A stretch of 59,913 nt of DNA, the filler included, from Sphacelaria rigidula (Eukaryota), in assembly GCA_964200075.2 (NCBI GenBank). It is 7 parts of 7 records of this genome, joined end to end, with 100 filler letters (N's around TTAATTAATTAA, not from the genome) between each part and the next. Parts side by side here need not be neighbours in the genome. Positions count along the whole stretch, not along the records: positions 42,870 to 51,341 come from CAXNAA020011027.1; 6 more parts are not named here. One strand, given 5' to 3'. The notes under the pieces were generated by a model. It saw nothing but the letters and a program-made list of their open reading frames with translations, made no database searches and was not told where the DNA came from. Each line of letters starts with the position of its first letter. Positions within the stretch are counted from its first letter, which is position 1. Shown in pieces: positions 1 to 59,913 of the stretch. The translations under genes were made by a program, and so were the position numbers.

Positions 1-72
1 CCTTTTGGGCAATCAGGCCGAGGAAATCGTGACTTTGGTGATTTTGAGTCGTGATGATTTGTCCTAACCGTG
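1..72 (+). mobile_element. End fragment of ~250-bp MITE family with CA(C/A)GGT(C/T)(A/G)GAC-type TIR
   Basis: Ends GATTTGTCCTAACCGTG. Near-identical to 42870-42930 and to the termini of copies at 1108-1315, 24478-24996, 35610-35852 and 44602-44854. Confidence 0.65.
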
Positions 73-99
73 AAACAATCAAATGTTAATGCGAGGTGG

Positions 100-2450
100 A
101 ACGCAAAATAATTGAGACGTGTGAGCTATTCGTCAATATACTTGTCATCCTTACAAGGCTTTGCAATTTTTCAATCCCATGTAGACACGGTCTTGTAGCT
201 CCTGGAGGTGTGGTGAAAAACTCTCACTCTTCACGTATGCCAATGTTCCGTCTGTACTTCGAGTTTTGTGCAGAAAACGTTTGACAGAAAAGACATCAAT
301 ATCCTCATCAAGGAGGCTTTGAGCTATGCCATTCGTTCTTATCCAACAATCGATTGCACTTTCCATCGCAAGCATTCCCTAAAAATATGTGAACATGCTC
401 TTGAACCGGAAATATTATCCTTCTCCTCGAGACGTACGTGAAGCTGTATTTGTGCGGATGAAGATTCTTCACCGTGCTGTGACTCAAAATTCCGACACAG
501 GCGTGACGAAAAAAGGTTGAGGCTCATCAGCGAAAACCGATATGTCGGTGTATCGAAAAATTATTCGACCGCATGAAACGGGCGGCAAATCCGCCGCTTG
601 TAACGCCTATAGAATTTTGATGTTCGACCGCCCTCTTACAGAAGTAATAGCAGTTGCAGGGATCCTTTCCATTCCGATGGATGGACTGGCAACCATAATG
701 GTCCGTGTGATGTTGAACATCCGCACAGTAGAATTTACCCAAACCCCAAGCTGAATTCTATGGGTGATACATACATACATCTAAATACTCTGGTCCAGCG
801 TGAATCAGTACATGACGATCCGCAACGACCGAACATTCCGACGAGCGTGCCAGCGAGCGCAGCGCGTGTTTTTGCGCATCACCACTGCAGGCTCAAACAG
901 TCAAAATCAGTCATGCGATTTCCTACACAAAGAGGCGATGAAATGCAGAATACGAGACGGCTTGCTCGTGATCCAAACACACTCTAGGAAAACTTCGCGC
1001 GGTGTTCTCGATGGGAAAAAGTTGTCCCGAGCTGTGTCTTCTGACTTTCGGAGAAAAATGGCGTGTTGGTACACCATAATCGAGGCGCCCAAAAACTGCC
1101 AAGATCCCACGGTTAGGACGATGCCCAAAAGGGAGAAAAAAGTTGACCGCTGGTCCAACGGGTATCCACGCAACTTTTGCGCCATTCCACGTGTCTGGGC
1201 TGCGTTTACCTGGGTTGCAATGCTGAAAACAAAGCCTAGGGATTGATTCGTACGAGTCGAATCAGTTGTTCAAACCAACTAATTTCCAGACGAATCATTA
1301 CTTGTCCGACCCTTGCAAGATTCATTTCTTGTACGCGGCCACTATACTGCCTGTTGTGTCTGTAACTGTATCATCTGTACCGGACGTCCCGAATAGCACT
1401 GTTGAGCGGTTGTTTTTGCATTGGTGAATTCGTGTATGTCCTGTTTGACCATGCCCTCCAACTGTAGGCACTCTCTTGTTGGAGAGAACTGGCTGTCCAC
1501 TACTGATTATGGACCATAGCAAACACTGGGTGTTTGATCTTTGCTCTGCTGTTTCCAGCTGTCCTTGCGCACGTATCGGTGTTGACGATGTGTACAGCTC
1601 GCCCGCTGCGGCATGCTTGTGGGGAGGCGTTTTGGATTATTCTCGTCCCAGAACTTTTGAAGAATATACCCCGGAATGGAGCTATTTGAGAAAAACTCAC
1701 AGGTATCGCCAACGAAACTGATTCAGGTCGCTTCGACATGTTTGGGTCCGAGCAAATGTGCACGCTTTGAATCGAAAAGGCAAGGCGAAATTCGTGTAGC
1801 GGTACTTTTTCATATAAATTCATTAGACAGCACAGTACAGACAAGATAGATTGTACAACAGTGGCGGCCTGTACTATCTAGATATAGTGTGTTTCGCACA
1901 GCATGCAGGCGCGATGTAGAAAAGAAGCGGGCGACGCGACATACAGGAGGATGCGGAGCAGAATTCAACCACGTTCTGCACCGCCTCTCTGTCCGTGAGC
2001 GCGTTGACAATTCGGTCGCCCACCCCAACACGCAATTCAGTCGGTGGACTCTGCCACCAAATCACATGCCCAAGTTATCGCCAACGAAAAAGAGACACAT
2101 CATGCCCACAGAGTGGTGGTGTCGGTTCCCCATCACTGCTGCAGTATATATCCCTTAACGGAGTTCGTGATCTATGCCGCAGGGTTGGGTAGGTAGCTGC
2201 GAATGAACCGTCTGGGTTTTGCATACTTCTGCGGAAGGGTAGTATCTGTAACGGTTTTCTGCAACAAAGTTATGTGACCCTTCGTTCATTCCACCACTCG
2301 TTCCGCTCGAAAAAGCTAAGCGTTTCTGTTTAGACGGTGCCCAAAATGGACTTGAAGCTATCTGAAAACACAAGTGCCGTGGACGTATCCGATACGGCCT
2401 CGTAGCGACCAATTCGATTCGACCGCATGTTTTCGAGACGATTTTTTCTT
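100..2450 (-). mobile_element. Highly decayed Ty3/Gypsy-like pol remnant (RT/RNase H), interrupted by a MITE
   Basis: Frame-shifted minus-strand fragments occur in pol order: VSFSQIA (D..SG.QI-like), WQFLGAS (RT thumb QFLG), LGKFYC..HTDH (RNase H KF..Y....TDH). Many stops; boundaries approximate. Confidence 0.45.
1108..1315 (-). mobile_element. MITE (CACGG/CAAGG-TIR family), internally deleted copy
   Basis: Starts CACGGTTAGGACGA and ends GTCCGACCCTTG. Flanked by a near-perfect 8-bp duplication CAAGATCC (1100-1107) / CAAGATTC (1316-1323). Internal sequence is shared with other copies. Confidence 0.7.
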
Positions 2451-2466
2451 GCAAGGGCCTATCTTA

Positions 2467-2938
2467 GGCTACTTCTCATGTATCGAAAAGTAAAAGTTGT
2501 TGAAAAGTGACCTTTTTTTGCCCTTCTCCGTCGTTCTTGTCCCCCAAAGAGGGATAGGCGGATGTGGACACCTTGGAACGACTTGCTCTACTCGCTGAGG
2601 CTGTTCCAGAGCACCTTCGCGTTTTCTCTACGTCACAGTTTCGTTCTTGGCCAAAAATGCATTTTCAATAACGAACGGTCGAGTTATTAAAAAAATGACA
2701 GTTTCCCCCCTGTTTTCCGATAACTTGACCGTTTGTTATCAAAATGCATCTTTGGCCAAGACCGAAAATATGACCTACAGAAAACGCAAAGGTGCTCTGG
2801 AACGGTCTCAGCAAGTGGAGCAAGTGATTCCAAGGTGCCCACATCCGCCTGTCCCTCTTGAGGAGACAAAAACGACGGAGAAGAGCCAAAAAAAACACTT
2901 TTCAACAACTTTCACTTTTCGATACATAAGAAGTAGCC
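2467..2938. mobile_element. 472-bp fold-back MITE, PIF/Harbinger (Tourist)-like
   Basis: Arms ~2467-2687 and ~2720-2938 are reverse complements (GGCTACTTCTCATGTATCGAAAAG ... CTTTTCGATACATAAGAAGTAGCC). TTA target-site duplication at 2464-2466 and 2939-2941. Confidence 0.85.
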
Positions 2939-3655
2939 TTAGCACATTAGTTTTTGATCAAAATTGTGAGGTGGAAAGAAAAAATCTCGCATCTGATTGG
3001 TCATGCATTTAACCCCTTTCAAAATCAACGGCGATGGTTGGAATTAGGACCCATCGGATCGGGATTTTGCGTTCCACCCCACAATGTCGATCGAAAACTT
3101 ATGTGCAAAGACAGACCCTAAGATACGGCGTGAAAATGCGTAAACGCTCAAAACGCCACCCGAGTTGAGGCAAAAATCAGAGAGTTGAGAGCGGATGAGC
3201 ACCCGATGAAGCCAAATTGTGGAACATGACGCTCAGAACGATACGGAGGACCGGAGGACAAGAATCACGGAGGTTTTCGACTGCGGCAATCGCAAAACAC
3301 GGTAGACGGGAAGCACGATGCGCTTGGGCAGAGTCACACTGTCGGCGCACTTACTCGCGGAACCCGTGTTTGAACTTCTTTCACGAACACCATTACGCCA
3401 CTGCAGAGTGACGCGACGAACAGAGTTGGCACAGGCGGTAGACACTGCGTTCTCGCGCGCGAAAGTTCTGCGGGAAAATATATTTCTTTGGGCCAGGGAA
3501 AGCGTCACTTACCCAGTTCAATGTTTCGACTAGGTACGGAAACAGGAAAAAAAACAAATCGCACGTGAATGTCTCTCCGGACGCGGCGAGCGCATGGAGC
3601 ACATGGCACTCGCACAAGTCAGTTTTAACTTCATGAGTTGATAACACAGCCGGAA

Positions 3656-3827
3656 AACCCTGTGACAGCCGCGTTCTATTTGTCAACAGCTATCGCGCAA
3701 ACCGGTATGACGGTACCCGTGTGACATACTTCAAGGTCGACAACCCTGTGACAGCCGCGTCCTATTTGTCAACAGCTATCGCGCAAACCGGTATGACGGT
3801 ACCCGTGTGACAGACTTCAAGGTCGAC
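3656..3827. repeat. Tandem duplication, 2 x 86 bp
   Basis: AACCCTGTGACAGCCGCG...TTCAAGGTCGAC occurs at 3656-3741 and 3742-3827 with two mismatches. Confidence 0.95.
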
Positions 3828-6800
3828 TTCCGAGGACCAAGATACTACAACGGTTACCACGTCATTGTCGGGATCCAGTCGACATTTGTCCGCGGAGATA
3901 CTCCCATGCAGCAAAAGCGAGATCTCGCTCGCTCTCGCTCCCGGGCCAAATCAAATTTGAAAATGAAATGTGACTCCTGCGAGTCCCGTAACCCCAATGT
4001 GCGGTAGTATGGTAGCACTGGATACTGAGACAGTTGTCGCTGCAAGGTCCAAGAATTTTGTGGGTGGCCCTGCCCTGTCTGTACCGCACTGATGTTTTCA
4101 TCAGCGGCTTGGCTAAAACCGAATCTCAACAGAGGCATAGGTGTACATAATGATGCGCAAGCAATAATGACGGTCACAAATTTTAAATACATTTGGCTTT
4201 TGTCACTGACCAAGATATCGAAATTCGATGATCCCTGATAAGTGTCCCCAAGGACGGCCACCACCCTGCTCGTTTCTCAGTAACGAACATCAAGCATGAG
4301 CGCACTCCCCGTCGGCATACGGTCAGCGGCGGATAAAGTTAAAACCGCTGCCTCGCACTGAACAGCAATTTTTTGCGCTAACCTGCTAGTGCTGTATTTG
4401 TACGGATACTACCTGTACTGTCCCAGTGTTGAGCAATAAAAAGGACAAGCAGTACGACACATCTGGATACAACAAGGTCGAGGGAACTACGACGAAAAGA
4501 CTGAAAGTATCAGGCACCAAATGGTAGGTGAAGGATGCACGAACCAGTGGGTGGGTCAAGGGCCGCCTGTGCTGGGGCAGCTATACTGCATACAGGAAAA
4601 CGGTGTCTGTACGTATCACATGTGAACTCCCATCTTATGGTCGAGTAGCATCATGTCGAGAGGTTTACCATCCTCCCTTCCCTCACAAAACCTGCGGATG
4701 AGGTGTTGCGCAACCTATGTATGTATGTGACCGGGGCGACAAAATGCCTCCATGATACCTCACAGGCTCTGATAGCTAGTATTCGGGGTTTCTACACCGA
4801 AATGCCCTCATCGTATCCGCCCGCCCAAAGTGTCAATGATGACACGAGTCAAGGAATGAAGAGACAAAAGGGAACAAAATACCTGTTTCAATTTCGGCCC
4901 GTTCTCGGAACGTCAAGAAACAAAATGCTTGCCTCTCCGACACTGACGGGATATCCAGGCACGCAGCATGTGAAGCTTGCTTCCTTTGCTTCCACATGTT
5001 CCCGGTGAATTACGTGATCGAGGCCGCAGACAGCGCCATTCCAACTTCACTGTACAAGTTCAGCCGTATAATGTGCGAACTTGTGGACTCAATTGATGAG
5101 ACCCAACTCAGTACGATTCACTATTGAGAAACACGATGTGAATGCGTATCACGTGCGGTGTTGCCTTCACTTACTCAACTTACTACCAAGAGCTAGCTGT
5201 CTCAGTGGGTCATCTACGGTGTGGTGTGGTCGCCGCTGCGGGGAAGATGATGAGATATAAATTATATGAAAACACTTGCACGGTGCACGGGAGGCAAAAA
5301 AGGGTGATGACAGCGTCTGGTCGGCCTTTCGGGTATTTTATTCTGTGCGGTGTGTTTGTCCGATGCGCAAAACTCTGGTAGAACGCTCTGTCGTCAGTCC
5401 CCAGGGTACTGTTCTAAACAATAGCAGAGGGCACAGTAGTGCAATGAAGAGCGAGTTCGCAGTTGTTGCTCCTCGGTAGTGTCGTGCTCGGCCATAACGC
5501 TGCCCCCGCACGAAGCGACACCCCGTGGGTAACAATAACAGATGACGCTTCGAGATCAGAAATACGGTGTCAACCTCTGTCCTGACTGTACGTACAGTAG
5601 GGCTACTTCACTAATTAAAAGAGAGCGACCCCCGTGCATTCAAAAAAAGAAACATGAAATTATGAGTATGAGCACCGGGTAATACAAAACAGCACGGTGT
5701 ACAAGTGTACCGGTACAGGGCTTGCTGCACACTGAATAAACAAAACAGAGACTACCCGCGCATCATGAGATATCGGGTGTTGAGCTGCGGCAAGATGAAA
5801 CCTACACAGAAACCTGGTCTCATTCCACAAGGTCCGAACGAGAGCAAAGTGTGTGCTTGTTCCGCGCGTACAGTGAAACTTATATTTCCTCAGACAAATA
5901 CGGTTTTGCGAGTTCGTCCTATTATAATAGTATGTCGTGATGGGTGCGCGGAATGGACAATGGTTCAACACCTGCCTGTTACTATCCAGATGAAGGGGGC
6001 TCGCGTACCCTTCCGAAGTGAAGTGAAGAAGTGAGGAAGAGTACAGACAGTGCTCGCGGATTTGTGATGCTGGGTACTGAGCGTAACGTATCTTCTCCGG
6101 ATACGTGTGAAACACATGGGTTGCGATATACGAGGGCAGTTAGTTGTATGAAGGCCGCGCCCGTCCGTCTACGAGTTTCCAACGAAAAGAGCCGCGATGG
6201 GGCACAAATTTCTGTGTGGAAGGAGGGCCGGCCTTTTTGCAAAGCGTGGGAAGGCAAGGCTCTTTCCCTTAATGACCAGCACGCGCTCTGGTGCTCATCC
6301 ACTGTAAGGATTAGAACCTTGGTTTAAAGCGATCCCGGTGCATGTATTTCTCCACGAAAAACATCGTCCTGCACAACCCCATGACCAGAGGGAAACTCAA
6401 CAAGCTTTGGGACTGTACAAGAAACGAACTGCACGCAACAGACGTCCCGACACGCATGTACGCAAACTCCTCGTGAAAAGCCTACTATTGCCCGTTAGTG
6501 TACCAAAAGGAGAAAAAACGCCCAATGGCGGCTTTACAGATTCGGTCTTTAGTTTGGTACAGAAACGGCAACCGTCAAAGTACAGTACAGCATGTACAGA
6601 CGGGTTCCCTACCGATCGAGACCACGGACAGCAGAAGCCTCGGGCCGGTACACGTTACGAGTGAAAAAAACCACAGTACAACAAGCGAACGTCTAGCCAT
6701 AAGCAATGCAGCTGGTGTGCTCGCTGGTGTAAGTGTGTGTGTCGCTTTTACCGAAGAAGATGCGACGGTGACGGGGTTAAGTATTCTCTCCAGTATAGAC

Positions 6801-7704
6801 AAAAAAAAAAAAAACAGCACGCGCAAACACAGCCGAGGCAACATTCAATTTATTTTTTTATGGAGAAGAGAAAGCAGCGGTTTGTCCTGCTTCTTGATCA
6901 GTCTTAGGCACGTTTGTGGGTGTGCTCGTCACGGACGTCCCCTGGAACAAATAATGTAGACACATTTTGCTGCATCCCATCATACCTTCCTATGCTCGTT
7001 CCCCGTCTATCTTCCCTCTGCAGACGCAGTAGCAGCAGCAAGCAGCGGACAGAGGCAGGAGCAAGCAGGAATAATAGCCCTCCAGCTTTTTTGCCTAGTC
7101 TCCTCTTTCTTTCGGTAAACGAAACAAGAACCGTACAAAAACGCACCACAAGCAAAAGCGATCTCGAACAAAGGTTGCCGTCTCCAGAACGAGGGTAGCA
7201 GTGTTGCGCAACGGGAATCCGGCCCTTTCCTGAAATTAAACACGTGAGCCCCCCACCCCCTTCAACAACGCGTTTCCCGTTTGCCCCTCGTGCTTTCGTC
7301 GAAGCAACAATTATGCGTCCTACGCTTTTCCCACACAAGCCAAAGACAGACCGGTCCTAATACCGTTACCAGCTCTCAAAACACTCAGAAACACGCCTCC
7401 TACGTGAAAACCCTAATAGCAGGAATCACATGCAGATTTTTGTTAGTGTTCTGAGTTGTATTTGTATTTTTTAATTTTGCCATCGAACTACTATATCTGA
7501 GAGAGCTTTCTGATCGCTGGTCTGCGTGTGGGTGCGGGTGTACCGACAGCTGGCAAAGCTATGGCCGTGTAGCGTACTTCCGTTGTGACAGAATCAAGGT
7601 TATTGCGGTTTTTCCTCTGCGCATCTCGTCTTGTCTTGTCCTGCCAGTCTGAATAGACTGGTATAGAGCGTCGTCGTATTAACTTGGTCGCGTTGCCGGC
7701 AACA

Positions 7705-7797
7705 ATGGCTATCTCTGCGGCGGATATAGCCCCCAAAGCGTTCGGAGGCCTGGTGGCCGATGGTGGCGCACATCAGGATGTTGAAGACGATCTCCAG
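7705..7797 (+). CDS. Probable first coding exon of an unknown gene (rest not in contig)
   Basis: acaATGG start, MAISAADIAPKAFGGLVADGGAHQDVEDDLQ, ends CAG|gtgcga donor. No recognisable homology. Confidence 0.35.
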
Positions 7798-8401
7798 GTG
7801 CGATGGTTATTTTATGTTCCCGCCGTGCATTGCGGCTGTACTTGCTTCTCTTTCTTATGGGTCTATACAGCGCAAGCACAATTCAACTTTCAACGTTTCA
7901 GGCCATTTGTGTGTACACTGGCCATACGGGTCTTAAATGTTGTCAAAGGGGGTGTTAAACCCCGTCGTAAGACCCCGAGCTCGTTCGTTGAACCTATTTT
8001 TGTGGTTGACTTCTGAGGTGCCCTCATCACTGACGGCTACCCGCGTAAGTTTCTCGGTACGCATACTTACTGTTATCTTTTGACATTTCAAGCGATGTAT
8101 GTGTGTGGGTGTGGGTGCCTCCATCTTCCGCAGCAAATCGTGCGTGAAGGGTGTTATACACCGTCAAGTCTGGTGGTAGCCGCTGGGTGGTGCGGCAGAG
8201 CCTGTAAGATGTAGACAGCAAAGTACCACAGTGCATAAAGTATTTGCCCCGTCTTTTATTTCTGATTAGAGATTGACGTATACAGTCTAACTGGTAAAGC
8301 TGTCATCCAGACTCTTTCCAAAGATGCATGTCGCCTTTTACAACGTGCGTCTGCGGTCCAACACGGGAGAGTTTCAGGGCAAATCGGGTGCGCACACCTA
8401 C

Positions 8402-8475
8402 GGTCGCCCCGGTGGCTCAGTTGGTAACCTCGTAACCTTCTGATGGTTGAGTAGGGGGGTTCGATTCCCGGAGTG
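8402..8475 (+). mobile_element. tRNA-derived SINE, 5' head only (cut by contig end)
   Basis: A box TGGCTCAGTTGG and B box GGTTCGATTCC. Matches the heads at 18140 and 35964. Confidence 0.75.
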
Positions 8476-8575
8476 NNNNNNNNNNNNNNNNNNNNNNNNN
8501 NNNNNNNNNNNNNNNNNNNTTAATTAATTAANNNNNNNNNNNNNNNNNNNNNNNNNNNNNNNNNNNNNNNNNNNN
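8476..8575. other. Artificial contig linker
   Basis: 44 N + TTAATTAATTAA (stops in all six frames) + 44 N. Confidence 0.99.
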
Positions 8576-8812
8576 TCCCCTCCCCCTTCGCTCCCGTGGC
8601 GGACGCCCAAATCACGAGGGCAGGCCGCGCGGGGTCCCCCCCCCCCCCCCCCCCCCCACCCGCCCCACGTCCTGATCCTTCCCCCCGACCCTCCATTCCC
8701 ATTGAAATCTACGTCGGGGGTCCCAGGTACTTTCATTTCACTCTGCGAGTACCCTTGTAGCGAAGAAAAAATCTATAGTGAAGCGTACTGTGATCGCACG
8801 AACAGGTCTCAC

Positions 8813-11581
8813 CAACGAATCCTGATCCCATCGCTGCCGGAAAACACGCCTCATTACCATTTCGCCCCCTCCGGCTCGTCCTCCGCCGCCGCGGTGGAGT
8901 CCCAAACGCCGACCCGGGCGCTGTTCTACTTTCTTCCCCGGTTGCCGCGGCAGATCTCCCCGATGCTCCTGGCCAAGTGCGATGAAAACCGCGGTCACTG
9001 TCGTTTTCGGCATCATCCCACTGCGTTGACAGTCGCAGTGCGTGGGCGCCCCTTGGCGGGGGACTGGGTGATCCTCGCGGCACCTTCATGAGCGATGAAC
9101 AGGGACAGGGGGGAAGGGGGGGGGCGGGTACTCATTTGTTGCTTGCCTTAGTCGTTCGATCGTTGACCACACATCCCGTTCGAAACGTAGCATAGTTCCT
9201 ACTCCTAATAGAGATACCCCCCAAAAATTAGGTGCTCATTACGTTTCTTCCATATATGACACAAAAACACGAAGGAGAGAGGGGGGGGCAAGGGAGGCGG
9301 AATATTCGGCGGAAGGGCCAAAGTTTGGGCGGGATGCGGGAGTCGAACTTACCGTACCTGAGAATAGGCCGCTTTCCAGTCTACGGCGTTGTGCGCCATG
9401 TCAACCGGCCTATCCCATGGCTCTTCGCCGTCCTCTGGAAGATCCAACGACTTCGTTACGTCTATCCCCTTTGTCATGGATGATCATTGCAGAGTGACGC
9501 GCGCATGAATTAATCGAGAACATCGCGATTGACGGGTGAAGAGGAGCGTGGGTGACGGTAAGGAACACAGCACAACGGCGTCTAGAGGAGGAAGAAGAAG
9601 GAAAAGGCAATCGCAAAGCAGAATGGAGAAACGACAGATGAAGCACGAGGGAAACATGGTGAACTGTGGTGAAGCAGGCAGGAAATGGGAAACCGAGGAC
9701 GGTGCAGAAGAGGTATAATGCGTACTTGCTGTACTTGATGGCCATGCAATGTTATGATGGACCAAGAATCCAGCGGATGCCAAAGAAGCTGCGTGGCATC
9801 CTACTGTGTACCTTGCGGTTCCACAGACAGTCTCGTGTCACCGCTTTTTCTGAGTTGACCGTATGATGAAAATGCGCAATATGGTTCGTGTTCTCATGTC
9901 CTGGTGAGAGACGACTGTAATCAGATACCGTTGTAGCATGGCAGATACTACTCTGTGCGATGGGACAAAAGTATATCTTCGTTTTACGCACAGGGTGTGT
10001 TTATCAGCACATACTCTACTTGATGTCGTCTCACCCCTTTCTCCCCTAGCTTCCTCGCTTCCCTCTTGAGCCTGGAATAGCTGTACTTCAGATCCTCCAC
10101 CTCCTCGAAAAATCCCAGATCAAACATCTCCAGTTCCCCTTTCAGCCTGGGGCACGATGCGTAGGCGACTATATCAGTTCCATCGTTCGAGACATAGCTG
10201 CACCTATTACTGTCCCTGTCTCCCCTAAAACGCCTTGCCATTGAGCTCACCCCCCCGCCATGCTTCCTTCGTCTTCAAAGGAATGCATGGCCAATGATCA
10301 AATGACTAAGGCGAGCAATAAATGAGTACGACCCCCCCCCCCGCGCCCCGCCCTCAGCCACGCTTGGTTCACCACTTGATGCCGCAGCAACCCTTTGAAA
10401 ACATTGGTGATATTTTCAACCCATCATGCGGATACCGTATTCGACAGCCGCTCTATGACAAGGAGGAAAGATCAAAACAAGCCGTTTCATGTAATGGCTC
10501 GCCTGCCGACGATGCTGCGTATCCCTGTACCATTCTGCAACCCTAACCCTGACACCGATGTGGGCTACTTCAGTACATACGGGGTAGCACAACACCGTCG
10601 GCGGGGAAGGGGGAGTAACCACCTTCCGGAAGAGGGACACACGAAATTAAACCGGTATCTGTAGTCGCTAGAGCTCGGAAATGGCACCAGTTATAACTGG
10701 CCATTATCGTTATAATGGTAATAATGGTAATGGTTATATGAAAAAATTGGATCATTGTTTCAAACCATCACTTACCGTTACCGGCTTTTGTCATTGCAAA
10801 TTGCCCCAAATTCAACGTATTTTCAGGCTCTCGTGAGGCCAAATCGCGCATAAATGTGCCTCCGGCACGGCGCCTCCAGCGGGGTTCTCCGGGGGCACCG
10901 CCGGCGGGCCCCCTGTGCCGGGGGGAGGGGGCTTTTTGGCTCGCGGCTACGCCACTCGATGACCAAACCGTTATGTACCATTTAACTATGTAATAATTAT
11001 ACAAACCATTTCCGAGCTCTATTCTAGTAATCGAAGCGCTCCTGAAACGCTCATCACCTGGCATTCTCCCTCTCCAACGACTCGGCCCTGTCACGCTCAT
11101 CATACCCTCTACGGTTCACGTGCCGTGGCCTCTCGGGATCCCTAAGGTCGACGCCTCTGGTAAAAATAGTATCGTCTTTGGAAAGCTCGTCTCTTGTCCC
11201 GCCTTCGACCTCGACAGCGGCATGCCTGTTTTTCTGGCCAGGTGAAGACGATAGAGCACTGTTTCCTGAGGGAGATAGGTGGTCGCCATTGGTGAGATGT
11301 GGGGGGGAGTCCATCGGTTTGAGTGTCGATCGGGGGTCTGAACTGGATCGTGGATCGAACGTCGGGTGCAGGGCTGAGCCGATTTGTGAACCAGGGTTGG
11401 ATTGCAGAGTTGAGTCGGCTTGTGAAGCAGCTCGACTAGAGGCGGGCTGTAGCCCACTGGAGGATTGTGGGTCGCCGCTGCGACGAAAGATTGATGCAGA
11501 TTGTGGACCGAATAGTGCTGTCAGAAAGTCCTTGACGTCGAGCATTCCGCCGCGTTCCGCTCTGAGTGTGTCCGACATCGC
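8813..11581 (-). CDS. Partial spliced gene carrying the CEP290 C-terminal motif (CEP290-like ciliary/centrosomal protein)
   Basis: Phase-compatible exons 11058-11581, 10035-10146, 9358-9468, 8813-9083. Splicing gives ...LERENAR/LKGELEMFDLGFFEEVEDLKYSY, matching the recalled CEP290 motif LKKELENFDPSFFEEIEDLKYNY. The last two exons are less certain (AAG acceptors). Confidence 0.7.
10250..10329 (+). repeat. Diverged 3'-end fragment of the ~560-bp C-run-associated element
   Basis: Ends ATGAGTAC followed by a C-run and is preceded by a C-run. Loose alignment to the family 3' end. Confidence 0.45.
10669..11021 (+). mobile_element. 353-bp MITE, hAT-like TIR, intronic
   Basis: Perfect 16-bp TIR TAGAGCTCGGAAATGG ... 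CCATTTCCGAGCTCTA. A second copy lies at 34297-34640. No clear TSD. Confidence 0.85.
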
Positions 11582-11849
11582 CTGCAGTTGGGACGGGCCA
11601 CGACCAATGGGCGTCGAGAAGCAAATATGTTGTGCACTAGCAGGTGTAATACTTGACAACGATCTATAAGTAGTGTTCTTGTGCTACCATGAACGCCAAA
11701 ACACTTTCAGGTTGCTCGTTGCGCTTGGAGCGTTGCTAGAAAGTCAAGGGTAGACATGAACTGTAAGGTAGCGTTTACCTCCATTCGACCAACCCGACGA
11801 AACTTTACTCTGAGCTGCGGAATGTCCGCTGTCTTGCTTACCGATCCGG

Positions 11850-14200
11850 CATGTCACGGGACCGGTTTACCATACCAGTATAGTAATTTGTTGTTATGAA
11901 TGCTGGCTACTTCACCGATTAATGTGGGATCAATACACCACGTCTCGAACTGGTGAGTCAAGTCCAATATTTTCCCGTCTATTGTTTTCTCTACACCGCA
12001 TTGTCTGTTCATTTGGGGGGGGGTGTTTGCGACAAGCTCGTTTTCCCTGTGAGGTCGGCAACTCCCGTGCACTTTCTTTCGAGCGCGTGCAGCGGCTTGC
12101 TCGTTGGCGACTCTTGATTGCAGCAGCGGTGGTACTACGTCAAGCGATTCGATGCCCTGAACTGCTGAAGCCCTTGATTTGCGTCGAGGTTCGCTGCTGG
12201 TACTGTTGCGAAAGGTGTTTCGGTTCGATGAGTAGTATGACTCGCCTGTTTGTCGCGCTCAGAAAGCTGCATCCCAACGTCCTTGGTCAGGACATCGTGC
12301 AGCTCCCAGTCACGAACGGTAGTTTCCTTTTTGGTGGAAACAGCAGGAGGAGCAGCAACAACAACTAGTTGCGTGACTTGTTCGATCGACTACTGCTTGC
12401 AGACAGCTAGTTGCACAAGGATCTCATCTGTTCGTTGTCTTCAGGTCAGCAGTTGTTGCTTGACAGGTTCATCCGGTGGTCTTCACCTGAAGACGAATTG
12501 CTCAATATTTTAATCCAGTATGCTGTCGACAGACGACTAGTTTGCGCGCCGGCATTTCCCGAGAGCTATTCGCAGGCAACTAACAGTGAAATAGCTGTAG
12601 CGATATATACAGGGTGTGATCATTTCCCACCTCTGGACGTGTCAACAGAGCGTCTATTGTAGAGGACCTTCAGAACGTGAGAATGATCATAAGGGTGACC
12701 ATTCTCGACCAAAACGGGCACAGTGTGTGTGACTCGTGTAAGTAAGACTACCCTGATGCCATATCATTTCCGAATATGTCATGCTCCACGCTTGTCGCCC
12801 GCTCCAACGTAGTAGTATTACGGAGAATGTTGTCACACCCTCATATTCAGGATCTGACTGGTCCATACTTGAAGCGATTTTCGAAGCGATCACGTTGAGC
12901 TTGCCTATTCAAGTTTTTTTGTATACGCCATACGCACCCCATCTTCCACGACAGGTACCGGCAGTAGACACTCTTTCAAAAGGCGACAATCCAACCCTCT
13001 CGCCATCACTGCGGCACGGACGCGCTCTAGAATACCGTCGCTGGCCACAGCCGAGCCGGAAGAATCTGCCGGACATACCATGGGCGATCCGCAAAAATAA
13101 ATGGTAAGGCTTGGGTTGACGGCATGCGACTATGTGGGTGCGCAAGAAAAGAGGGGGTCGCTACGGGCATAGCAACTGGTTTTCGCAATCGTTTCGAGGA
13201 TGTATACATATACACATCCACTTCAAAATCGCCACACGGCGGCCGTACTGGTTACCATGGATCCTCGAATCGACGGGTGAACCACGAACGACTGGTCGTA
13301 ATGGCAAGAACCACGCGGCATGTCATCTATCAAGATCTCTCGGGAGATATCTGAAATGTTGTTCCGAAATATTGTTGTGTCGCGCGACCGATGAAAAGGG
13401 CGGTGCGCCTGACCTGATACTTCACACTTAGCGCCATTTTAGCGTGTATAACCCAACGAACTATCCTAAGGGCTACATTAGAGTCATGTCGCTTGGAAAA
13501 AGGAAAATGCCCGTGTTTACAACGGCCGTACCGCATCGACCACCAAGCACCATGAGAGGTCGCAGAGGCAACACTCAACATCGAAAAGTACCCCGAAGAC
13601 GAATTGCCGCGGGTGAAACAAGCGTGACTCTGCTCTCCAACGTGGTGGTTCAGCGCGACATGTTCCTACCGCAGATTTCTTTCGAATTCGGTCCTCATTG
13701 CATCACCCATCGCACTTTCTCACCCCTGCGATCCGCGTGCGGAGAGTCTCGGCTTCTGATTCTGCTGCGATTCACAACCTGTTGTTGTTGTTGTTGTTGT
13801 TGTTGTTGTACCTGCTGTGTCTGTTCAAAAGGTTGGATAGATGAAACATCAACCCTTCGGTGAGCTTCCGGTGCAAAACCAAGCAGAATACGAAGTACGT
13901 GCATCCATTGGTTGTGGGTCGTACGTCTGAGTGCATTGCCAGAGGAAAATATCCACCGCGATCGATTTCACTGTCGACGAGTCAGTCGGTTGGGGTGCTG
14001 CTTCCACCCACCGCCTTACGCTATGCGCTAGTGAGCACGATATATCACATTCCAAGTCTTTGGATTGGCACCTCTTTCGGTACACGACAATGGTAAGATG
14101 AAGTCTATTCATGACAGACGAGCGTGATGTGAAATCAATGAACGACTCGTGCGTGCGGTGTCCCACTGTCAGTTTCTCCCGGACGTTGCGACGCTGCACC
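11850..14200 (+). mobile_element. Decayed Ty1/Copia-like pol remnant
   Basis: Broken plus-strand fragments in Copia order: GLP..LL/TPH.LF (integrase end), QVFLY (D..TAFL-like), APDLI...YNPT (TRPDI...NP), SKSLDWHLFR (KHID.R.HF-like). Many stops and frameshifts. Confidence 0.45.
13779..13809. repeat. (TGT)n microsatellite
   Basis: Directly visible, about 10 units. Confidence 0.95.
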
Positions 14201-15357
14201 CCGTCTCGCATATCTAGACTCCGTAAACTCAACCTTCGAACGACCGAGTGTTCGGCTCAGCATGTCTCGTTGCACTGGAACATCCACGCCATCCGTTCCG
14301 TAAGCCATTTGGAGTGGTTGTTGAAGCCTCGCCGCGGCCTGGCTGAGGTCCTCCTCCACAACCTAGACACGTGGTGGCGTAACACGGTGAAGGTTATGGG
14401 GCATCTCATGCATGATGCCATGAATCGGAAAATGAAACGCTTGCCATGTCCACGGTGTTCCCCTTTCCTCCTGATGCTATGTACAGGTTGTCTATCGAAG
14501 TCAGTTTCGACACAGTGGTGGCTCATCCCGTGCTGGATTGCGTGTCGTGCCGCCGAACAAGATTCTTCGCAGGAGATACATCGAACTTCCCGCTGCAGCT
14601 TCATCTTAGATGATAATTGGATACTTAGAGTGTCGCCAACGGTACCCGCCGACTGGAACCTGAGATACCCCCGCGCCCTACCCCCATCCACCATGGAGAA
14701 AACCTTCAGCTCTTTGGCATCAATCGGAAAATTGACTCGCATGAACATGAAACAGCTGTTGACTTCCCATCGGATTCTACTGGTGTTCGAAGCCAAGCCG
14801 AGTTCAAGTAGTTCCTAGAACAGAATGATCTGAAACAGAGCTCGTACAACCAATATGGCATGAAGTAGATACCGATACCGAACTGATTATTTACACAATG
14901 CCGTAACCGATAGCAGAAGCGAGGACTTCTTGAAAACCACATTGAATCCTGCGAAGTAGTGATACTTTAACGTGCAAAACCACCTTGTTCTGCATTAAAG
15001 TATCGATAAAATATCAACCCCAGGGATCAAACATATCTGTTCCCTCCCCCTGCCCGCCCGCCATAGTCATGATCATGAGTAAACCCCTTGCTCGCCCGCT
15101 CAATCCTCTCTTCCCGTCAAAATCACCACATGTAAACGTCAGGAGGGCTGAAACATTTCGATTAATACCTATGCACACCTCTGCGCCAGCGTGGAGTTCT
15201 GACAGCGTAAGAATACGTCAAGCTAGATAGATGGCGCTACTGCAGCGCCGGCGTGCACCTCCTGAATTCTCGTGCACACACGCACGAGTGTTCGAAAAAC
15301 ACGGTATATCACTCGATCGGACTGCTAACCGTATCTTGCATCTGGCGACCTACTAAC

Positions 15358-15569
15358 CGTATGCTGATGCTGAACCCACTCAGCGGCCTGCTGTGTCTCC
15401 GCCTGATGCAGCCGATGTCGTAACTTCCGCTCCGCAGCAACCTGGGGGCTGGTCGCTGGTCTCAGCGCCGATGCTCCACTCCTTGTAGCTGGAACCTTGG
15501 CGATCGTCGGCGCACCCCTTCGGAATGCCCGCGCTGGTGTCTTCAAAGACATCTCCGAGGCGTTTGTTG
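15358..15569 (-). CDS. Isolated candidate coding exon (possibly upstream exon of the CEP290-like gene)
   Basis: ttgcag| acceptor and |gttagt donor. Open frame ...SPQVAAERKLRHRLHQAETQQAAEWVQHQHT, ending in phase 0, compatible with exon 11058-11581. Confidence 0.35.
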
Positions 15570-15777
15570 CTGCAAGAATACGCACAGGATAATATAAACA
15601 TGTCTTGTGTGCAGTATCCGCTCGTGGTAATAACGCTGTGTTCACGATCTGCTCTTGGTAATCTACTTTGCCGAAGGGGTTGTGCGCACTGCAGAACGGT
15701 AGCTTACGACAATGCTGTCGTTTGAAATGCGGCAATCTAAGCACTTGACACCTACGGACCCGGCCTGAAATCTTCAT

Positions 15778-15900
15778 ATGATTGATTGATTGATTGATTG
15801 ATTGTCGCACTTTAACTGACCCTCCAGGGGTCCAGCCGTGGTCTCATGGTTGACGTACGTACCCAAGAAAAACGGAAATGAAATACGCTCTGAGATGAAA
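15778..15900 (-). mobile_element. LINE/SINE-type 3' end with (AATC)n tail
   Basis: (ATTG)n followed by GTCGCAC...CCAGCCGTGGTC. Homologous ends at 34012-34110, 30500-30590 and 42590-42760, with weaker copies near 29290-29390 and 33360-33460. Confidence 0.7.
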
Positions 15901-16857
15901 GGAAGGAACAGAAAAAAAATAAAGAAAGAGGGGTCGAACATAACGACATAGCAGACTAAGTCGTGACAAAAAAAAAAATTGCGATTAAAAAATATAAAGT
16001 CGGACCCCGGGCTTGATGTCTCAAAGTTGTGCATACTTCCAGCTGTGTTTTCTTACTTGTGTATTACTTATCTGGCGGAGGCTTGTTCAGAAAACGGGTT
16101 TCTCTTTCCATGTTGTCTTACCGACGAACATTGGTGACAGGGTTCCTTCTGCGTCGCCGGGTTTTCAATTGAGGTACGTATGCCTTGAGGTATGATGCGT
16201 GGTACGTGTCATCATGAAAGGAACACCCCCGAAAAACTACTTGCCAACGCTGACCAGTAGGCACGTCCACAGCGGACGTCATCCGATTGTCGTGACTCCA
16301 AGGTGTTCAGCGTGTGCGCGCGCATTTGCGTGGATGTTATCGCCGTGATTGACGCTGTTCCTGCACTCCAAACAGTGCTCTGCATGTGTGATGAAACGTG
16401 ATGATTTAGTCCGCATCGACCGGTGTTTACCGAAACAACAGTGACTATGTTTTCGTGAGATCGGCCGTATGTAGAGCGTTGATTGAGAGCGAGTTTTATC
16501 ATTCGCTTTAACTTGACCACTTTTTCTCATTTGTGTGCTTTTCTTTGCCTGTCACGCTGGCGTGTGCTTACAGCTACATGTCGATATCCTTCTCAGGGAT
16601 ATCAAGGGCCTCAGTAGCAGACTGCTGCAGAGAGCGTATCGGGCCTCGTGGAGGGGCCTTCCGGAACTGAAGACATTCATTCAGGAATTGACTCTTTCTC
16701 ACTATCAATCGTATCCTCTGCTACTCTCAATCTCACGAAAACATTGTATAGTGTGCTATCCCACGGGGTATTATGAGTGGGGAAAATTCTTCATCTGTGC
16801 ACGTGTCAGTATTACTGTAGCTGACACTCTCGATGATAGCCCCCCCCCCCAAACAGC

Positions 16858-17049
16858 TGGTGACGCACCCATGAGGCAGTGTATAGGCCGTCGCTGTCTC
16901 TGGAAGTGGCGATGCCAAAAAATAAAGCAACTCATTGTAGGCTGTCATTCAAATGCAAGATAATCAATAGGCTTCGGGCCGAACAATATTTGCCGGATGC
17001 AGCTCACCCTTCATGCGACTCGCCTCACACACCACGGCGCTTCGCGCTT
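16858..17049 (+). repeat. ~560-bp C-run-associated element, partial copy
   Basis: CACCCATGAGGCAGTGTATA...GGAAGTGGCGAT core. Preceded by a C-run at 16840-16850. Confidence 0.9.
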
Positions 17050-17149
17050 NNNNNNNNNNNNNNNNNNNNNNNNNNNNNNNNNNNNNNNNNNNNTTAATTA
17101 ATTAANNNNNNNNNNNNNNNNNNNNNNNNNNNNNNNNNNNNNNNNNNNN
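17050..17149. other. Artificial contig linker
   Basis: 44 N + TTAATTAATTAA + 44 N. Confidence 0.99.
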
Positions 17150-18478
17150 TGCTTGAGATACCACATCCTCAGGAGCGAATTTCAAAGCTCGGTCACCTTC
17201 TCTCCACAACATGGTTGCAACGCCGCCCAGTTCAGCCCTGGCATCGCTTCTGATGAGCGTAGAGAAGCTGTCTAGGGGATGTGGTATCTTGAGCGACCTA
17301 CAATAGTGAGTGAGAGTGTCAGTGCCAGTGTACCGCTCGATCTTGTACACTGCGGCCATACCAAAACAGCCATATCGACAAACATATCGATATCGGCGGT
17401 TGTGGTTCGATATTCTAAGAAAATCTAATCGAACTTGATTCTCGGTCCGATATGCAACACTGGCCTATACTGTACACGAGTGACCGTGTACCGTTTCACG
17501 AATGTCAGTCATTTTTCGATCGAAAGCTTGAAAATCCATCTGGACCCAACTACATCAAAACGAGAAAATTTCGCTCAGATTGATTCCACGGCCCCATTTT
17601 TTCGATCGAAAAAAAAGTGCGCAAGACAAGCCCCAAGACACGGCCTCAGGGAGTGTCTGATCAAATTGTTCTCGTGTTGAAAACGTGCGGTCGAATCGAT
17701 TTGTTTCGTTCCTGATTCGTCCACAATTTATTTCCTCAGATGGTTGATGACATGAATGCCGTGGACGTAATAGGCACGAGCAAATTCAACTCCACCCTGC
17801 GTTTTCAAGTCGAAAACAATTTGATAAGGGACGGCCTGAGACACGCCCAGGCAGACATGCTAATCGGTCCCCAAATCGTGTCCGAGCTGTTCGACGACAC
17901 CATATTCACCATACTCGTAGACAGCTCTCATCAATTTTCCCTTTTTCGCTGGGATGCTCCACCTGAATTCACTTGATTTTTATACTCCCCCTTTTCGACG
18001 GATAACTCGTGCGTTCAGGCGACGTCTTCCCTTTCCAGACACCGCTTACACGGAGCCGACAGCATTGGCCTTTTATATCACATCAATGTGTTTGCACAGC
18101 GTACCATCAAACCTAGAAACAAAAAAAACGCTTCATTACGCCCCGGTGGCTCAGTTGGTAACCTCGAAGCCTCCTGACAGTTGGGTCGTGAGTTCAAATC
18201 TCGGAGCGATCTGGGATTTCCTTCACACCAGGCCCAACAGTGGAGAGCGACTATGTCGCGGGTACACAAAATTTTTGACTCAACGGTCGACGAGGAAAAG
18301 GGACAGCTGAACCCCCCTCTCGAAAAAAATGTATGCAAGCACCGCAGAAGGGAGGTGGAGTACTTAAAACAAACAAAAAGAAAAAAACTCCTGTAAACTC
18401 CCTCCTGTGTGACCCCGGCTGGTGCGCCCACATATACTGAAAGGTAAAAGGTAGCCCAGCGTCCAGGATGGGACGACA

Positions 18479-18561
<83 letters not shown>

Positions 18562-18773
18562 TGACCGCGGCACTTTTCCCTGAAATGGCCATTGCAACGC
18601 TGAGCATTCGGGTTCGAAACAAACGGTGCAAAAATCAGCGCTCGGATCGAACACATGGCCGAAGAGAAACGGGCTGGCAAAGTCGGCCCCTCGGGTAACC
18701 CACAAATAGAGCTGGCTGACGCGGAGCGTGATGCGGAGTAACTTCCTTCGCTTCGGTGCCTGCGTGCCTGTCC
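17150..18773 (-). CDS. Two candidate coding exons of unknown product downstream of ADI1 exon 1
   Basis: Exons 18566-18773 (cacag| ... |gtcagc) and 17150-17297 (tgtag|, open to contig edge) are open and phase-compatible with each other and with 19311-19419. No ARD similarity. Confidence 0.35.
18140..18505 (+). mobile_element. tRNA-derived SINE, full length, (CA)n tail
   Basis: A box TGGCTCAGTTGG, B box GTTCAAATC, conserved body (GAGCGACTATGTCGYGGGTACACAAAATT...GACCCCGGCTGGTGCGCCCACATATAC), tail GACGACAAC(AC)n followed by (CT)n to 18558. Confidence 0.9.
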
Positions 18774-19310
18774 CTGTGTACATGTGTGCATGTGTACGTA
18801 TTTGTCATCCGATCCTTGTTATCTGATTGGCTTGCTCGATTTTTCCATCAGAAAGATCCGCGACACGTAATGAAAACTTTCCCATATTTTTTCAGCGTAG
18901 CAACCAGCTGCACCTGTGTTGTGGAACAAATCTTGCCTCATATACTGCTGACACCGCTCCATTCGATTCGCCACAGACAACTACAGTAGCTTCCGGAAGC
19001 AAGACGTCCTGCAAGATTGCGCTGTGCATAATTTTCGAATGACAGCCCAGCCTCTATGACACAGCGGGCACAACTACTGTAGAACAAGATATGATGATTA
19101 TCTGGGTCACCCATCAAAGAGTAGGATTGCTCTGGTCCGAGGTTGGGGGTACATGTACAGACAGGCAGTACTGCGTTACAGACAGCACAACATACCAGAG
19201 ATTGTAGAGAAATAACAATAAAGTGCAGTCAAAATGAGCAGTGTCTGTTGTATCATGGAACACCCAGTAATGAGCAACCTGCCCGGGGGTTAGCGTTGCT
19301 GCACGCTCAC

Positions 19311-19419
19311 CTAGCTCTGAAAGTGCGGTGGTGCTACACTCGACGTTGGGATTGAGCTTGTGTGGCAGTCGCTGGTCACTCGTCGTGTCCTCATCCATGA
19401 ACCAAGCCTGAATAGTCAT
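19311..19419 (-). CDS. ADI1: Acireductone dioxygenase (ARD, methionine salvage), first exon
   Basis: MTIQAWFMDEDTTSDQRLPHKLNPNVECSTTALSEL(G) matches the ARD/ADI1 N-terminus pattern AW(Y/F)MD....D.R.PH..P......L..LG. Ends G|gtgagc. Confidence 0.85.
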
Positions 19420-19977
19420 CTTGATTGTGTTAGGGTCTACCCACAGAGAGTCAGCAGAGTTGGTTCAACTGCAGCTATACTGTCGTCTGTCTGCACCAGC
19501 GTGCAGGAACAGCAGTGTTGGCAACGTACAAAACCATTGTCATTTTCTACTTCGTTCCAAGCGACGCGGTCATGTTATTTTCCGGTGATATGTTAGCATT
19601 TGCTGACTCCTGCCTCGTGGGAGCACCATCGGCAGTCCAACCTGCTGGGTTCGCTACCTACCGAAGGAGCACAAGCTTCGTGGGTTGCGTATTGGTTCTC
19701 ATACACGAGAATCGACCCTCTCATTAACGTCGCACCTTCAGAACTGGCGTTCAACAGCAAGGGGTGTTTACAAATTTGAAAATCTCCGCGCTTTTGAACT
19801 GCGACTGAGACAGTCCTGCGACGAACAGCGACTATACTTGCCGGATAGCCAAGATATTTAGTATCCTACATGCTGCATTAGAGGACGATAGCACAGCAAA
19901 CTTGATGGCAATTGCGAAAGGGAAGATAAGAACGGTACGCAAAGAGACTGCAGTGCAGTAATCGAGAAACGACATTC

Positions 19978-22900
19978 ATGCCGGGAGGTGAGGCTCATGC
20001 GCGGCTGGACCAAACAACTGTCGCAGAGATAGCCAGCGCGAGGGCCCACATTGAGTTCGTGGCATCGGCGATACTAGCAGGCGGTGCTGATATGAATAGT
20101 AGCGGCGACGGCGGTAGCTGCACCAGGCAACGAAACAGCGCTTTTGGGGGCATGGAATGCGATCATCCATCGTGTGATCTAGGTGCAACCGTGGAGTCGG
20201 GAGCAAGGATGCACCCTCACCCCGAAGCGAGTGAGGTCACGGCAAGGTTTCGGGGGGTGCATGTCGCACGGGACACGACAACATCCAAAAGCGGAATACG
20301 TGCAAGCGGAAACGATGTCGGTGCTAAGGAACACGGCTCTAATAGTTCGGTATCACGCCAGGATGCACCTCTAGGTGTCAACGGGAGACGGTTTCACCGC
20401 AGAGAAGGACCTGGATTCCTACCCATCGACTACAGCCCTTGCGCTACTAGGCGTGACACCCGCACCCACACGACACAACCGAAGCATCACCAGCAACGGC
20501 CGTGCGGAAGCGGGAAGATTAGCTGCGGCGGCGCCTCCAATTTTCACCATCTGTCAACGAACCACATCGGGAGTGGCTGCGGCAGTAGGGGCCTCGCATG
20601 CTCGACAACAACATGTACGCAGACATCAGTGGCTGCCATCAGTATAGCTGATGTTCTCAAACTGGAGCACGGTTCTCGAAGCGACGCAGACGGCAAGACC
20701 GTGTCGGCGTGCGGGAGTGCTGTCGAAGGGGCGTATTCATCTGCTGTCGCAGGGGGGGAGCGTGAGGGCTTGGACGAAACCGGCGGAGGGGAGGTGCAGA
20801 AGGTGTTGGCTGGAGTGCTGGCGTTCGAGTCTTTGCGAGAAGGGACGTTGGCACTCTCGTCTTTGTTCCTCAGGGATGAAACAGGTGAACACACAGCTGC
20901 CTCCAGAAGAGGGAGGGGGGAGCACGGAACCATATCTAGCTACGTAGCGCACGTGGAAACCTCATACCGTCAATGTCGCGTTCGACGTCGATAGGCGAAC
21001 ACTTCTTGCTGAGAGAGGACCCGTGTCTATAGCTATCGTTACGCTTGCATCAATATTGCAAGGATAGCTGTACCACTGTTCGGTGGTGGTCGATTACATG
21101 TTCCAGAGTCGTACGCGAAACTTGTGACGATTTCCCGATCGGATGTTGCAGCGAATGAAGTCGCTAAGTTGCATCAAGGCGCTACTTGTGCGTGCGATCC
21201 GACCCTACTCTGCTTGCTTGCCTACAGGGAGTATTCGCCTCATATGCGTGCCGCAGCCCCCCGCATCATGGGTGGGAATGGTGGTATGCTTGTCCCAGTG
21301 GACATGGACTGTGGAGAAGAAGCCACACAAGGGTATGCGATTTTCACTCGAAGCGTTGATACAGAGTTGTAGAGGGATTTGTTCGCGTATCTGTTTATTT
21401 TTTGCCGTCGACCTTCGATGGAAAACAAGCGTGTCGCAATTCCCACTCGGTGAGCGAAAAGTGATTCGACGCTGGAATCGCAGTAGCGTCAACTCGTGGT
21501 CATACCGACTTAATTAATATCTCTCAGCACAACTAGCGTCCGAGTACGAGGTCCTGAGGATGTCAAACGCAATGTCGCTGCCGCGGACACTATAGAAAAA
21601 AAGCAGGCTTCGCAATCGCGTTTGTAAGGGCTAACAGGCCTTGCTTCGCACTGCGTTCCGTATTTCGGTGTCCCGACATCGCGTCGTCCCGTTTTACGAA
21701 CATGAATACACAACACATACATATATATATATATATATATCCCTCATCGCACTTCATCGTGCAACACGGTTCGCTGTGAAAAAAGCGTTAGGGCTTGTCC
21801 AGTTCCCCGGATCACTCAGCATTTGGGATCCGCAGCAGCAAAGACGTCGAGGTTTACGCCTGCCAGTATCTCGACACAAACTGGCCGTATCTCTCCCCCC
21901 CTCCCCCCGGTGCATTCCACACGTGCATCGTACGTCGGCTAGGTGCTCGATTTAGCAAAACGCCTCCTCACAATTGCCTACCAACGCCGTTTTCGGCTTG
22001 CTTGGAAGTCAACGAGATGACGCTGTGGCAAAATGCTCCAACGCTTATCAGCGCACGGTCCGAGCAATTTGCACCACTTGCTGTCCCGCCACAGCCTAAC
22101 CCTCTGAACACAAGGCGCACGTCAACAAATGGTGATATCTGTGTTATGGAAGCTGCTCCGAAAATAGCAACTGCAATAACCCACCATACCGTAGCGACTT
22201 GCGAGGGTCGCGACCATCGCCGCTCTTCCGGTGTCGAGGTTGAAGGGGGCGTGATTGCGCAGCCTGGTAAGCGGGGCGAGGAGAACGTTCGGAATGGAAT
22301 TAATCTATCGGAGGCTTATGCCGGAGGTGCCGTGGGATTGGAAGCATTCGTCGGTCGCAAAGGAAGGTGGGTTTTGTAGGTGACCCTGCACTTGTCTACT
22401 ATAGACCATTAAGACGCTTAGTTTTTTTGTTATTGTTGCGTATCGCATCCGATTATTGCATTTCGGCGAATCCTGTTGGCCGTACAGTAGCACAGAAGGC
22501 GGAGGCGAGGAGATATCCCGGGACAGGATGCCCCGTCGGAGGCGTGCGACGGAGGTGGTGTGGGTTTAGCAGTATTCAGTGGTCGTGAAATACGAACGCT
22601 TGCCCCGATGGCTTTTCGACACTTGATCGTGCAGATTATTCAAAAGCGTGTTGACCCCACTGGTCAGCTGTCATGCTGCTGCTGTGACGACCCAGTTGGA
22701 TTTTCTACCTACTCGTATCCCATTGTCCGTATGGTCACATCCTATTCGATGGTCATACATTTTAACTACACGAGCGCAATCCAACAGCTAGATGAAGCAT
22801 ATACAACATCGATGGTTAGCGCCTCAAATTCACCTTCTCTTGTTCGACATCACATGGGATTTGTCGTGTCCCACTCACGAAGCAGACCAATACATTTGGT

Positions 22901-23759
22901 CGGCAGCGTGTGCACCAGTACAGCGGAACTCGTACCAGTACAACGCCTGCACCATCATTGCCAAGCCTCCTCATGAAAAAATATAGTAACTCAACTGTCT
23001 CTCTGTGTTTCTCTTTTGCGCCAGAGGCCCGGTTGACGTGGTGGCAAGAGTGGCCGCCATGAGCCCCGTCATCCGTTTCAAAGACGCCTCTCCATTTTTC
23101 ATGCTCGAGGTGGAGCAAGTAGAAGAACAAGATGAGCACACCGCCAACAGCTTTAGCCGTACGAGTGGGGACAGTTCTCAAGAGCGTTCGACAAGTAGCG
23201 TTGGGCGTTTCGGAGATGCCACTGGTCCCCGTTCTAGCGATAACGATGGCGGACGACGACCAACAACTGGAGCTGCTAGCGATAGCACCAGCGGCGGCAG
23301 CAGTATCGACACAGCAGCGCTGGGCAGAGGCGATAGTCGCAAGCAAGAAGTGCCTGGTGATGAAGGACGCGGCGGCAGTACACTGGAACAATATCAGCAT
23401 GAGCAGCAGCCGGCGCAATTGATGGCTATGTTGGTGCTGAACGGGAGGCGCTGCTTGCCTTGGCATGCGTGCATCGTTCCGGGAAGGACATACGTGTTTC
23501 CGGGGATGGGCGCCATCGTGCTCGGGGGCAGAAGTGCTGGCCAAACCATGTACCGGGCGTTTGGAGATGCGTTGGGGGGACGGAGAGGAGAGTCAACGCT
23601 GAAACATTCGGTGAGGCCAAGGTCGAACGAGAAATTTGTCATGTACCGAGGGTAACGAGAACACTGCAGTAGGTTTTGTACGCGCGTTTCCCGGCAGTCG
23701 GAGCCTTCGGGTTCAAGAGCCAACCGTCGGCTAGGACCGGAGCAGAGACCGATATATAC

Positions 23760-23790
<31 letters not shown>

Positions 23791-24374
23791 AACAAAGTAC
23801 CGTAGGATGCCAGCATGGCCCTCGTGGAGTAGTGAGGCCGCAGGGAGCAACTACTCTTTCATTGGTGCACACACTCGTCGATTTCACCTCCGTGTGTACT
23901 TCTCCGACCCACTATTAGCACCATGCCCTTGCCTATCCCCACGCCTACTGTGACCACCGCACAGCATCTTGTACAAGTCGACACCGACGGAGCAAGCCAG
24001 CAGCACGTTGAAACCCCGAAGTCGACAGTCCTTCACTGTCCAACGGGCCTCCAGAGTTCAGCCGGGAACTCGTCAGGGAGGCCGGAAGGCGGTGAGTCAC
24101 CGGCGAGCCCTGGGGGCGGAGAGGAGAGAACCGTACACGGAAAGACGGGGTCAGGGCTGGGACTGGGTTGCCACGGTGGTGATGGGAGGGGTAGTGGCGA
24201 GAGGTGTGAGTGCGTGATGACGTACGAGGGCGAGATCACCGGGCTTGCTGCACAGGTACTCTCAAGAGGTTTGTAATGGAGTCTTGGTACGAAACTTGGG
24301 ATCCCCCTCTAAGTGAGCCACCTGGTGTACTCGAGTTCATGCAGTTGTTGTGCTCTCCGTCATGGTTATTGTTG

Positions 24375-24406
<32 letters not shown>

Positions 24407-25155
24407 AATGATAATGATACTACTGATGAAAAACGGTGCCCTCAAATACAATTTCCCGGCATTTTGATCGACAATTTCAAGTGTCGGACAAATAATGATC
24501 CGTCTGAGAGTCATCCTACGATAGGGGGGGGGGTATTTCATTGCACGAAAAAAAAGCTCGAAAGTGTGTCAGACAACCTGCCACACTCGCGGTGCGCTTG
24601 TATTTGGTTCAAAACGGTGTCGATCGGTATGAACGAGCATTATTAATATATAACAAGCTCGTTCGAGCAACCATTGCTCCGTTCAACGACGATTGGACTT
24701 GGGATTTCGTGCAAGACGTGGCCCAATATACCCCCCCCCCCCCCTATCGTAGGATGACTCCTGGAAGTTTCTTGCTCATGGTGCGCTTGATTTGTACCGT
24801 ATGAGTCAGTCCTTGGGCTTGTGTTTCCTTCTGCATAACACCCCAGGTACGCGCACCCGAGGCACGTGGCATAACGCAAAATTCGCGTAGATACTCTTCT
24901 GACCCGCGGTCAAACGTTTCCCTCTCTTTCGAGCAAGCAGGGCTCAGAATTCGTAGATTTAGTGATGGGAACCGGTGGCGATTGGTACAACCCTTGGCAG
25001 TTACATCATGGACCACTGAACCGCATAGGTTTGAGTTGTGCTTCGTCGTTACCACATCAGGCTGGGACCTACAGCCTGGATGGAAATGACGGAGAGAAGG
25101 GCATCAACCTGTATTTTCAACATTTCCACTGCTCGTCGCTTGGAGCGGGATTGCG
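19978..25155 (+). CDS. CTC1: CST complex subunit CTC1-like (telomere maintenance), 5' part of spliced gene
   Basis: Phase-compatible exons 19978-20884, 21228-21332, 21943-22366, 23025-23651, 23919-24255, 25061-25155. Motifs collinear with recalled vertebrate CTC1: LRDETGSIRL..WVG..L..WTW (VRDNTGVL..WLG..F.RWSY), CLEV, VAAMSPV..FFMLEV, LPWHACIVPGRTYVF (LVWHRALRPGTAYVL), MTYEGEITG..AGTYSLDG (LSYSGAVTG..AGLYELDG). Start codon uncertain; 3' end lies off the contig. Confidence 0.8.
24478..24996 (+). mobile_element. CA(C/A)GG-TIR family MITE hosting a nested MITE (CTC1 intron)
   Basis: Begins CAAGTGTCGGACAAATAATGATCCGTCTG and ends ACAACCCTTG. Collinear with the reverse complement of 1108-1315 once 24508-24760 is removed. 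Confidence 0.7.
24508..24760. mobile_element. 253-bp nested MITE with GAG-starting TIR (Sola-like)
   Basis: TIR GAGTCATCCTACGATAG(G)nTAT ... ATA(C)nCTATCGTAGGATGACTC. 4-bp flanks CTGA / CTGG. Confidence 0.8.
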
Positions 25156-25197
25156 GTGAGCGAAATGCATCATGACCACTATTTTGTATCGTATCGA

Positions 25198-25470
25198 CCT
25201 GGGATTTTTTCTCACGCCATGCCCTGCAGTTGAGAGTGACTATGTCGTGGGTACACAAAATTGGACTTCACGGCCGACGAGGGAAAGGGACTACCGAACC
25301 CCTCTCGCGAGGAAAAAATAGGCAAGCACTGCAGAAGGAAGGTGGAGTACTCACGAAAACAAAACTGTGTTCGCCTTCCTCCTGTGTGACCCCGGTTGAT
25401 GCGCTGACATGTACGGAAAGGTGTAGACTGGCGTCCAGAATAGATGGGACGAAAACACACACAGAGACAC
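25198..25470 (+). mobile_element. tRNA-derived SINE, 5'-truncated
   Basis: Body and tail match 18140-18505; the tRNA head is missing. Confidence 0.85.
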
Positions 25471-25623
25471 GCTGATACATTTCTGACAGATCTGGCGTTT
25501 TGTTGTTTGTTTGTTTCTTTGTTTTTTCTTCCTTTCTTTTCTCTCCCCGTTGAACTCGGGGGAGCTACTTCTCACCGGTTTTCGTGGCGTCGCTCTTCTT
25601 ATTTTTTCTTTATTTTGGTAATA

Positions 25624-25723
25624 NNNNNNNNNNNNNNNNNNNNNNNNNNNNNNNNNNNNNNNNNNNNTTAATTAATTAANNNNNNNNNNNNNNNNNNNNN
25701 NNNNNNNNNNNNNNNNNNNNNNN
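25624..25723. other. Artificial contig linker
   Basis: 44 N + TTAATTAATTAA + 44 N. Confidence 0.99.
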
Positions 25724-26051
25724 GCTTTATTATCTGGTATCGCCACTTCCAGAGACAGCCACGGCTTATACACTGCCTCATGGGTGTCTCACCATTTAAA
25801 CACTACGTAGTATGATCATCTCCTTTGCGCGGACTCGACGTTCTCCCACCCCGCACAACATGATCTTGGTCGACCACCATCATGGCTATCGCAAAAAAAC
25901 GCAAGCGTGCAAAAAATACGGTAAACTGGTTGCCTGGCTTACGCAGTGAGTGGCGCGTTTTACAGCGTCATCGCCAACCGACGCCGACCCCATAGAGGGT
26001 CCGTCCTTACAAAGCCGGGATGGAACCCGCCAGGGTTCTCGCCGGACCCGG
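25724..26051 (-). repeat. ~560-bp C-run-associated element, copy containing the 5' end
   Basis: Reverse complement aligns with 50863-51190. Followed by a G-rich tract. Confidence 0.9.
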
Positions 26052-26272
26052 CGAGTGGGGAGGGGAGGGGGTTACTCAAAGCAGGAGTAGCTTAGACCTA
26101 GGGCACATAGGGACACCATGCAACCTAATCAAGCGAAGCGCAAAAGCTTTCTTGAGGGAAGAGACGGGTGACGACAATTATTTCCTCAACAAAGATCCAG
26201 AAGAAGAAATGACAGCCGTATCCAACTCGAGAAAATCAATATGCACTCAAACACCCTGAAACATCAGTACAC

Positions 26273-29200
26273 CTGCTCTTCCCCAGCCCCGCAGGAGTGC
26301 GTCGCGGGATGCTGTTCCGCTGCAGCAGAGCTTTGCCTTGTTGTCGTCGACGTCGACGACAAGCTGTCGCTTTGAGGAGTTGCCCGGGTCTCGAAGCCCA
26401 GAGGTCCAACTCGCAACACCTGGGGAAGGGTTGACGCACTCCCTCGTGGCTGCTGTTGTTGCTGTTGTTGCTGCCGCTGCTGCGCTGATGGAGCATGCGC
26501 GAAGCCTGACGGCGGTACAGCAGTCGCATCTGGGCAAAGAAGGCAATTGTCGGTCACCTCGATCATGGCGGCCTCTGCAAGAATGCCCATCTGGCGAAGG
26601 AGAGGAGAGGCGGGGACGGGGACAGGGACGGGCAAGGCGGGCAAACATAAACATAAGATGTTCTGTAGGAAATTATCTTGGAAAGATCTGCTCAGAGTTT
26701 CTCGAGACAAAACTTGATGTGTTGACGGCGAATTCAAAGACGTGGAAGAGAATCATGTTTGAGCGACGGGTGGGGTATAACACGTGTATCAGATATAGGG
26801 GAAGATCTTCAAGAGATGAGCTCAGGAGAAGACGTGGCATCATGATGACAAAAACAGCGACGGGCGCAACTGCAACTTTCAGCAGAATCATCCGGACACA
26901 CCTCAATTCGAAAACAATATCAACATGTTAGGGGGCAGGAGGGTGCCGGGGGGGGGGGTTGCGGTGGCGGTGGAGTGCGAACGAGAGAATAAAAGGGGAT
27001 GCCAGAGCCAGCAGCTCCGAGGCCCACACTACTGCCGCTTATACTTCCCCCCGGGATGTACGCGTAGGTGACCCCCCTGTAGCGGAAACTGAGCAGTCGT
27101 GGGAAGATAGCCAGGAAACAGAACGTATTCGTCGTGAGCATATGGGGGAAAAGACACGTCTCCCTCTTTCCCACGGCACGTGTTATGCAAGCTGCCAAGC
27201 AAACCACGGCTATCGAATCGCCGAGTTGTAAGGGTACTGTACGTGTAGGTGCATAACCAGGATATTTCGTGCCACCTCCCGATGAGTAATCAAGACGCTG
27301 TGTGCGCCATAATGTCATGAAACAGCTTGTGGTTTGAGCAGACCAGTCCGCCAGCCCGCCCGCCCGCCCTCAAGCATGCACCCGCGCTGCACACTTCCCT
27401 TCCCCCTTTGCTTGCGTTTTTTGCGGTAACCATGATGGTGGTCGAGCTGGATCATATCGTGCGGGGTGGGAGAACCTCGAGTCCGCGCAAAGGAGATGAT
27501 CATACTACGTTGTGTTTAAATGGTAAGACACCCATGAGGCAGTGTATAAGCCGTGGCTATCGCTGGAAGTGGCGATATCAGAAAATGGAGCAACTCGCTG
27601 GAGGCTGTCATGCTCATGCAAGATCAGAGCGCTTCGGGCCGAACAATCTTAGCAGGATGCAGCTCACCCTTCGTGCGACTCGCCGAGCACACCACGGCGC
27701 TTCGCATTTGGTGATTGATTGCGAACCTAGTCCGGCAAAAATCCGGCGTGCTAAGTCCCAGCTTTGTAGGGATGCGAGGTAAATGACCTCATGACTACGG
27801 GATGCAAGATCATGAGTACTCTGCCCCCCCCCCCATCCCCCGCCCCACCTCCCCCAACCCGCACCCGATCGATACCTACCTCTCCCTTCTTCACATCCAG
27901 ATCAAAGCATGCCTCGATTCTCGACGCCAAAACCTTCCCCGCCGTCACCAGCAAATCACGGCGCGTCGATGACGGCTGCCCGCCATCGCTACCGCCGCCG
28001 CCGCGGAGCCCGCCGCCCGTCGCTGCTCGGCCTCCGCGGGCGGTAGCGGCGCTATAGTTCAAGTGTGCGGTGCCCTTAATGCCGGCTAGTCTCGCGGAGA
28101 TGATGACTTTCTCCGGCAAGTTGATATGCTCCGCCACGGGTATCTCTCGCGTCGAGCTCAACCTGCGCCTCGTCGGCGCCGGCGCTATCGCATTTCGAGT
28201 AGCAGGTTGGACCTGACCCTCTGATGGCAATGATGTATCTGTGGTGGGAGTTGTTGGGGCGGTAGTGCCGGTGGTTGTGCCTCGGCTGTCTTTGCTGTTA
28301 CTGTCTGTCGATGACTGGTTGTGCCCAGAGCCACCGCCGGCGACGACGCTGGAGCTACGTGGATTGTTGTCCCCGGATCGTGTCGGCCGAAGCTGACCGA
28401 CAGTACGGGCGTAGTACCCACGAGATAAGAGTTATTGGGTAGGCGGGGGGGAGGAGGCAAGTTGAAGATTAGGTCTTGTACTGTAAAACGGAGTATCCAG
28501 GGGTCCCGTGGCACCCATTACGGAGGAGGATACATCGGGGGGTGTTGAGATGGTAGTTCGACAAATTCGAGGGTCGCGGAGAACCTGCCTTGATGTTTCC
28601 AACCATGACAAACCAAATACTTCCTCTGTTTTATAACTCTATGTAGTTACATTTGTACGAGCCCTCCATGATGTCTAGTTTGATTTTCGTTTTTTTAATG
28701 CATTCGTTGGCGTTTTTTGAGACAAGAGCATCAGTCTTTCCACCACGTGGGTGCTTGACCTGCGCAGCCTCACGGCCGGGAAAAATTAGGTCGGTCAAAA
28801 TTTGGCCATTTTTCGCTCTTTTTCCCAGTCAAGCATAGGCGACCCGGGAACACGAAAAATCGCGGGAAAATGTGAAAAAAAATGAAAACCGCAAAGCCAT
28901 CATTGATTTCAAATATCTCTGTGCCGTTTACCTACGCACGCCCCATCTAACAAACTTTCAGCATGCAATCGCTAGTGCTCGACGTAAAAACTCCCAAAAT
29001 CGGTCAACACAGGGGTATACCTGGACCAATAAGGGCGTAAAGGTGGAATATTTTGACTTGCATTCAGTGTTGAAGACCACCTTCGTTTTTTTTTTTTCAG
29101 TGAGCTTGGTGTGCGCGTTTTGATTCTAACGCACCCGGGTATGGGATAAACGTCAACGTGGGAGTACTCTAACGATAAAGCGCCCATAACTGCACAGACT

Positions 29201-32200
29201 TATGAAACAGAGGAAGTAAACCAGAGCGATTACAGGCACGAAGCCTTGTTCCACCCCTGACAAGGCAGAGTCACGAAAATGCGGGCGCGATTGATTTAAT
29301 AACTGGATCATTGATTGGTTGCCGTGCACTGACGTATTGACTTATCTCAGAACCATCCACCCTGCTCACTAGACGTACCTCAGGTAAAAATGAACGGAAA
29401 TGCTCGCGGAAAGGGAGTCGAGAAAGGGAGAAAAATGAGTAGGGGAAGGGGAGGGGAGAGGGAGGGGGGGGGCAGGAAACAACGCGAACTGAAAAACAGA
29501 CAAGGGGAAGGAAAGGGAAGGAGACGTAGCAATAAAACCGCGGGGTTAAGATCGTTTACAAATTTCAAGAAAAACTGTAGCAAGTTCCTCCAAGGGCTCG
29601 GGGTACAGAGGCCAGCCCAAAAGCAAGGTCGTCGAAACAAGTTGCGACTCAGGAACCTGGGGATTGGACTACTGTACGCGGGACAGGAATTCTCACCCGC
29701 CGGCGCTGCAGCAGGAACACCCGACTATTGATATGACTTACAAGAGGAGACAATACAAGACAAATAAAAAATAACGAAAACGGAAAAACAAACAAACAAA
29801 CGATTGAACACGTACAAAACAACAAAAACAAACAAACAAAAGAGGGTATCTCTATTTTTCATTTCGCACCTGCACTTCGTGGGTGCCAACCTCGCCAAAA
29901 GTGGGTTGCTGTAGTCCCGGCGTTCGGCCGGGCGGCGGCGGCGACGGAGGGGACAGGCCACGCCGTGCCTTTCCGACGCCCCATGATGCATTTTCTTTCA
30001 AGACGGGGGGATCGGAGGAGGGCAGTGGATCCGCGACCGCGTCTTCCCTTTCCTGCCGACGCCTGAGTTTCGCCACGTCCTTGAGCCTGTGTTCACATCG
30101 TCCCACTTTTGTTTTCGGGGTGGGGGGCAGGGGGGGGGCGTAAGGGAAAGGGATACGTAGTGTAATTGGACGTGGGCATCCATTACTACATATATATATA
30201 TATATACCAGGATATGTCATATGTGAGCAAATCTGAGGCGGTCGAAGAGAGAGGGGGTTAGAGGGGGCAGGGCGTACACCAGAATAACTCTATTGGCCGA
30301 TAGCGGCAGTCGGCACCGTGGGGTAGGAAGCAAGACAAGATCAAACGTAGGCTGTCGGTGCTAATTGCATTGGTACACCACTTTATGTAATGCAGTACCC
30401 GCCGTGGGACGAGAAAGAAGAGAGACGAGTTTGTGTCTAATCTTTTCCGCCTCCTCGACTTTCTTAAAACGGACATTATTATCCGTTTATATTCACCTGC
30501 TCGGGTGTACGCTTGATCGTCATGTGTGTAACCACGGCTGGATAACTACCGGATCAGCTAGCGTGCCACAGTCAATCAACCGACAAACTCACCAACAAAA
30601 TCAATTAATCACCAGAGAGATAGAGAAGATGTGCCTACAGAGTGCAAGTATCATTTCAACCGATATGGGTGAGAATTTTGGCTCCCCTAGCAGGTGTTGC
30701 ATGATTGGTTACCAGGATCACGTTTCAAGTAATATTTTATGCAAGCGAGCGGGTCAAAATATGGAATGATTTGTGTATTCATATACATATCATGTAAGAA
30801 GAAAAAACTCATCTACTATATTGTTATACTTGAGAAAATGAGTAGTGTACATACGAGTACTCATGATCATGCATGCCATAGTCATCAGACCATTGACATC
30901 GCATCCCTACAATGCCGGGACGGAGCACGCCGGGTCCTCGCCGGACCAGGCTTGCACTCAAACCACCAAGCGCGAAGCGCCGTAGTGTGTTCGGCGAGTC
31001 GCATGAAAGGTGAGCTTCATCCCGCTAAGATTGTTCGGCCCGGAGCTTACTGGTTACCTCGCATTTGGATAACAGCCTACAATGAGTTGCTTCATTTTCT
31101 TGTATCGCCACTTCCGGGACAGCCATGGCTTTTACACTGCCTCATGGGTGTCTAACCGAGTAGAGAGATGAAACAGGAAAACTGGGTCTTACCATCTTCA
31201 CCGGGTGGTACGTAGACAGTGTGAAACGTCAGGTCCACCAGATCTTTTCCCACTGCCCTCGGCGAGAACAGCGTACACCTGTGCTCCATCACCTTTTGAT
31301 GTTGTTGTGATTGCCACAAGCGGTAGGACGCAACGACAACACCGACAAGTGGAGAGGGAAGACGGGGCAGGGAGAAGAAAATAAAACAAAACAGAACAAA
31401 ACAAAACAAAACAAAATAGGGCAAATGGACGACAACAAGAGGGAAAGAAGGGAATAACAAGGGGGGAGAAGGAAGGAGGAGGGGGAAAAGGTGAGGATAC
31501 TTTCTGCGATAGTCCCCCCCCACCCCCCCAAAACAAACAGCTCAAAAGTTTCACGAAAAAATGGTCATACAGCGCCTGATGTTTGGGTTCAGGCTGCATG
31601 AAGCGCCTCATATGGACGACATTGACGAGAACGAACCCAAGCGAGGAATTCCCAGCTGCTCGTTGTACTCGGCTTTTCCCATTTCGATTCACGTGAAGAT
31701 TTTGACTCCCCAAACCAGGTATCTCTTTTTCTTTGGGGGGGCGGGGGGCGGGGCTATCGTAGAAAGTGTGGGAGACACTGAACAAGAAACAGGACACGAA
31801 CAGAAAATAAGACGATCGTGTGAGTGGCGGCATATCGTTGCGGTGTCGCACGAAATCGACGCTAGAGCCACTTCCAGAGATAGCCACGAGTTACACTACG
31901 TTACGGGTGTTTTATTCAAAGACTACGCCGTACGATCACCCCCTTCGCGCGGAGTTGAGGTTCTTCACCCCGGACAATATGTTCTAGCACGACCACCAAT
32001 ATTGGTTACCGCAAAAAACCGCAAGTGAGGAGGAAAAAAAACGTTAATCTAGTTGCCTCGCTAACGCACGGGGTGGGAGGGGGGGGGCGAACGTTCTTGC
32101 CCCCGGGGTGTTGAAAGAAGGGAATCCCATTCACACGATAAGGATTGAGTTCAGAACGCGAGGGAAAACGAGCCAGGGTTCAAATCACAGTCTCGCGAGA

Positions 32201-32799
32201 TCAGTTTGTGATGGCACGGTAACCCTTGTGGGGGAAAAATACCAAGTAAAACGTGGGTGTAGAATTGCCGACGCGTAGTGTACTGGACTATTTCAACTTT
32301 CCATGTCTCCCTGTGTAAACAAATACCCACCCGCCAGGGCAAAAAACAAGCAGGAAACGAGGCAAGGGTTCAGCTTGGTCTCGCCTACCCATAGATCACA
32401 ACAACGCAGTATCATCTTGCGGTTGGGGGACACAAGCCTACGGATTCACTCATCAGACCGTGGATTTAAGGACCTGCGGAGGACTTTTGATCTACGGGTC
32501 TGATCTAGACCGGAGAGTATAATACATATGGTACCTCCTCATAGCGTAATGACAACTTCGCTGCAGACGATTAGTGTAAAAGGCAGACTACGCACGGACA
32601 TATCCATGTTCATTTGTGGCACTGCAATGTGCAGTACTCTGCCGTACCACACCATTGATGTACGATGGCGCACCTTGAGAGGAACGGCAGTAAGCTCCTT
32701 GCTGGGCAGGGTGACGGATCCTAGATCGTTGTCTCCGAACACTCCCTTGTCCACGCAGGACACGGACAGGAGAAAGCTGCTGCGGGGCGAATCGCTCAC
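26273..32799 (-). CDS. Partial spliced gene: C2 domain followed by low-complexity and beta-rich segments (possibly VPS13-like)
   Basis: Phase-compatible exons 32674-32799, 31202-31292, 29891-30105, 27880-28392, 26273-26590. LSVSCVDKGVFGDNDLGSVTLPSKEL...CTL...DLTFHTVYVP fits the C-terminal half of a C2 domain. The VPS13 resemblance is inference only. Confidence 0.6.
27410..27819 (+). repeat. ~560-bp C-run-associated element, 5'-truncated copy with intact 3' end
   Basis: Ends CTCATGACTACGGGATGCAAGATCATGAGTAC followed by a C-run. Preceded by CCCTTCCCCC. Confidence 0.9.
28620..29216. mobile_element. 597-bp Tc1/mariner (Stowaway-like) MITE
   Basis: ~30-bp TIR CTTCCTCTGTTTTATAACTCTATGTAGTTA / TAACTGCACAGACTTATGAAACAGAGGAAG, with TA on both sides. 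Confidence 0.85.
30857..31153 (-). repeat. ~560-bp C-run-associated element, 5'-truncated copy
   Basis: Starts GTACTCATGATC (family 3' end on the minus strand). Core aligns with 27525-27819. Confidence 0.9.
31868..32069 (-). repeat. ~560-bp C-run-associated element, internal fragment
   Basis: GCCACTTCCAGAGATAGCCACG...GGTTACCGCAAAAAA. Followed by a G-run. Confidence 0.8.
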
Positions 32800-32888
32800 C
32801 TGTTTGGTTCACCGCCACCGCCACCGCCACCAACAAGTGCAAATGTGTAAAGTCAACAACCACAACACGTTCAGATTTGCTGGGGGGT

Positions 32889-33172
32889 GTACCCACGTAT
32901 GCCGTAGCCGTAAGACCACTGACCTTGCATCCCTACAAAGCCGGGACGAAGCACGACGGAGTTTTGCCCGATCAGGCTCGCTACCAATCACCAAGCGCGA
33001 AATGCCGTGGTATGCTCGGCGAGTCGCATGAAGGGTGAACTTAATCCTGCTAAGATTTCTCGGCCGAAACCGTACTGATTATCTTGCATTTGACGGACAG
33101 CCTCCGATGAGTTGCTTTATTTTCTGGTGTCGCCACTTTAAGAGATAGTCACGGGTTACACTGCCGCACGGG
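32889..33172 (-). repeat. ~560-bp C-run-associated element, 5'-truncated copy
   Basis: Flanked on both sides by G-runs. Aligns with the other copies. Confidence 0.9.
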
Positions 33173-34011
33173 GGAGAGAGGGGGGGGGGCTAGGCCAGGC
33201 TACCGTAAGTAGGGTTACATACTGCCTGCACAACAGAAAAATATTGATTTCCTACAGGAAACTGATCAAGTACAATGGTAAGACACTTAGCAGTCAGATC
33301 AACAGGAAACGTTTAGATCATGGAGGTTCTGCGGGTCGGACCAGGTCGGCCAAGTATCGATTGATTTCATTCGATTGGTCGTTGCACGTCATCAACTAAA
33401 CCGCTACGAATCCACCCGAGGTCACGGGATCGATGTACAGTACGTCCTCGAAATAGATAGTCTTCCCCCTCAAAATGCGTTGGATATTACAGTCAAAGCC
33501 ATATATGTTGAACAAAAACGTAGTTAGTCCAACGAAGCAGCAGAGTTTTGTCCCGTTTTGGCTACAATATATTCATGGTTGGTATCTTACTTGATTCGAG
33601 TGTAAACATCGATATTCGGATGTTTAGTGGCGCTCACAGTCCCAGGTACTCCCAGCGTGCGCAAGACATGTTTTCATGCGATGCGGCGCCGAAGGCGCCG
33701 ATCTGAGGTCTGCCAATGCACACGTTGCCCGGGGTATCTCGATATGCCTTGAGTTGGGGTTAGGGCTGCGGCCAGCGTTAGTCCAAAAATGTGCCAACGA
33801 TGGATAGAGAGAGTAGCCGACCAGGGTCAAACCCATAATCCCAACAACCGATCGGACTACTGACGAAACATCATAACTATGTATCCATCCGTTCATGATC
33901 ACCGTAGGAGCCAAACACAACTGTATGGCACTGTACACCGATGAAGGAACCTCGGGAACGAAGGAGCAGATCCAATCCGTCAAGCCAACAAATAGGTCAC
34001 GTCGCGGGCCA

Positions 34012-34110
34012 TGATTGATTGATTGATTGTCGCACATCAACTGACCCCCCAGGAATCCAGCCGTGGTCACATGGTAGACATATCCAAGACAAAATAAAAC
34101 CGAAGTCATA
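34012..34110 (-). mobile_element. LINE/SINE-type 3' end with (AATC)n tail
   Basis: Homologous to 15778-15900. Confidence 0.7.
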
Positions 34111-34196
34111 TATATATATAGCATATATATAGAATATTTCGAACTCACGAGCGTCAAGCATACTTTGTAACGAGGTGTCTACGAGATCCAATGCTG

Positions 34197-34296
34197 NNNN
34201 NNNNNNNNNNNNNNNNNNNNNNNNNNNNNNNNNNNNNNNNTTAATTAATTAANNNNNNNNNNNNNNNNNNNNNNNNNNNNNNNNNNNNNNNNNNNN
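34197..34296. other. Artificial contig linker
   Basis: 44 N + TTAATTAATTAA + 44 N. Confidence 0.99.
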
Positions 34297-34640
34297 GAAT
34301 GGTACATGAAGGTTTGGTCATCGGGGGGCGCAACCGCGAGCCAAAAGGCTCTCCCCGGCTAAGAAGCCCCAGCCGGAGGCGCCCCCGGAGGGCCCCAGTG
34401 GAGGCGCCGTGCCGAAGGCACGTTTTCACGCATTTTGGCTTCACTAGAGCTAAAAAACACGAAAAAAAATGGCCAATTTTCAAGAGCTGCATGCAGTGTA
34501 CGTAGTCGGTATTGACTTCTCAAGCCGGTAACGGTAAAAAATGGTTTGAAACCATTATCCATTTTTTTTATATAACCATTACCATTAATACCATTATAAT
34601 GATAGTGGCCAGTTATAACTGGTACCATTTCCGAGCTCTA
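34297..34640 (-). mobile_element. hAT-like MITE, second copy (one end cut by contig edge)
   Basis: Ends CCAGTTATAACTGGTACCATTTCCGAGCTCTA. Reverse complement of 10669-10980. Confidence 0.85.
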
Positions 34641-35609
34641 CTCGTACCTCTGGGTTGCAAAGGGTCTCGATATTTTGGTACGGTCTTGCTTTTGGAGGGT
34701 ATAGCGCAGTTTCAAGTAGTACTTCTCCCTCGAGCGGTGATATACGACAGTTGAGTCGGAGGTTCTCTCCCATGATAAAGCTTATGACGAGCTTGATGCC
34801 ATATTGCAGCAGTACCTGTGTGCTCTTACCTGGGCATGTCGGGTGTGCGTGTGCCTATGCGGTGCAACGTTTTCGTAATTCCACCGCATTCTGTGAAACG
34901 AAACCTTTCCAGACACGCCGTCACGCAACGACAAGAGACGTACTCGGTACTCACTGCAGTACAATAACATCATCGCCAAAACTGCGCCAATCAAGCAGCG
35001 GCGGTGCCGGGTGTTACCAGGTTAGTCTGTAGTTCACAGCGATATGCTCAAGTCGCGCTGATTTGGGAAACTTGAGAAGCTGTGGTGCGGAGAGAGAATG
35101 TGGGGTTTACTGCCGGCCCAGCTCGTACTCACATCGCCAATGCCGTCTTTTGGGGGCAAGAACAGCCGTTTTTGACAAAAGTATTGGGCGCCTGAACTAT
35201 TTTTGTTCAGAAGGGTTTTTTCTCGCGATTCCTCTTCGATAGAACTCGAAAGTGCTAGAGTCCTTAGATTTTGGTGACATGAACAGATCGTCTCCCCCCC
35301 CCCCCCCAGTACCCAAGTTAGTGCTAGTTAATTTTATCGGGCGATACGAGTAGATACCCCGTTTACCAGGAGGATGTTATTGGCCGGGAAACACTGGTTT
35401 TTCGGAGATCTCCGAGATTGTCGGGAATGGCATGTACCTGATGATTCTCAAATGATTGCGAGCGCCACGGCGTTTTCACATGGCAGCTATCCGAAGTGCT
35501 GCGTTGCGGTCCGCAAATTTCGGACTTCTCCAAAAATGAAGCTTCGGAGAAAAACTCAAGCGGCCTCGTTATCGGAGGAGTCTGAACGCAGAGTCCAAAA
35601 ACTCTGAAA

Positions 35610-35852
35610 ATTTCTGAGATGTCTGAAAAAACAGTGTCGATGATAATGAACCTTAGTGTAATTGGTTCGTGCCGTACGAATCAATCCTTGGGTTTCATGT
35701 TCAGCCTTGCACCCCAGGCATGCCCACCCCAGGCACGTGGAAGGGCGCAAAATTCGGGTTCAATTTCTTCCTCACTTTCGAACGACGAGGCCTCAGACAT
35801 CTTTGATTTGGTGATTCGAACCGGCGATGATCGATGATTCGTCCGAGCTTTG
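35610..35852 (+). mobile_element. CA(C/A)GG-TIR family MITE, diverged copy
   Basis: CGTACGAATCAATCCTTGGG...GGCACGTGGAAGGGCGCAAAA...GATGATTCGTCCGA shared with the other copies. Left end approximate. Confidence 0.65.
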
Positions 35853-35959
35853 AAATTGTTTTATACCCTGGACAAAACAAAATGTTTCCAACATATATAT
35901 ATATATATGTAGATCATATTGGGACGTTGCGATATATTGCCCGCGTGATATGGAAAGCC

Positions 35960-36330
35960 GGTCGCCCCGGTGGCTCAGTTGACAACCTCGGTACCCCCTG
36001 ACGGTTGGGTCGTGGGTTTAAATCTCGGAGCGATTAGGGATTTTTCTCACACAACGCCCAATAGTGAAGAGCGACTATGTCGTGGGTACACAAAATTCGA
36101 CTCAATGGCCGACGAAGGAAAGGGACTGCTAAACCCCTCTCGCGATGAAAAAATAAAGGCAAGCACAGCAGAAGGAAGATATAAAGATGGGGAACTAAGA
36201 CAAACAAAGGAGAAAAACTCCTGTATGACCCCGGCTGGTGCGCCCACATATACCGAAAGGTGTAGACCGGCGTCCAGAATAGATGCGACGACAACACACA
36301 CATACACAACACAGCACAACACAACACACA
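35960..36330 (+). mobile_element. tRNA-derived SINE, full length
   Basis: GGTCGCCCCGGTGGCTCAGTTG head, shared body, GACGACAAC(AC)n tail. Confidence 0.9.
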
Positions 36331-37287
36331 ATACTGCTTACACGCTATCGTTCTTACTTCTGCTGCCCCCACCCCAAAAGGGTGCATATACGCGAACGCG
36401 TGCCTGATATTGCAGAGCGTGCAGCATCACGGTTGGACTCACACTTGAAAATACCAGATAGTGGACGCTTTGACTGGGTGCTCTGCGTGCGCTTGGGTTC
36501 CATGTTGGACAAGCACCTTAGGGTTAGGATTAGAAATAGCGCGCGCAAAAACAGTGCGCTCTTGCCTTCCCGAAGTCAGCAGAGCACTTTGGGCGCCATA
36601 TGTTCTGCGCGAAGTTGCGGAAACAAGCAATTGTCACCCCAATTCTCGACTCATAGCCATCGGACTTGGTTGAGTATCAAATACCAAGCTGTGTAATGCT
36701 GTGTAGCTCTTGGTGTCAGCTATTGGTCGTTCTCGGACTTATCCCGGGAGTTTTGCGAGACTGCGTACGCCGGGCCCGGCATGCCACGATCGGAACGGAA
36801 ATCAAGAGACATGCTGTATTTTGACATTGATCATGATATTTCGTTCTCATAAGGCACGCCCTGAGCACATTTGCATGCTACGAAATGCGCCTCACCGTTT
36901 CCGACCTACAGTACTGTCTCACATGAGCCGACATATCTCGACCATTTCAAATGTACATGTACACTTGGAATCTGAAATCGATAAACTGTGCCCCAAAACG
37001 TTGTGTGTGATGGGGTCGAGCCGCTTGTTCGTCCAGGGCCAGGGTCCTTCAAGCCTCAAGCAGGTGAAGCGATCAAGACGCTTGTGCATGTGCATGTATT
37101 CAGCAACCAAGTAGTGAAGTAGGTGCTGAGTGTGAGGGATGCCGACGGTATCCAATTATATATTCACCAACGCAGTAATCGCCACCCCTGCTTTAGACGC
37201 ACTTGTACAGCATTTCATCCCTTGGTGAGACAATCGGTGTGAGTAGCGGACCTATCGTGTGCTCACGATATTTTGTCTCAAGGGGCG

Positions 37288-40200
37288 ATGATTCTCCGAT
37301 GCGGTCTCCGATGCGGCGGGAAGAGAGTCGACAAGTGGGCCGCACTCGTTGCCATTTTCTTGGGCGCGAATTTGGATCCAAGCTCTGCTAGCGCTGAAGA
37401 CAGGGCGGTGCTGGGTGCCGTGACGCCGCATTCAATCGCGCTAGGCGAGGAGGTGACCGTGAGGTGGAGCTATGAAGACGGAGATGGAGGTACACAGGAT
37501 TCATGGTTTTGTTTTTTTGCGTATGAGCAGGTCCCTTGCGTCCAAAATGTCCAAATGGTGAGGTATGCTGTGCTATTCTATGCTGCGCTGTGCTGCGGTC
37601 TACGTCGTTCTTACAAGACGGACGTCTGGGGCTATTTTCAGGTCTGATCGCACGGGAGACCTGCATGGCGTCACCCGCGAAGGACGATAGGCAATCGTTA
37701 CGTCAACTCGAAAACACAGCCGCACATGACCCACGTAATGCTATTCACTATAAAATTAATAGCACACACGAACGGAAGAAGGAAGAAGAGAAGAGAAGAG
37801 GGCACAACCGTTGAGTATTTACCTGCAGGCAAGCTACACGAGGAAGCACACATGAGGACCCACGCAAAATGGCAGCATCCGATTTTGAGGAAGGCACACT
37901 ACGAAAAGTTTCAGACGTGAAGACACTCATGAGAACTTCACGTGACACTCAGGGGAGGTGGGCACAATCAGGATGCCCGTCGTCTGACGAGTGCACACTC
38001 GAACACCGACGCCGTAGGTATCCGGGGCAGAACCATGAGCCCCGTGTGGCGATGTACTACCTGAATGTGTCATGGCTGAGGCCGATGGGTCAACACGGTT
38101 GATCGAGGTATGCCGCTGATATGTGCAGCGCCAGCCTCGAATTGGGCTACGCTACGCTACCCTACCTTACCTTACCTACCCACCTCCGCTCTTGTCGCGT
38201 TGTGTTGACTGTTTTGTTATGTAGGTTCCACGGGCCGTTTCGACATCGACCTCTACATGTGCGACGACGCGTTTTGCGGACAAAGTGACTGTGGAGAATT
38301 CGTCAGCAACATTTGCGACAAGCCGGGGTGAGCTTCTATGGTGTACAAATTGTCTGGTATAGTATATCCCGTGTACTCGTAGACCTTTTACTTGTTTTTC
38401 CTTGTTCTCGTAGTGCTGACTTTACCGCACCACCTGAAGTCCGTTCGCCTTGCACTGTATTGACTGTACTCTACTCCCACCGACGGGAGTGCCCCCATTT
38501 TGTTCCCGTTTTGTGCTACTGCTACTTGAATTATTTCAGTACCTCATTCCTTGACGCCAGTTTTACGAGTCGATCGCGTGCAGTCTAGTCGAATATATAT
38601 GAGCAACCCTACTTTTTGTGCAACTTCCTCGACTTGTGCTGGCTGAACGTTCGAGCGAGCACGGCTTGAAGCAGCAAGCGCGAAATTTCATCTTGATGTT
38701 GGTGTTGGTGTTGGGGTTGGCGATAGTTATCTTTTCGGTATCTGTTGTCTCATTGTGTCTCAGTGTACACTGATTCTGTGTCTATGGTGTTGGCGTTGTC
38801 ATCGCCATCGTCGTCACCCTTGCCTCGGCTTGTTGTCATTGCCCATGAGATGAATACCCACTCATGTCGGGGTACCTCCTATGTTGTGTTTCCTGCGCAC
38901 GACCTGATCCCTTGCTTGGACGCTTGGACTGCGGGGAAACAACAAACCGGACGAACGGGAAACAGAATTGGATGCGTCGACTCTAGTGGCGACTATGCGA
39001 TGACCGTTCCCACCACCTTGACACCTGGTGACGCATACAAGATCAGGTGACATCTGCTAGATATTGTGCTGCACTGTTGTAGTATTGTAGTTACCCCTCT
39101 TCTCTATGGAGGGAAAAAAAAATAGTATTTTGCATTTTTCCTTGCCTGCGGCGGCGTACCCGCTAGGCCCCCTCATCACCGGGGGGGGGAGCGTTGGGGC
39201 TCGCGGCGAAGCCGCGAGCCGCTGATGTTTTGACCGCATCGATGTACTGGCCGCTGGCGTGGTGAGTTCAAACTCAACTGGCCAGAGTTGCCAGTCCACA
39301 GTCATAAAATTTCGGACACAAGTAAAGTGCAATGCCAGCAGAAGTAGGAAAGAGGGACTTGTGATACTGCTCACATGGTGGCTGACGCAGCGCACCATGT
39401 ATCGCTCCATGCATTTGTACGTTGCATCGCAAATTGCTTGGGTGCTGCTTTGATTCATTGGTTGGACGATTGATCGTCGTACACATGTGAAGATGAAGTG
39501 ATCCGCCACGAGTAGAGCCGTGGTACAATCACAAGCTAGGTTTATACCCGAGATGAATACTGGGCAAAAATCTTCAAAGGAAAGTCGAGATAGGGTGAGG
39601 GGAACGACGAAGAAAGAAGAAAGGATAAAGGACAAACAGTGTATGGTTCAAAAGTCAGCTTAGTGTTCACATTCCGGTCATGGCAACGTCATGGCACCGA
39701 CACACTGACGCTCTGTACTTTCGCCTCCGGTGCGCTCTTGTTCTGCGTTCAGAGTGGGATTACACGACACGGACCTCTTCGACTGCACTTCAACATTCAC
39801 CATCCTCGAGGATATTCCAGTGCCTACACTGGAGGTATGTAGAATGAATCCCCCTTGATTTACGTACACCGCCGCGTAGCGCGCCCTAGATGTGTATGAT
39901 TGCTGTCCTGTGTTGTTCTCACTCCTCACTGGCGTGGCGCATACCTCTATGGGCGAGCGCGTCTTGTCTGTGGCTCTCTATTTTACCTCTTACGTGATGC
40001 ATTTCTTTGTCTCGCCCTTAGTGCCATTTCTATATATCATTGATAGCTTGATGTTGGAAGTTGTAGACGGTAGACCGCTTTTCACTCATGAATTGCAGGA
40101 ATTGGGGTCTACACCGTTCCAAGTTTCCCATTCCACTCTTGTCGTTCATCTTCTTACTGCTTGGTTCAGGTGTATACCCCCGTCTACTCGGCAGTTTCAG

Positions 40201-41717
40201 GAAGCGATTACTCCTCTGCGGATGATGACCACAGTGCGTCCGAAGTAGTGGAAACAACGTCTTCCACAGAACAGGTTGGCCATAAGCTCCCTCGTTGCCT
40301 CCACATGGGAAGGTTAAAGAATACTCGCGCAGTGTGTCATGGTGTGTGTTTGTACCGCATGTAGGTTAGTCGGCGTAAGTGTCGCGTCGAGTTGTAGTAC
40401 GTGGTGTTCGTTCCAAGTCTCGCCTGTGCATGGTATGCATACTTTTTTCTGTCACTTGCACACTATTTTCACATGCCGATGCATTTGTCATGTGACCAGC
40501 GTTGCGTGATGCTCTCAGGCCGCTTCCTTCAGTCTGAAAACGGACTCTCTGAGAATTGCCCTTTTCGAGCCTTTCATCGCGGATTCTGACGCAACACGGG
40601 CATGGCGAATTGGGCCTCCTCGGAAAAATTGCTGTGCTTTCCAAGAGGATTCTAGCGTAGTTTCTGATTTTTCGTGCGCCCAGTTTCAGTTTTGAAGATA
40701 TTGTCAATTATTTCGGTCGCCCCAAAGATCTTCGAGTTGTCGGAAAAAACACGTATTTTTTCCAGACAACTCATGAATTTTGCGGCAACTGAAAAAATCT
40801 GCAATATGGCCAAAAGTAAAAGTGGGCGCAGGAAAAATCTGCAAACTACGCTCGAATTCTCTTGGGAAGCATAGCAAATCTTCACGAGGAGGCCCACTCC
40901 GCCAAGGTCCGTATTCCATAAAAAATCCGCGATAGAAGGCTCAAAAAGGGAAAAATCTCAGAGAGTCCGTTTTCAGCGAAGAAGCGGCAAGGAGAAAAAC
41001 GTGACAGTTTGTTGGGCGTTCATTCTCAGGCTGACCGCATGTAGTGTCATGCCACATGCCTTGTGTGCAGCAGAACTCGGCACACGACCATACACATCAT
41101 CATGGTAAAATCTGTTGTTCTGAAAGTAACATACCGTTATAATTGCACAGCGTATTTTATTCAGGACAATATGCCGCTCTTTGGTAGCAGGAGATGGCGT
41201 CTCATGACAAGACACGATGAACGGAAAAAAAAGGCACCTGGTAGGTAGAGCGCACCAGTCATCCCATCATGCGGACTCGATCTATGTTTCTGTTTACGCG
41301 TCGGTTGGCACTGTGAAAATTCGCTGTTTTCTCTTCAAGCGTTGCAGTATCGAGAGAAGGCTACAGGACATCTCTTGTGCACCTTGCTACACGTATGAAC
41401 GAAGCAACACATCTCGCCCATAGCAGATACACTACACTACAGTACCTCTATCCTCCGTAGGTCCGTCTTGTTTTTGGCATGTCATCCTGCAATCTTGCCG
41501 CGCTTTTGGCAACGTCGTGTTCCAGTCTCGTACCGTGCCCCACCTGATGGGGTATGTGCCGTGTACTGTATGTACATTGTGCACTGAGTAGTTGGATCGC
41601 ATGTTGCCTTTCCTGCCTTATATTCCAGAGGTTCCGAGCGCTGCAGTCATCGGACGCCCCCTATTTCGAGGCATCGACAGGCTACGCCATAGCAGCAAAC
41701 GACTCAATAACTGTCAG
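37288..41717 (+). CDS. Partial spliced gene: secreted/cell-surface protein with Cys-containing Ig-like (Kre9/KNH-N-like) domain(s)
   Basis: Phase-compatible exons 37288-37489, 38225-38327, 38966-39046, 39753-39834, 40170-40274, 41629-41717. Product: hydrophobic leader WAALVAIFLGA; GEEVTVRWSY..FDIDLYMC..CG..CG.FVSNICDK..GC.DS.GDY..TVP..PGDAYKIRV..DC..TFTI; Ser/Thr/acidic linker; then the start of a likely second domain (ANDSITVR). Confidence 0.8.
40518..40988. mobile_element. 471-bp fold-back MITE, intronic
   Basis: Arms GCCGCTTC..CTGAAAACGGACTCTCTGAG / CTCAGAGAGTCCGTTTTCAG..GAAGCGGC pair inward to a small loop near 40750. TSD not clear. Confidence 0.8.
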
Positions 41718-42169
41718 GTAATACACTTGCGCTGAGAGGCACCACTACTAGTGGGGAAGTCGCCAAGGCTGAGGTGACAGCAACACCTACAGCCCGCGAG
41801 GAATTCAAAAGTAAATGGTCGAGACGGTGACCCGCTTGGCTCGTGACTAGGGATGACCGGGGCAGGCGGGGCCATCGTAAAAACTGATGTAGCCTTGTGT
41901 TGTCCTAGTGTGGTCGTTTGCTCCTTTCCCCGGTGTACAGTTTTAGTCATGCCCTTCACCTGCATTCCTGCACATGCTTAGCTCTGTCCTTAGCTCTGAG
42001 TTTTTTTTCTTATTCCTCCTCCTTCTCGTCCTCTTGTTCCGTTCTGTCCTGCTCTGTCCTGCTCTGCTTTTTTCTCCTAACGCGGTACAAGTAATACCAT
42101 TAGTAATGGTAACAGTGTCAGTATTGGTATTACTATTAGTCTTAGTGTTCGTTTGTGTCTCGCTGCTGC

Positions 42170-42665
42170 AGACTTACCAGCGGAGGTGACTTCTGATATC
42201 GTACCCAAATAGTCTTGTCCCCAGACAGCTCACATGTAATGGTCGAAACGGGTTCCACGACCCTGCCCGTCATGTTTTGTTTTGTACAGCCTCCTTACTG
42301 GAAGCCATGCGGCAGGGACCTGGCGGGTTTTGTTTCTTGTCTTGTTTTATTTCGGTACCGATGCCGAATTACGCCATATTATACGGTATCATACCTCACC
42401 CTACCATACCATACCATGTCATACCGTACCGTACTATACTGTACTAGATATAGATCTCAACCCGTCGGTTTTAGCTTGGCTTTCCTCTCTGTTTTTTCTC
42501 CCATTGTCAGTTAAGGTTACCGGGTTCTCTCCATCCTTTTCAATCTTTCTGGTTCATCGAGATAATTTCCTTCAGCTCGTATCTACTTTTATTTGCTTCG
42601 GGTATATCTTGGGGTATGTCTTGGGGGTTTGTGTGTTTACGTCTATCTTGTGACCACGGCTGTGT

Positions 42666-42718
<53 letters not shown>

Positions 42719-42760
42719 ATCTCACATTAGCTGATTGCAACAATCCAGCCCGTGGTCAGG
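42170..42760. mobile_element. LINE-type 3' region abutting an oppositely oriented (AATC)n tail
   Basis: TGACCACGGCTG (42651) faces CAGCCCGTGGTCA (~42746) across (GATT)n at 42666-42718. Left boundary uncertain. Confidence 0.5.
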
Positions 42761-42769
42761 AGCAGCAAA

Positions 42770-42869
42770 NNNNNNNNNNNNNNNNNNNNNNNNNNNNNNN
42801 NNNNNNNNNNNNNTTAATTAATTAANNNNNNNNNNNNNNNNNNNNNNNNNNNNNNNNNNNNNNNNNNNN
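42770..42869. other. Artificial contig linker
   Basis: 44 N + TTAATTAATTAA + 44 N. Confidence 0.99.
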
Positions 42870-43801
42870 ACCAGGCCGAAGAAATCGTGGATTTGGTGAT
42901 TCGTAGTCGTGATGATTCGTCCTAACCGTGAAAGCTTCGTATTAAGAAGTAAGCTCCCTGCGACGAATGGTCTCTGCAAAAACAAAAATCGCGTTGGGGC
43001 GCGCGATACTACGTCGGCTGTAAGCTGTCACGAACCGCGCGGAGTGCTCCCGTACCAGCTCTCGTGCCCCCTCTCCCTCGCACATGAACCCGTATCCCCC
43101 ATGCATGGGGCGGTGTTGTATATTACCTCCTACTGAGCGCAACAGTATTATTTCGGCGAAAGTGACGAAAGTCCAAAGTCCACCTACCATTTTATGTAGC
43201 ACGCACAGTGCGCTTCCAAAGTGTTTGACGACCCGAGATCCTGTTTGCGACCACAAGGTAAATAGATGCGTCGATATCTTCCGCGGTCATGCAGTATAAC
43301 GATGTTTTGACAGCAAATTCGGTTAGCACATACTAGCTGAACTCCAAGGGCACCTGTTTGGGCATATCTGTAGTTTCGTCTGATGGCAGGCGAGGTTTTA
43401 CATCGTCTCGTTGACAGTTTTTTTTTTATCCGATTTCGAATCAGGCTTGTCCGTAGGAAAATCAAGACACGAAAATTTCGCTCCCACCGGACTTTGGTTC
43501 GGTATGGTAGCGCTTGGTCCGATCGCTTCAATCTTCCGTAGTCATTGTCCATCTCCAGTCATTGTTCATCTCAACGAGAGCCTGGCTCCCAAACCCGCGC
43601 CCAAAGAGCCTTCCTTCGAAGAGCCCCTTGGCTCATGGCCACACCGTTTACACCTTTCCATTATCCAAATTGCCACAACGGGCACCATGTTGTTCAACAT
43701 CGCGTTTTCACGAGCAATTTTGGCGAACCTGATTTGATTTTGCTCTCGGATCAATGCGTACGCAAGCCGCAGCTGATTACTATGAGACGTCGTGGTACGC
43801 C

Positions 43802-44099
43802 TCGATGTCTCTATCCCAGCTCTGATGTCCGTTGGCATTTTTGCATTTGAACACTGTCAGGGGCACCCGAGGTGTACGAACGACATGAGCTTCATAGGGA
43901 GGCGATCCCGTAGCGATATTGACCCAGCTGTTGTAGTTCATTTGGACAAAGGGCAAACATGAATACATTGAAGCTGGGTCAATATCGCTACGGGATCGCC
44001 TCCCTATGAAGCTCATGTCGTTCGTACACCTCGGGTACCCCTGACATTGTTCGAACGCAAAAATACCAACAGATATCAGAGTTTGGATGGAGATATTGA
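43802..44099. repeat. ~300-nt inverted duplication (hairpin) of integrase sequence with 65-bp perfect stem
   Basis: 43865-43929 is the exact reverse complement of 43972-44036. Imperfect pairing continues outward about 60 bp and inward to a ~9-nt loop. Confidence 0.95.
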
Positions 44100-44601
44100 A
44101 GAGTACCACCAAGTTCGTCGCAGCTGCAAGCGAACGTGCCTTCATATGGTTCTCACCACTTCAGCCCCACTGTTTTCCGTCAGACGATGGGAACTATTGA
44201 AAATGCGATGAGCACCCCTGAATACAGAGAGATATGCACCGTTGTCGGATATAAAATCTCAGGGGCACACCTCATGTTGTTCACTAGGACGTCGGCGGCA
44301 CCTTTGGCTCTAAAGTCAGATTCAGACGCAGCGTGCATAACCGCGTGTCGACATAATCGATCTGTGAACCACAAAATATACTCATTACCAATTCTATCGG
44401 TGAGGAGCAATGGACCGAAGTAATTTCACGAGAAGACTTCGCCGGGCCTATCAGGAGGTAGCGTGGAAATCACGGGAAGTGGCATGGAAATCACAGGACA
44501 CCCAACAGTCTCGCATGAAGTTTTGTGCCCTTGGCACAACAGACAAGTTCGCTCCCGCCAACGGACCCGCTAATAATATAAATCCACAGATCAAAACGTT
44601 C

Positions 44602-44854
44602 GAGGATCGGACGAATCATCGCTGGTTCGGGTAACCATATCTATGATTTCCGAGGGCTGATGGCACGAAAATGAGAAGAAAGTTGACCGCGGGTTTGAGA
44701 AAGTGTCTCGTGCAAAGTTTGCGCTATTTGACGTGCCTCGGATGCGCGCACCTGAGGGTGCGACGATGACAACAGAACTCAAGGATTGACTCGTACGGGA
44801 CAAATCACTCACAGTAAAAGCAACTAAATTTCCAGTCGATTCGTCCGACCGTTC
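44602..44854 (-). mobile_element. CA(C/A)GG-TIR family MITE inserted in the Gypsy element
   Basis: Termini TCGGACGAATC ... GATTCGTCCGA. Internal match to 1108-1315. Confidence 0.7.
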
Positions 44855-47696
44855 ATGAGGTTTAAGCATTTGTGGCAGTACTGACGTCTACAAGGCGCGT
44901 GGATGCCTGCGTCTGGCACTCGTGTTGCACCCAAGTCGTGGAAAACATCGGGACATGGATTCTCGACAATGTATTACATGCAAGCAAAGTGCATTTGCCT
45001 TCAGATTCTGCATTCGAGGCGCCGTTGTGGACCGAACGAACCGGAAGGACGAAGCCATTGATCGCCCGTATGTCGCATGCCTTTTCGGGCGAGGGGCGAG
45101 TCCAGTAACGTCATCCCCTCTGGGGGCTCTGTGAATCCCCAAAGGTGAGAAAAAAATCGGTTTCTGATCAGGGGAAAGGGCATCCGTGGACAAGTCATGG
45201 ATTGGCGCCCGGCAAGCAGGTTCTGCTGGCCGCTCTCCGGATTCTATATTGTGTGTGATGTACGCTTTTTGACGATGTAGTCTTTGGTCCAGGGTGTGAT
45301 TTACACTACGAGAATCCTTTCAGGCGGTTATGGCTGCGGTCGGGGATACCATGGGTTGGCCGATCGCTCGACAGTGGTCCGTGTTTGTGGGCAGCTCCAC
45401 TCAAGACTGAGCGCAGCGATTGAGGTTATGTCAACTGCCTCATGTTGATGCATTGGCGGAGGGTGTCAGCCTACGCATGCGGTGAGCCCGCGTGTCGACA
45501 GGTGAAAGTGATGTCGGGAGGCCGTGGGGACCTTCTCCGCTCATGAAGTAAACAATATTGCTCGCAATATCTTCTTTGAAGTCCATGATGCGTCCCATGG
45601 CTCGTGATGGGTACTGCCGGTTCGGACAGTGGAGACAAGAGGAGGGCGTTTGCGTTTTGCGGTCCTATTTTTTATTTTAGCTTGGACGTCTAAGACGACA
45701 GTGTTTCGAATCAGCACTGTACCGGTGCCTTTTGTGTTCCGCCGCTTGAGCGAGAGGTTCCAGAGATTCATCTTTCTTGAGGTCGCAGAACAGATATCCG
45801 GGAATGTTGACGGAAGCGTCTCATGACCGCAAGCTACAGGGCCGGCCTATTTTGCCGCAGTCGTGCAGTTTTGTTCGTGTGGAGAGGTGGTCCGACTTAG
45901 GCATAGAATGGTATGGATAATGACATGGTCTTTCTAGTATTCTCAAGTGCAGCCAAATCCGATTTTGGATTCATCCGTGTGCAGTCGGAAGGGATGGACG
46001 GAAACATTCCCGCCGCTTTCTCGCCGTGGAAGACCAGGGCCGGTTGTCGTGATTGGGTGTCCAGCAGGCTACGTATGGTTTGTTCCGTTTACGCTGCGAA
46101 CACGAATGTCACCATTTGTTGCAGAGGGTAGTGATGGGCTCCAACGTTTGGGCTAGGTTTGGTAAATGCTGACGGTAGTAGATAGCTCAATCCTTCCACC
46201 GAGGAGCGCAGTTGGGGAACATCCTCAGGCATGGGCACATCGGCAGGCGCGGGAACTTCGTCAAGATTGAGACTGCCGACCTTCAGCTGTGATGGGATGG
46301 CCTAGAAACTCTATCGTAGTCGCACAGTGCGAGATTTGGATGGAAGGCGAGTTTCGAAATCGTCTTGTTCAAATAGTCTCGGAAAAGGATGCGATGCGTT
46401 CCACGTGTTCGGCCGGTGTGCTTTCATGACACATATCATACGATATTTTGACAGTCCGTTGAATACACGAAAAAGTACACTTCGAACAGCTCCGGGAGCG
46501 TTGGCCGCAGCTGTTGTTGTAACCCGCCATTAATACAGCCCTGACAGCATGCGAAATGCCGTCAGTTCAATCGACCTCGGATCCGTCACCACGTGATGGT
46601 AGCCAGGTTGAGCATCGAAAGTCGAAAATCGTGGACCGTTGCTGAAGACGTCGATAATTGAATCTATCCCCGGAAGAGGCAGGCCAGCGGCAGGCTTTAC
46701 AGCATTCAATCGCTGATAGCCTACCGTGAGTCTGATCTCGCCGTTTTGACATCTACAACGAATAAAGCCGAGACCCACGACAATGTGGAGTGCCGGATTA
46801 GGCCGGTGGCTAGGTGACCATCGAGGATGACTTTGATTTGCCAGCCAACAACGGTCATGTACGGGAAGCATGCGTGGCGATAGGTGGTATTCCGTCCGGT
46901 ACGTTTTTTTCGACAAAGTCGTTGTACGTCGACCCAAACCCAAGGGCGATATCGAAAATCATTCAGAATAGAGTATCAAAGTAGCTGCAATGCCTGTCGA
47001 TAAGACTCACCTCCAACCGCCGCCGACTAGATAAAAAAGACGTGTGGTGTATTTGCGGGAATGTCAAGCGCTTGACCGCTTGAAGCTGACATGTAGTACA
47101 TACAGAGGCCAACCTGTCCAGGAAAGTCGTTGGTGGGGTGGGTTCCACCACCACCACTGCTGCTGGTTTTGCGCGCCAAAATATGCGATGTACTCGGATC
47201 TGAAAACGGACACAGCCTGCAATTTCACATCTACGGTAGGATGCTTCTTCCCTTATGATGCAGCAAGGCTTCATCGTTTTCTTGAGTGATTTTCTCCAGG
47301 ATTCAGTTTGAATTTGATTGCTGCTTGCATCTCTCTGTTACTTCTTGGTGTGGAGCACGGCTTTGTCGTGTCGGAGAAATTTCCCAGGCCCTCGGTATGA
47401 ATAATCTCTCGAGGGTCGTGCCCCCGTTGTCTAACGTCACAGCTGACTCCACTAGGCCGGAGAGAATGCGATGCTGACTCCCGTCCGATGCGACTATTAT
47501 AGTGTGGCCCTTCTCTCAGAAGTGTCTGATTTTTGTCGTTCGAAACGTGAGCGCTTGAGTAGAAAAGCTGCGTTTGAGTTTGTTATGCTAGACCACGGTC
47601 GATGCGGTCCGGGGTTGCTGTTGGTGGCTGAACGGGACGAAATTTGAAATTTTTTCGTGGTCAATGATTTTTCAAGGTTTGATCCCAAAGTGTGGT

Positions 47697-47735
47697 GTAC
47701 TCATGATCGTGCATGCCATAGTCATAAGACCATTG
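47697..47735 (-). repeat. Short 3'-end fragment of the C-run-associated element
   Basis: GTACTCATGATCGTGCATGCCATAGTCATAAGACCATTG. Confidence 0.8.
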
Positions 47736-48490
47736 CTTGTGTGGGGATCGGGAGATACCAGCATCCGTCCCACCTTCCGGGGAAAACCCCCCCCGGTTTC
47801 TGCACGCATTATTTTGAACGGCGTATGGGCTGATCAGTTTTCGGGAGTCCTGCGACTACACAGCCCTAATTTCTGATCCTTCTGTAATTTTGCTCAAGTG
47901 AGCCAATCTCGATCGTTCTCGTGAATGTACGTGAACAAACTTGTTTTTTGAATTTCTACCGTATCATTGCGGTATAACCAAAAAACTGTGTTTTTTGGGC
48001 CAGTGGCGTTCAATAACACCCCCTGATAAACGAGGTCTTTACTGCGTATCAACACGAAAACACCAACACGACTTGCTTCTTTTCCCAATATCTACCGACT
48101 CTAGCACTTTCGAGTACTCATCACAAATGGAGCGAGAAGAATACAAGAAAGTACCCAACTACGTAACAATTGCTCACCTGGGTTGTGAAAAGTACAAAGG
48201 GGTAAACAATCCCATTCGTTTTCGTAAATAATTCGACAAACCGTATTTTTTTTCAACTTCCACTTATTTGGCGCGCTAGAGCCGAAAAACAAAATATTTG
48301 GACTCAAAACGGTCAATAACACCCCCTGTAGAATTTCATAATGGAGTACATACTGAATTTTCACCGCGTGGCGCCTAAAAAGGTTACCATAATATGACAA
48401 TCAAATGTATTTTGCGCTACATTGAGTAGACGAATGCGCGGTATCTGGCGACACATGGCAAAGCTCACCCCTTCGTATTTGGAGGAGGTT

Positions 48491-48788
48491 GTGCTCATGA
48501 TCTCGCATGCCATAGTCATGAGACCGTTGACCAACCATTCCTGCGAAGCTGGGACGGAACACGCCGAGTTCTCGCAGGACCAGGCTCGCAATCAATCGCC
48601 AAGCGCGACGCGCCGTGATGTGTTCGGCGAATCGCGTGAAGAGTAAGCTGCATCCTGCTAAGATGTTTGGCCCGAAGCCTACTGATAATCTTGCATACGG
48701 ATGCCAACCTCCAACGAGTTGCTTCATTGTCTGGTAGCGCCACTTCCAGAGACGGCCACGGCTTACACACTGCCTCACGGGTGTCTCA
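48491..48788 (-). repeat. ~560-bp C-run-associated element, 5'-truncated copy
   Basis: GTGCTCATGATC... to ...CACTGCCTCACGGGTGTCTC. Aligns with 30857-31153. Confidence 0.9.
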
Positions 48789-48817
48789 GTACTTGGAGGG
48801 AGAGAAAATTCAATTAA

Positions 48818-48858
<41 letters not shown>

Positions 48859-49385
48859 CCACCCAACCCACACGCGCCCCGCAAAAACACCGCCACCGCG
48901 CCGAGCAAAAAAGACACATTCAGTGCCCCCNNNNNNNNNNCCAAGGACGGCCCCGGCTTAACCCCCCCCCCCCGGGTGGCCCCGACCTTGGAGGGAGAAA
49001 AAATTCAATTAATCCCCCCCCCCCCCCCCGCGCCAACACGTATACGAAGTGCGGACCAACTGGAGCCTGAAAACAGACAGCTCGGGATGTCAACAGAATT
49101 TTCATGTAGGTTCGCACCATTAAATCCATCGTCAAGGCATACTTGGCATAATAGTGCGAACACAAACGTCCAAACAGTTCATCAACATGCGAAGATTTTT
49201 TTTGTTCAAATAACGGTTGACTTGAGCTCTGCCAACCCGCGCTTGGCCTCGGACACTTCCTAGACCTGTCGTTGCCCGAGGGTTCGCGGTCTGCCTCAGG
49301 TTGGGGTTGAGGTCAAGATTCGGATTTCAGCGCAAGCAAGTATATGCCAACCGTGGAACCTCGGGGTCGAAATGGGGAGCTCACG

Positions 49386-49732
49386 CGTGTGTGTGTTGTA
49401 ATGTCGTCCAATCCATTCTGGACGCCGGTCTACATCTTTCGGTATATGTGGGCGCACCAGCCGGTGTCATACAGGAGGAAGGTCAACACAGGAGTTTTTT
49501 TTTTTAGTACCCCACCTTCCTTCTGCGGTGCTTTTCTATATATTTTTTTATGGTGAGAGGGGTTCACCGGTCCCTTTCCCTCGTCGGCCGTTGAGTCAAA
49601 TTTCGTGTACCCACGACATAGTCGCTCTCCACTGTTGAGAACGGTGTGAGAAAAAATCCCAGATCGCTCCGAGAGTTGAACCCACAACCCAACACAACCG
49701 TCACAAGGTTTCGAGGTTACCATCTGAGCCAC
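49386..49732 (-). mobile_element. tRNA-derived SINE
   Basis: Reverse complement has a GTGGCTCAGATGG A box, a GGTTCAACTC B box, the shared body and an (AC)n tail. Confidence 0.9.
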
Positions 49733-50862
49733 TATCACTGAGTCATCGGGGAGACCGGCGTGCAGGACGTAAATGCATGTTGTTCTCAAGGGGCGCGCTC
49801 GACATTGCGTGCTGTACCCAACGCCACCCGGGATTCGCGTCCCAACTTGGAGAGATAGATACTTGAACCTCCATCTGCTGCGCTTTTTTATGTGAAAATG
49901 CGTGAACATGCTCTCCAGGTTAGAGAGGTAGCCGCAGCTTTCACCGTCGGAGATATGGAAGCCGTGGGCAGGCTCATGTTGCATAGCCGAAGGTACGTGT
50001 TGTTGCGGCCGTTGATCAGAGAATGCTTCGTGCAAGTGTGGTCCTATAATTTCGCGGCTTACTAATGTTATATTTTATATGTTTGCCCCCCCCCCCCTCC
50101 AGCTTAACTACTCGAAATAGGTGCTCGTTTCTGAACTTTTCTGAGCATTTTTTTGCAATCAAGCGGAATACCTTGCCTCGGAACGAGTTGGCTGCGCCGT
50201 CCGCCAGTTGCACGTTGCACGTTTCCCGTTGTCGAGACGTACGTACCGCCCACTTCGCACCCCCCTTGTTCGAGCAGATTTTTTCCCTGTCCGTCCATCT
50301 AGGGTTGGAATTCGGTGGGTGTTCCTTCTGTGTATCGCAATCGTCACGTATAAACTGGTTCAGAATTTCAGCTTCGGGGTTCCTGTAAATCAGCTGAAGA
50401 TATGCACTGTACCAAGCATGTCCAAAGGACGCCATTTTTGTCTCAGCCAGGAGAGGTCCTTGGTCCATGGAGCAACGTTTGTCTGTTCTTTGCAAGTTTG
50501 TGCGGGTTTGTTGGTCGCGATTCGGTTGGTGAAAAATGATCAGGGGTTCGTTCCCCACTCTATTCAGTATGGAATTCTCATTGGTCACCCAGAGGTCTGA
50601 GATTGTTCCGACACCTGAGCATGCCGCAATGACAACTCGGAAAATACTGTATTGATGGCTGCTTATATGCGGCGACGTATGTAATGTTGTTGACTAATCA
50701 AGGTCCTTGATGTCTGGACTACGCAATGTCTGTGGTGTGTAGATGGGTACGGGCGATGTCTTTGCTCTCGATTGATATATTGAGTTGTGGTACTGGCTAT
50801 CACACTTGAACAGTACGCATGTGCAAAAAAGTAGTTGAACGCAATGATTACCCTCCCCCCCC

Positions 50863-51341
50863 CCTGGCCCGGCGAGAACCCGGCGTGCTCCGTCTCGGCT
50901 TGGTAGGGGCGGATCCCCGATGGGGTTCGCGATGGTTGGCGATGGCGCTATAAAACACGCCACTCACTGCATAAGCTAGGAAACGAGGTTACCGATTTTT
51001 TTGCGCTCTTGCGTTTTTTTGCGGTAACCATGATGGTAGTCGAGGTAGATTATGTTGTGCGGCGTGGGAGAACCTCAACTCGGCACAACGAGAATGATCG
51101 TACTACGTGGTGTTTGAGTGGTGAGACATCGATGAGGCAGTATTTGAGCCGTGGCCGTCTTTGCAAGTGGCGATACCAAAAAATAAAGCAACTCATTTGA
51201 GACTGTCATGCAAATGCAAGATAATCAGTAGGCCTCGGGCCGAGCAACCTTCGCAACATGCAGCTTACCCTTCATGCGACTCGCCGAACACACCACGGCG
51301 CTTCGCGCTCGGTGATTGAGTGCAAGCCTAGTCCGGCGAAA
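50863..51341 (+). repeat. ~560-bp C-run-associated element, near-full-length copy (3' cut by contig end)
   Basis: Begins after a C-run with CCTGGCCCGGCGAGAACCCGGCGTGCTCCGT. The same motif recurs at 51327. Confidence 0.9.
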
Positions 51342-51441
51342 NNNNNNNNNNNNNNNNNNNNNNNNNNNNNNNNNNNNNNNNNNNNTTAATTAATTAANNN
51401 NNNNNNNNNNNNNNNNNNNNNNNNNNNNNNNNNNNNNNNNN
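51342..51441. other. Artificial contig linker
   Basis: 44 N + TTAATTAATTAA + 44 N. Confidence 0.99.
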
Positions 51442-52271
51442 AGTGGGACAATCATCACAACTGTCATGCTCATCATAATGTCCCCCCCCCCCTCAAAAAC
51501 TCTTATTTTTTTCAATCTTGGGGCCTGTGTGCCCAGATTTTGTTCTTCGCTGCCCACTGTGAAAGCCGTTGTGCCTTCGCAGTTGATAGCGGAACGAAGG
51601 AGAACGCCCACTTTCACCACCATGATCACAGCCAGTTTGAAATCAATATAGCCTAACAAGCAAAGTGGGACCTCCATCACAACTGTCATTCTTATCATAA
51701 TGAACAGCTCGCGAAGTAGAAGCGCTTTGCATCGCAATCAGAAGAGATACCTGACGCTACCACGGTATCAGCATTCGCTTCGTTGCGCTGAGTGAAAATT
51801 CGAGTGCTCGGCGGGTACACGCCGTTGCCTTGGTGGCAGTTCCGGTAGACTAGTCCACCTCTAGTACACGTCCAGGTGGATGCGGCTGCAGGGTGATGCA
51901 TGGGGGTTTGGAGTATGACTATGACTGCTTGACAGTATATTATGTGTCTAAGGAGGTTCAGGGTTACTTCCGATAACGAAGACTGTGTTTTGTTGACAGC
52001 ATCTGTCTTGGAGTCTCCAAGCCCTAGTGAGGGAGGAAGCCCTTGGAGCAGTCTTGTAACCTTGCTCTGAGTCCAGGAGGGGTCTTTTTTCAGGAAACCC
52101 GCTGGTTTCTGGCAAAGTCTTTTTTCAGCTGCGGGCAGTCCCTGCAAAAATATTTTTGTATCGTGGTATACAGACAAGGTGTGCAGTCTTGAACGCGAGG
52201 CAGCTCGTTACAGCTCGTTGAACAGAGCGACGGCCACGTTGACTGGAAGCATTGCGTGCAGCTAAGGAAGA

Positions 52272-53050
52272 ATGACAGCGCGCAGGACAGGTGGTAGGGG
52301 CGATGCAGGCGATGAGGTGACGTTTAAGTTTACTGAGCTCATGCCAGGTGGATCGCTAATAGCACCGGAGTACGGACGGTATTTCAGTGAAGATGCCTCC
52401 AGACGTTTTTTTCAAAAGTGTAGGGATTACGAAGAGAGCGTACAACTAAGCAATACGGGGCGCACAGTACAGCCGCTTTATTGACCCCAACAAAACTCGC
52501 GCCTAAGCACATTCGCGCGTGTTTGTCACGTACAATATTTGACGGATCGGTACTCGATGATGAACATCTGAAGGAGACACGAGGCCGACATGCAAAATGT
52601 TGGATTGGTACAGATATCGATCCTTCAATTGCTGCTGCGGGTGTACGGAAGGCGTTGGCCACTCGCAACGAGTCGACTGCCATGGGTAGAATCGAGGGAC
52701 AGTGGGGTGCCCTCGAGGAGGTTGTTGCCGAAAATGCGAGCATCGAGCGTGCGTTCCGCGAGAACGAGACGTTCGAAGCAGGATCCACTCAAACGATTAC
52801 GCGGGAATTGTTCGCCGGCATGTCCCCCCCTGAGTACAAGATGAAAGTGCTCAACATGCTTCACATGAAGGGGGGGTGGAAAGAGGACCCTGGGCTCGTG
52901 TATGGTACGGCTCAGGAAGTAGCATAGGCATGGAAGACGGTAGAAGCGGCTGATAAACAGCGCCGTCATCAGCCGCACCTGAAACAAGAGGGCAGCAGCG
53001 GGGCCTCCGGGTCCAAGCCCGAACCGAATGGAGAAAAAACGGCAACCACT
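52272..53050 (+). pseudogene. Frameshifted intronless ORF, probably decayed retrotransposon gag
   Basis: Overlapping ORFs 52272-52484 and 52481-52927 read as one protein-like sequence with a frameshift and a stop. Retroelement-rich context; no diagnostic motif. Confidence 0.4.
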
Positions 53051-53254
53051 GGCAGTGAGACTGCCAGTTCCGGAGATGTCACGCTCAATCTGTTTTGGAC
53101 CGGCGTGACATTCATCTTTTAAGTGGTTTCACGACACGTTGGCTTCTAGCATAATAAGAGGCCCGTTGATCCTCAGAGCTGTAGACCTGATAAAATGTTC
53201 GTACACAATGGGTAACAGAGATGACTAACCGATTATAGATTTGATAATTTTTCA

Positions 53255-53670
53255 CACTCTGGACAATACAATTAATATATGTATATTACCCGCACAATAT
53301 GTCGACGCGTCGGGTGGTCAAAATATATTGGGCGAGCAATATAATGGCACGAGAGAGGGTCAATATATATTGTGCCATCAATATGTCAAGGCCCGCGACA
53401 TGCAATATGTATCGACCGAACAATATATCACGACATGCGCCACCTCAAAATATATTGGCCGAGTAATATGGTGGTGCGAGAAAACACCAATATATATTTG
53501 TCGAGTAATATATTGGCTGCCATACGAGGTCAATATATATTGATTATTCAATATACTCAACACCCGAGGCGTCTAAATATATTGCCGCCCCGATATGTCG
53601 TGTGTCAATGCGTCCAACATATTGATGGAGCAATATATTTAGATTTTTCAATATGTAGATGGACATTGTA
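53255..53670. repeat. AT-rich array of short (C)AATATAT(T) motifs
   Basis: Motif recurs roughly every 20 bp, separated by variable, GC-richer sequence. Confidence 0.7.
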
Positions 53671-53699
53671 ATGGAATTAGTATGGTGGGTAACTCTATG

Positions 53700-56480
53700 T
53701 TCGCTGACGTTTAGACTTCTGTCACTCAAGATCAGATTGCCATGTGGACTCCTCCCATCACGGGCACATGGACTTCAGCAGCTTCAGTTATTCATTCATT
53801 AACCATCAGCATAGTACAGGAGAACAGGCCATACCCTCTCTCCACAAAAGTAGCAAAACCAAGCCTCACGTCATGGAGGTCACCTACCACAGAGTCCGGC
53901 AATCAGACCCGCAACTCCACCTACACAATGTGGCTAGAGTCTACAGCACCCCCAAAGCTCTCTACTACCAACAAGTAGTTAAATCAGAGCTTGACAAACT
54001 CAGACATCATTGGTGCCTGATAGTACCGTCGTTTCCGCAAAGATTAGCAATCTCTTCCACTGCTTTCGGAAACAGCTCCATACAAGCTTGCCCTACTTCC
54101 GAACAACTCGCAAAAAACCCCGAGATCCAGAACGTTCGTCATAAACATACAATCACGCTACTTGCACCACTTCGAGTTACAAAGCGATAACTAGCGCAAA
54201 ATTTTCAGCAAACCGGAAATAATCGCACATGCCTGCCAAAATTCTACTCAGCATATGAAAATCTGCACATGCAGGCCAATATTTCACTCAGCACATGCAA
54301 TGCCACCTTCCTCGCAGCAAGCACAATGCATCGTCCGTGCTAACCAGATCAGCACAACACACACATGCCAAATATCCACGTGTAGGCCAGAGTTTTACCC
54401 TGCACACGCGATACGATCATACTCACTCAACAAGCATGTTTCATGCGCAAGCATGACCACAAACCACACACTAACAAGCTAAAATCATTCTCAAAACGAT
54501 TCGCGAATACCAGTCATAATGTGTTTCCTCATTCTCAACAAGCACTCAATCACTACAGCACTTACTCCTCAATATCAGCACCACAACAACAAACCCCTCA
54601 GGTAATGCCTTCTTTGTAGTCCTCCAGCAACCCTGTGCACAGCGTGAAGCAGCGTTTCCTCTCGGACACTCCCTCCTTGCATCTATAGTCTAGCTACCGC
54701 TGGCACCCCCATGGTGTAGCTCAACACACCTCTAAAAGTTATAATCACACCGCCAAACCAATACAACAGATTCTCCGCCCCCACAGGTGCTTGCGCATTC
54801 ACGAACGTTCGTTCTTCAGTCGCTTTTACAGAGGAAATAAGAGGCAAAACGGGAACATACATACAATCCCGCACAGCAACACCTCCCGATGGCATCACGC
54901 CATCCTCCTCCAGCACCTGACCGTACAGCGGCAAAGATACAGCAATCAACGCCGCCAAATACGCCAAACCTGTCCATGTAAACAACAGTGCACACGACCA
55001 TCCCAACACCACGCGACGCTCGTCGTCGCCGTCAGAATTGTGATCGCTGACAGTATCACGAGCTTGCAATTCGCTCTGCGCACCCGCTTCACGCGGGTCA
55101 CACGCCCCTATTGTTTCGACCATACAAGGCGTGTCCACAGCTACCCGCTGGTCCGGCGGCAATTCCGCCAACCCGGCATCCTACCTGTCCTTCAAGCAGA
55201 TACCCTTGCGAATCACCTGAACGATCTCCCGCCTTCACTGGCGCAGATAGGTTTCCCATGAGCATGGCAAGTCCCAACCTCACCCTGCTCGCTCGTCATA
55301 CGCGAATCACACCCCCCTACAGCTCCGAGCATGCAAGGCGTATCTCCAGCTACGCGCTGGTCTGGCGGCAATTCCGTCAACCCGGCATCCACCTGTCCTT
55401 CAGGCAGACACCCCTGTAAATCATCTGAACGATCTTCCGCCATGTCACTGGCGCAGATAGATTCACCATGAGCACGGCAAGCTCCAAGCTCACCCTGCTC
55501 GCTCGTCATGCGCGGATGACACCCCCCTGCAGCTTTAAGCATGCGAGGCGTGTCCACAGCTACGCGCTGCTACGGCGGTCATTGGGCCAACCCGGCATCC
55601 ACCTGTCCTTCGAGCAGACACCCGTGCGAATCATCTGAACGATCTCCCGCCATGTCACTGGCGCAGATAGATTCATCATGAGCACGGCAAGCTCCGCTCC
55701 AAGCTCACCCTGCTCGCTTGCGATACGCGAATGACACCACCCTGCGGCTTCGAGCATGCAGGGCGTGTCCACAGCTACACGCTGCTCCGGCGGCAATTCC
55801 GCCAACCCGGCATGCACCTGTCCTTCAAGCAGACACCCCTGCGAATCATCTGAACGATCTCCCGCCATATCACTGGCGCAGATAGATTCATCATGAGCAC
55901 AGTAAGCTCCTAGCTCACCCTGCTCGCTCGCCATACGCGAATGACACCCCCCTGCAGCTTTGAGCATGCAAGGAGTATCTCCAGATACGCGCTGGTCCGG
56001 CGGCAACAAGCAACTGGGATCTCCTCCCACCAGTACTTGCTCATTGGCCCATTTAGGCCCCGCCCTCTCAACATCGCCAACAGCAGCAGCAGTATCATCC
56101 ATGCTCGCTACACAGCCGCCACCTTCTGTCCGGCTTGCTCCTCGGCGGCAATAGCGTCAACGCCTCTAGCACTCTCGTGCCTGTGATACAAACGGAATAG
56201 TGTTGGCCATAGTGGTCGTCCACATGCGTGTCTACTGTGTAAGCCAAGTACGAGAGCGAAACAACAATAGCATTTCGGTCATGCAAGTTACGATGTCTCG
56301 CTAGCTCATGCATGATATGACTTACTTTTACCATTATATATGGTTACACATTTCACCATTCCATTTGGCACAGTTCGATTTTACTATCATGTGAACCTTC
56401 TAGCATCTGCTCACTGCTGGAATCAAACATCTTCCTGTCTTACCGTTACTCTTGAAACAATCGTAAGCTCACAGCATGTG
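53700..56480 (-). mobile_element. Decayed Ty1/Copia-like RT/RNase H remnant containing a tandem array
   Basis: THVDD (YVDD-like) near 56220, and VGAENLLYW...FRGVLSY...AVAR (VGSLLW..TRPDI..AV.AVAR-like) near 54700-54790. Boundaries approximate. Confidence 0.45.
55110..56005. repeat. Tandem repeat, ~210-bp unit, ~4.2 copies
   Basis: AGGCGT(G/A)TC(CA/TC)CAGCTAC recurs at ~55127, 55336, 55546, 55761 and 55971. Confidence 0.95.
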
Positions 56481-56970
56481 GGTAAGTCCAACGTAGAATG
56501 ACACAGGACGAACGTCACGATATGCTTGGTCACAGATTAAGGCCGATTTTTTTTTCTCTTTTTCTCATTGGTGGTGTCGAGACTTCGCACTTCCGAAAAG
56601 GAGTGGACACCAGAGTGCACCCGATTGGGTCGGTCCTCGGAAAGAACCGGATCCAACCAGATGTAAAGAGGCATGTTTATGTATTCCGTCTCTCGACGGA
56701 TTTACATAACGCCTCACCCCTGACTGCGGTACTAGCCAGTTCCCGCAATCAGCCCTCCGGGCGCGTAAGTCGTTTTGAATCGACGGCCCATCATCGTACT
56801 ACCCTTATCCACCACGCCACGCCGCGATCCGTAACACCCACCCTCAGTCCTAGGGTTGAAAAACCCTGGGACTGAACATGGTTCACACGATGGATCGCCG
56901 CGTTACCATGTCCCTCTTCTCGAGTACTCGGCGTCTTGGTGTAGCCGTCGATCTTGAAAATCGTTCTGCT

Positions 56971-57236
56971 GGGTTATACCGCGTAGGGCATTTGAACACC
57001 GTGCAGGAACGATTCTATCCCGCCCAGGGGGGGGGTCCTTGATCTTGTCGACCGCTCTGCCGGGTTAGACCACGTAGGGAATTTGAACACCATACAGAAA
57101 CGATCCCATCCAGTCCGGAGAAGTCCTTGATCTTGTTGACCGCTCTGTCGTGTTAGACCACGTAGGGAATTTAAACACCGTACAGAAACGACCCCATCCA
57201 ATCCGGAGAAGTCCTTGATCGTGTTGACCGCTCTGG
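56971..57236. repeat. Tandem repeat, ~88-91-bp unit, 3 copies
   Basis: G(G/T)GTTA(T/G)ACC(G/A)CGTAGGG starts at 56971, 57062 and 57150. Confidence 0.95.
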
Positions 57237-57249
57237 GCTGCCCGTAAAC

Positions 57250-59913
57250 CGTTTGCGGATCTTGGTACATCGGGGAATCTACCGCGCAATTGAGCCCCTC
57301 TCTGCTCGAGATGGTGTATCGGATGGACGGGGCCTGGTCTGCGGTTGATATAATTTCCACAAGACATGGAAACACGTCCAACTATAACTCAGTGAAACTG
57401 TCCAAATCCTCTCCTCTGAAAGCCAGTGTGGTTCAGCTTCGTCGTGAAACAACCGTTGATATTCTCACACTCACGACGATCCTGGGCCCACCACTGCTTT
57501 CCCATCGGTCAGAGTATATAGTAGAGGTGTGGACGTGATGTCCTCAGCCAACCCTAAGTGTGCCCCCCCGAGCTAGCTAACAGACCTCGCCTAGACCTGA
57601 ATGCTGCAGCTGTTCTGGGTGCACATGAAATTTCTCCACGTTGGCCGCGAATACCGTTCGCTCTTGTACTTCACGCACCTGCATTTTGACCTCAAGATTG
57701 AGACCTGGTATCACCCTCTGCTGCACCGTCCCCGGCCCAGTCTATAATTCATGTACAAATTTGGCCGGTACATCTTCGTTCAGAAGGGAGCCGTCAGACT
57801 CTTTGACTAGCATCATGTCTTATACCTCTTCCCTACGCCGGTGGCTTTGGGTTAACAGCTCATGAGAGTCCTTCAATGTTTGTCGCTGTTGCTCTACCGT
57901 GTTATTCAACGGTAGGGATTCCGCTTCAGATGACACAGTGTCGACTTGGGTGCGAGGCTCGCGCTCAAAAGCAGCATCAATCGCGTTGAGCTATGCGGCA
58001 GTGACTGGTCGGAAGTAGTATGATGAATCCATACAGCAGGATACACATACTCGTCCCCCCATTATAGACACGGCTCACATAGCTCGGCTAAAACGCACTC
58101 CCCCCCAGCGTCACTTCAAAGGAAATAGGGTGTTTCGAGCGTCAAGAACAGTTCCAGCAGACCCTTAACTACGTGCTCAGTAACCTTGGGCTGCTAGTGA
58201 AAGAGCGAAGAGAACTTGGTTGCTCGATCCATAACAACCAACAAGTACTGATTACCAGAAGTAGAAGTCTGCTTTATGCCCGATATGTTCACCCACATCA
58301 TTTCCCAGAACTACAAGAAGCGGGCGGGTCGCACCATTATGGTGCGACTATTAGTACGTTTGCGTCGGCGACATCCACAAGACAGCACGTGTGTGCGAGT
58401 ATCGGCGAAAAGACCGGGACACTCATAGCGTGCGTTGACCACTACAGTCGTTTTCATCACTCCGGCGTACCCATGCGTAGTGTGCACCAACGCGAGCAGG
58501 CCAGGCACCAGACTGCGTGGAATAGCCAACTTACTTGGTGTCCAACTTACCTGGCGCTTTAGGTGAGGTATATCATGGAAGATCATCATTTTGAAACGTA
58601 CGCTTCTTGCCTCTTACCTGTACCTTCGTCCTTTTCTCCAACATGAACCTCTCTCTGATGAGCTCAAGCCGGGAGTCCCGCCCTTGCAGCAAAACTAGTC
58701 GCGGCTTCTTCATCAGAATTGCTCTCGCCTGCTCGAGAACGGTCTGAGGTCTACCTCTACCTGGTATCCGTGGCTCCTCAGGTGGAGCCTCCCCCCCACC
58801 AGGGTCTTGGCCTGACTCCCGCTCTGCCTGTTGAACCGACGAACGAGTTACAGCGGCTCCCCAAGCCTCTGGTAACTCTGCTTCGTCACGAGGCCACATC
58901 GTAGCAAGCGTGCTCAAATCCTCAACCTCACCCTGGATATGAGTCAGGCTAAACAAACCTTCCGCTTCCACGTGATAGAACCGCCTTCATCATCCACGGG
59001 TGAACGAAATTTGCCACAATCTATGGCATGGCGTTGTTATTTACCGACGTGGTGTCTCGTAACAGTCAAGAGCAGTCGCAACTTTCACGAAATCGTCTCT
59101 TTTCAGTTCCACTGCTTCTTCCTACCCACCTGCGTCCGCTCCATGGGGTCTGGATTCCTCGCGCCTTGGTTTTCCCTTCGTCAACTGAGAACGAAATAAT
59201 ATGGGCATCGGATTCTCGGAAGCGTGAATCACCTCGCCCTGTCCTGTCGGCACCAGAAAAATAAATACCTGTCCGCCCTAATTGCTAACCCAACGTGGGG
59301 CAGGCGACGGTGTACGTTTTCACTCGCTGCTTTCACGCTCGCAGTTGTCCTTTCCTCCGACGATCAGCTTTCAAGGCGACTACACAGGTCTGTCTCTTCC
59401 GATACGGTGCGCCCACCTGCACGGCTGATACTGAGGCCTGCTCAGTGAGACCCCCAGCTCCGCTCAACACGGAGCAACGAGCTCGTTCTCATCAGGAGAG
59501 CGCACTATCACAGCAGTTCTCTCCAAGATCAGCGTTGTCACAGAGGTTGGTGAGAGGAATAACTCGACCAACTTTTGACGACACTGGCTGATGCTGACTC
59601 CGGCTCGGCCCATTCGAAGGGTGCAACCCGACTTGTATCCCTTACCAACACTTGTGGTTGCACTTCTTCCACAAGGTTGTGGAAAGAACCGCGCCCCGGA
59701 CTCGTATGTACCAGCCTGACTCCCTCTCCAATCTGATATACTCCAACACAATCCAACGCCTTCCAGTCCGCATCAGCATATCACTTCTACGAACTCTTTG
59801 GCTGCCAAAATACTTCTTCCACCTTCAACTGGAAAAACCCATTCGCTAAATCAATGCTCCTAGAGTACTTGGATTCTGCTAGCCTACTATACATGGTCTA
59901 CATATCCCTCCAG
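57250..59913 (-). mobile_element. Decayed Ty3/Gypsy pol (integrase region)
   Basis: Integrase Zn-binding region LAIPRSLVPGLLALVH..HGYAG...SCGCRRRKR (58311-58540) followed by core GNQYLLVVMDRATKF...SDAGGE. Stops and frameshifts present. Confidence 0.85.

What the first reader, a model, noticed from the sequence alone, without database searches (positions are those of the whole stretch)
43802..44099. Retrotransposon integrase folded back on itself: ~300-nt hairpin with a perfect 65-bp stem (candidate miRNA/siRNA 'killer' locus)
Seen: inside a Gypsy pol full of stops, a segment encoding ...NSWVNIATGSPPYEAHVVRTPRVPLTVF is duplicated in inverted orientation. The central 65 bp (43865-43929 vs 43972-44036) pair with no mismatch, while the outer ~60 bp carry about a dozen differences (about half G:U-compatible on the + strand). 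The loop is ~9 nt. Known: inverted duplications of TE sequence can silence a whole family in trans (maize Mu killer), and brown algal miRNAs come from long plant-like foldbacks. Inference: the uneven conservation suggests selection on, or gene conversion within, a small-RNA-producing stem.
Basis: partly seen in the sequence, partly recalled or inferred. Interest (0 to 1): 0.72.

Follow-up and report, generated by a model that had tools for sequence, protein, structure and literature searches.

The report
Inverted duplication inside a dead retrotransposon
A real 328-base hairpin-forming inverted repeat sits inside a decayed Ty3/Gypsy integrase gene and looks like a repair or replication scar that was later partly evened out, with no evidence so far that it makes small RNAs.

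Summary
Arms 43787-43929 and 43972-44114 (143 nt, 127/143 matching, no indels) flank a 42-nt spacer. The inner 65 bp are perfect. The repeat is not an assembly artefact. Short-read contigs from three runs of two studies break exactly 30 nt (k-1) inside the perfect stem. In two of those runs a 102-nt contig reads stem-spacer-stem.

The host is a decayed Ty3/Gypsy pol on the minus strand. The left arm and spacer are the native integrase just after the catalytic core. The right arm is an inverted copy that adds about 103 nt net, so about 40 native nt were lost.

The 16 outer mismatches look neutral: no third-codon-position excess, and G:U-compatible changes split 6 on plus versus 5 on minus. The perfect block is statistically real (p=5.6e-5). 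A second foldback in the window has no such block.

Best reading: an old snap-back or template-switch duplication, later homogenised next to the spacer by arm-to-arm template switching or gene conversion.

The "killer" or miRNA reading has no support. No other family copy at 80% identity or more was seen across the flanking integrase, and the Rfam miRNA hit is sub-threshold on both strands. Small-RNA data could not be examined. Interest is low.

The parts
43787..43929 (-). Left arm. This is the native integrase segment, read on the minus strand (SWVNIATGSPPYEAHVVRTPRVPLTVFKCKNANGHQSWDRDIEAYHD).
   Evidence: IR arm. It is in frame with the spacer and aligns to integrase residues just after the rve core of P0103, P0130, P0141 and P0007.
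43930..43971 (-). Spacer of 42 nt. This is native integrase sequence (SMYSCLPFVQMNYN) lying upstream of the left arm on the minus strand. It forms a small inner stem with a 9-nt terminal loop.
   Evidence: Translation. The LPF..YN motif aligns to homologues. Fold. A 102-nt read-derived contig spans 43900-44001 in X1 and X3.
43972..44114 (+). Right arm. This is the inverted copy of the left-arm segment, inserted into the integrase gene. It reads as integrase only on the plus strand, opposite to the element.
   Evidence: Relative to intact homologues, the window has 91-115 extra nt in 20 of 22 anchor pairs (median 103).
43865..43929 (.). Perfect 65-bp stem, left half. It pairs with 43972-44036.
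   Evidence: The flank contig ends at 43894, which is 30 nt into this block, in X1, X3 and X4.
43972..44036 (.). Perfect 65-bp stem, right half.
   Evidence: The flank contig starts at 44007 in X1, X3 and X4.
44115..44551 (-). Integrase upstream part: the end of the zinc finger (C..C), the first catalytic-D region (GNEYILWFTD) and the SDNG region. It is decayed, with stops and frame changes.
   Evidence: tblastn hits on 44551->44234 from many polyproteins; the best is P0130, E = 4e-6. Three-frame reading.
43600..43786 (-). Integrase C-terminal continuation downstream of the left arm. The similarity is weak.
   Evidence: Weak tblastn extensions only (P0137 43820->43743; P0130 frame -3 piece), plus my reading. 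This part is inferred.
45600..46958 (-). Reverse transcriptase-RNase H remnant of the same element, in one frame with 10 stop codons.
   Evidence: The phmmer search found 5573 proteins at E<=1e-3, 85 at E<=1e-10. tblastn cluster at 46014-46979, minus strand, n=113 HSPs.

Best explanation
The locus is a mutational scar in a long-dead, solitary Ty3/Gypsy copy. It is not a selected small-RNA gene.

Step 1 (inferred). A break or stalled fork inside the integrase gene was repaired by fold-back (snap-back) or template-switch synthesis. The 3' end copied 143 nt of the sequence lying 42 nt away on its own strand. The product was then joined back with loss of about 40 native nt. On the minus strand this gives integrase | inverted copy | 42-nt native spacer | native segment | rest of integrase.

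Step 2 (shown). Both arms then drifted neutrally to about 20% difference in the outer 78 nt.

Step 3 (inferred). More recently, the 65 bp next to the spacer were re-copied from one arm to the other. The route was intramolecular template switching, as in quasipalindrome correction, or short-tract gene conversion. This erased all differences there.

If the region is transcribed on either strand, it would fold into a long hairpin that Dicer could cut. No near-identical family copy is visible for such RNAs to act on.
For: Real structure. The arms and perfect block are in the sequence. Read-derived contigs from X1 and X3 (study P1) and X4 (study P2, which carries 3 SNPs against the window and so is a different strain) stop at 43894 and restart at 44007. 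That is exactly k-1 = 30 nt inside the perfect stem. In X1 and X3 a 102-nt contig reads stem-spacer-stem with 0 differences.

Host element. The RT-RNaseH read-through finds 5573 proteins. All 5 long hits that were checked are RT-RNaseH-H2C2-rve integrase polyproteins; an aspartyl protease domain was also found in 4 of them (not P0007).

Polarity. The spacer plus left arm, read on the minus strand, align to integrase just after rve. The integrase core lies upstream on the same strand at 44551->44234.

Insertion. 20 of 22 anchor pairs from 19 homologues give a surplus of 91-115 nt (median 103), against an arm of 143 nt.

Neutral drift. The 16 mismatches fall 8/2/6 over codon positions 1/2/3. There are 11 transitions and 5 transversions. 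Wobble-compatible changes are 6 on + and 5 on -.

Heterogeneity. Fisher p = 5.6e-5 and run test 4.9e-4. A control foldback in the same window (2513-2665 / 2741-2893, 132/153 matching) has a longest perfect run of 15.

Mechanism in print. [quoted passage not shown] Quasipalindrome mutations arise by template switching (abstract of PMC7202029). Snap-back synthesis at breaks appears in the search listing and abstracts of PMC5728401 and PMC9303309.

No targets. At 80% likeness, bins 43535-43860 and 44100-44570 stay at the depth of the single main contig in X1, X3 and X4. No other copy was found in the window.
Against: The order and mechanism of the events are inferred, because no outgroup or ancestral copy was available.

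A perfect 65-bp block is also what selection for a dsRNA stem could leave, and expression was not testable.

Bins 44005-44098 (outer right arm) carry extra contig depth: X1 305/353 against 60, X3 79/52 against 11, X4 148/245 against 31. The left arm does not show this. The contigs were not listed. If they are other family copies resembling the right arm, the right arm may not derive from the adjacent left arm.

Both X4 SNPs that fall in the arms (43819, 44065) lie at mismatch sites and make the arms match in X4. SNP density is 2/156 in the outer arms against 1/1073 elsewhere (Fisher p = 0.044). This fits ongoing decay or ongoing conversion and does not separate them.

Snap-back inserts described at repair junctions are usually much shorter than 143 nt (recalled, not checked).
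Confidence: 0.65

Rival explanations
1. One complex event with several template switches. The nascent strand first copied 65 nt of the adjacent arm in inverted orientation. It then jumped by homology to another, diverged family copy for the outer 78 nt, and finally rejoined. The inner/outer contrast would then date from birth, with no later homogenisation.
For: It explains the sharp boundary at 43864/44037 in one step. Extra contig depth over roughly 44026-44101 (my arithmetic on the bins), with no counterpart on the left arm, could be other genomic copies that resemble the outer right arm.
Against: No such copy was recovered. The protein search with the right-arm ORF found no candidate. There is no copy in the window, and the metagenome scan with the stem gave 0 hits. 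No 'other letters' rows are listed for X1 or X3 in 44026-44101. Contigs 80-95% alike would be expected to produce such rows, so the extra depth may be short chance matches of repeat contigs. The arms align without any indel over 143 nt.
Confidence: 0.15
2. A functional hairpin small-RNA locus (hp-siRNA, proto-miRNA or Mu killer-like). Read-through transcription makes a long hairpin, Dicer cuts the perfect 65-bp stem into 21-nt RNAs, and selection keeps that stem perfect.
For: The hairpin is very stable on both strands. The perfect block is statistically real. In Ectocarpus, 21-nt small RNAs are densest on transposable elements (passages of PMC4513859 and PMC12477816). Brown-algal miRNA foldbacks are long, with means of 170 and 183 nt (passages of PMC4513859 and PMC5381526). 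Mu killer is a partial inverted duplication of a transposase gene read out as hairpin RNA (abstract of PMC3440606).
Against: The outer arms show no strand-specific wobble bias, 6 against 5. No near-identical family copy is visible as a target, and the host element is a decayed single copy. The published brown-algal analyses state that miRNA loci arise mainly from genomic hairpins rather than from transposons (passages of PMC5381526). In Ectocarpus, small RNAs are enriched on intact TEs, not decayed ones (passage of PMC12477816). The foldback is 328 nt, about twice the published means. The Rfam MIR171_2 hit is below the curated cutoff and equal on both strands. No recognisable gene lies in 42870-51341 to drive read-through: 26 ORFs scanned gave 0 hits above cutoff. 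The organism itself was not established here as a brown alga.
Confidence: 0.08
3. An assembly or polishing artefact: a fold-back chimeric read, or false homogenisation of the two arms during polishing.
For: Fold-back chimeras are a known long-read artefact (recalled). The loop contig has lower depth than the flanks in X1, 17.5 against about 61.
Against: De Bruijn contigs built from raw reads reproduce the flanks, the k-1 breakpoints and, in X1 and X3, the stem-spacer-stem contig with 0 differences. X4, from another study and carrying 3 SNPs, has the same breakpoints. The arms differ by 16 substitutions and no indels, which is unlike read error. No alternative joint between the flanks was reported (table 5).
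Confidence: 0.03

Closest known systems
Quasipalindrome / inverted-repeat arm homogenisation by polymerase template switching (abstracts of PMC8604942, PMC13100816, PMC7202029)
   Same: It is an imperfect inverted repeat in which one tract has become perfectly complementary, and that tract abuts the spacer. The process needs no selection.
   Different: The described cases are mostly short IRs of tens of bases. Here the converted tract is 65 bp within 143-nt arms and a 42-nt spacer. The ancestral state is not known, so the conversion is inferred and not observed.
Snap-back / synthesis-dependent microhomology-mediated end joining and fold-back template-switch duplications (PMC5728401, PMC9303309, PMC2943611: search listing and abstracts only)
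   Same: An inverted copy of nearby sequence is inserted at a site where some native bases were lost. Here that is about 143 nt gained and about 40 nt lost.
   Different: The insert is long compared with typical repair-junction inserts (recalled). No clear junction microhomology could be defined, because the arm ends have diverged.
Maize Mu killer (abstract of PMC3440606)
   Same: It is a partial inverted duplication of a transposon coding sequence that could give a hairpin RNA.
   Different: Mu killer is about a 4-kb hairpin, read out from a flanking gene, and acts on an active, near-identical MuDR. Here the stem is 143 bp, no flanking gene was found, the element is decayed, and no near-identical copy is visible. 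Transcription and siRNAs are untested.
Brown-algal miRNA loci (PMC4513859, PMC5381526: passages read)
   Same: It is a long, stable foldback.
   Different: The published loci have mean foldbacks of 170-183 nt and lie mostly inside genes. The authors found no transposon similarity. Membership needs miRNA/miRNA* reads, which were not available. This foldback is 328 nt and TE-derived, with a 65-bp mismatch-free stem that suggests siRNA-type rather than miRNA-type processing.
Young plant MIRNA genes from inverted duplication of target genes (Allen et al. 2004, seen only as a reference in PMC4513859 and PMC5381526)
   Same: It is an inverted duplication of a coding segment, with uneven arm conservation.
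   Different: No target gene or family with matching sequence was found, and there is no evidence of processing.

Membership tests
Ty3/Gypsy LTR retrotransposon (decayed copy) | Reverse transcriptase / RNase H homology | tested here: met
   P0001 (45600-46958, minus strand, stops read as X) hits 5573 proteins at E<=1e-3 and 85 at E<=1e-10. All 5 checked hits carry RVT_1 and RT_RNaseH domains. Direct Pfam on P0001 gives only RVT_1 at E = 0.14, below the cutoff.
Ty3/Gypsy LTR retrotransposon (decayed copy) | Integrase downstream of RT on the same strand (Gypsy gene order) | tested here: met
   The RT lies at 46979-46014. The integrase zinc-finger end and core lie at 44551->44234, and the post-core segment at 44001->43789. 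All are on the minus strand.
Ty3/Gypsy LTR retrotransposon (decayed copy) | Flanking long terminal repeats | tested here: inconclusive
   No LTR-like direct repeat pair was found in 36000-53000. The contiguous piece ends at 42870, about 700 nt past the integrase, so a 3' LTR may lie outside it.
Ty3/Gypsy LTR retrotransposon (decayed copy) | Intact pol reading frame | tested here: not met
   There are 10 stops in 453 RT-RNaseH codons, and 7 stops in one frame over 220 integrase-region codons, plus frame changes. The copy is dead.
Mu killer-type trans-silencing locus | Inverted duplication of part of a transposon gene | tested here: met
Mu killer-type trans-silencing locus | Near-identical active family members to silence | tested here: not met
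   Depth is single-copy over 43535-43860 and 44100-44570 at 80% likeness in X1, X3 and X4. There are no copies in the window. Caveats: the data are contigs, not reads, and the extra depth over 44005-44098 is unresolved.
Mu killer-type trans-silencing locus | Transcription into hairpin RNA and siRNA production | not testable with these tools
   No listed run is on record as RNA.
miRNA gene | Membership of a curated miRNA family | tested here: not met
   MIR171_2 scores 45.8 and 44.5 bits on the + and - strands against a gathering score of 65. mir-454 scores 27.3 against 60.
miRNA gene | Precise miRNA/miRNA* duplex in small-RNA reads | not testable with these tools
   No small-RNA data were reachable.
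miRNA gene | Foldback of typical size and imperfect stem | tested here: inconclusive
   The foldback is 328 nt with a 65-bp perfect stem. Published means are 170 and 183 nt in two brown algae (PMC4513859, PMC5381526).
IR arm homogenisation by template switching / gene conversion | A tract of perfect identity inside otherwise diverged arms, next to the spacer | tested here: met
   0/65 against 16/78 mismatches, p = 5.6e-5. The control foldback has a longest perfect run of 15.
IR arm homogenisation by template switching / gene conversion | An outgroup showing that one arm changed at several sites at once towards the other | not testable with these tools
   No orthologous or ancestral copy was found. 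X4 differs at only 3 sites.

The most novel reading that the evidence does not exclude
The hairpin is a TE-derived small-RNA source in an alga: an hp-siRNA or proto-miRNA locus born from an inverted integrase duplication, with its 65-bp stem kept perfect because it is used. That would be a counter-example to the published view that brown-algal miRNA loci do not come from transposons. It would also be a candidate trigger for the unexplained 21-nt TE-directed small RNAs.
Probability: 0.07. Interest if true: 0.6.

Novelty: new member of a known kind. Interest (0 to 1): 0.2.

Why it matters
As it stands, the locus matters little. It is a clean, read-supported example of an inverted duplication inside a dead retrotransposon, with a loop-proximal tract that was homogenised. 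That makes it useful as an illustration of template-switch mutagenesis and as raw material of the kind from which hairpin RNA genes can arise.

It would matter more if small-RNA data showed processing. How TE-directed 21-nt RNAs are triggered in brown algae is described as unknown in PMC12477816 (passages read; the word 'hairpin' does not occur in its main text).

Tried and rejected
Whole genome. None is held for this window, so family copies could not be surveyed directly.

Pfam.
- 8 single ORFs gave nothing relevant, only a spurious Diphthamide_syn at E = 0.047.
- The integrase read-through P0002 gave 0 families.
- 26 further ORFs of 42870-51341 gave nothing above cutoff; the one weak hit was DddA-like at E = 0.0048, 17.2 bits against a cutoff of 25.

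Word-indexed protein searches.
- The 126-aa hairpin ORF searched against longer proteins gave none.
- The right-arm ORF searched at near lengths gave no candidate.
- Both are weak negatives.

Other copies.
- Self-BLAST, tblastx against the other pieces of the window and relaxed blastn of each arm and the spacer found none.
- An exact 43-nt stem pattern in metagenome contigs gave 0 hits.
- Earlier findings of the scan gave nothing by place or by sequence.

Rfam. MIR171_2 and mir-454 are sub-threshold, and MIR171_2 scores symmetrically on both strands (mir-454 was reported on the + strand only). They were rejected as hairpin-shape matches.

Expression. No RNA holder is listed. X5 is labelled 'RNA?' only as a guess. 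It covers 43456-43770 and 44068-44262 at depth 3-4 and not the hairpin. Nothing was concluded from this.

Depth spikes. The spikes at 43441-43534, 43911-43957 and 44569-44700 were treated as other repeats or short partial matches, not as copies of the element.

Organism. I did not try to establish it. The only label seen is 'algae metagenome' on X4.

Full report
**1. The observation**

The repeat finder reports one inverted pair in 43000-45000. Its arms are 43787-43929 and 43972-44114: 143 nt, 89% complementary, 42 nt apart.

A base-by-base comparison gives 127/143 matches with no indels. The match is perfect over 43865-43929 against 43972-44036 (65 bp), and there are 16 mismatches in the outer 78 nt: 11 transitions and 5 transversions.

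Folded as RNA, 43760-44140 gives -267 kcal/mol on the plus strand. The 100 shuffles average -110.9 with sd 5.2, so z = -30.0 and 0 of 100 fold as well. The minus strand gives -265.5 kcal/mol, z = -28.2.

The spacer between the homologous arms is 42 nt and forms a small stem of its own.

The description is therefore accurate apart from the arm ends, which are 15 nt further out on each side.

**2. The structure is real**

No whole genome is held. I therefore used public runs.

Nine of 11 listed runs hold part of 43500-44400. X1-X3 (study P1) hold 0.98-0.99 of the sampled words, and X4 (study P2, labelled algae metagenome) holds 0.81.

I laid 43300-44700 at 80% likeness. All four runs are Logan contigs.

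- In X1, an 863-nt contig covers 43300-43894, a 102-nt contig covers 43900-44001, and a 3717-nt contig covers 44007-44700. All have 0 differences.
- X3 shows the same breakpoints and the same 102-nt contig.
- X4 has the 863-nt contig (1 difference) and a 3716-nt contig (2 differences) with the same ends.
- In X4 a contig over the spacer is implied only by a bin depth of 6.9. It is not among the listed records.

The breaks fall exactly 30 nt (k-1) inside the perfect 65-bp block. The 102-nt contig is 30 nt of stem, 42 nt of spacer and 30 nt of stem. This is the topology a true perfect inverted repeat gives in a k=31 graph (my inference from how such graphs work).

X4 differs from the window at 43819, 44065 and 44224. 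It is therefore not the same data set. No alternative joint between the flanks was reported.

The loop contig is shallower than the flanks in X1 (17.5 against about 61) but not in X3 (16 against 11-14). I attribute this to poor recovery of hairpins in short-read libraries (recalled, not tested).

**3. The host element**

A three-frame reading of the minus strand shows a decayed pol.

The stretch 45600-46958, read in one frame with its 10 stops as X, matches 5573 proteins at E<=1e-3 in the 1.84-billion-protein library, and 85 at E<=1e-10. Five long hits were scanned. All carry RVT_1, RNase H, Integrase_H2C2 and rve, in that order (in P0004, a multi-copy fusion, RVT_1's best stretch lies after rve). 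An aspartyl protease domain was found in four of the five (not P0007). P0130 also carries a chromodomain.

Direct Pfam scans of the window's own ORFs are nearly blank; the best is RVT_1 at E = 0.14. This shows how far the copy has decayed.

I ran tblastn with the 900+ aa hits against 43400-45700.

- The zinc-finger end and first catalytic region fall at 44551->44234 on the minus strand. The best hit is P0130, E = 4e-6.
- A second block falls at 44001->43789.
- In that block, "CLPFVQMNYNSWVNIATGSPPYEAHVVRTPRVPL" aligns to the "LP...AYN....TG.SP" stretch that follows the rve domain by a few to about 30 residues in P0103, P0130, P0141 and P0007.

The spacer and the left arm are thus native integrase, read on the minus strand. 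The right arm reads as integrase only on the opposite strand, and native integrase flanks it on both sides.

**4. Insertion size**

For each homologue with both anchors, I compared the residue distance with the nucleotide distance in the window. This gave 22 anchor pairs from 19 proteins.

Twenty of the 22 pairs give a surplus of 91-115 nt (median 103). The two outliers give 175 and 229. With a 143-nt arm, about 40 nt of native sequence were lost where the inverted copy went in.

**5. The nature of the differences**

- The 16 mismatches fall 8/2/6 on codon positions 1/2/3 of the integrase frame. Neither arm was under coding constraint after the duplication.
- Wobble-compatible mismatches number 6 on the plus strand and 5 on the minus strand. 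This is the even split expected of random transitions. It gives no sign that pairing of one particular transcript was preserved.
- Several differences lie at CpG sites in one arm or the other (contexts printed). I draw nothing from that.

**6. The perfect block**

The contrast of 0/65 against 16/78 mismatches gives Fisher p = 5.6e-5. With 16 mismatches placed at random, a perfect run of 65 or more arises in 0.049% of 200,000 trials.

The window holds another long foldback, at 2513-2665 / 2741-2893. It matches at 132/153, its mismatches are evenly spread, and its longest perfect run is 15. A third foldback, at 17645-17724 / 17761-17840, matches at 58/80 with a longest run of 11.

The block is therefore special to this locus. 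Long foldbacks as such are common here.

**7. Mechanism**

The arrangement on the minus strand is: integrase | inverted X | 42-nt native spacer | X | integrase, with a small deletion at the insertion point.

This is what fold-back (snap-back) priming of a 3' end on its own strand, or a replication template switch, would produce. The point is inferred. The concept appears in PMC5728401, PMC9303309 and PMC2943611, which I saw only as search listing and abstracts.

The outer 20% divergence shows that the duplication is old.

The perfect block next to the spacer is best explained by a later intramolecular copying of one arm from the other. [quoted passage not shown] Quasipalindrome mutations arise in the same way (abstract of PMC7202029).

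**8. An alternative origin**

In a single multi-switch event, the outer right arm could have been copied from another family member.

- What speaks for it is an unexplained excess of contig depth over 44005-44098: X1 305/353, X3 79/52, X4 148/245, against 60, 11 and 31 for the main contig. The left arm shows no such excess.
- What speaks against it is that no differing letters are listed there for X1 or X3, and that no other copy could be found by any search.

**9. The X4 polymorphisms**

Two of the three SNPs lie in the outer arms. Both are at mismatch sites, and both make the arms match in X4: 43819 G>A against its partner 44082, and 44065 A>G against its partner 43836.

SNP density is 2/156 in the outer arms against 1/1073 elsewhere (Fisher p = 0.044).

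This is expected either if the window's lineage acquired two new mismatches, or if X4's lineage underwent two very short conversions. It does not discriminate between them, and the numbers are small.

**10. The small-RNA reading**

The hairpin would be a Dicer substrate if transcribed, and in Ectocarpus small RNAs are densest on transposable elements (passages of PMC4513859 and PMC12477816). Several points weigh against a function.

- The element is a decayed single copy.
- At 80% likeness, the integrase on both sides of the hairpin shows only the depth of the one main contig in three runs. No near-identical target family is visible.
- Small RNAs in Ectocarpus are enriched on intact TEs (passage of PMC12477816).
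- The two brown-algal miRNA studies report mean foldbacks of 170 and 183 nt, and loci mostly inside genes. The Saccharina study (PMC5381526) reports no similarity of its pre-miRNA sequences to transposons, and it concludes for both species that miRNA loci derive mainly from genomic hairpins rather than transposons (passages of PMC4513859 and PMC5381526).
- No recognisable gene lies in the contiguous piece 42870-51341.
- The Rfam MIR171_2 match (45.8 and 44.5 bits on the two strands, cutoff 65) shares only a short UAUUG/CAAUA core with the model and is symmetric. It is a hairpin-shape match.
- I did not establish that the organism is a brown alga.
- Transcription and small RNAs could not be examined. 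No listed run is on record as RNA.

**11. Verdict**

The best-supported explanation is a neutral rearrangement scar with later arm homogenisation.

The functional reading stays open only because the decisive data, small-RNA reads and an outgroup locus, were out of reach.

Noticed in passing
window 8476-8575, 17050-17149, 25624-25723, 34197-34296, 42770-42869, 51342-51441: There are six identical 100-nt blocks (44 N, TTAATTAATTAA, 44 N) about 8574 nt apart. The window looks like seven equal pieces joined by, or masked with, a stop-in-all-frames linker. Only 42870-51341 is safely contiguous with the finding.
   Followed up: partly
window 2463-2942: There is a second long foldback. Its inner arms are 2513-2665 / 2741-2893 (153 nt, 132/153 matching, mismatches evenly spread, longest perfect run 15). 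It also has outer arms at 2463-2517 / 2888-2942. It may be a foldback or MITE-like element. I used it here only as a control.
   Followed up: partly
window 17645-17840 and 40534-40976: There are further inverted repeats: 80-nt arms at 73% with a 36-nt spacer, and a nested set of 30-41-nt arms around 40534-40976.
   Followed up: no
window 48491-48788; copies at 30857-31153, 27526-27816, 51122-51339, 16866-17049, 32896-33172, 25724-25791: A dispersed repeat of about 300 bp, 76-91% alike, is present in several pieces of the window in both orientations.
   Followed up: no
window 36004-36298 vs 49397-49693: There are inverted copies (85-91%) of a repeat of about 290 nt, lying in two different pieces of the window.
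   Followed up: no
window 58104-58613 (minus strand): A second retroelement fragment matches residues 847-1016 of polyprotein P0095 (3 HSPs, best 47.8 bits). tblastx shows no similarity to the integrase at the finding.
   Followed up: partly
window 43441-43534 and 44569-44700: Two short segments beside the hairpin are high-copy in the read sets. Dozens of contigs map there, with summed depth up to about 16,600 in X1 against about 61 for single copy, and with many variant letters at 44638-44665. They are probably small dispersed repeats inserted in or near the dead element.
   Followed up: no
window 44005-44098: There is extra contig depth over the outer right arm only: X1 305/353, X3 79/52, X4 148/245, against 60/11/31. 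No differing letters are listed for X1 or X3 there, and in X4 only the main contig's own 44065 A>G. This is unexplained: it could be other family copies or short chance matches.
   Followed up: partly
window 48746-49034: Two 94-nt direct repeats (80% alike) end in long C runs. They flank a 10-N gap at 48931-48940.
   Followed up: no
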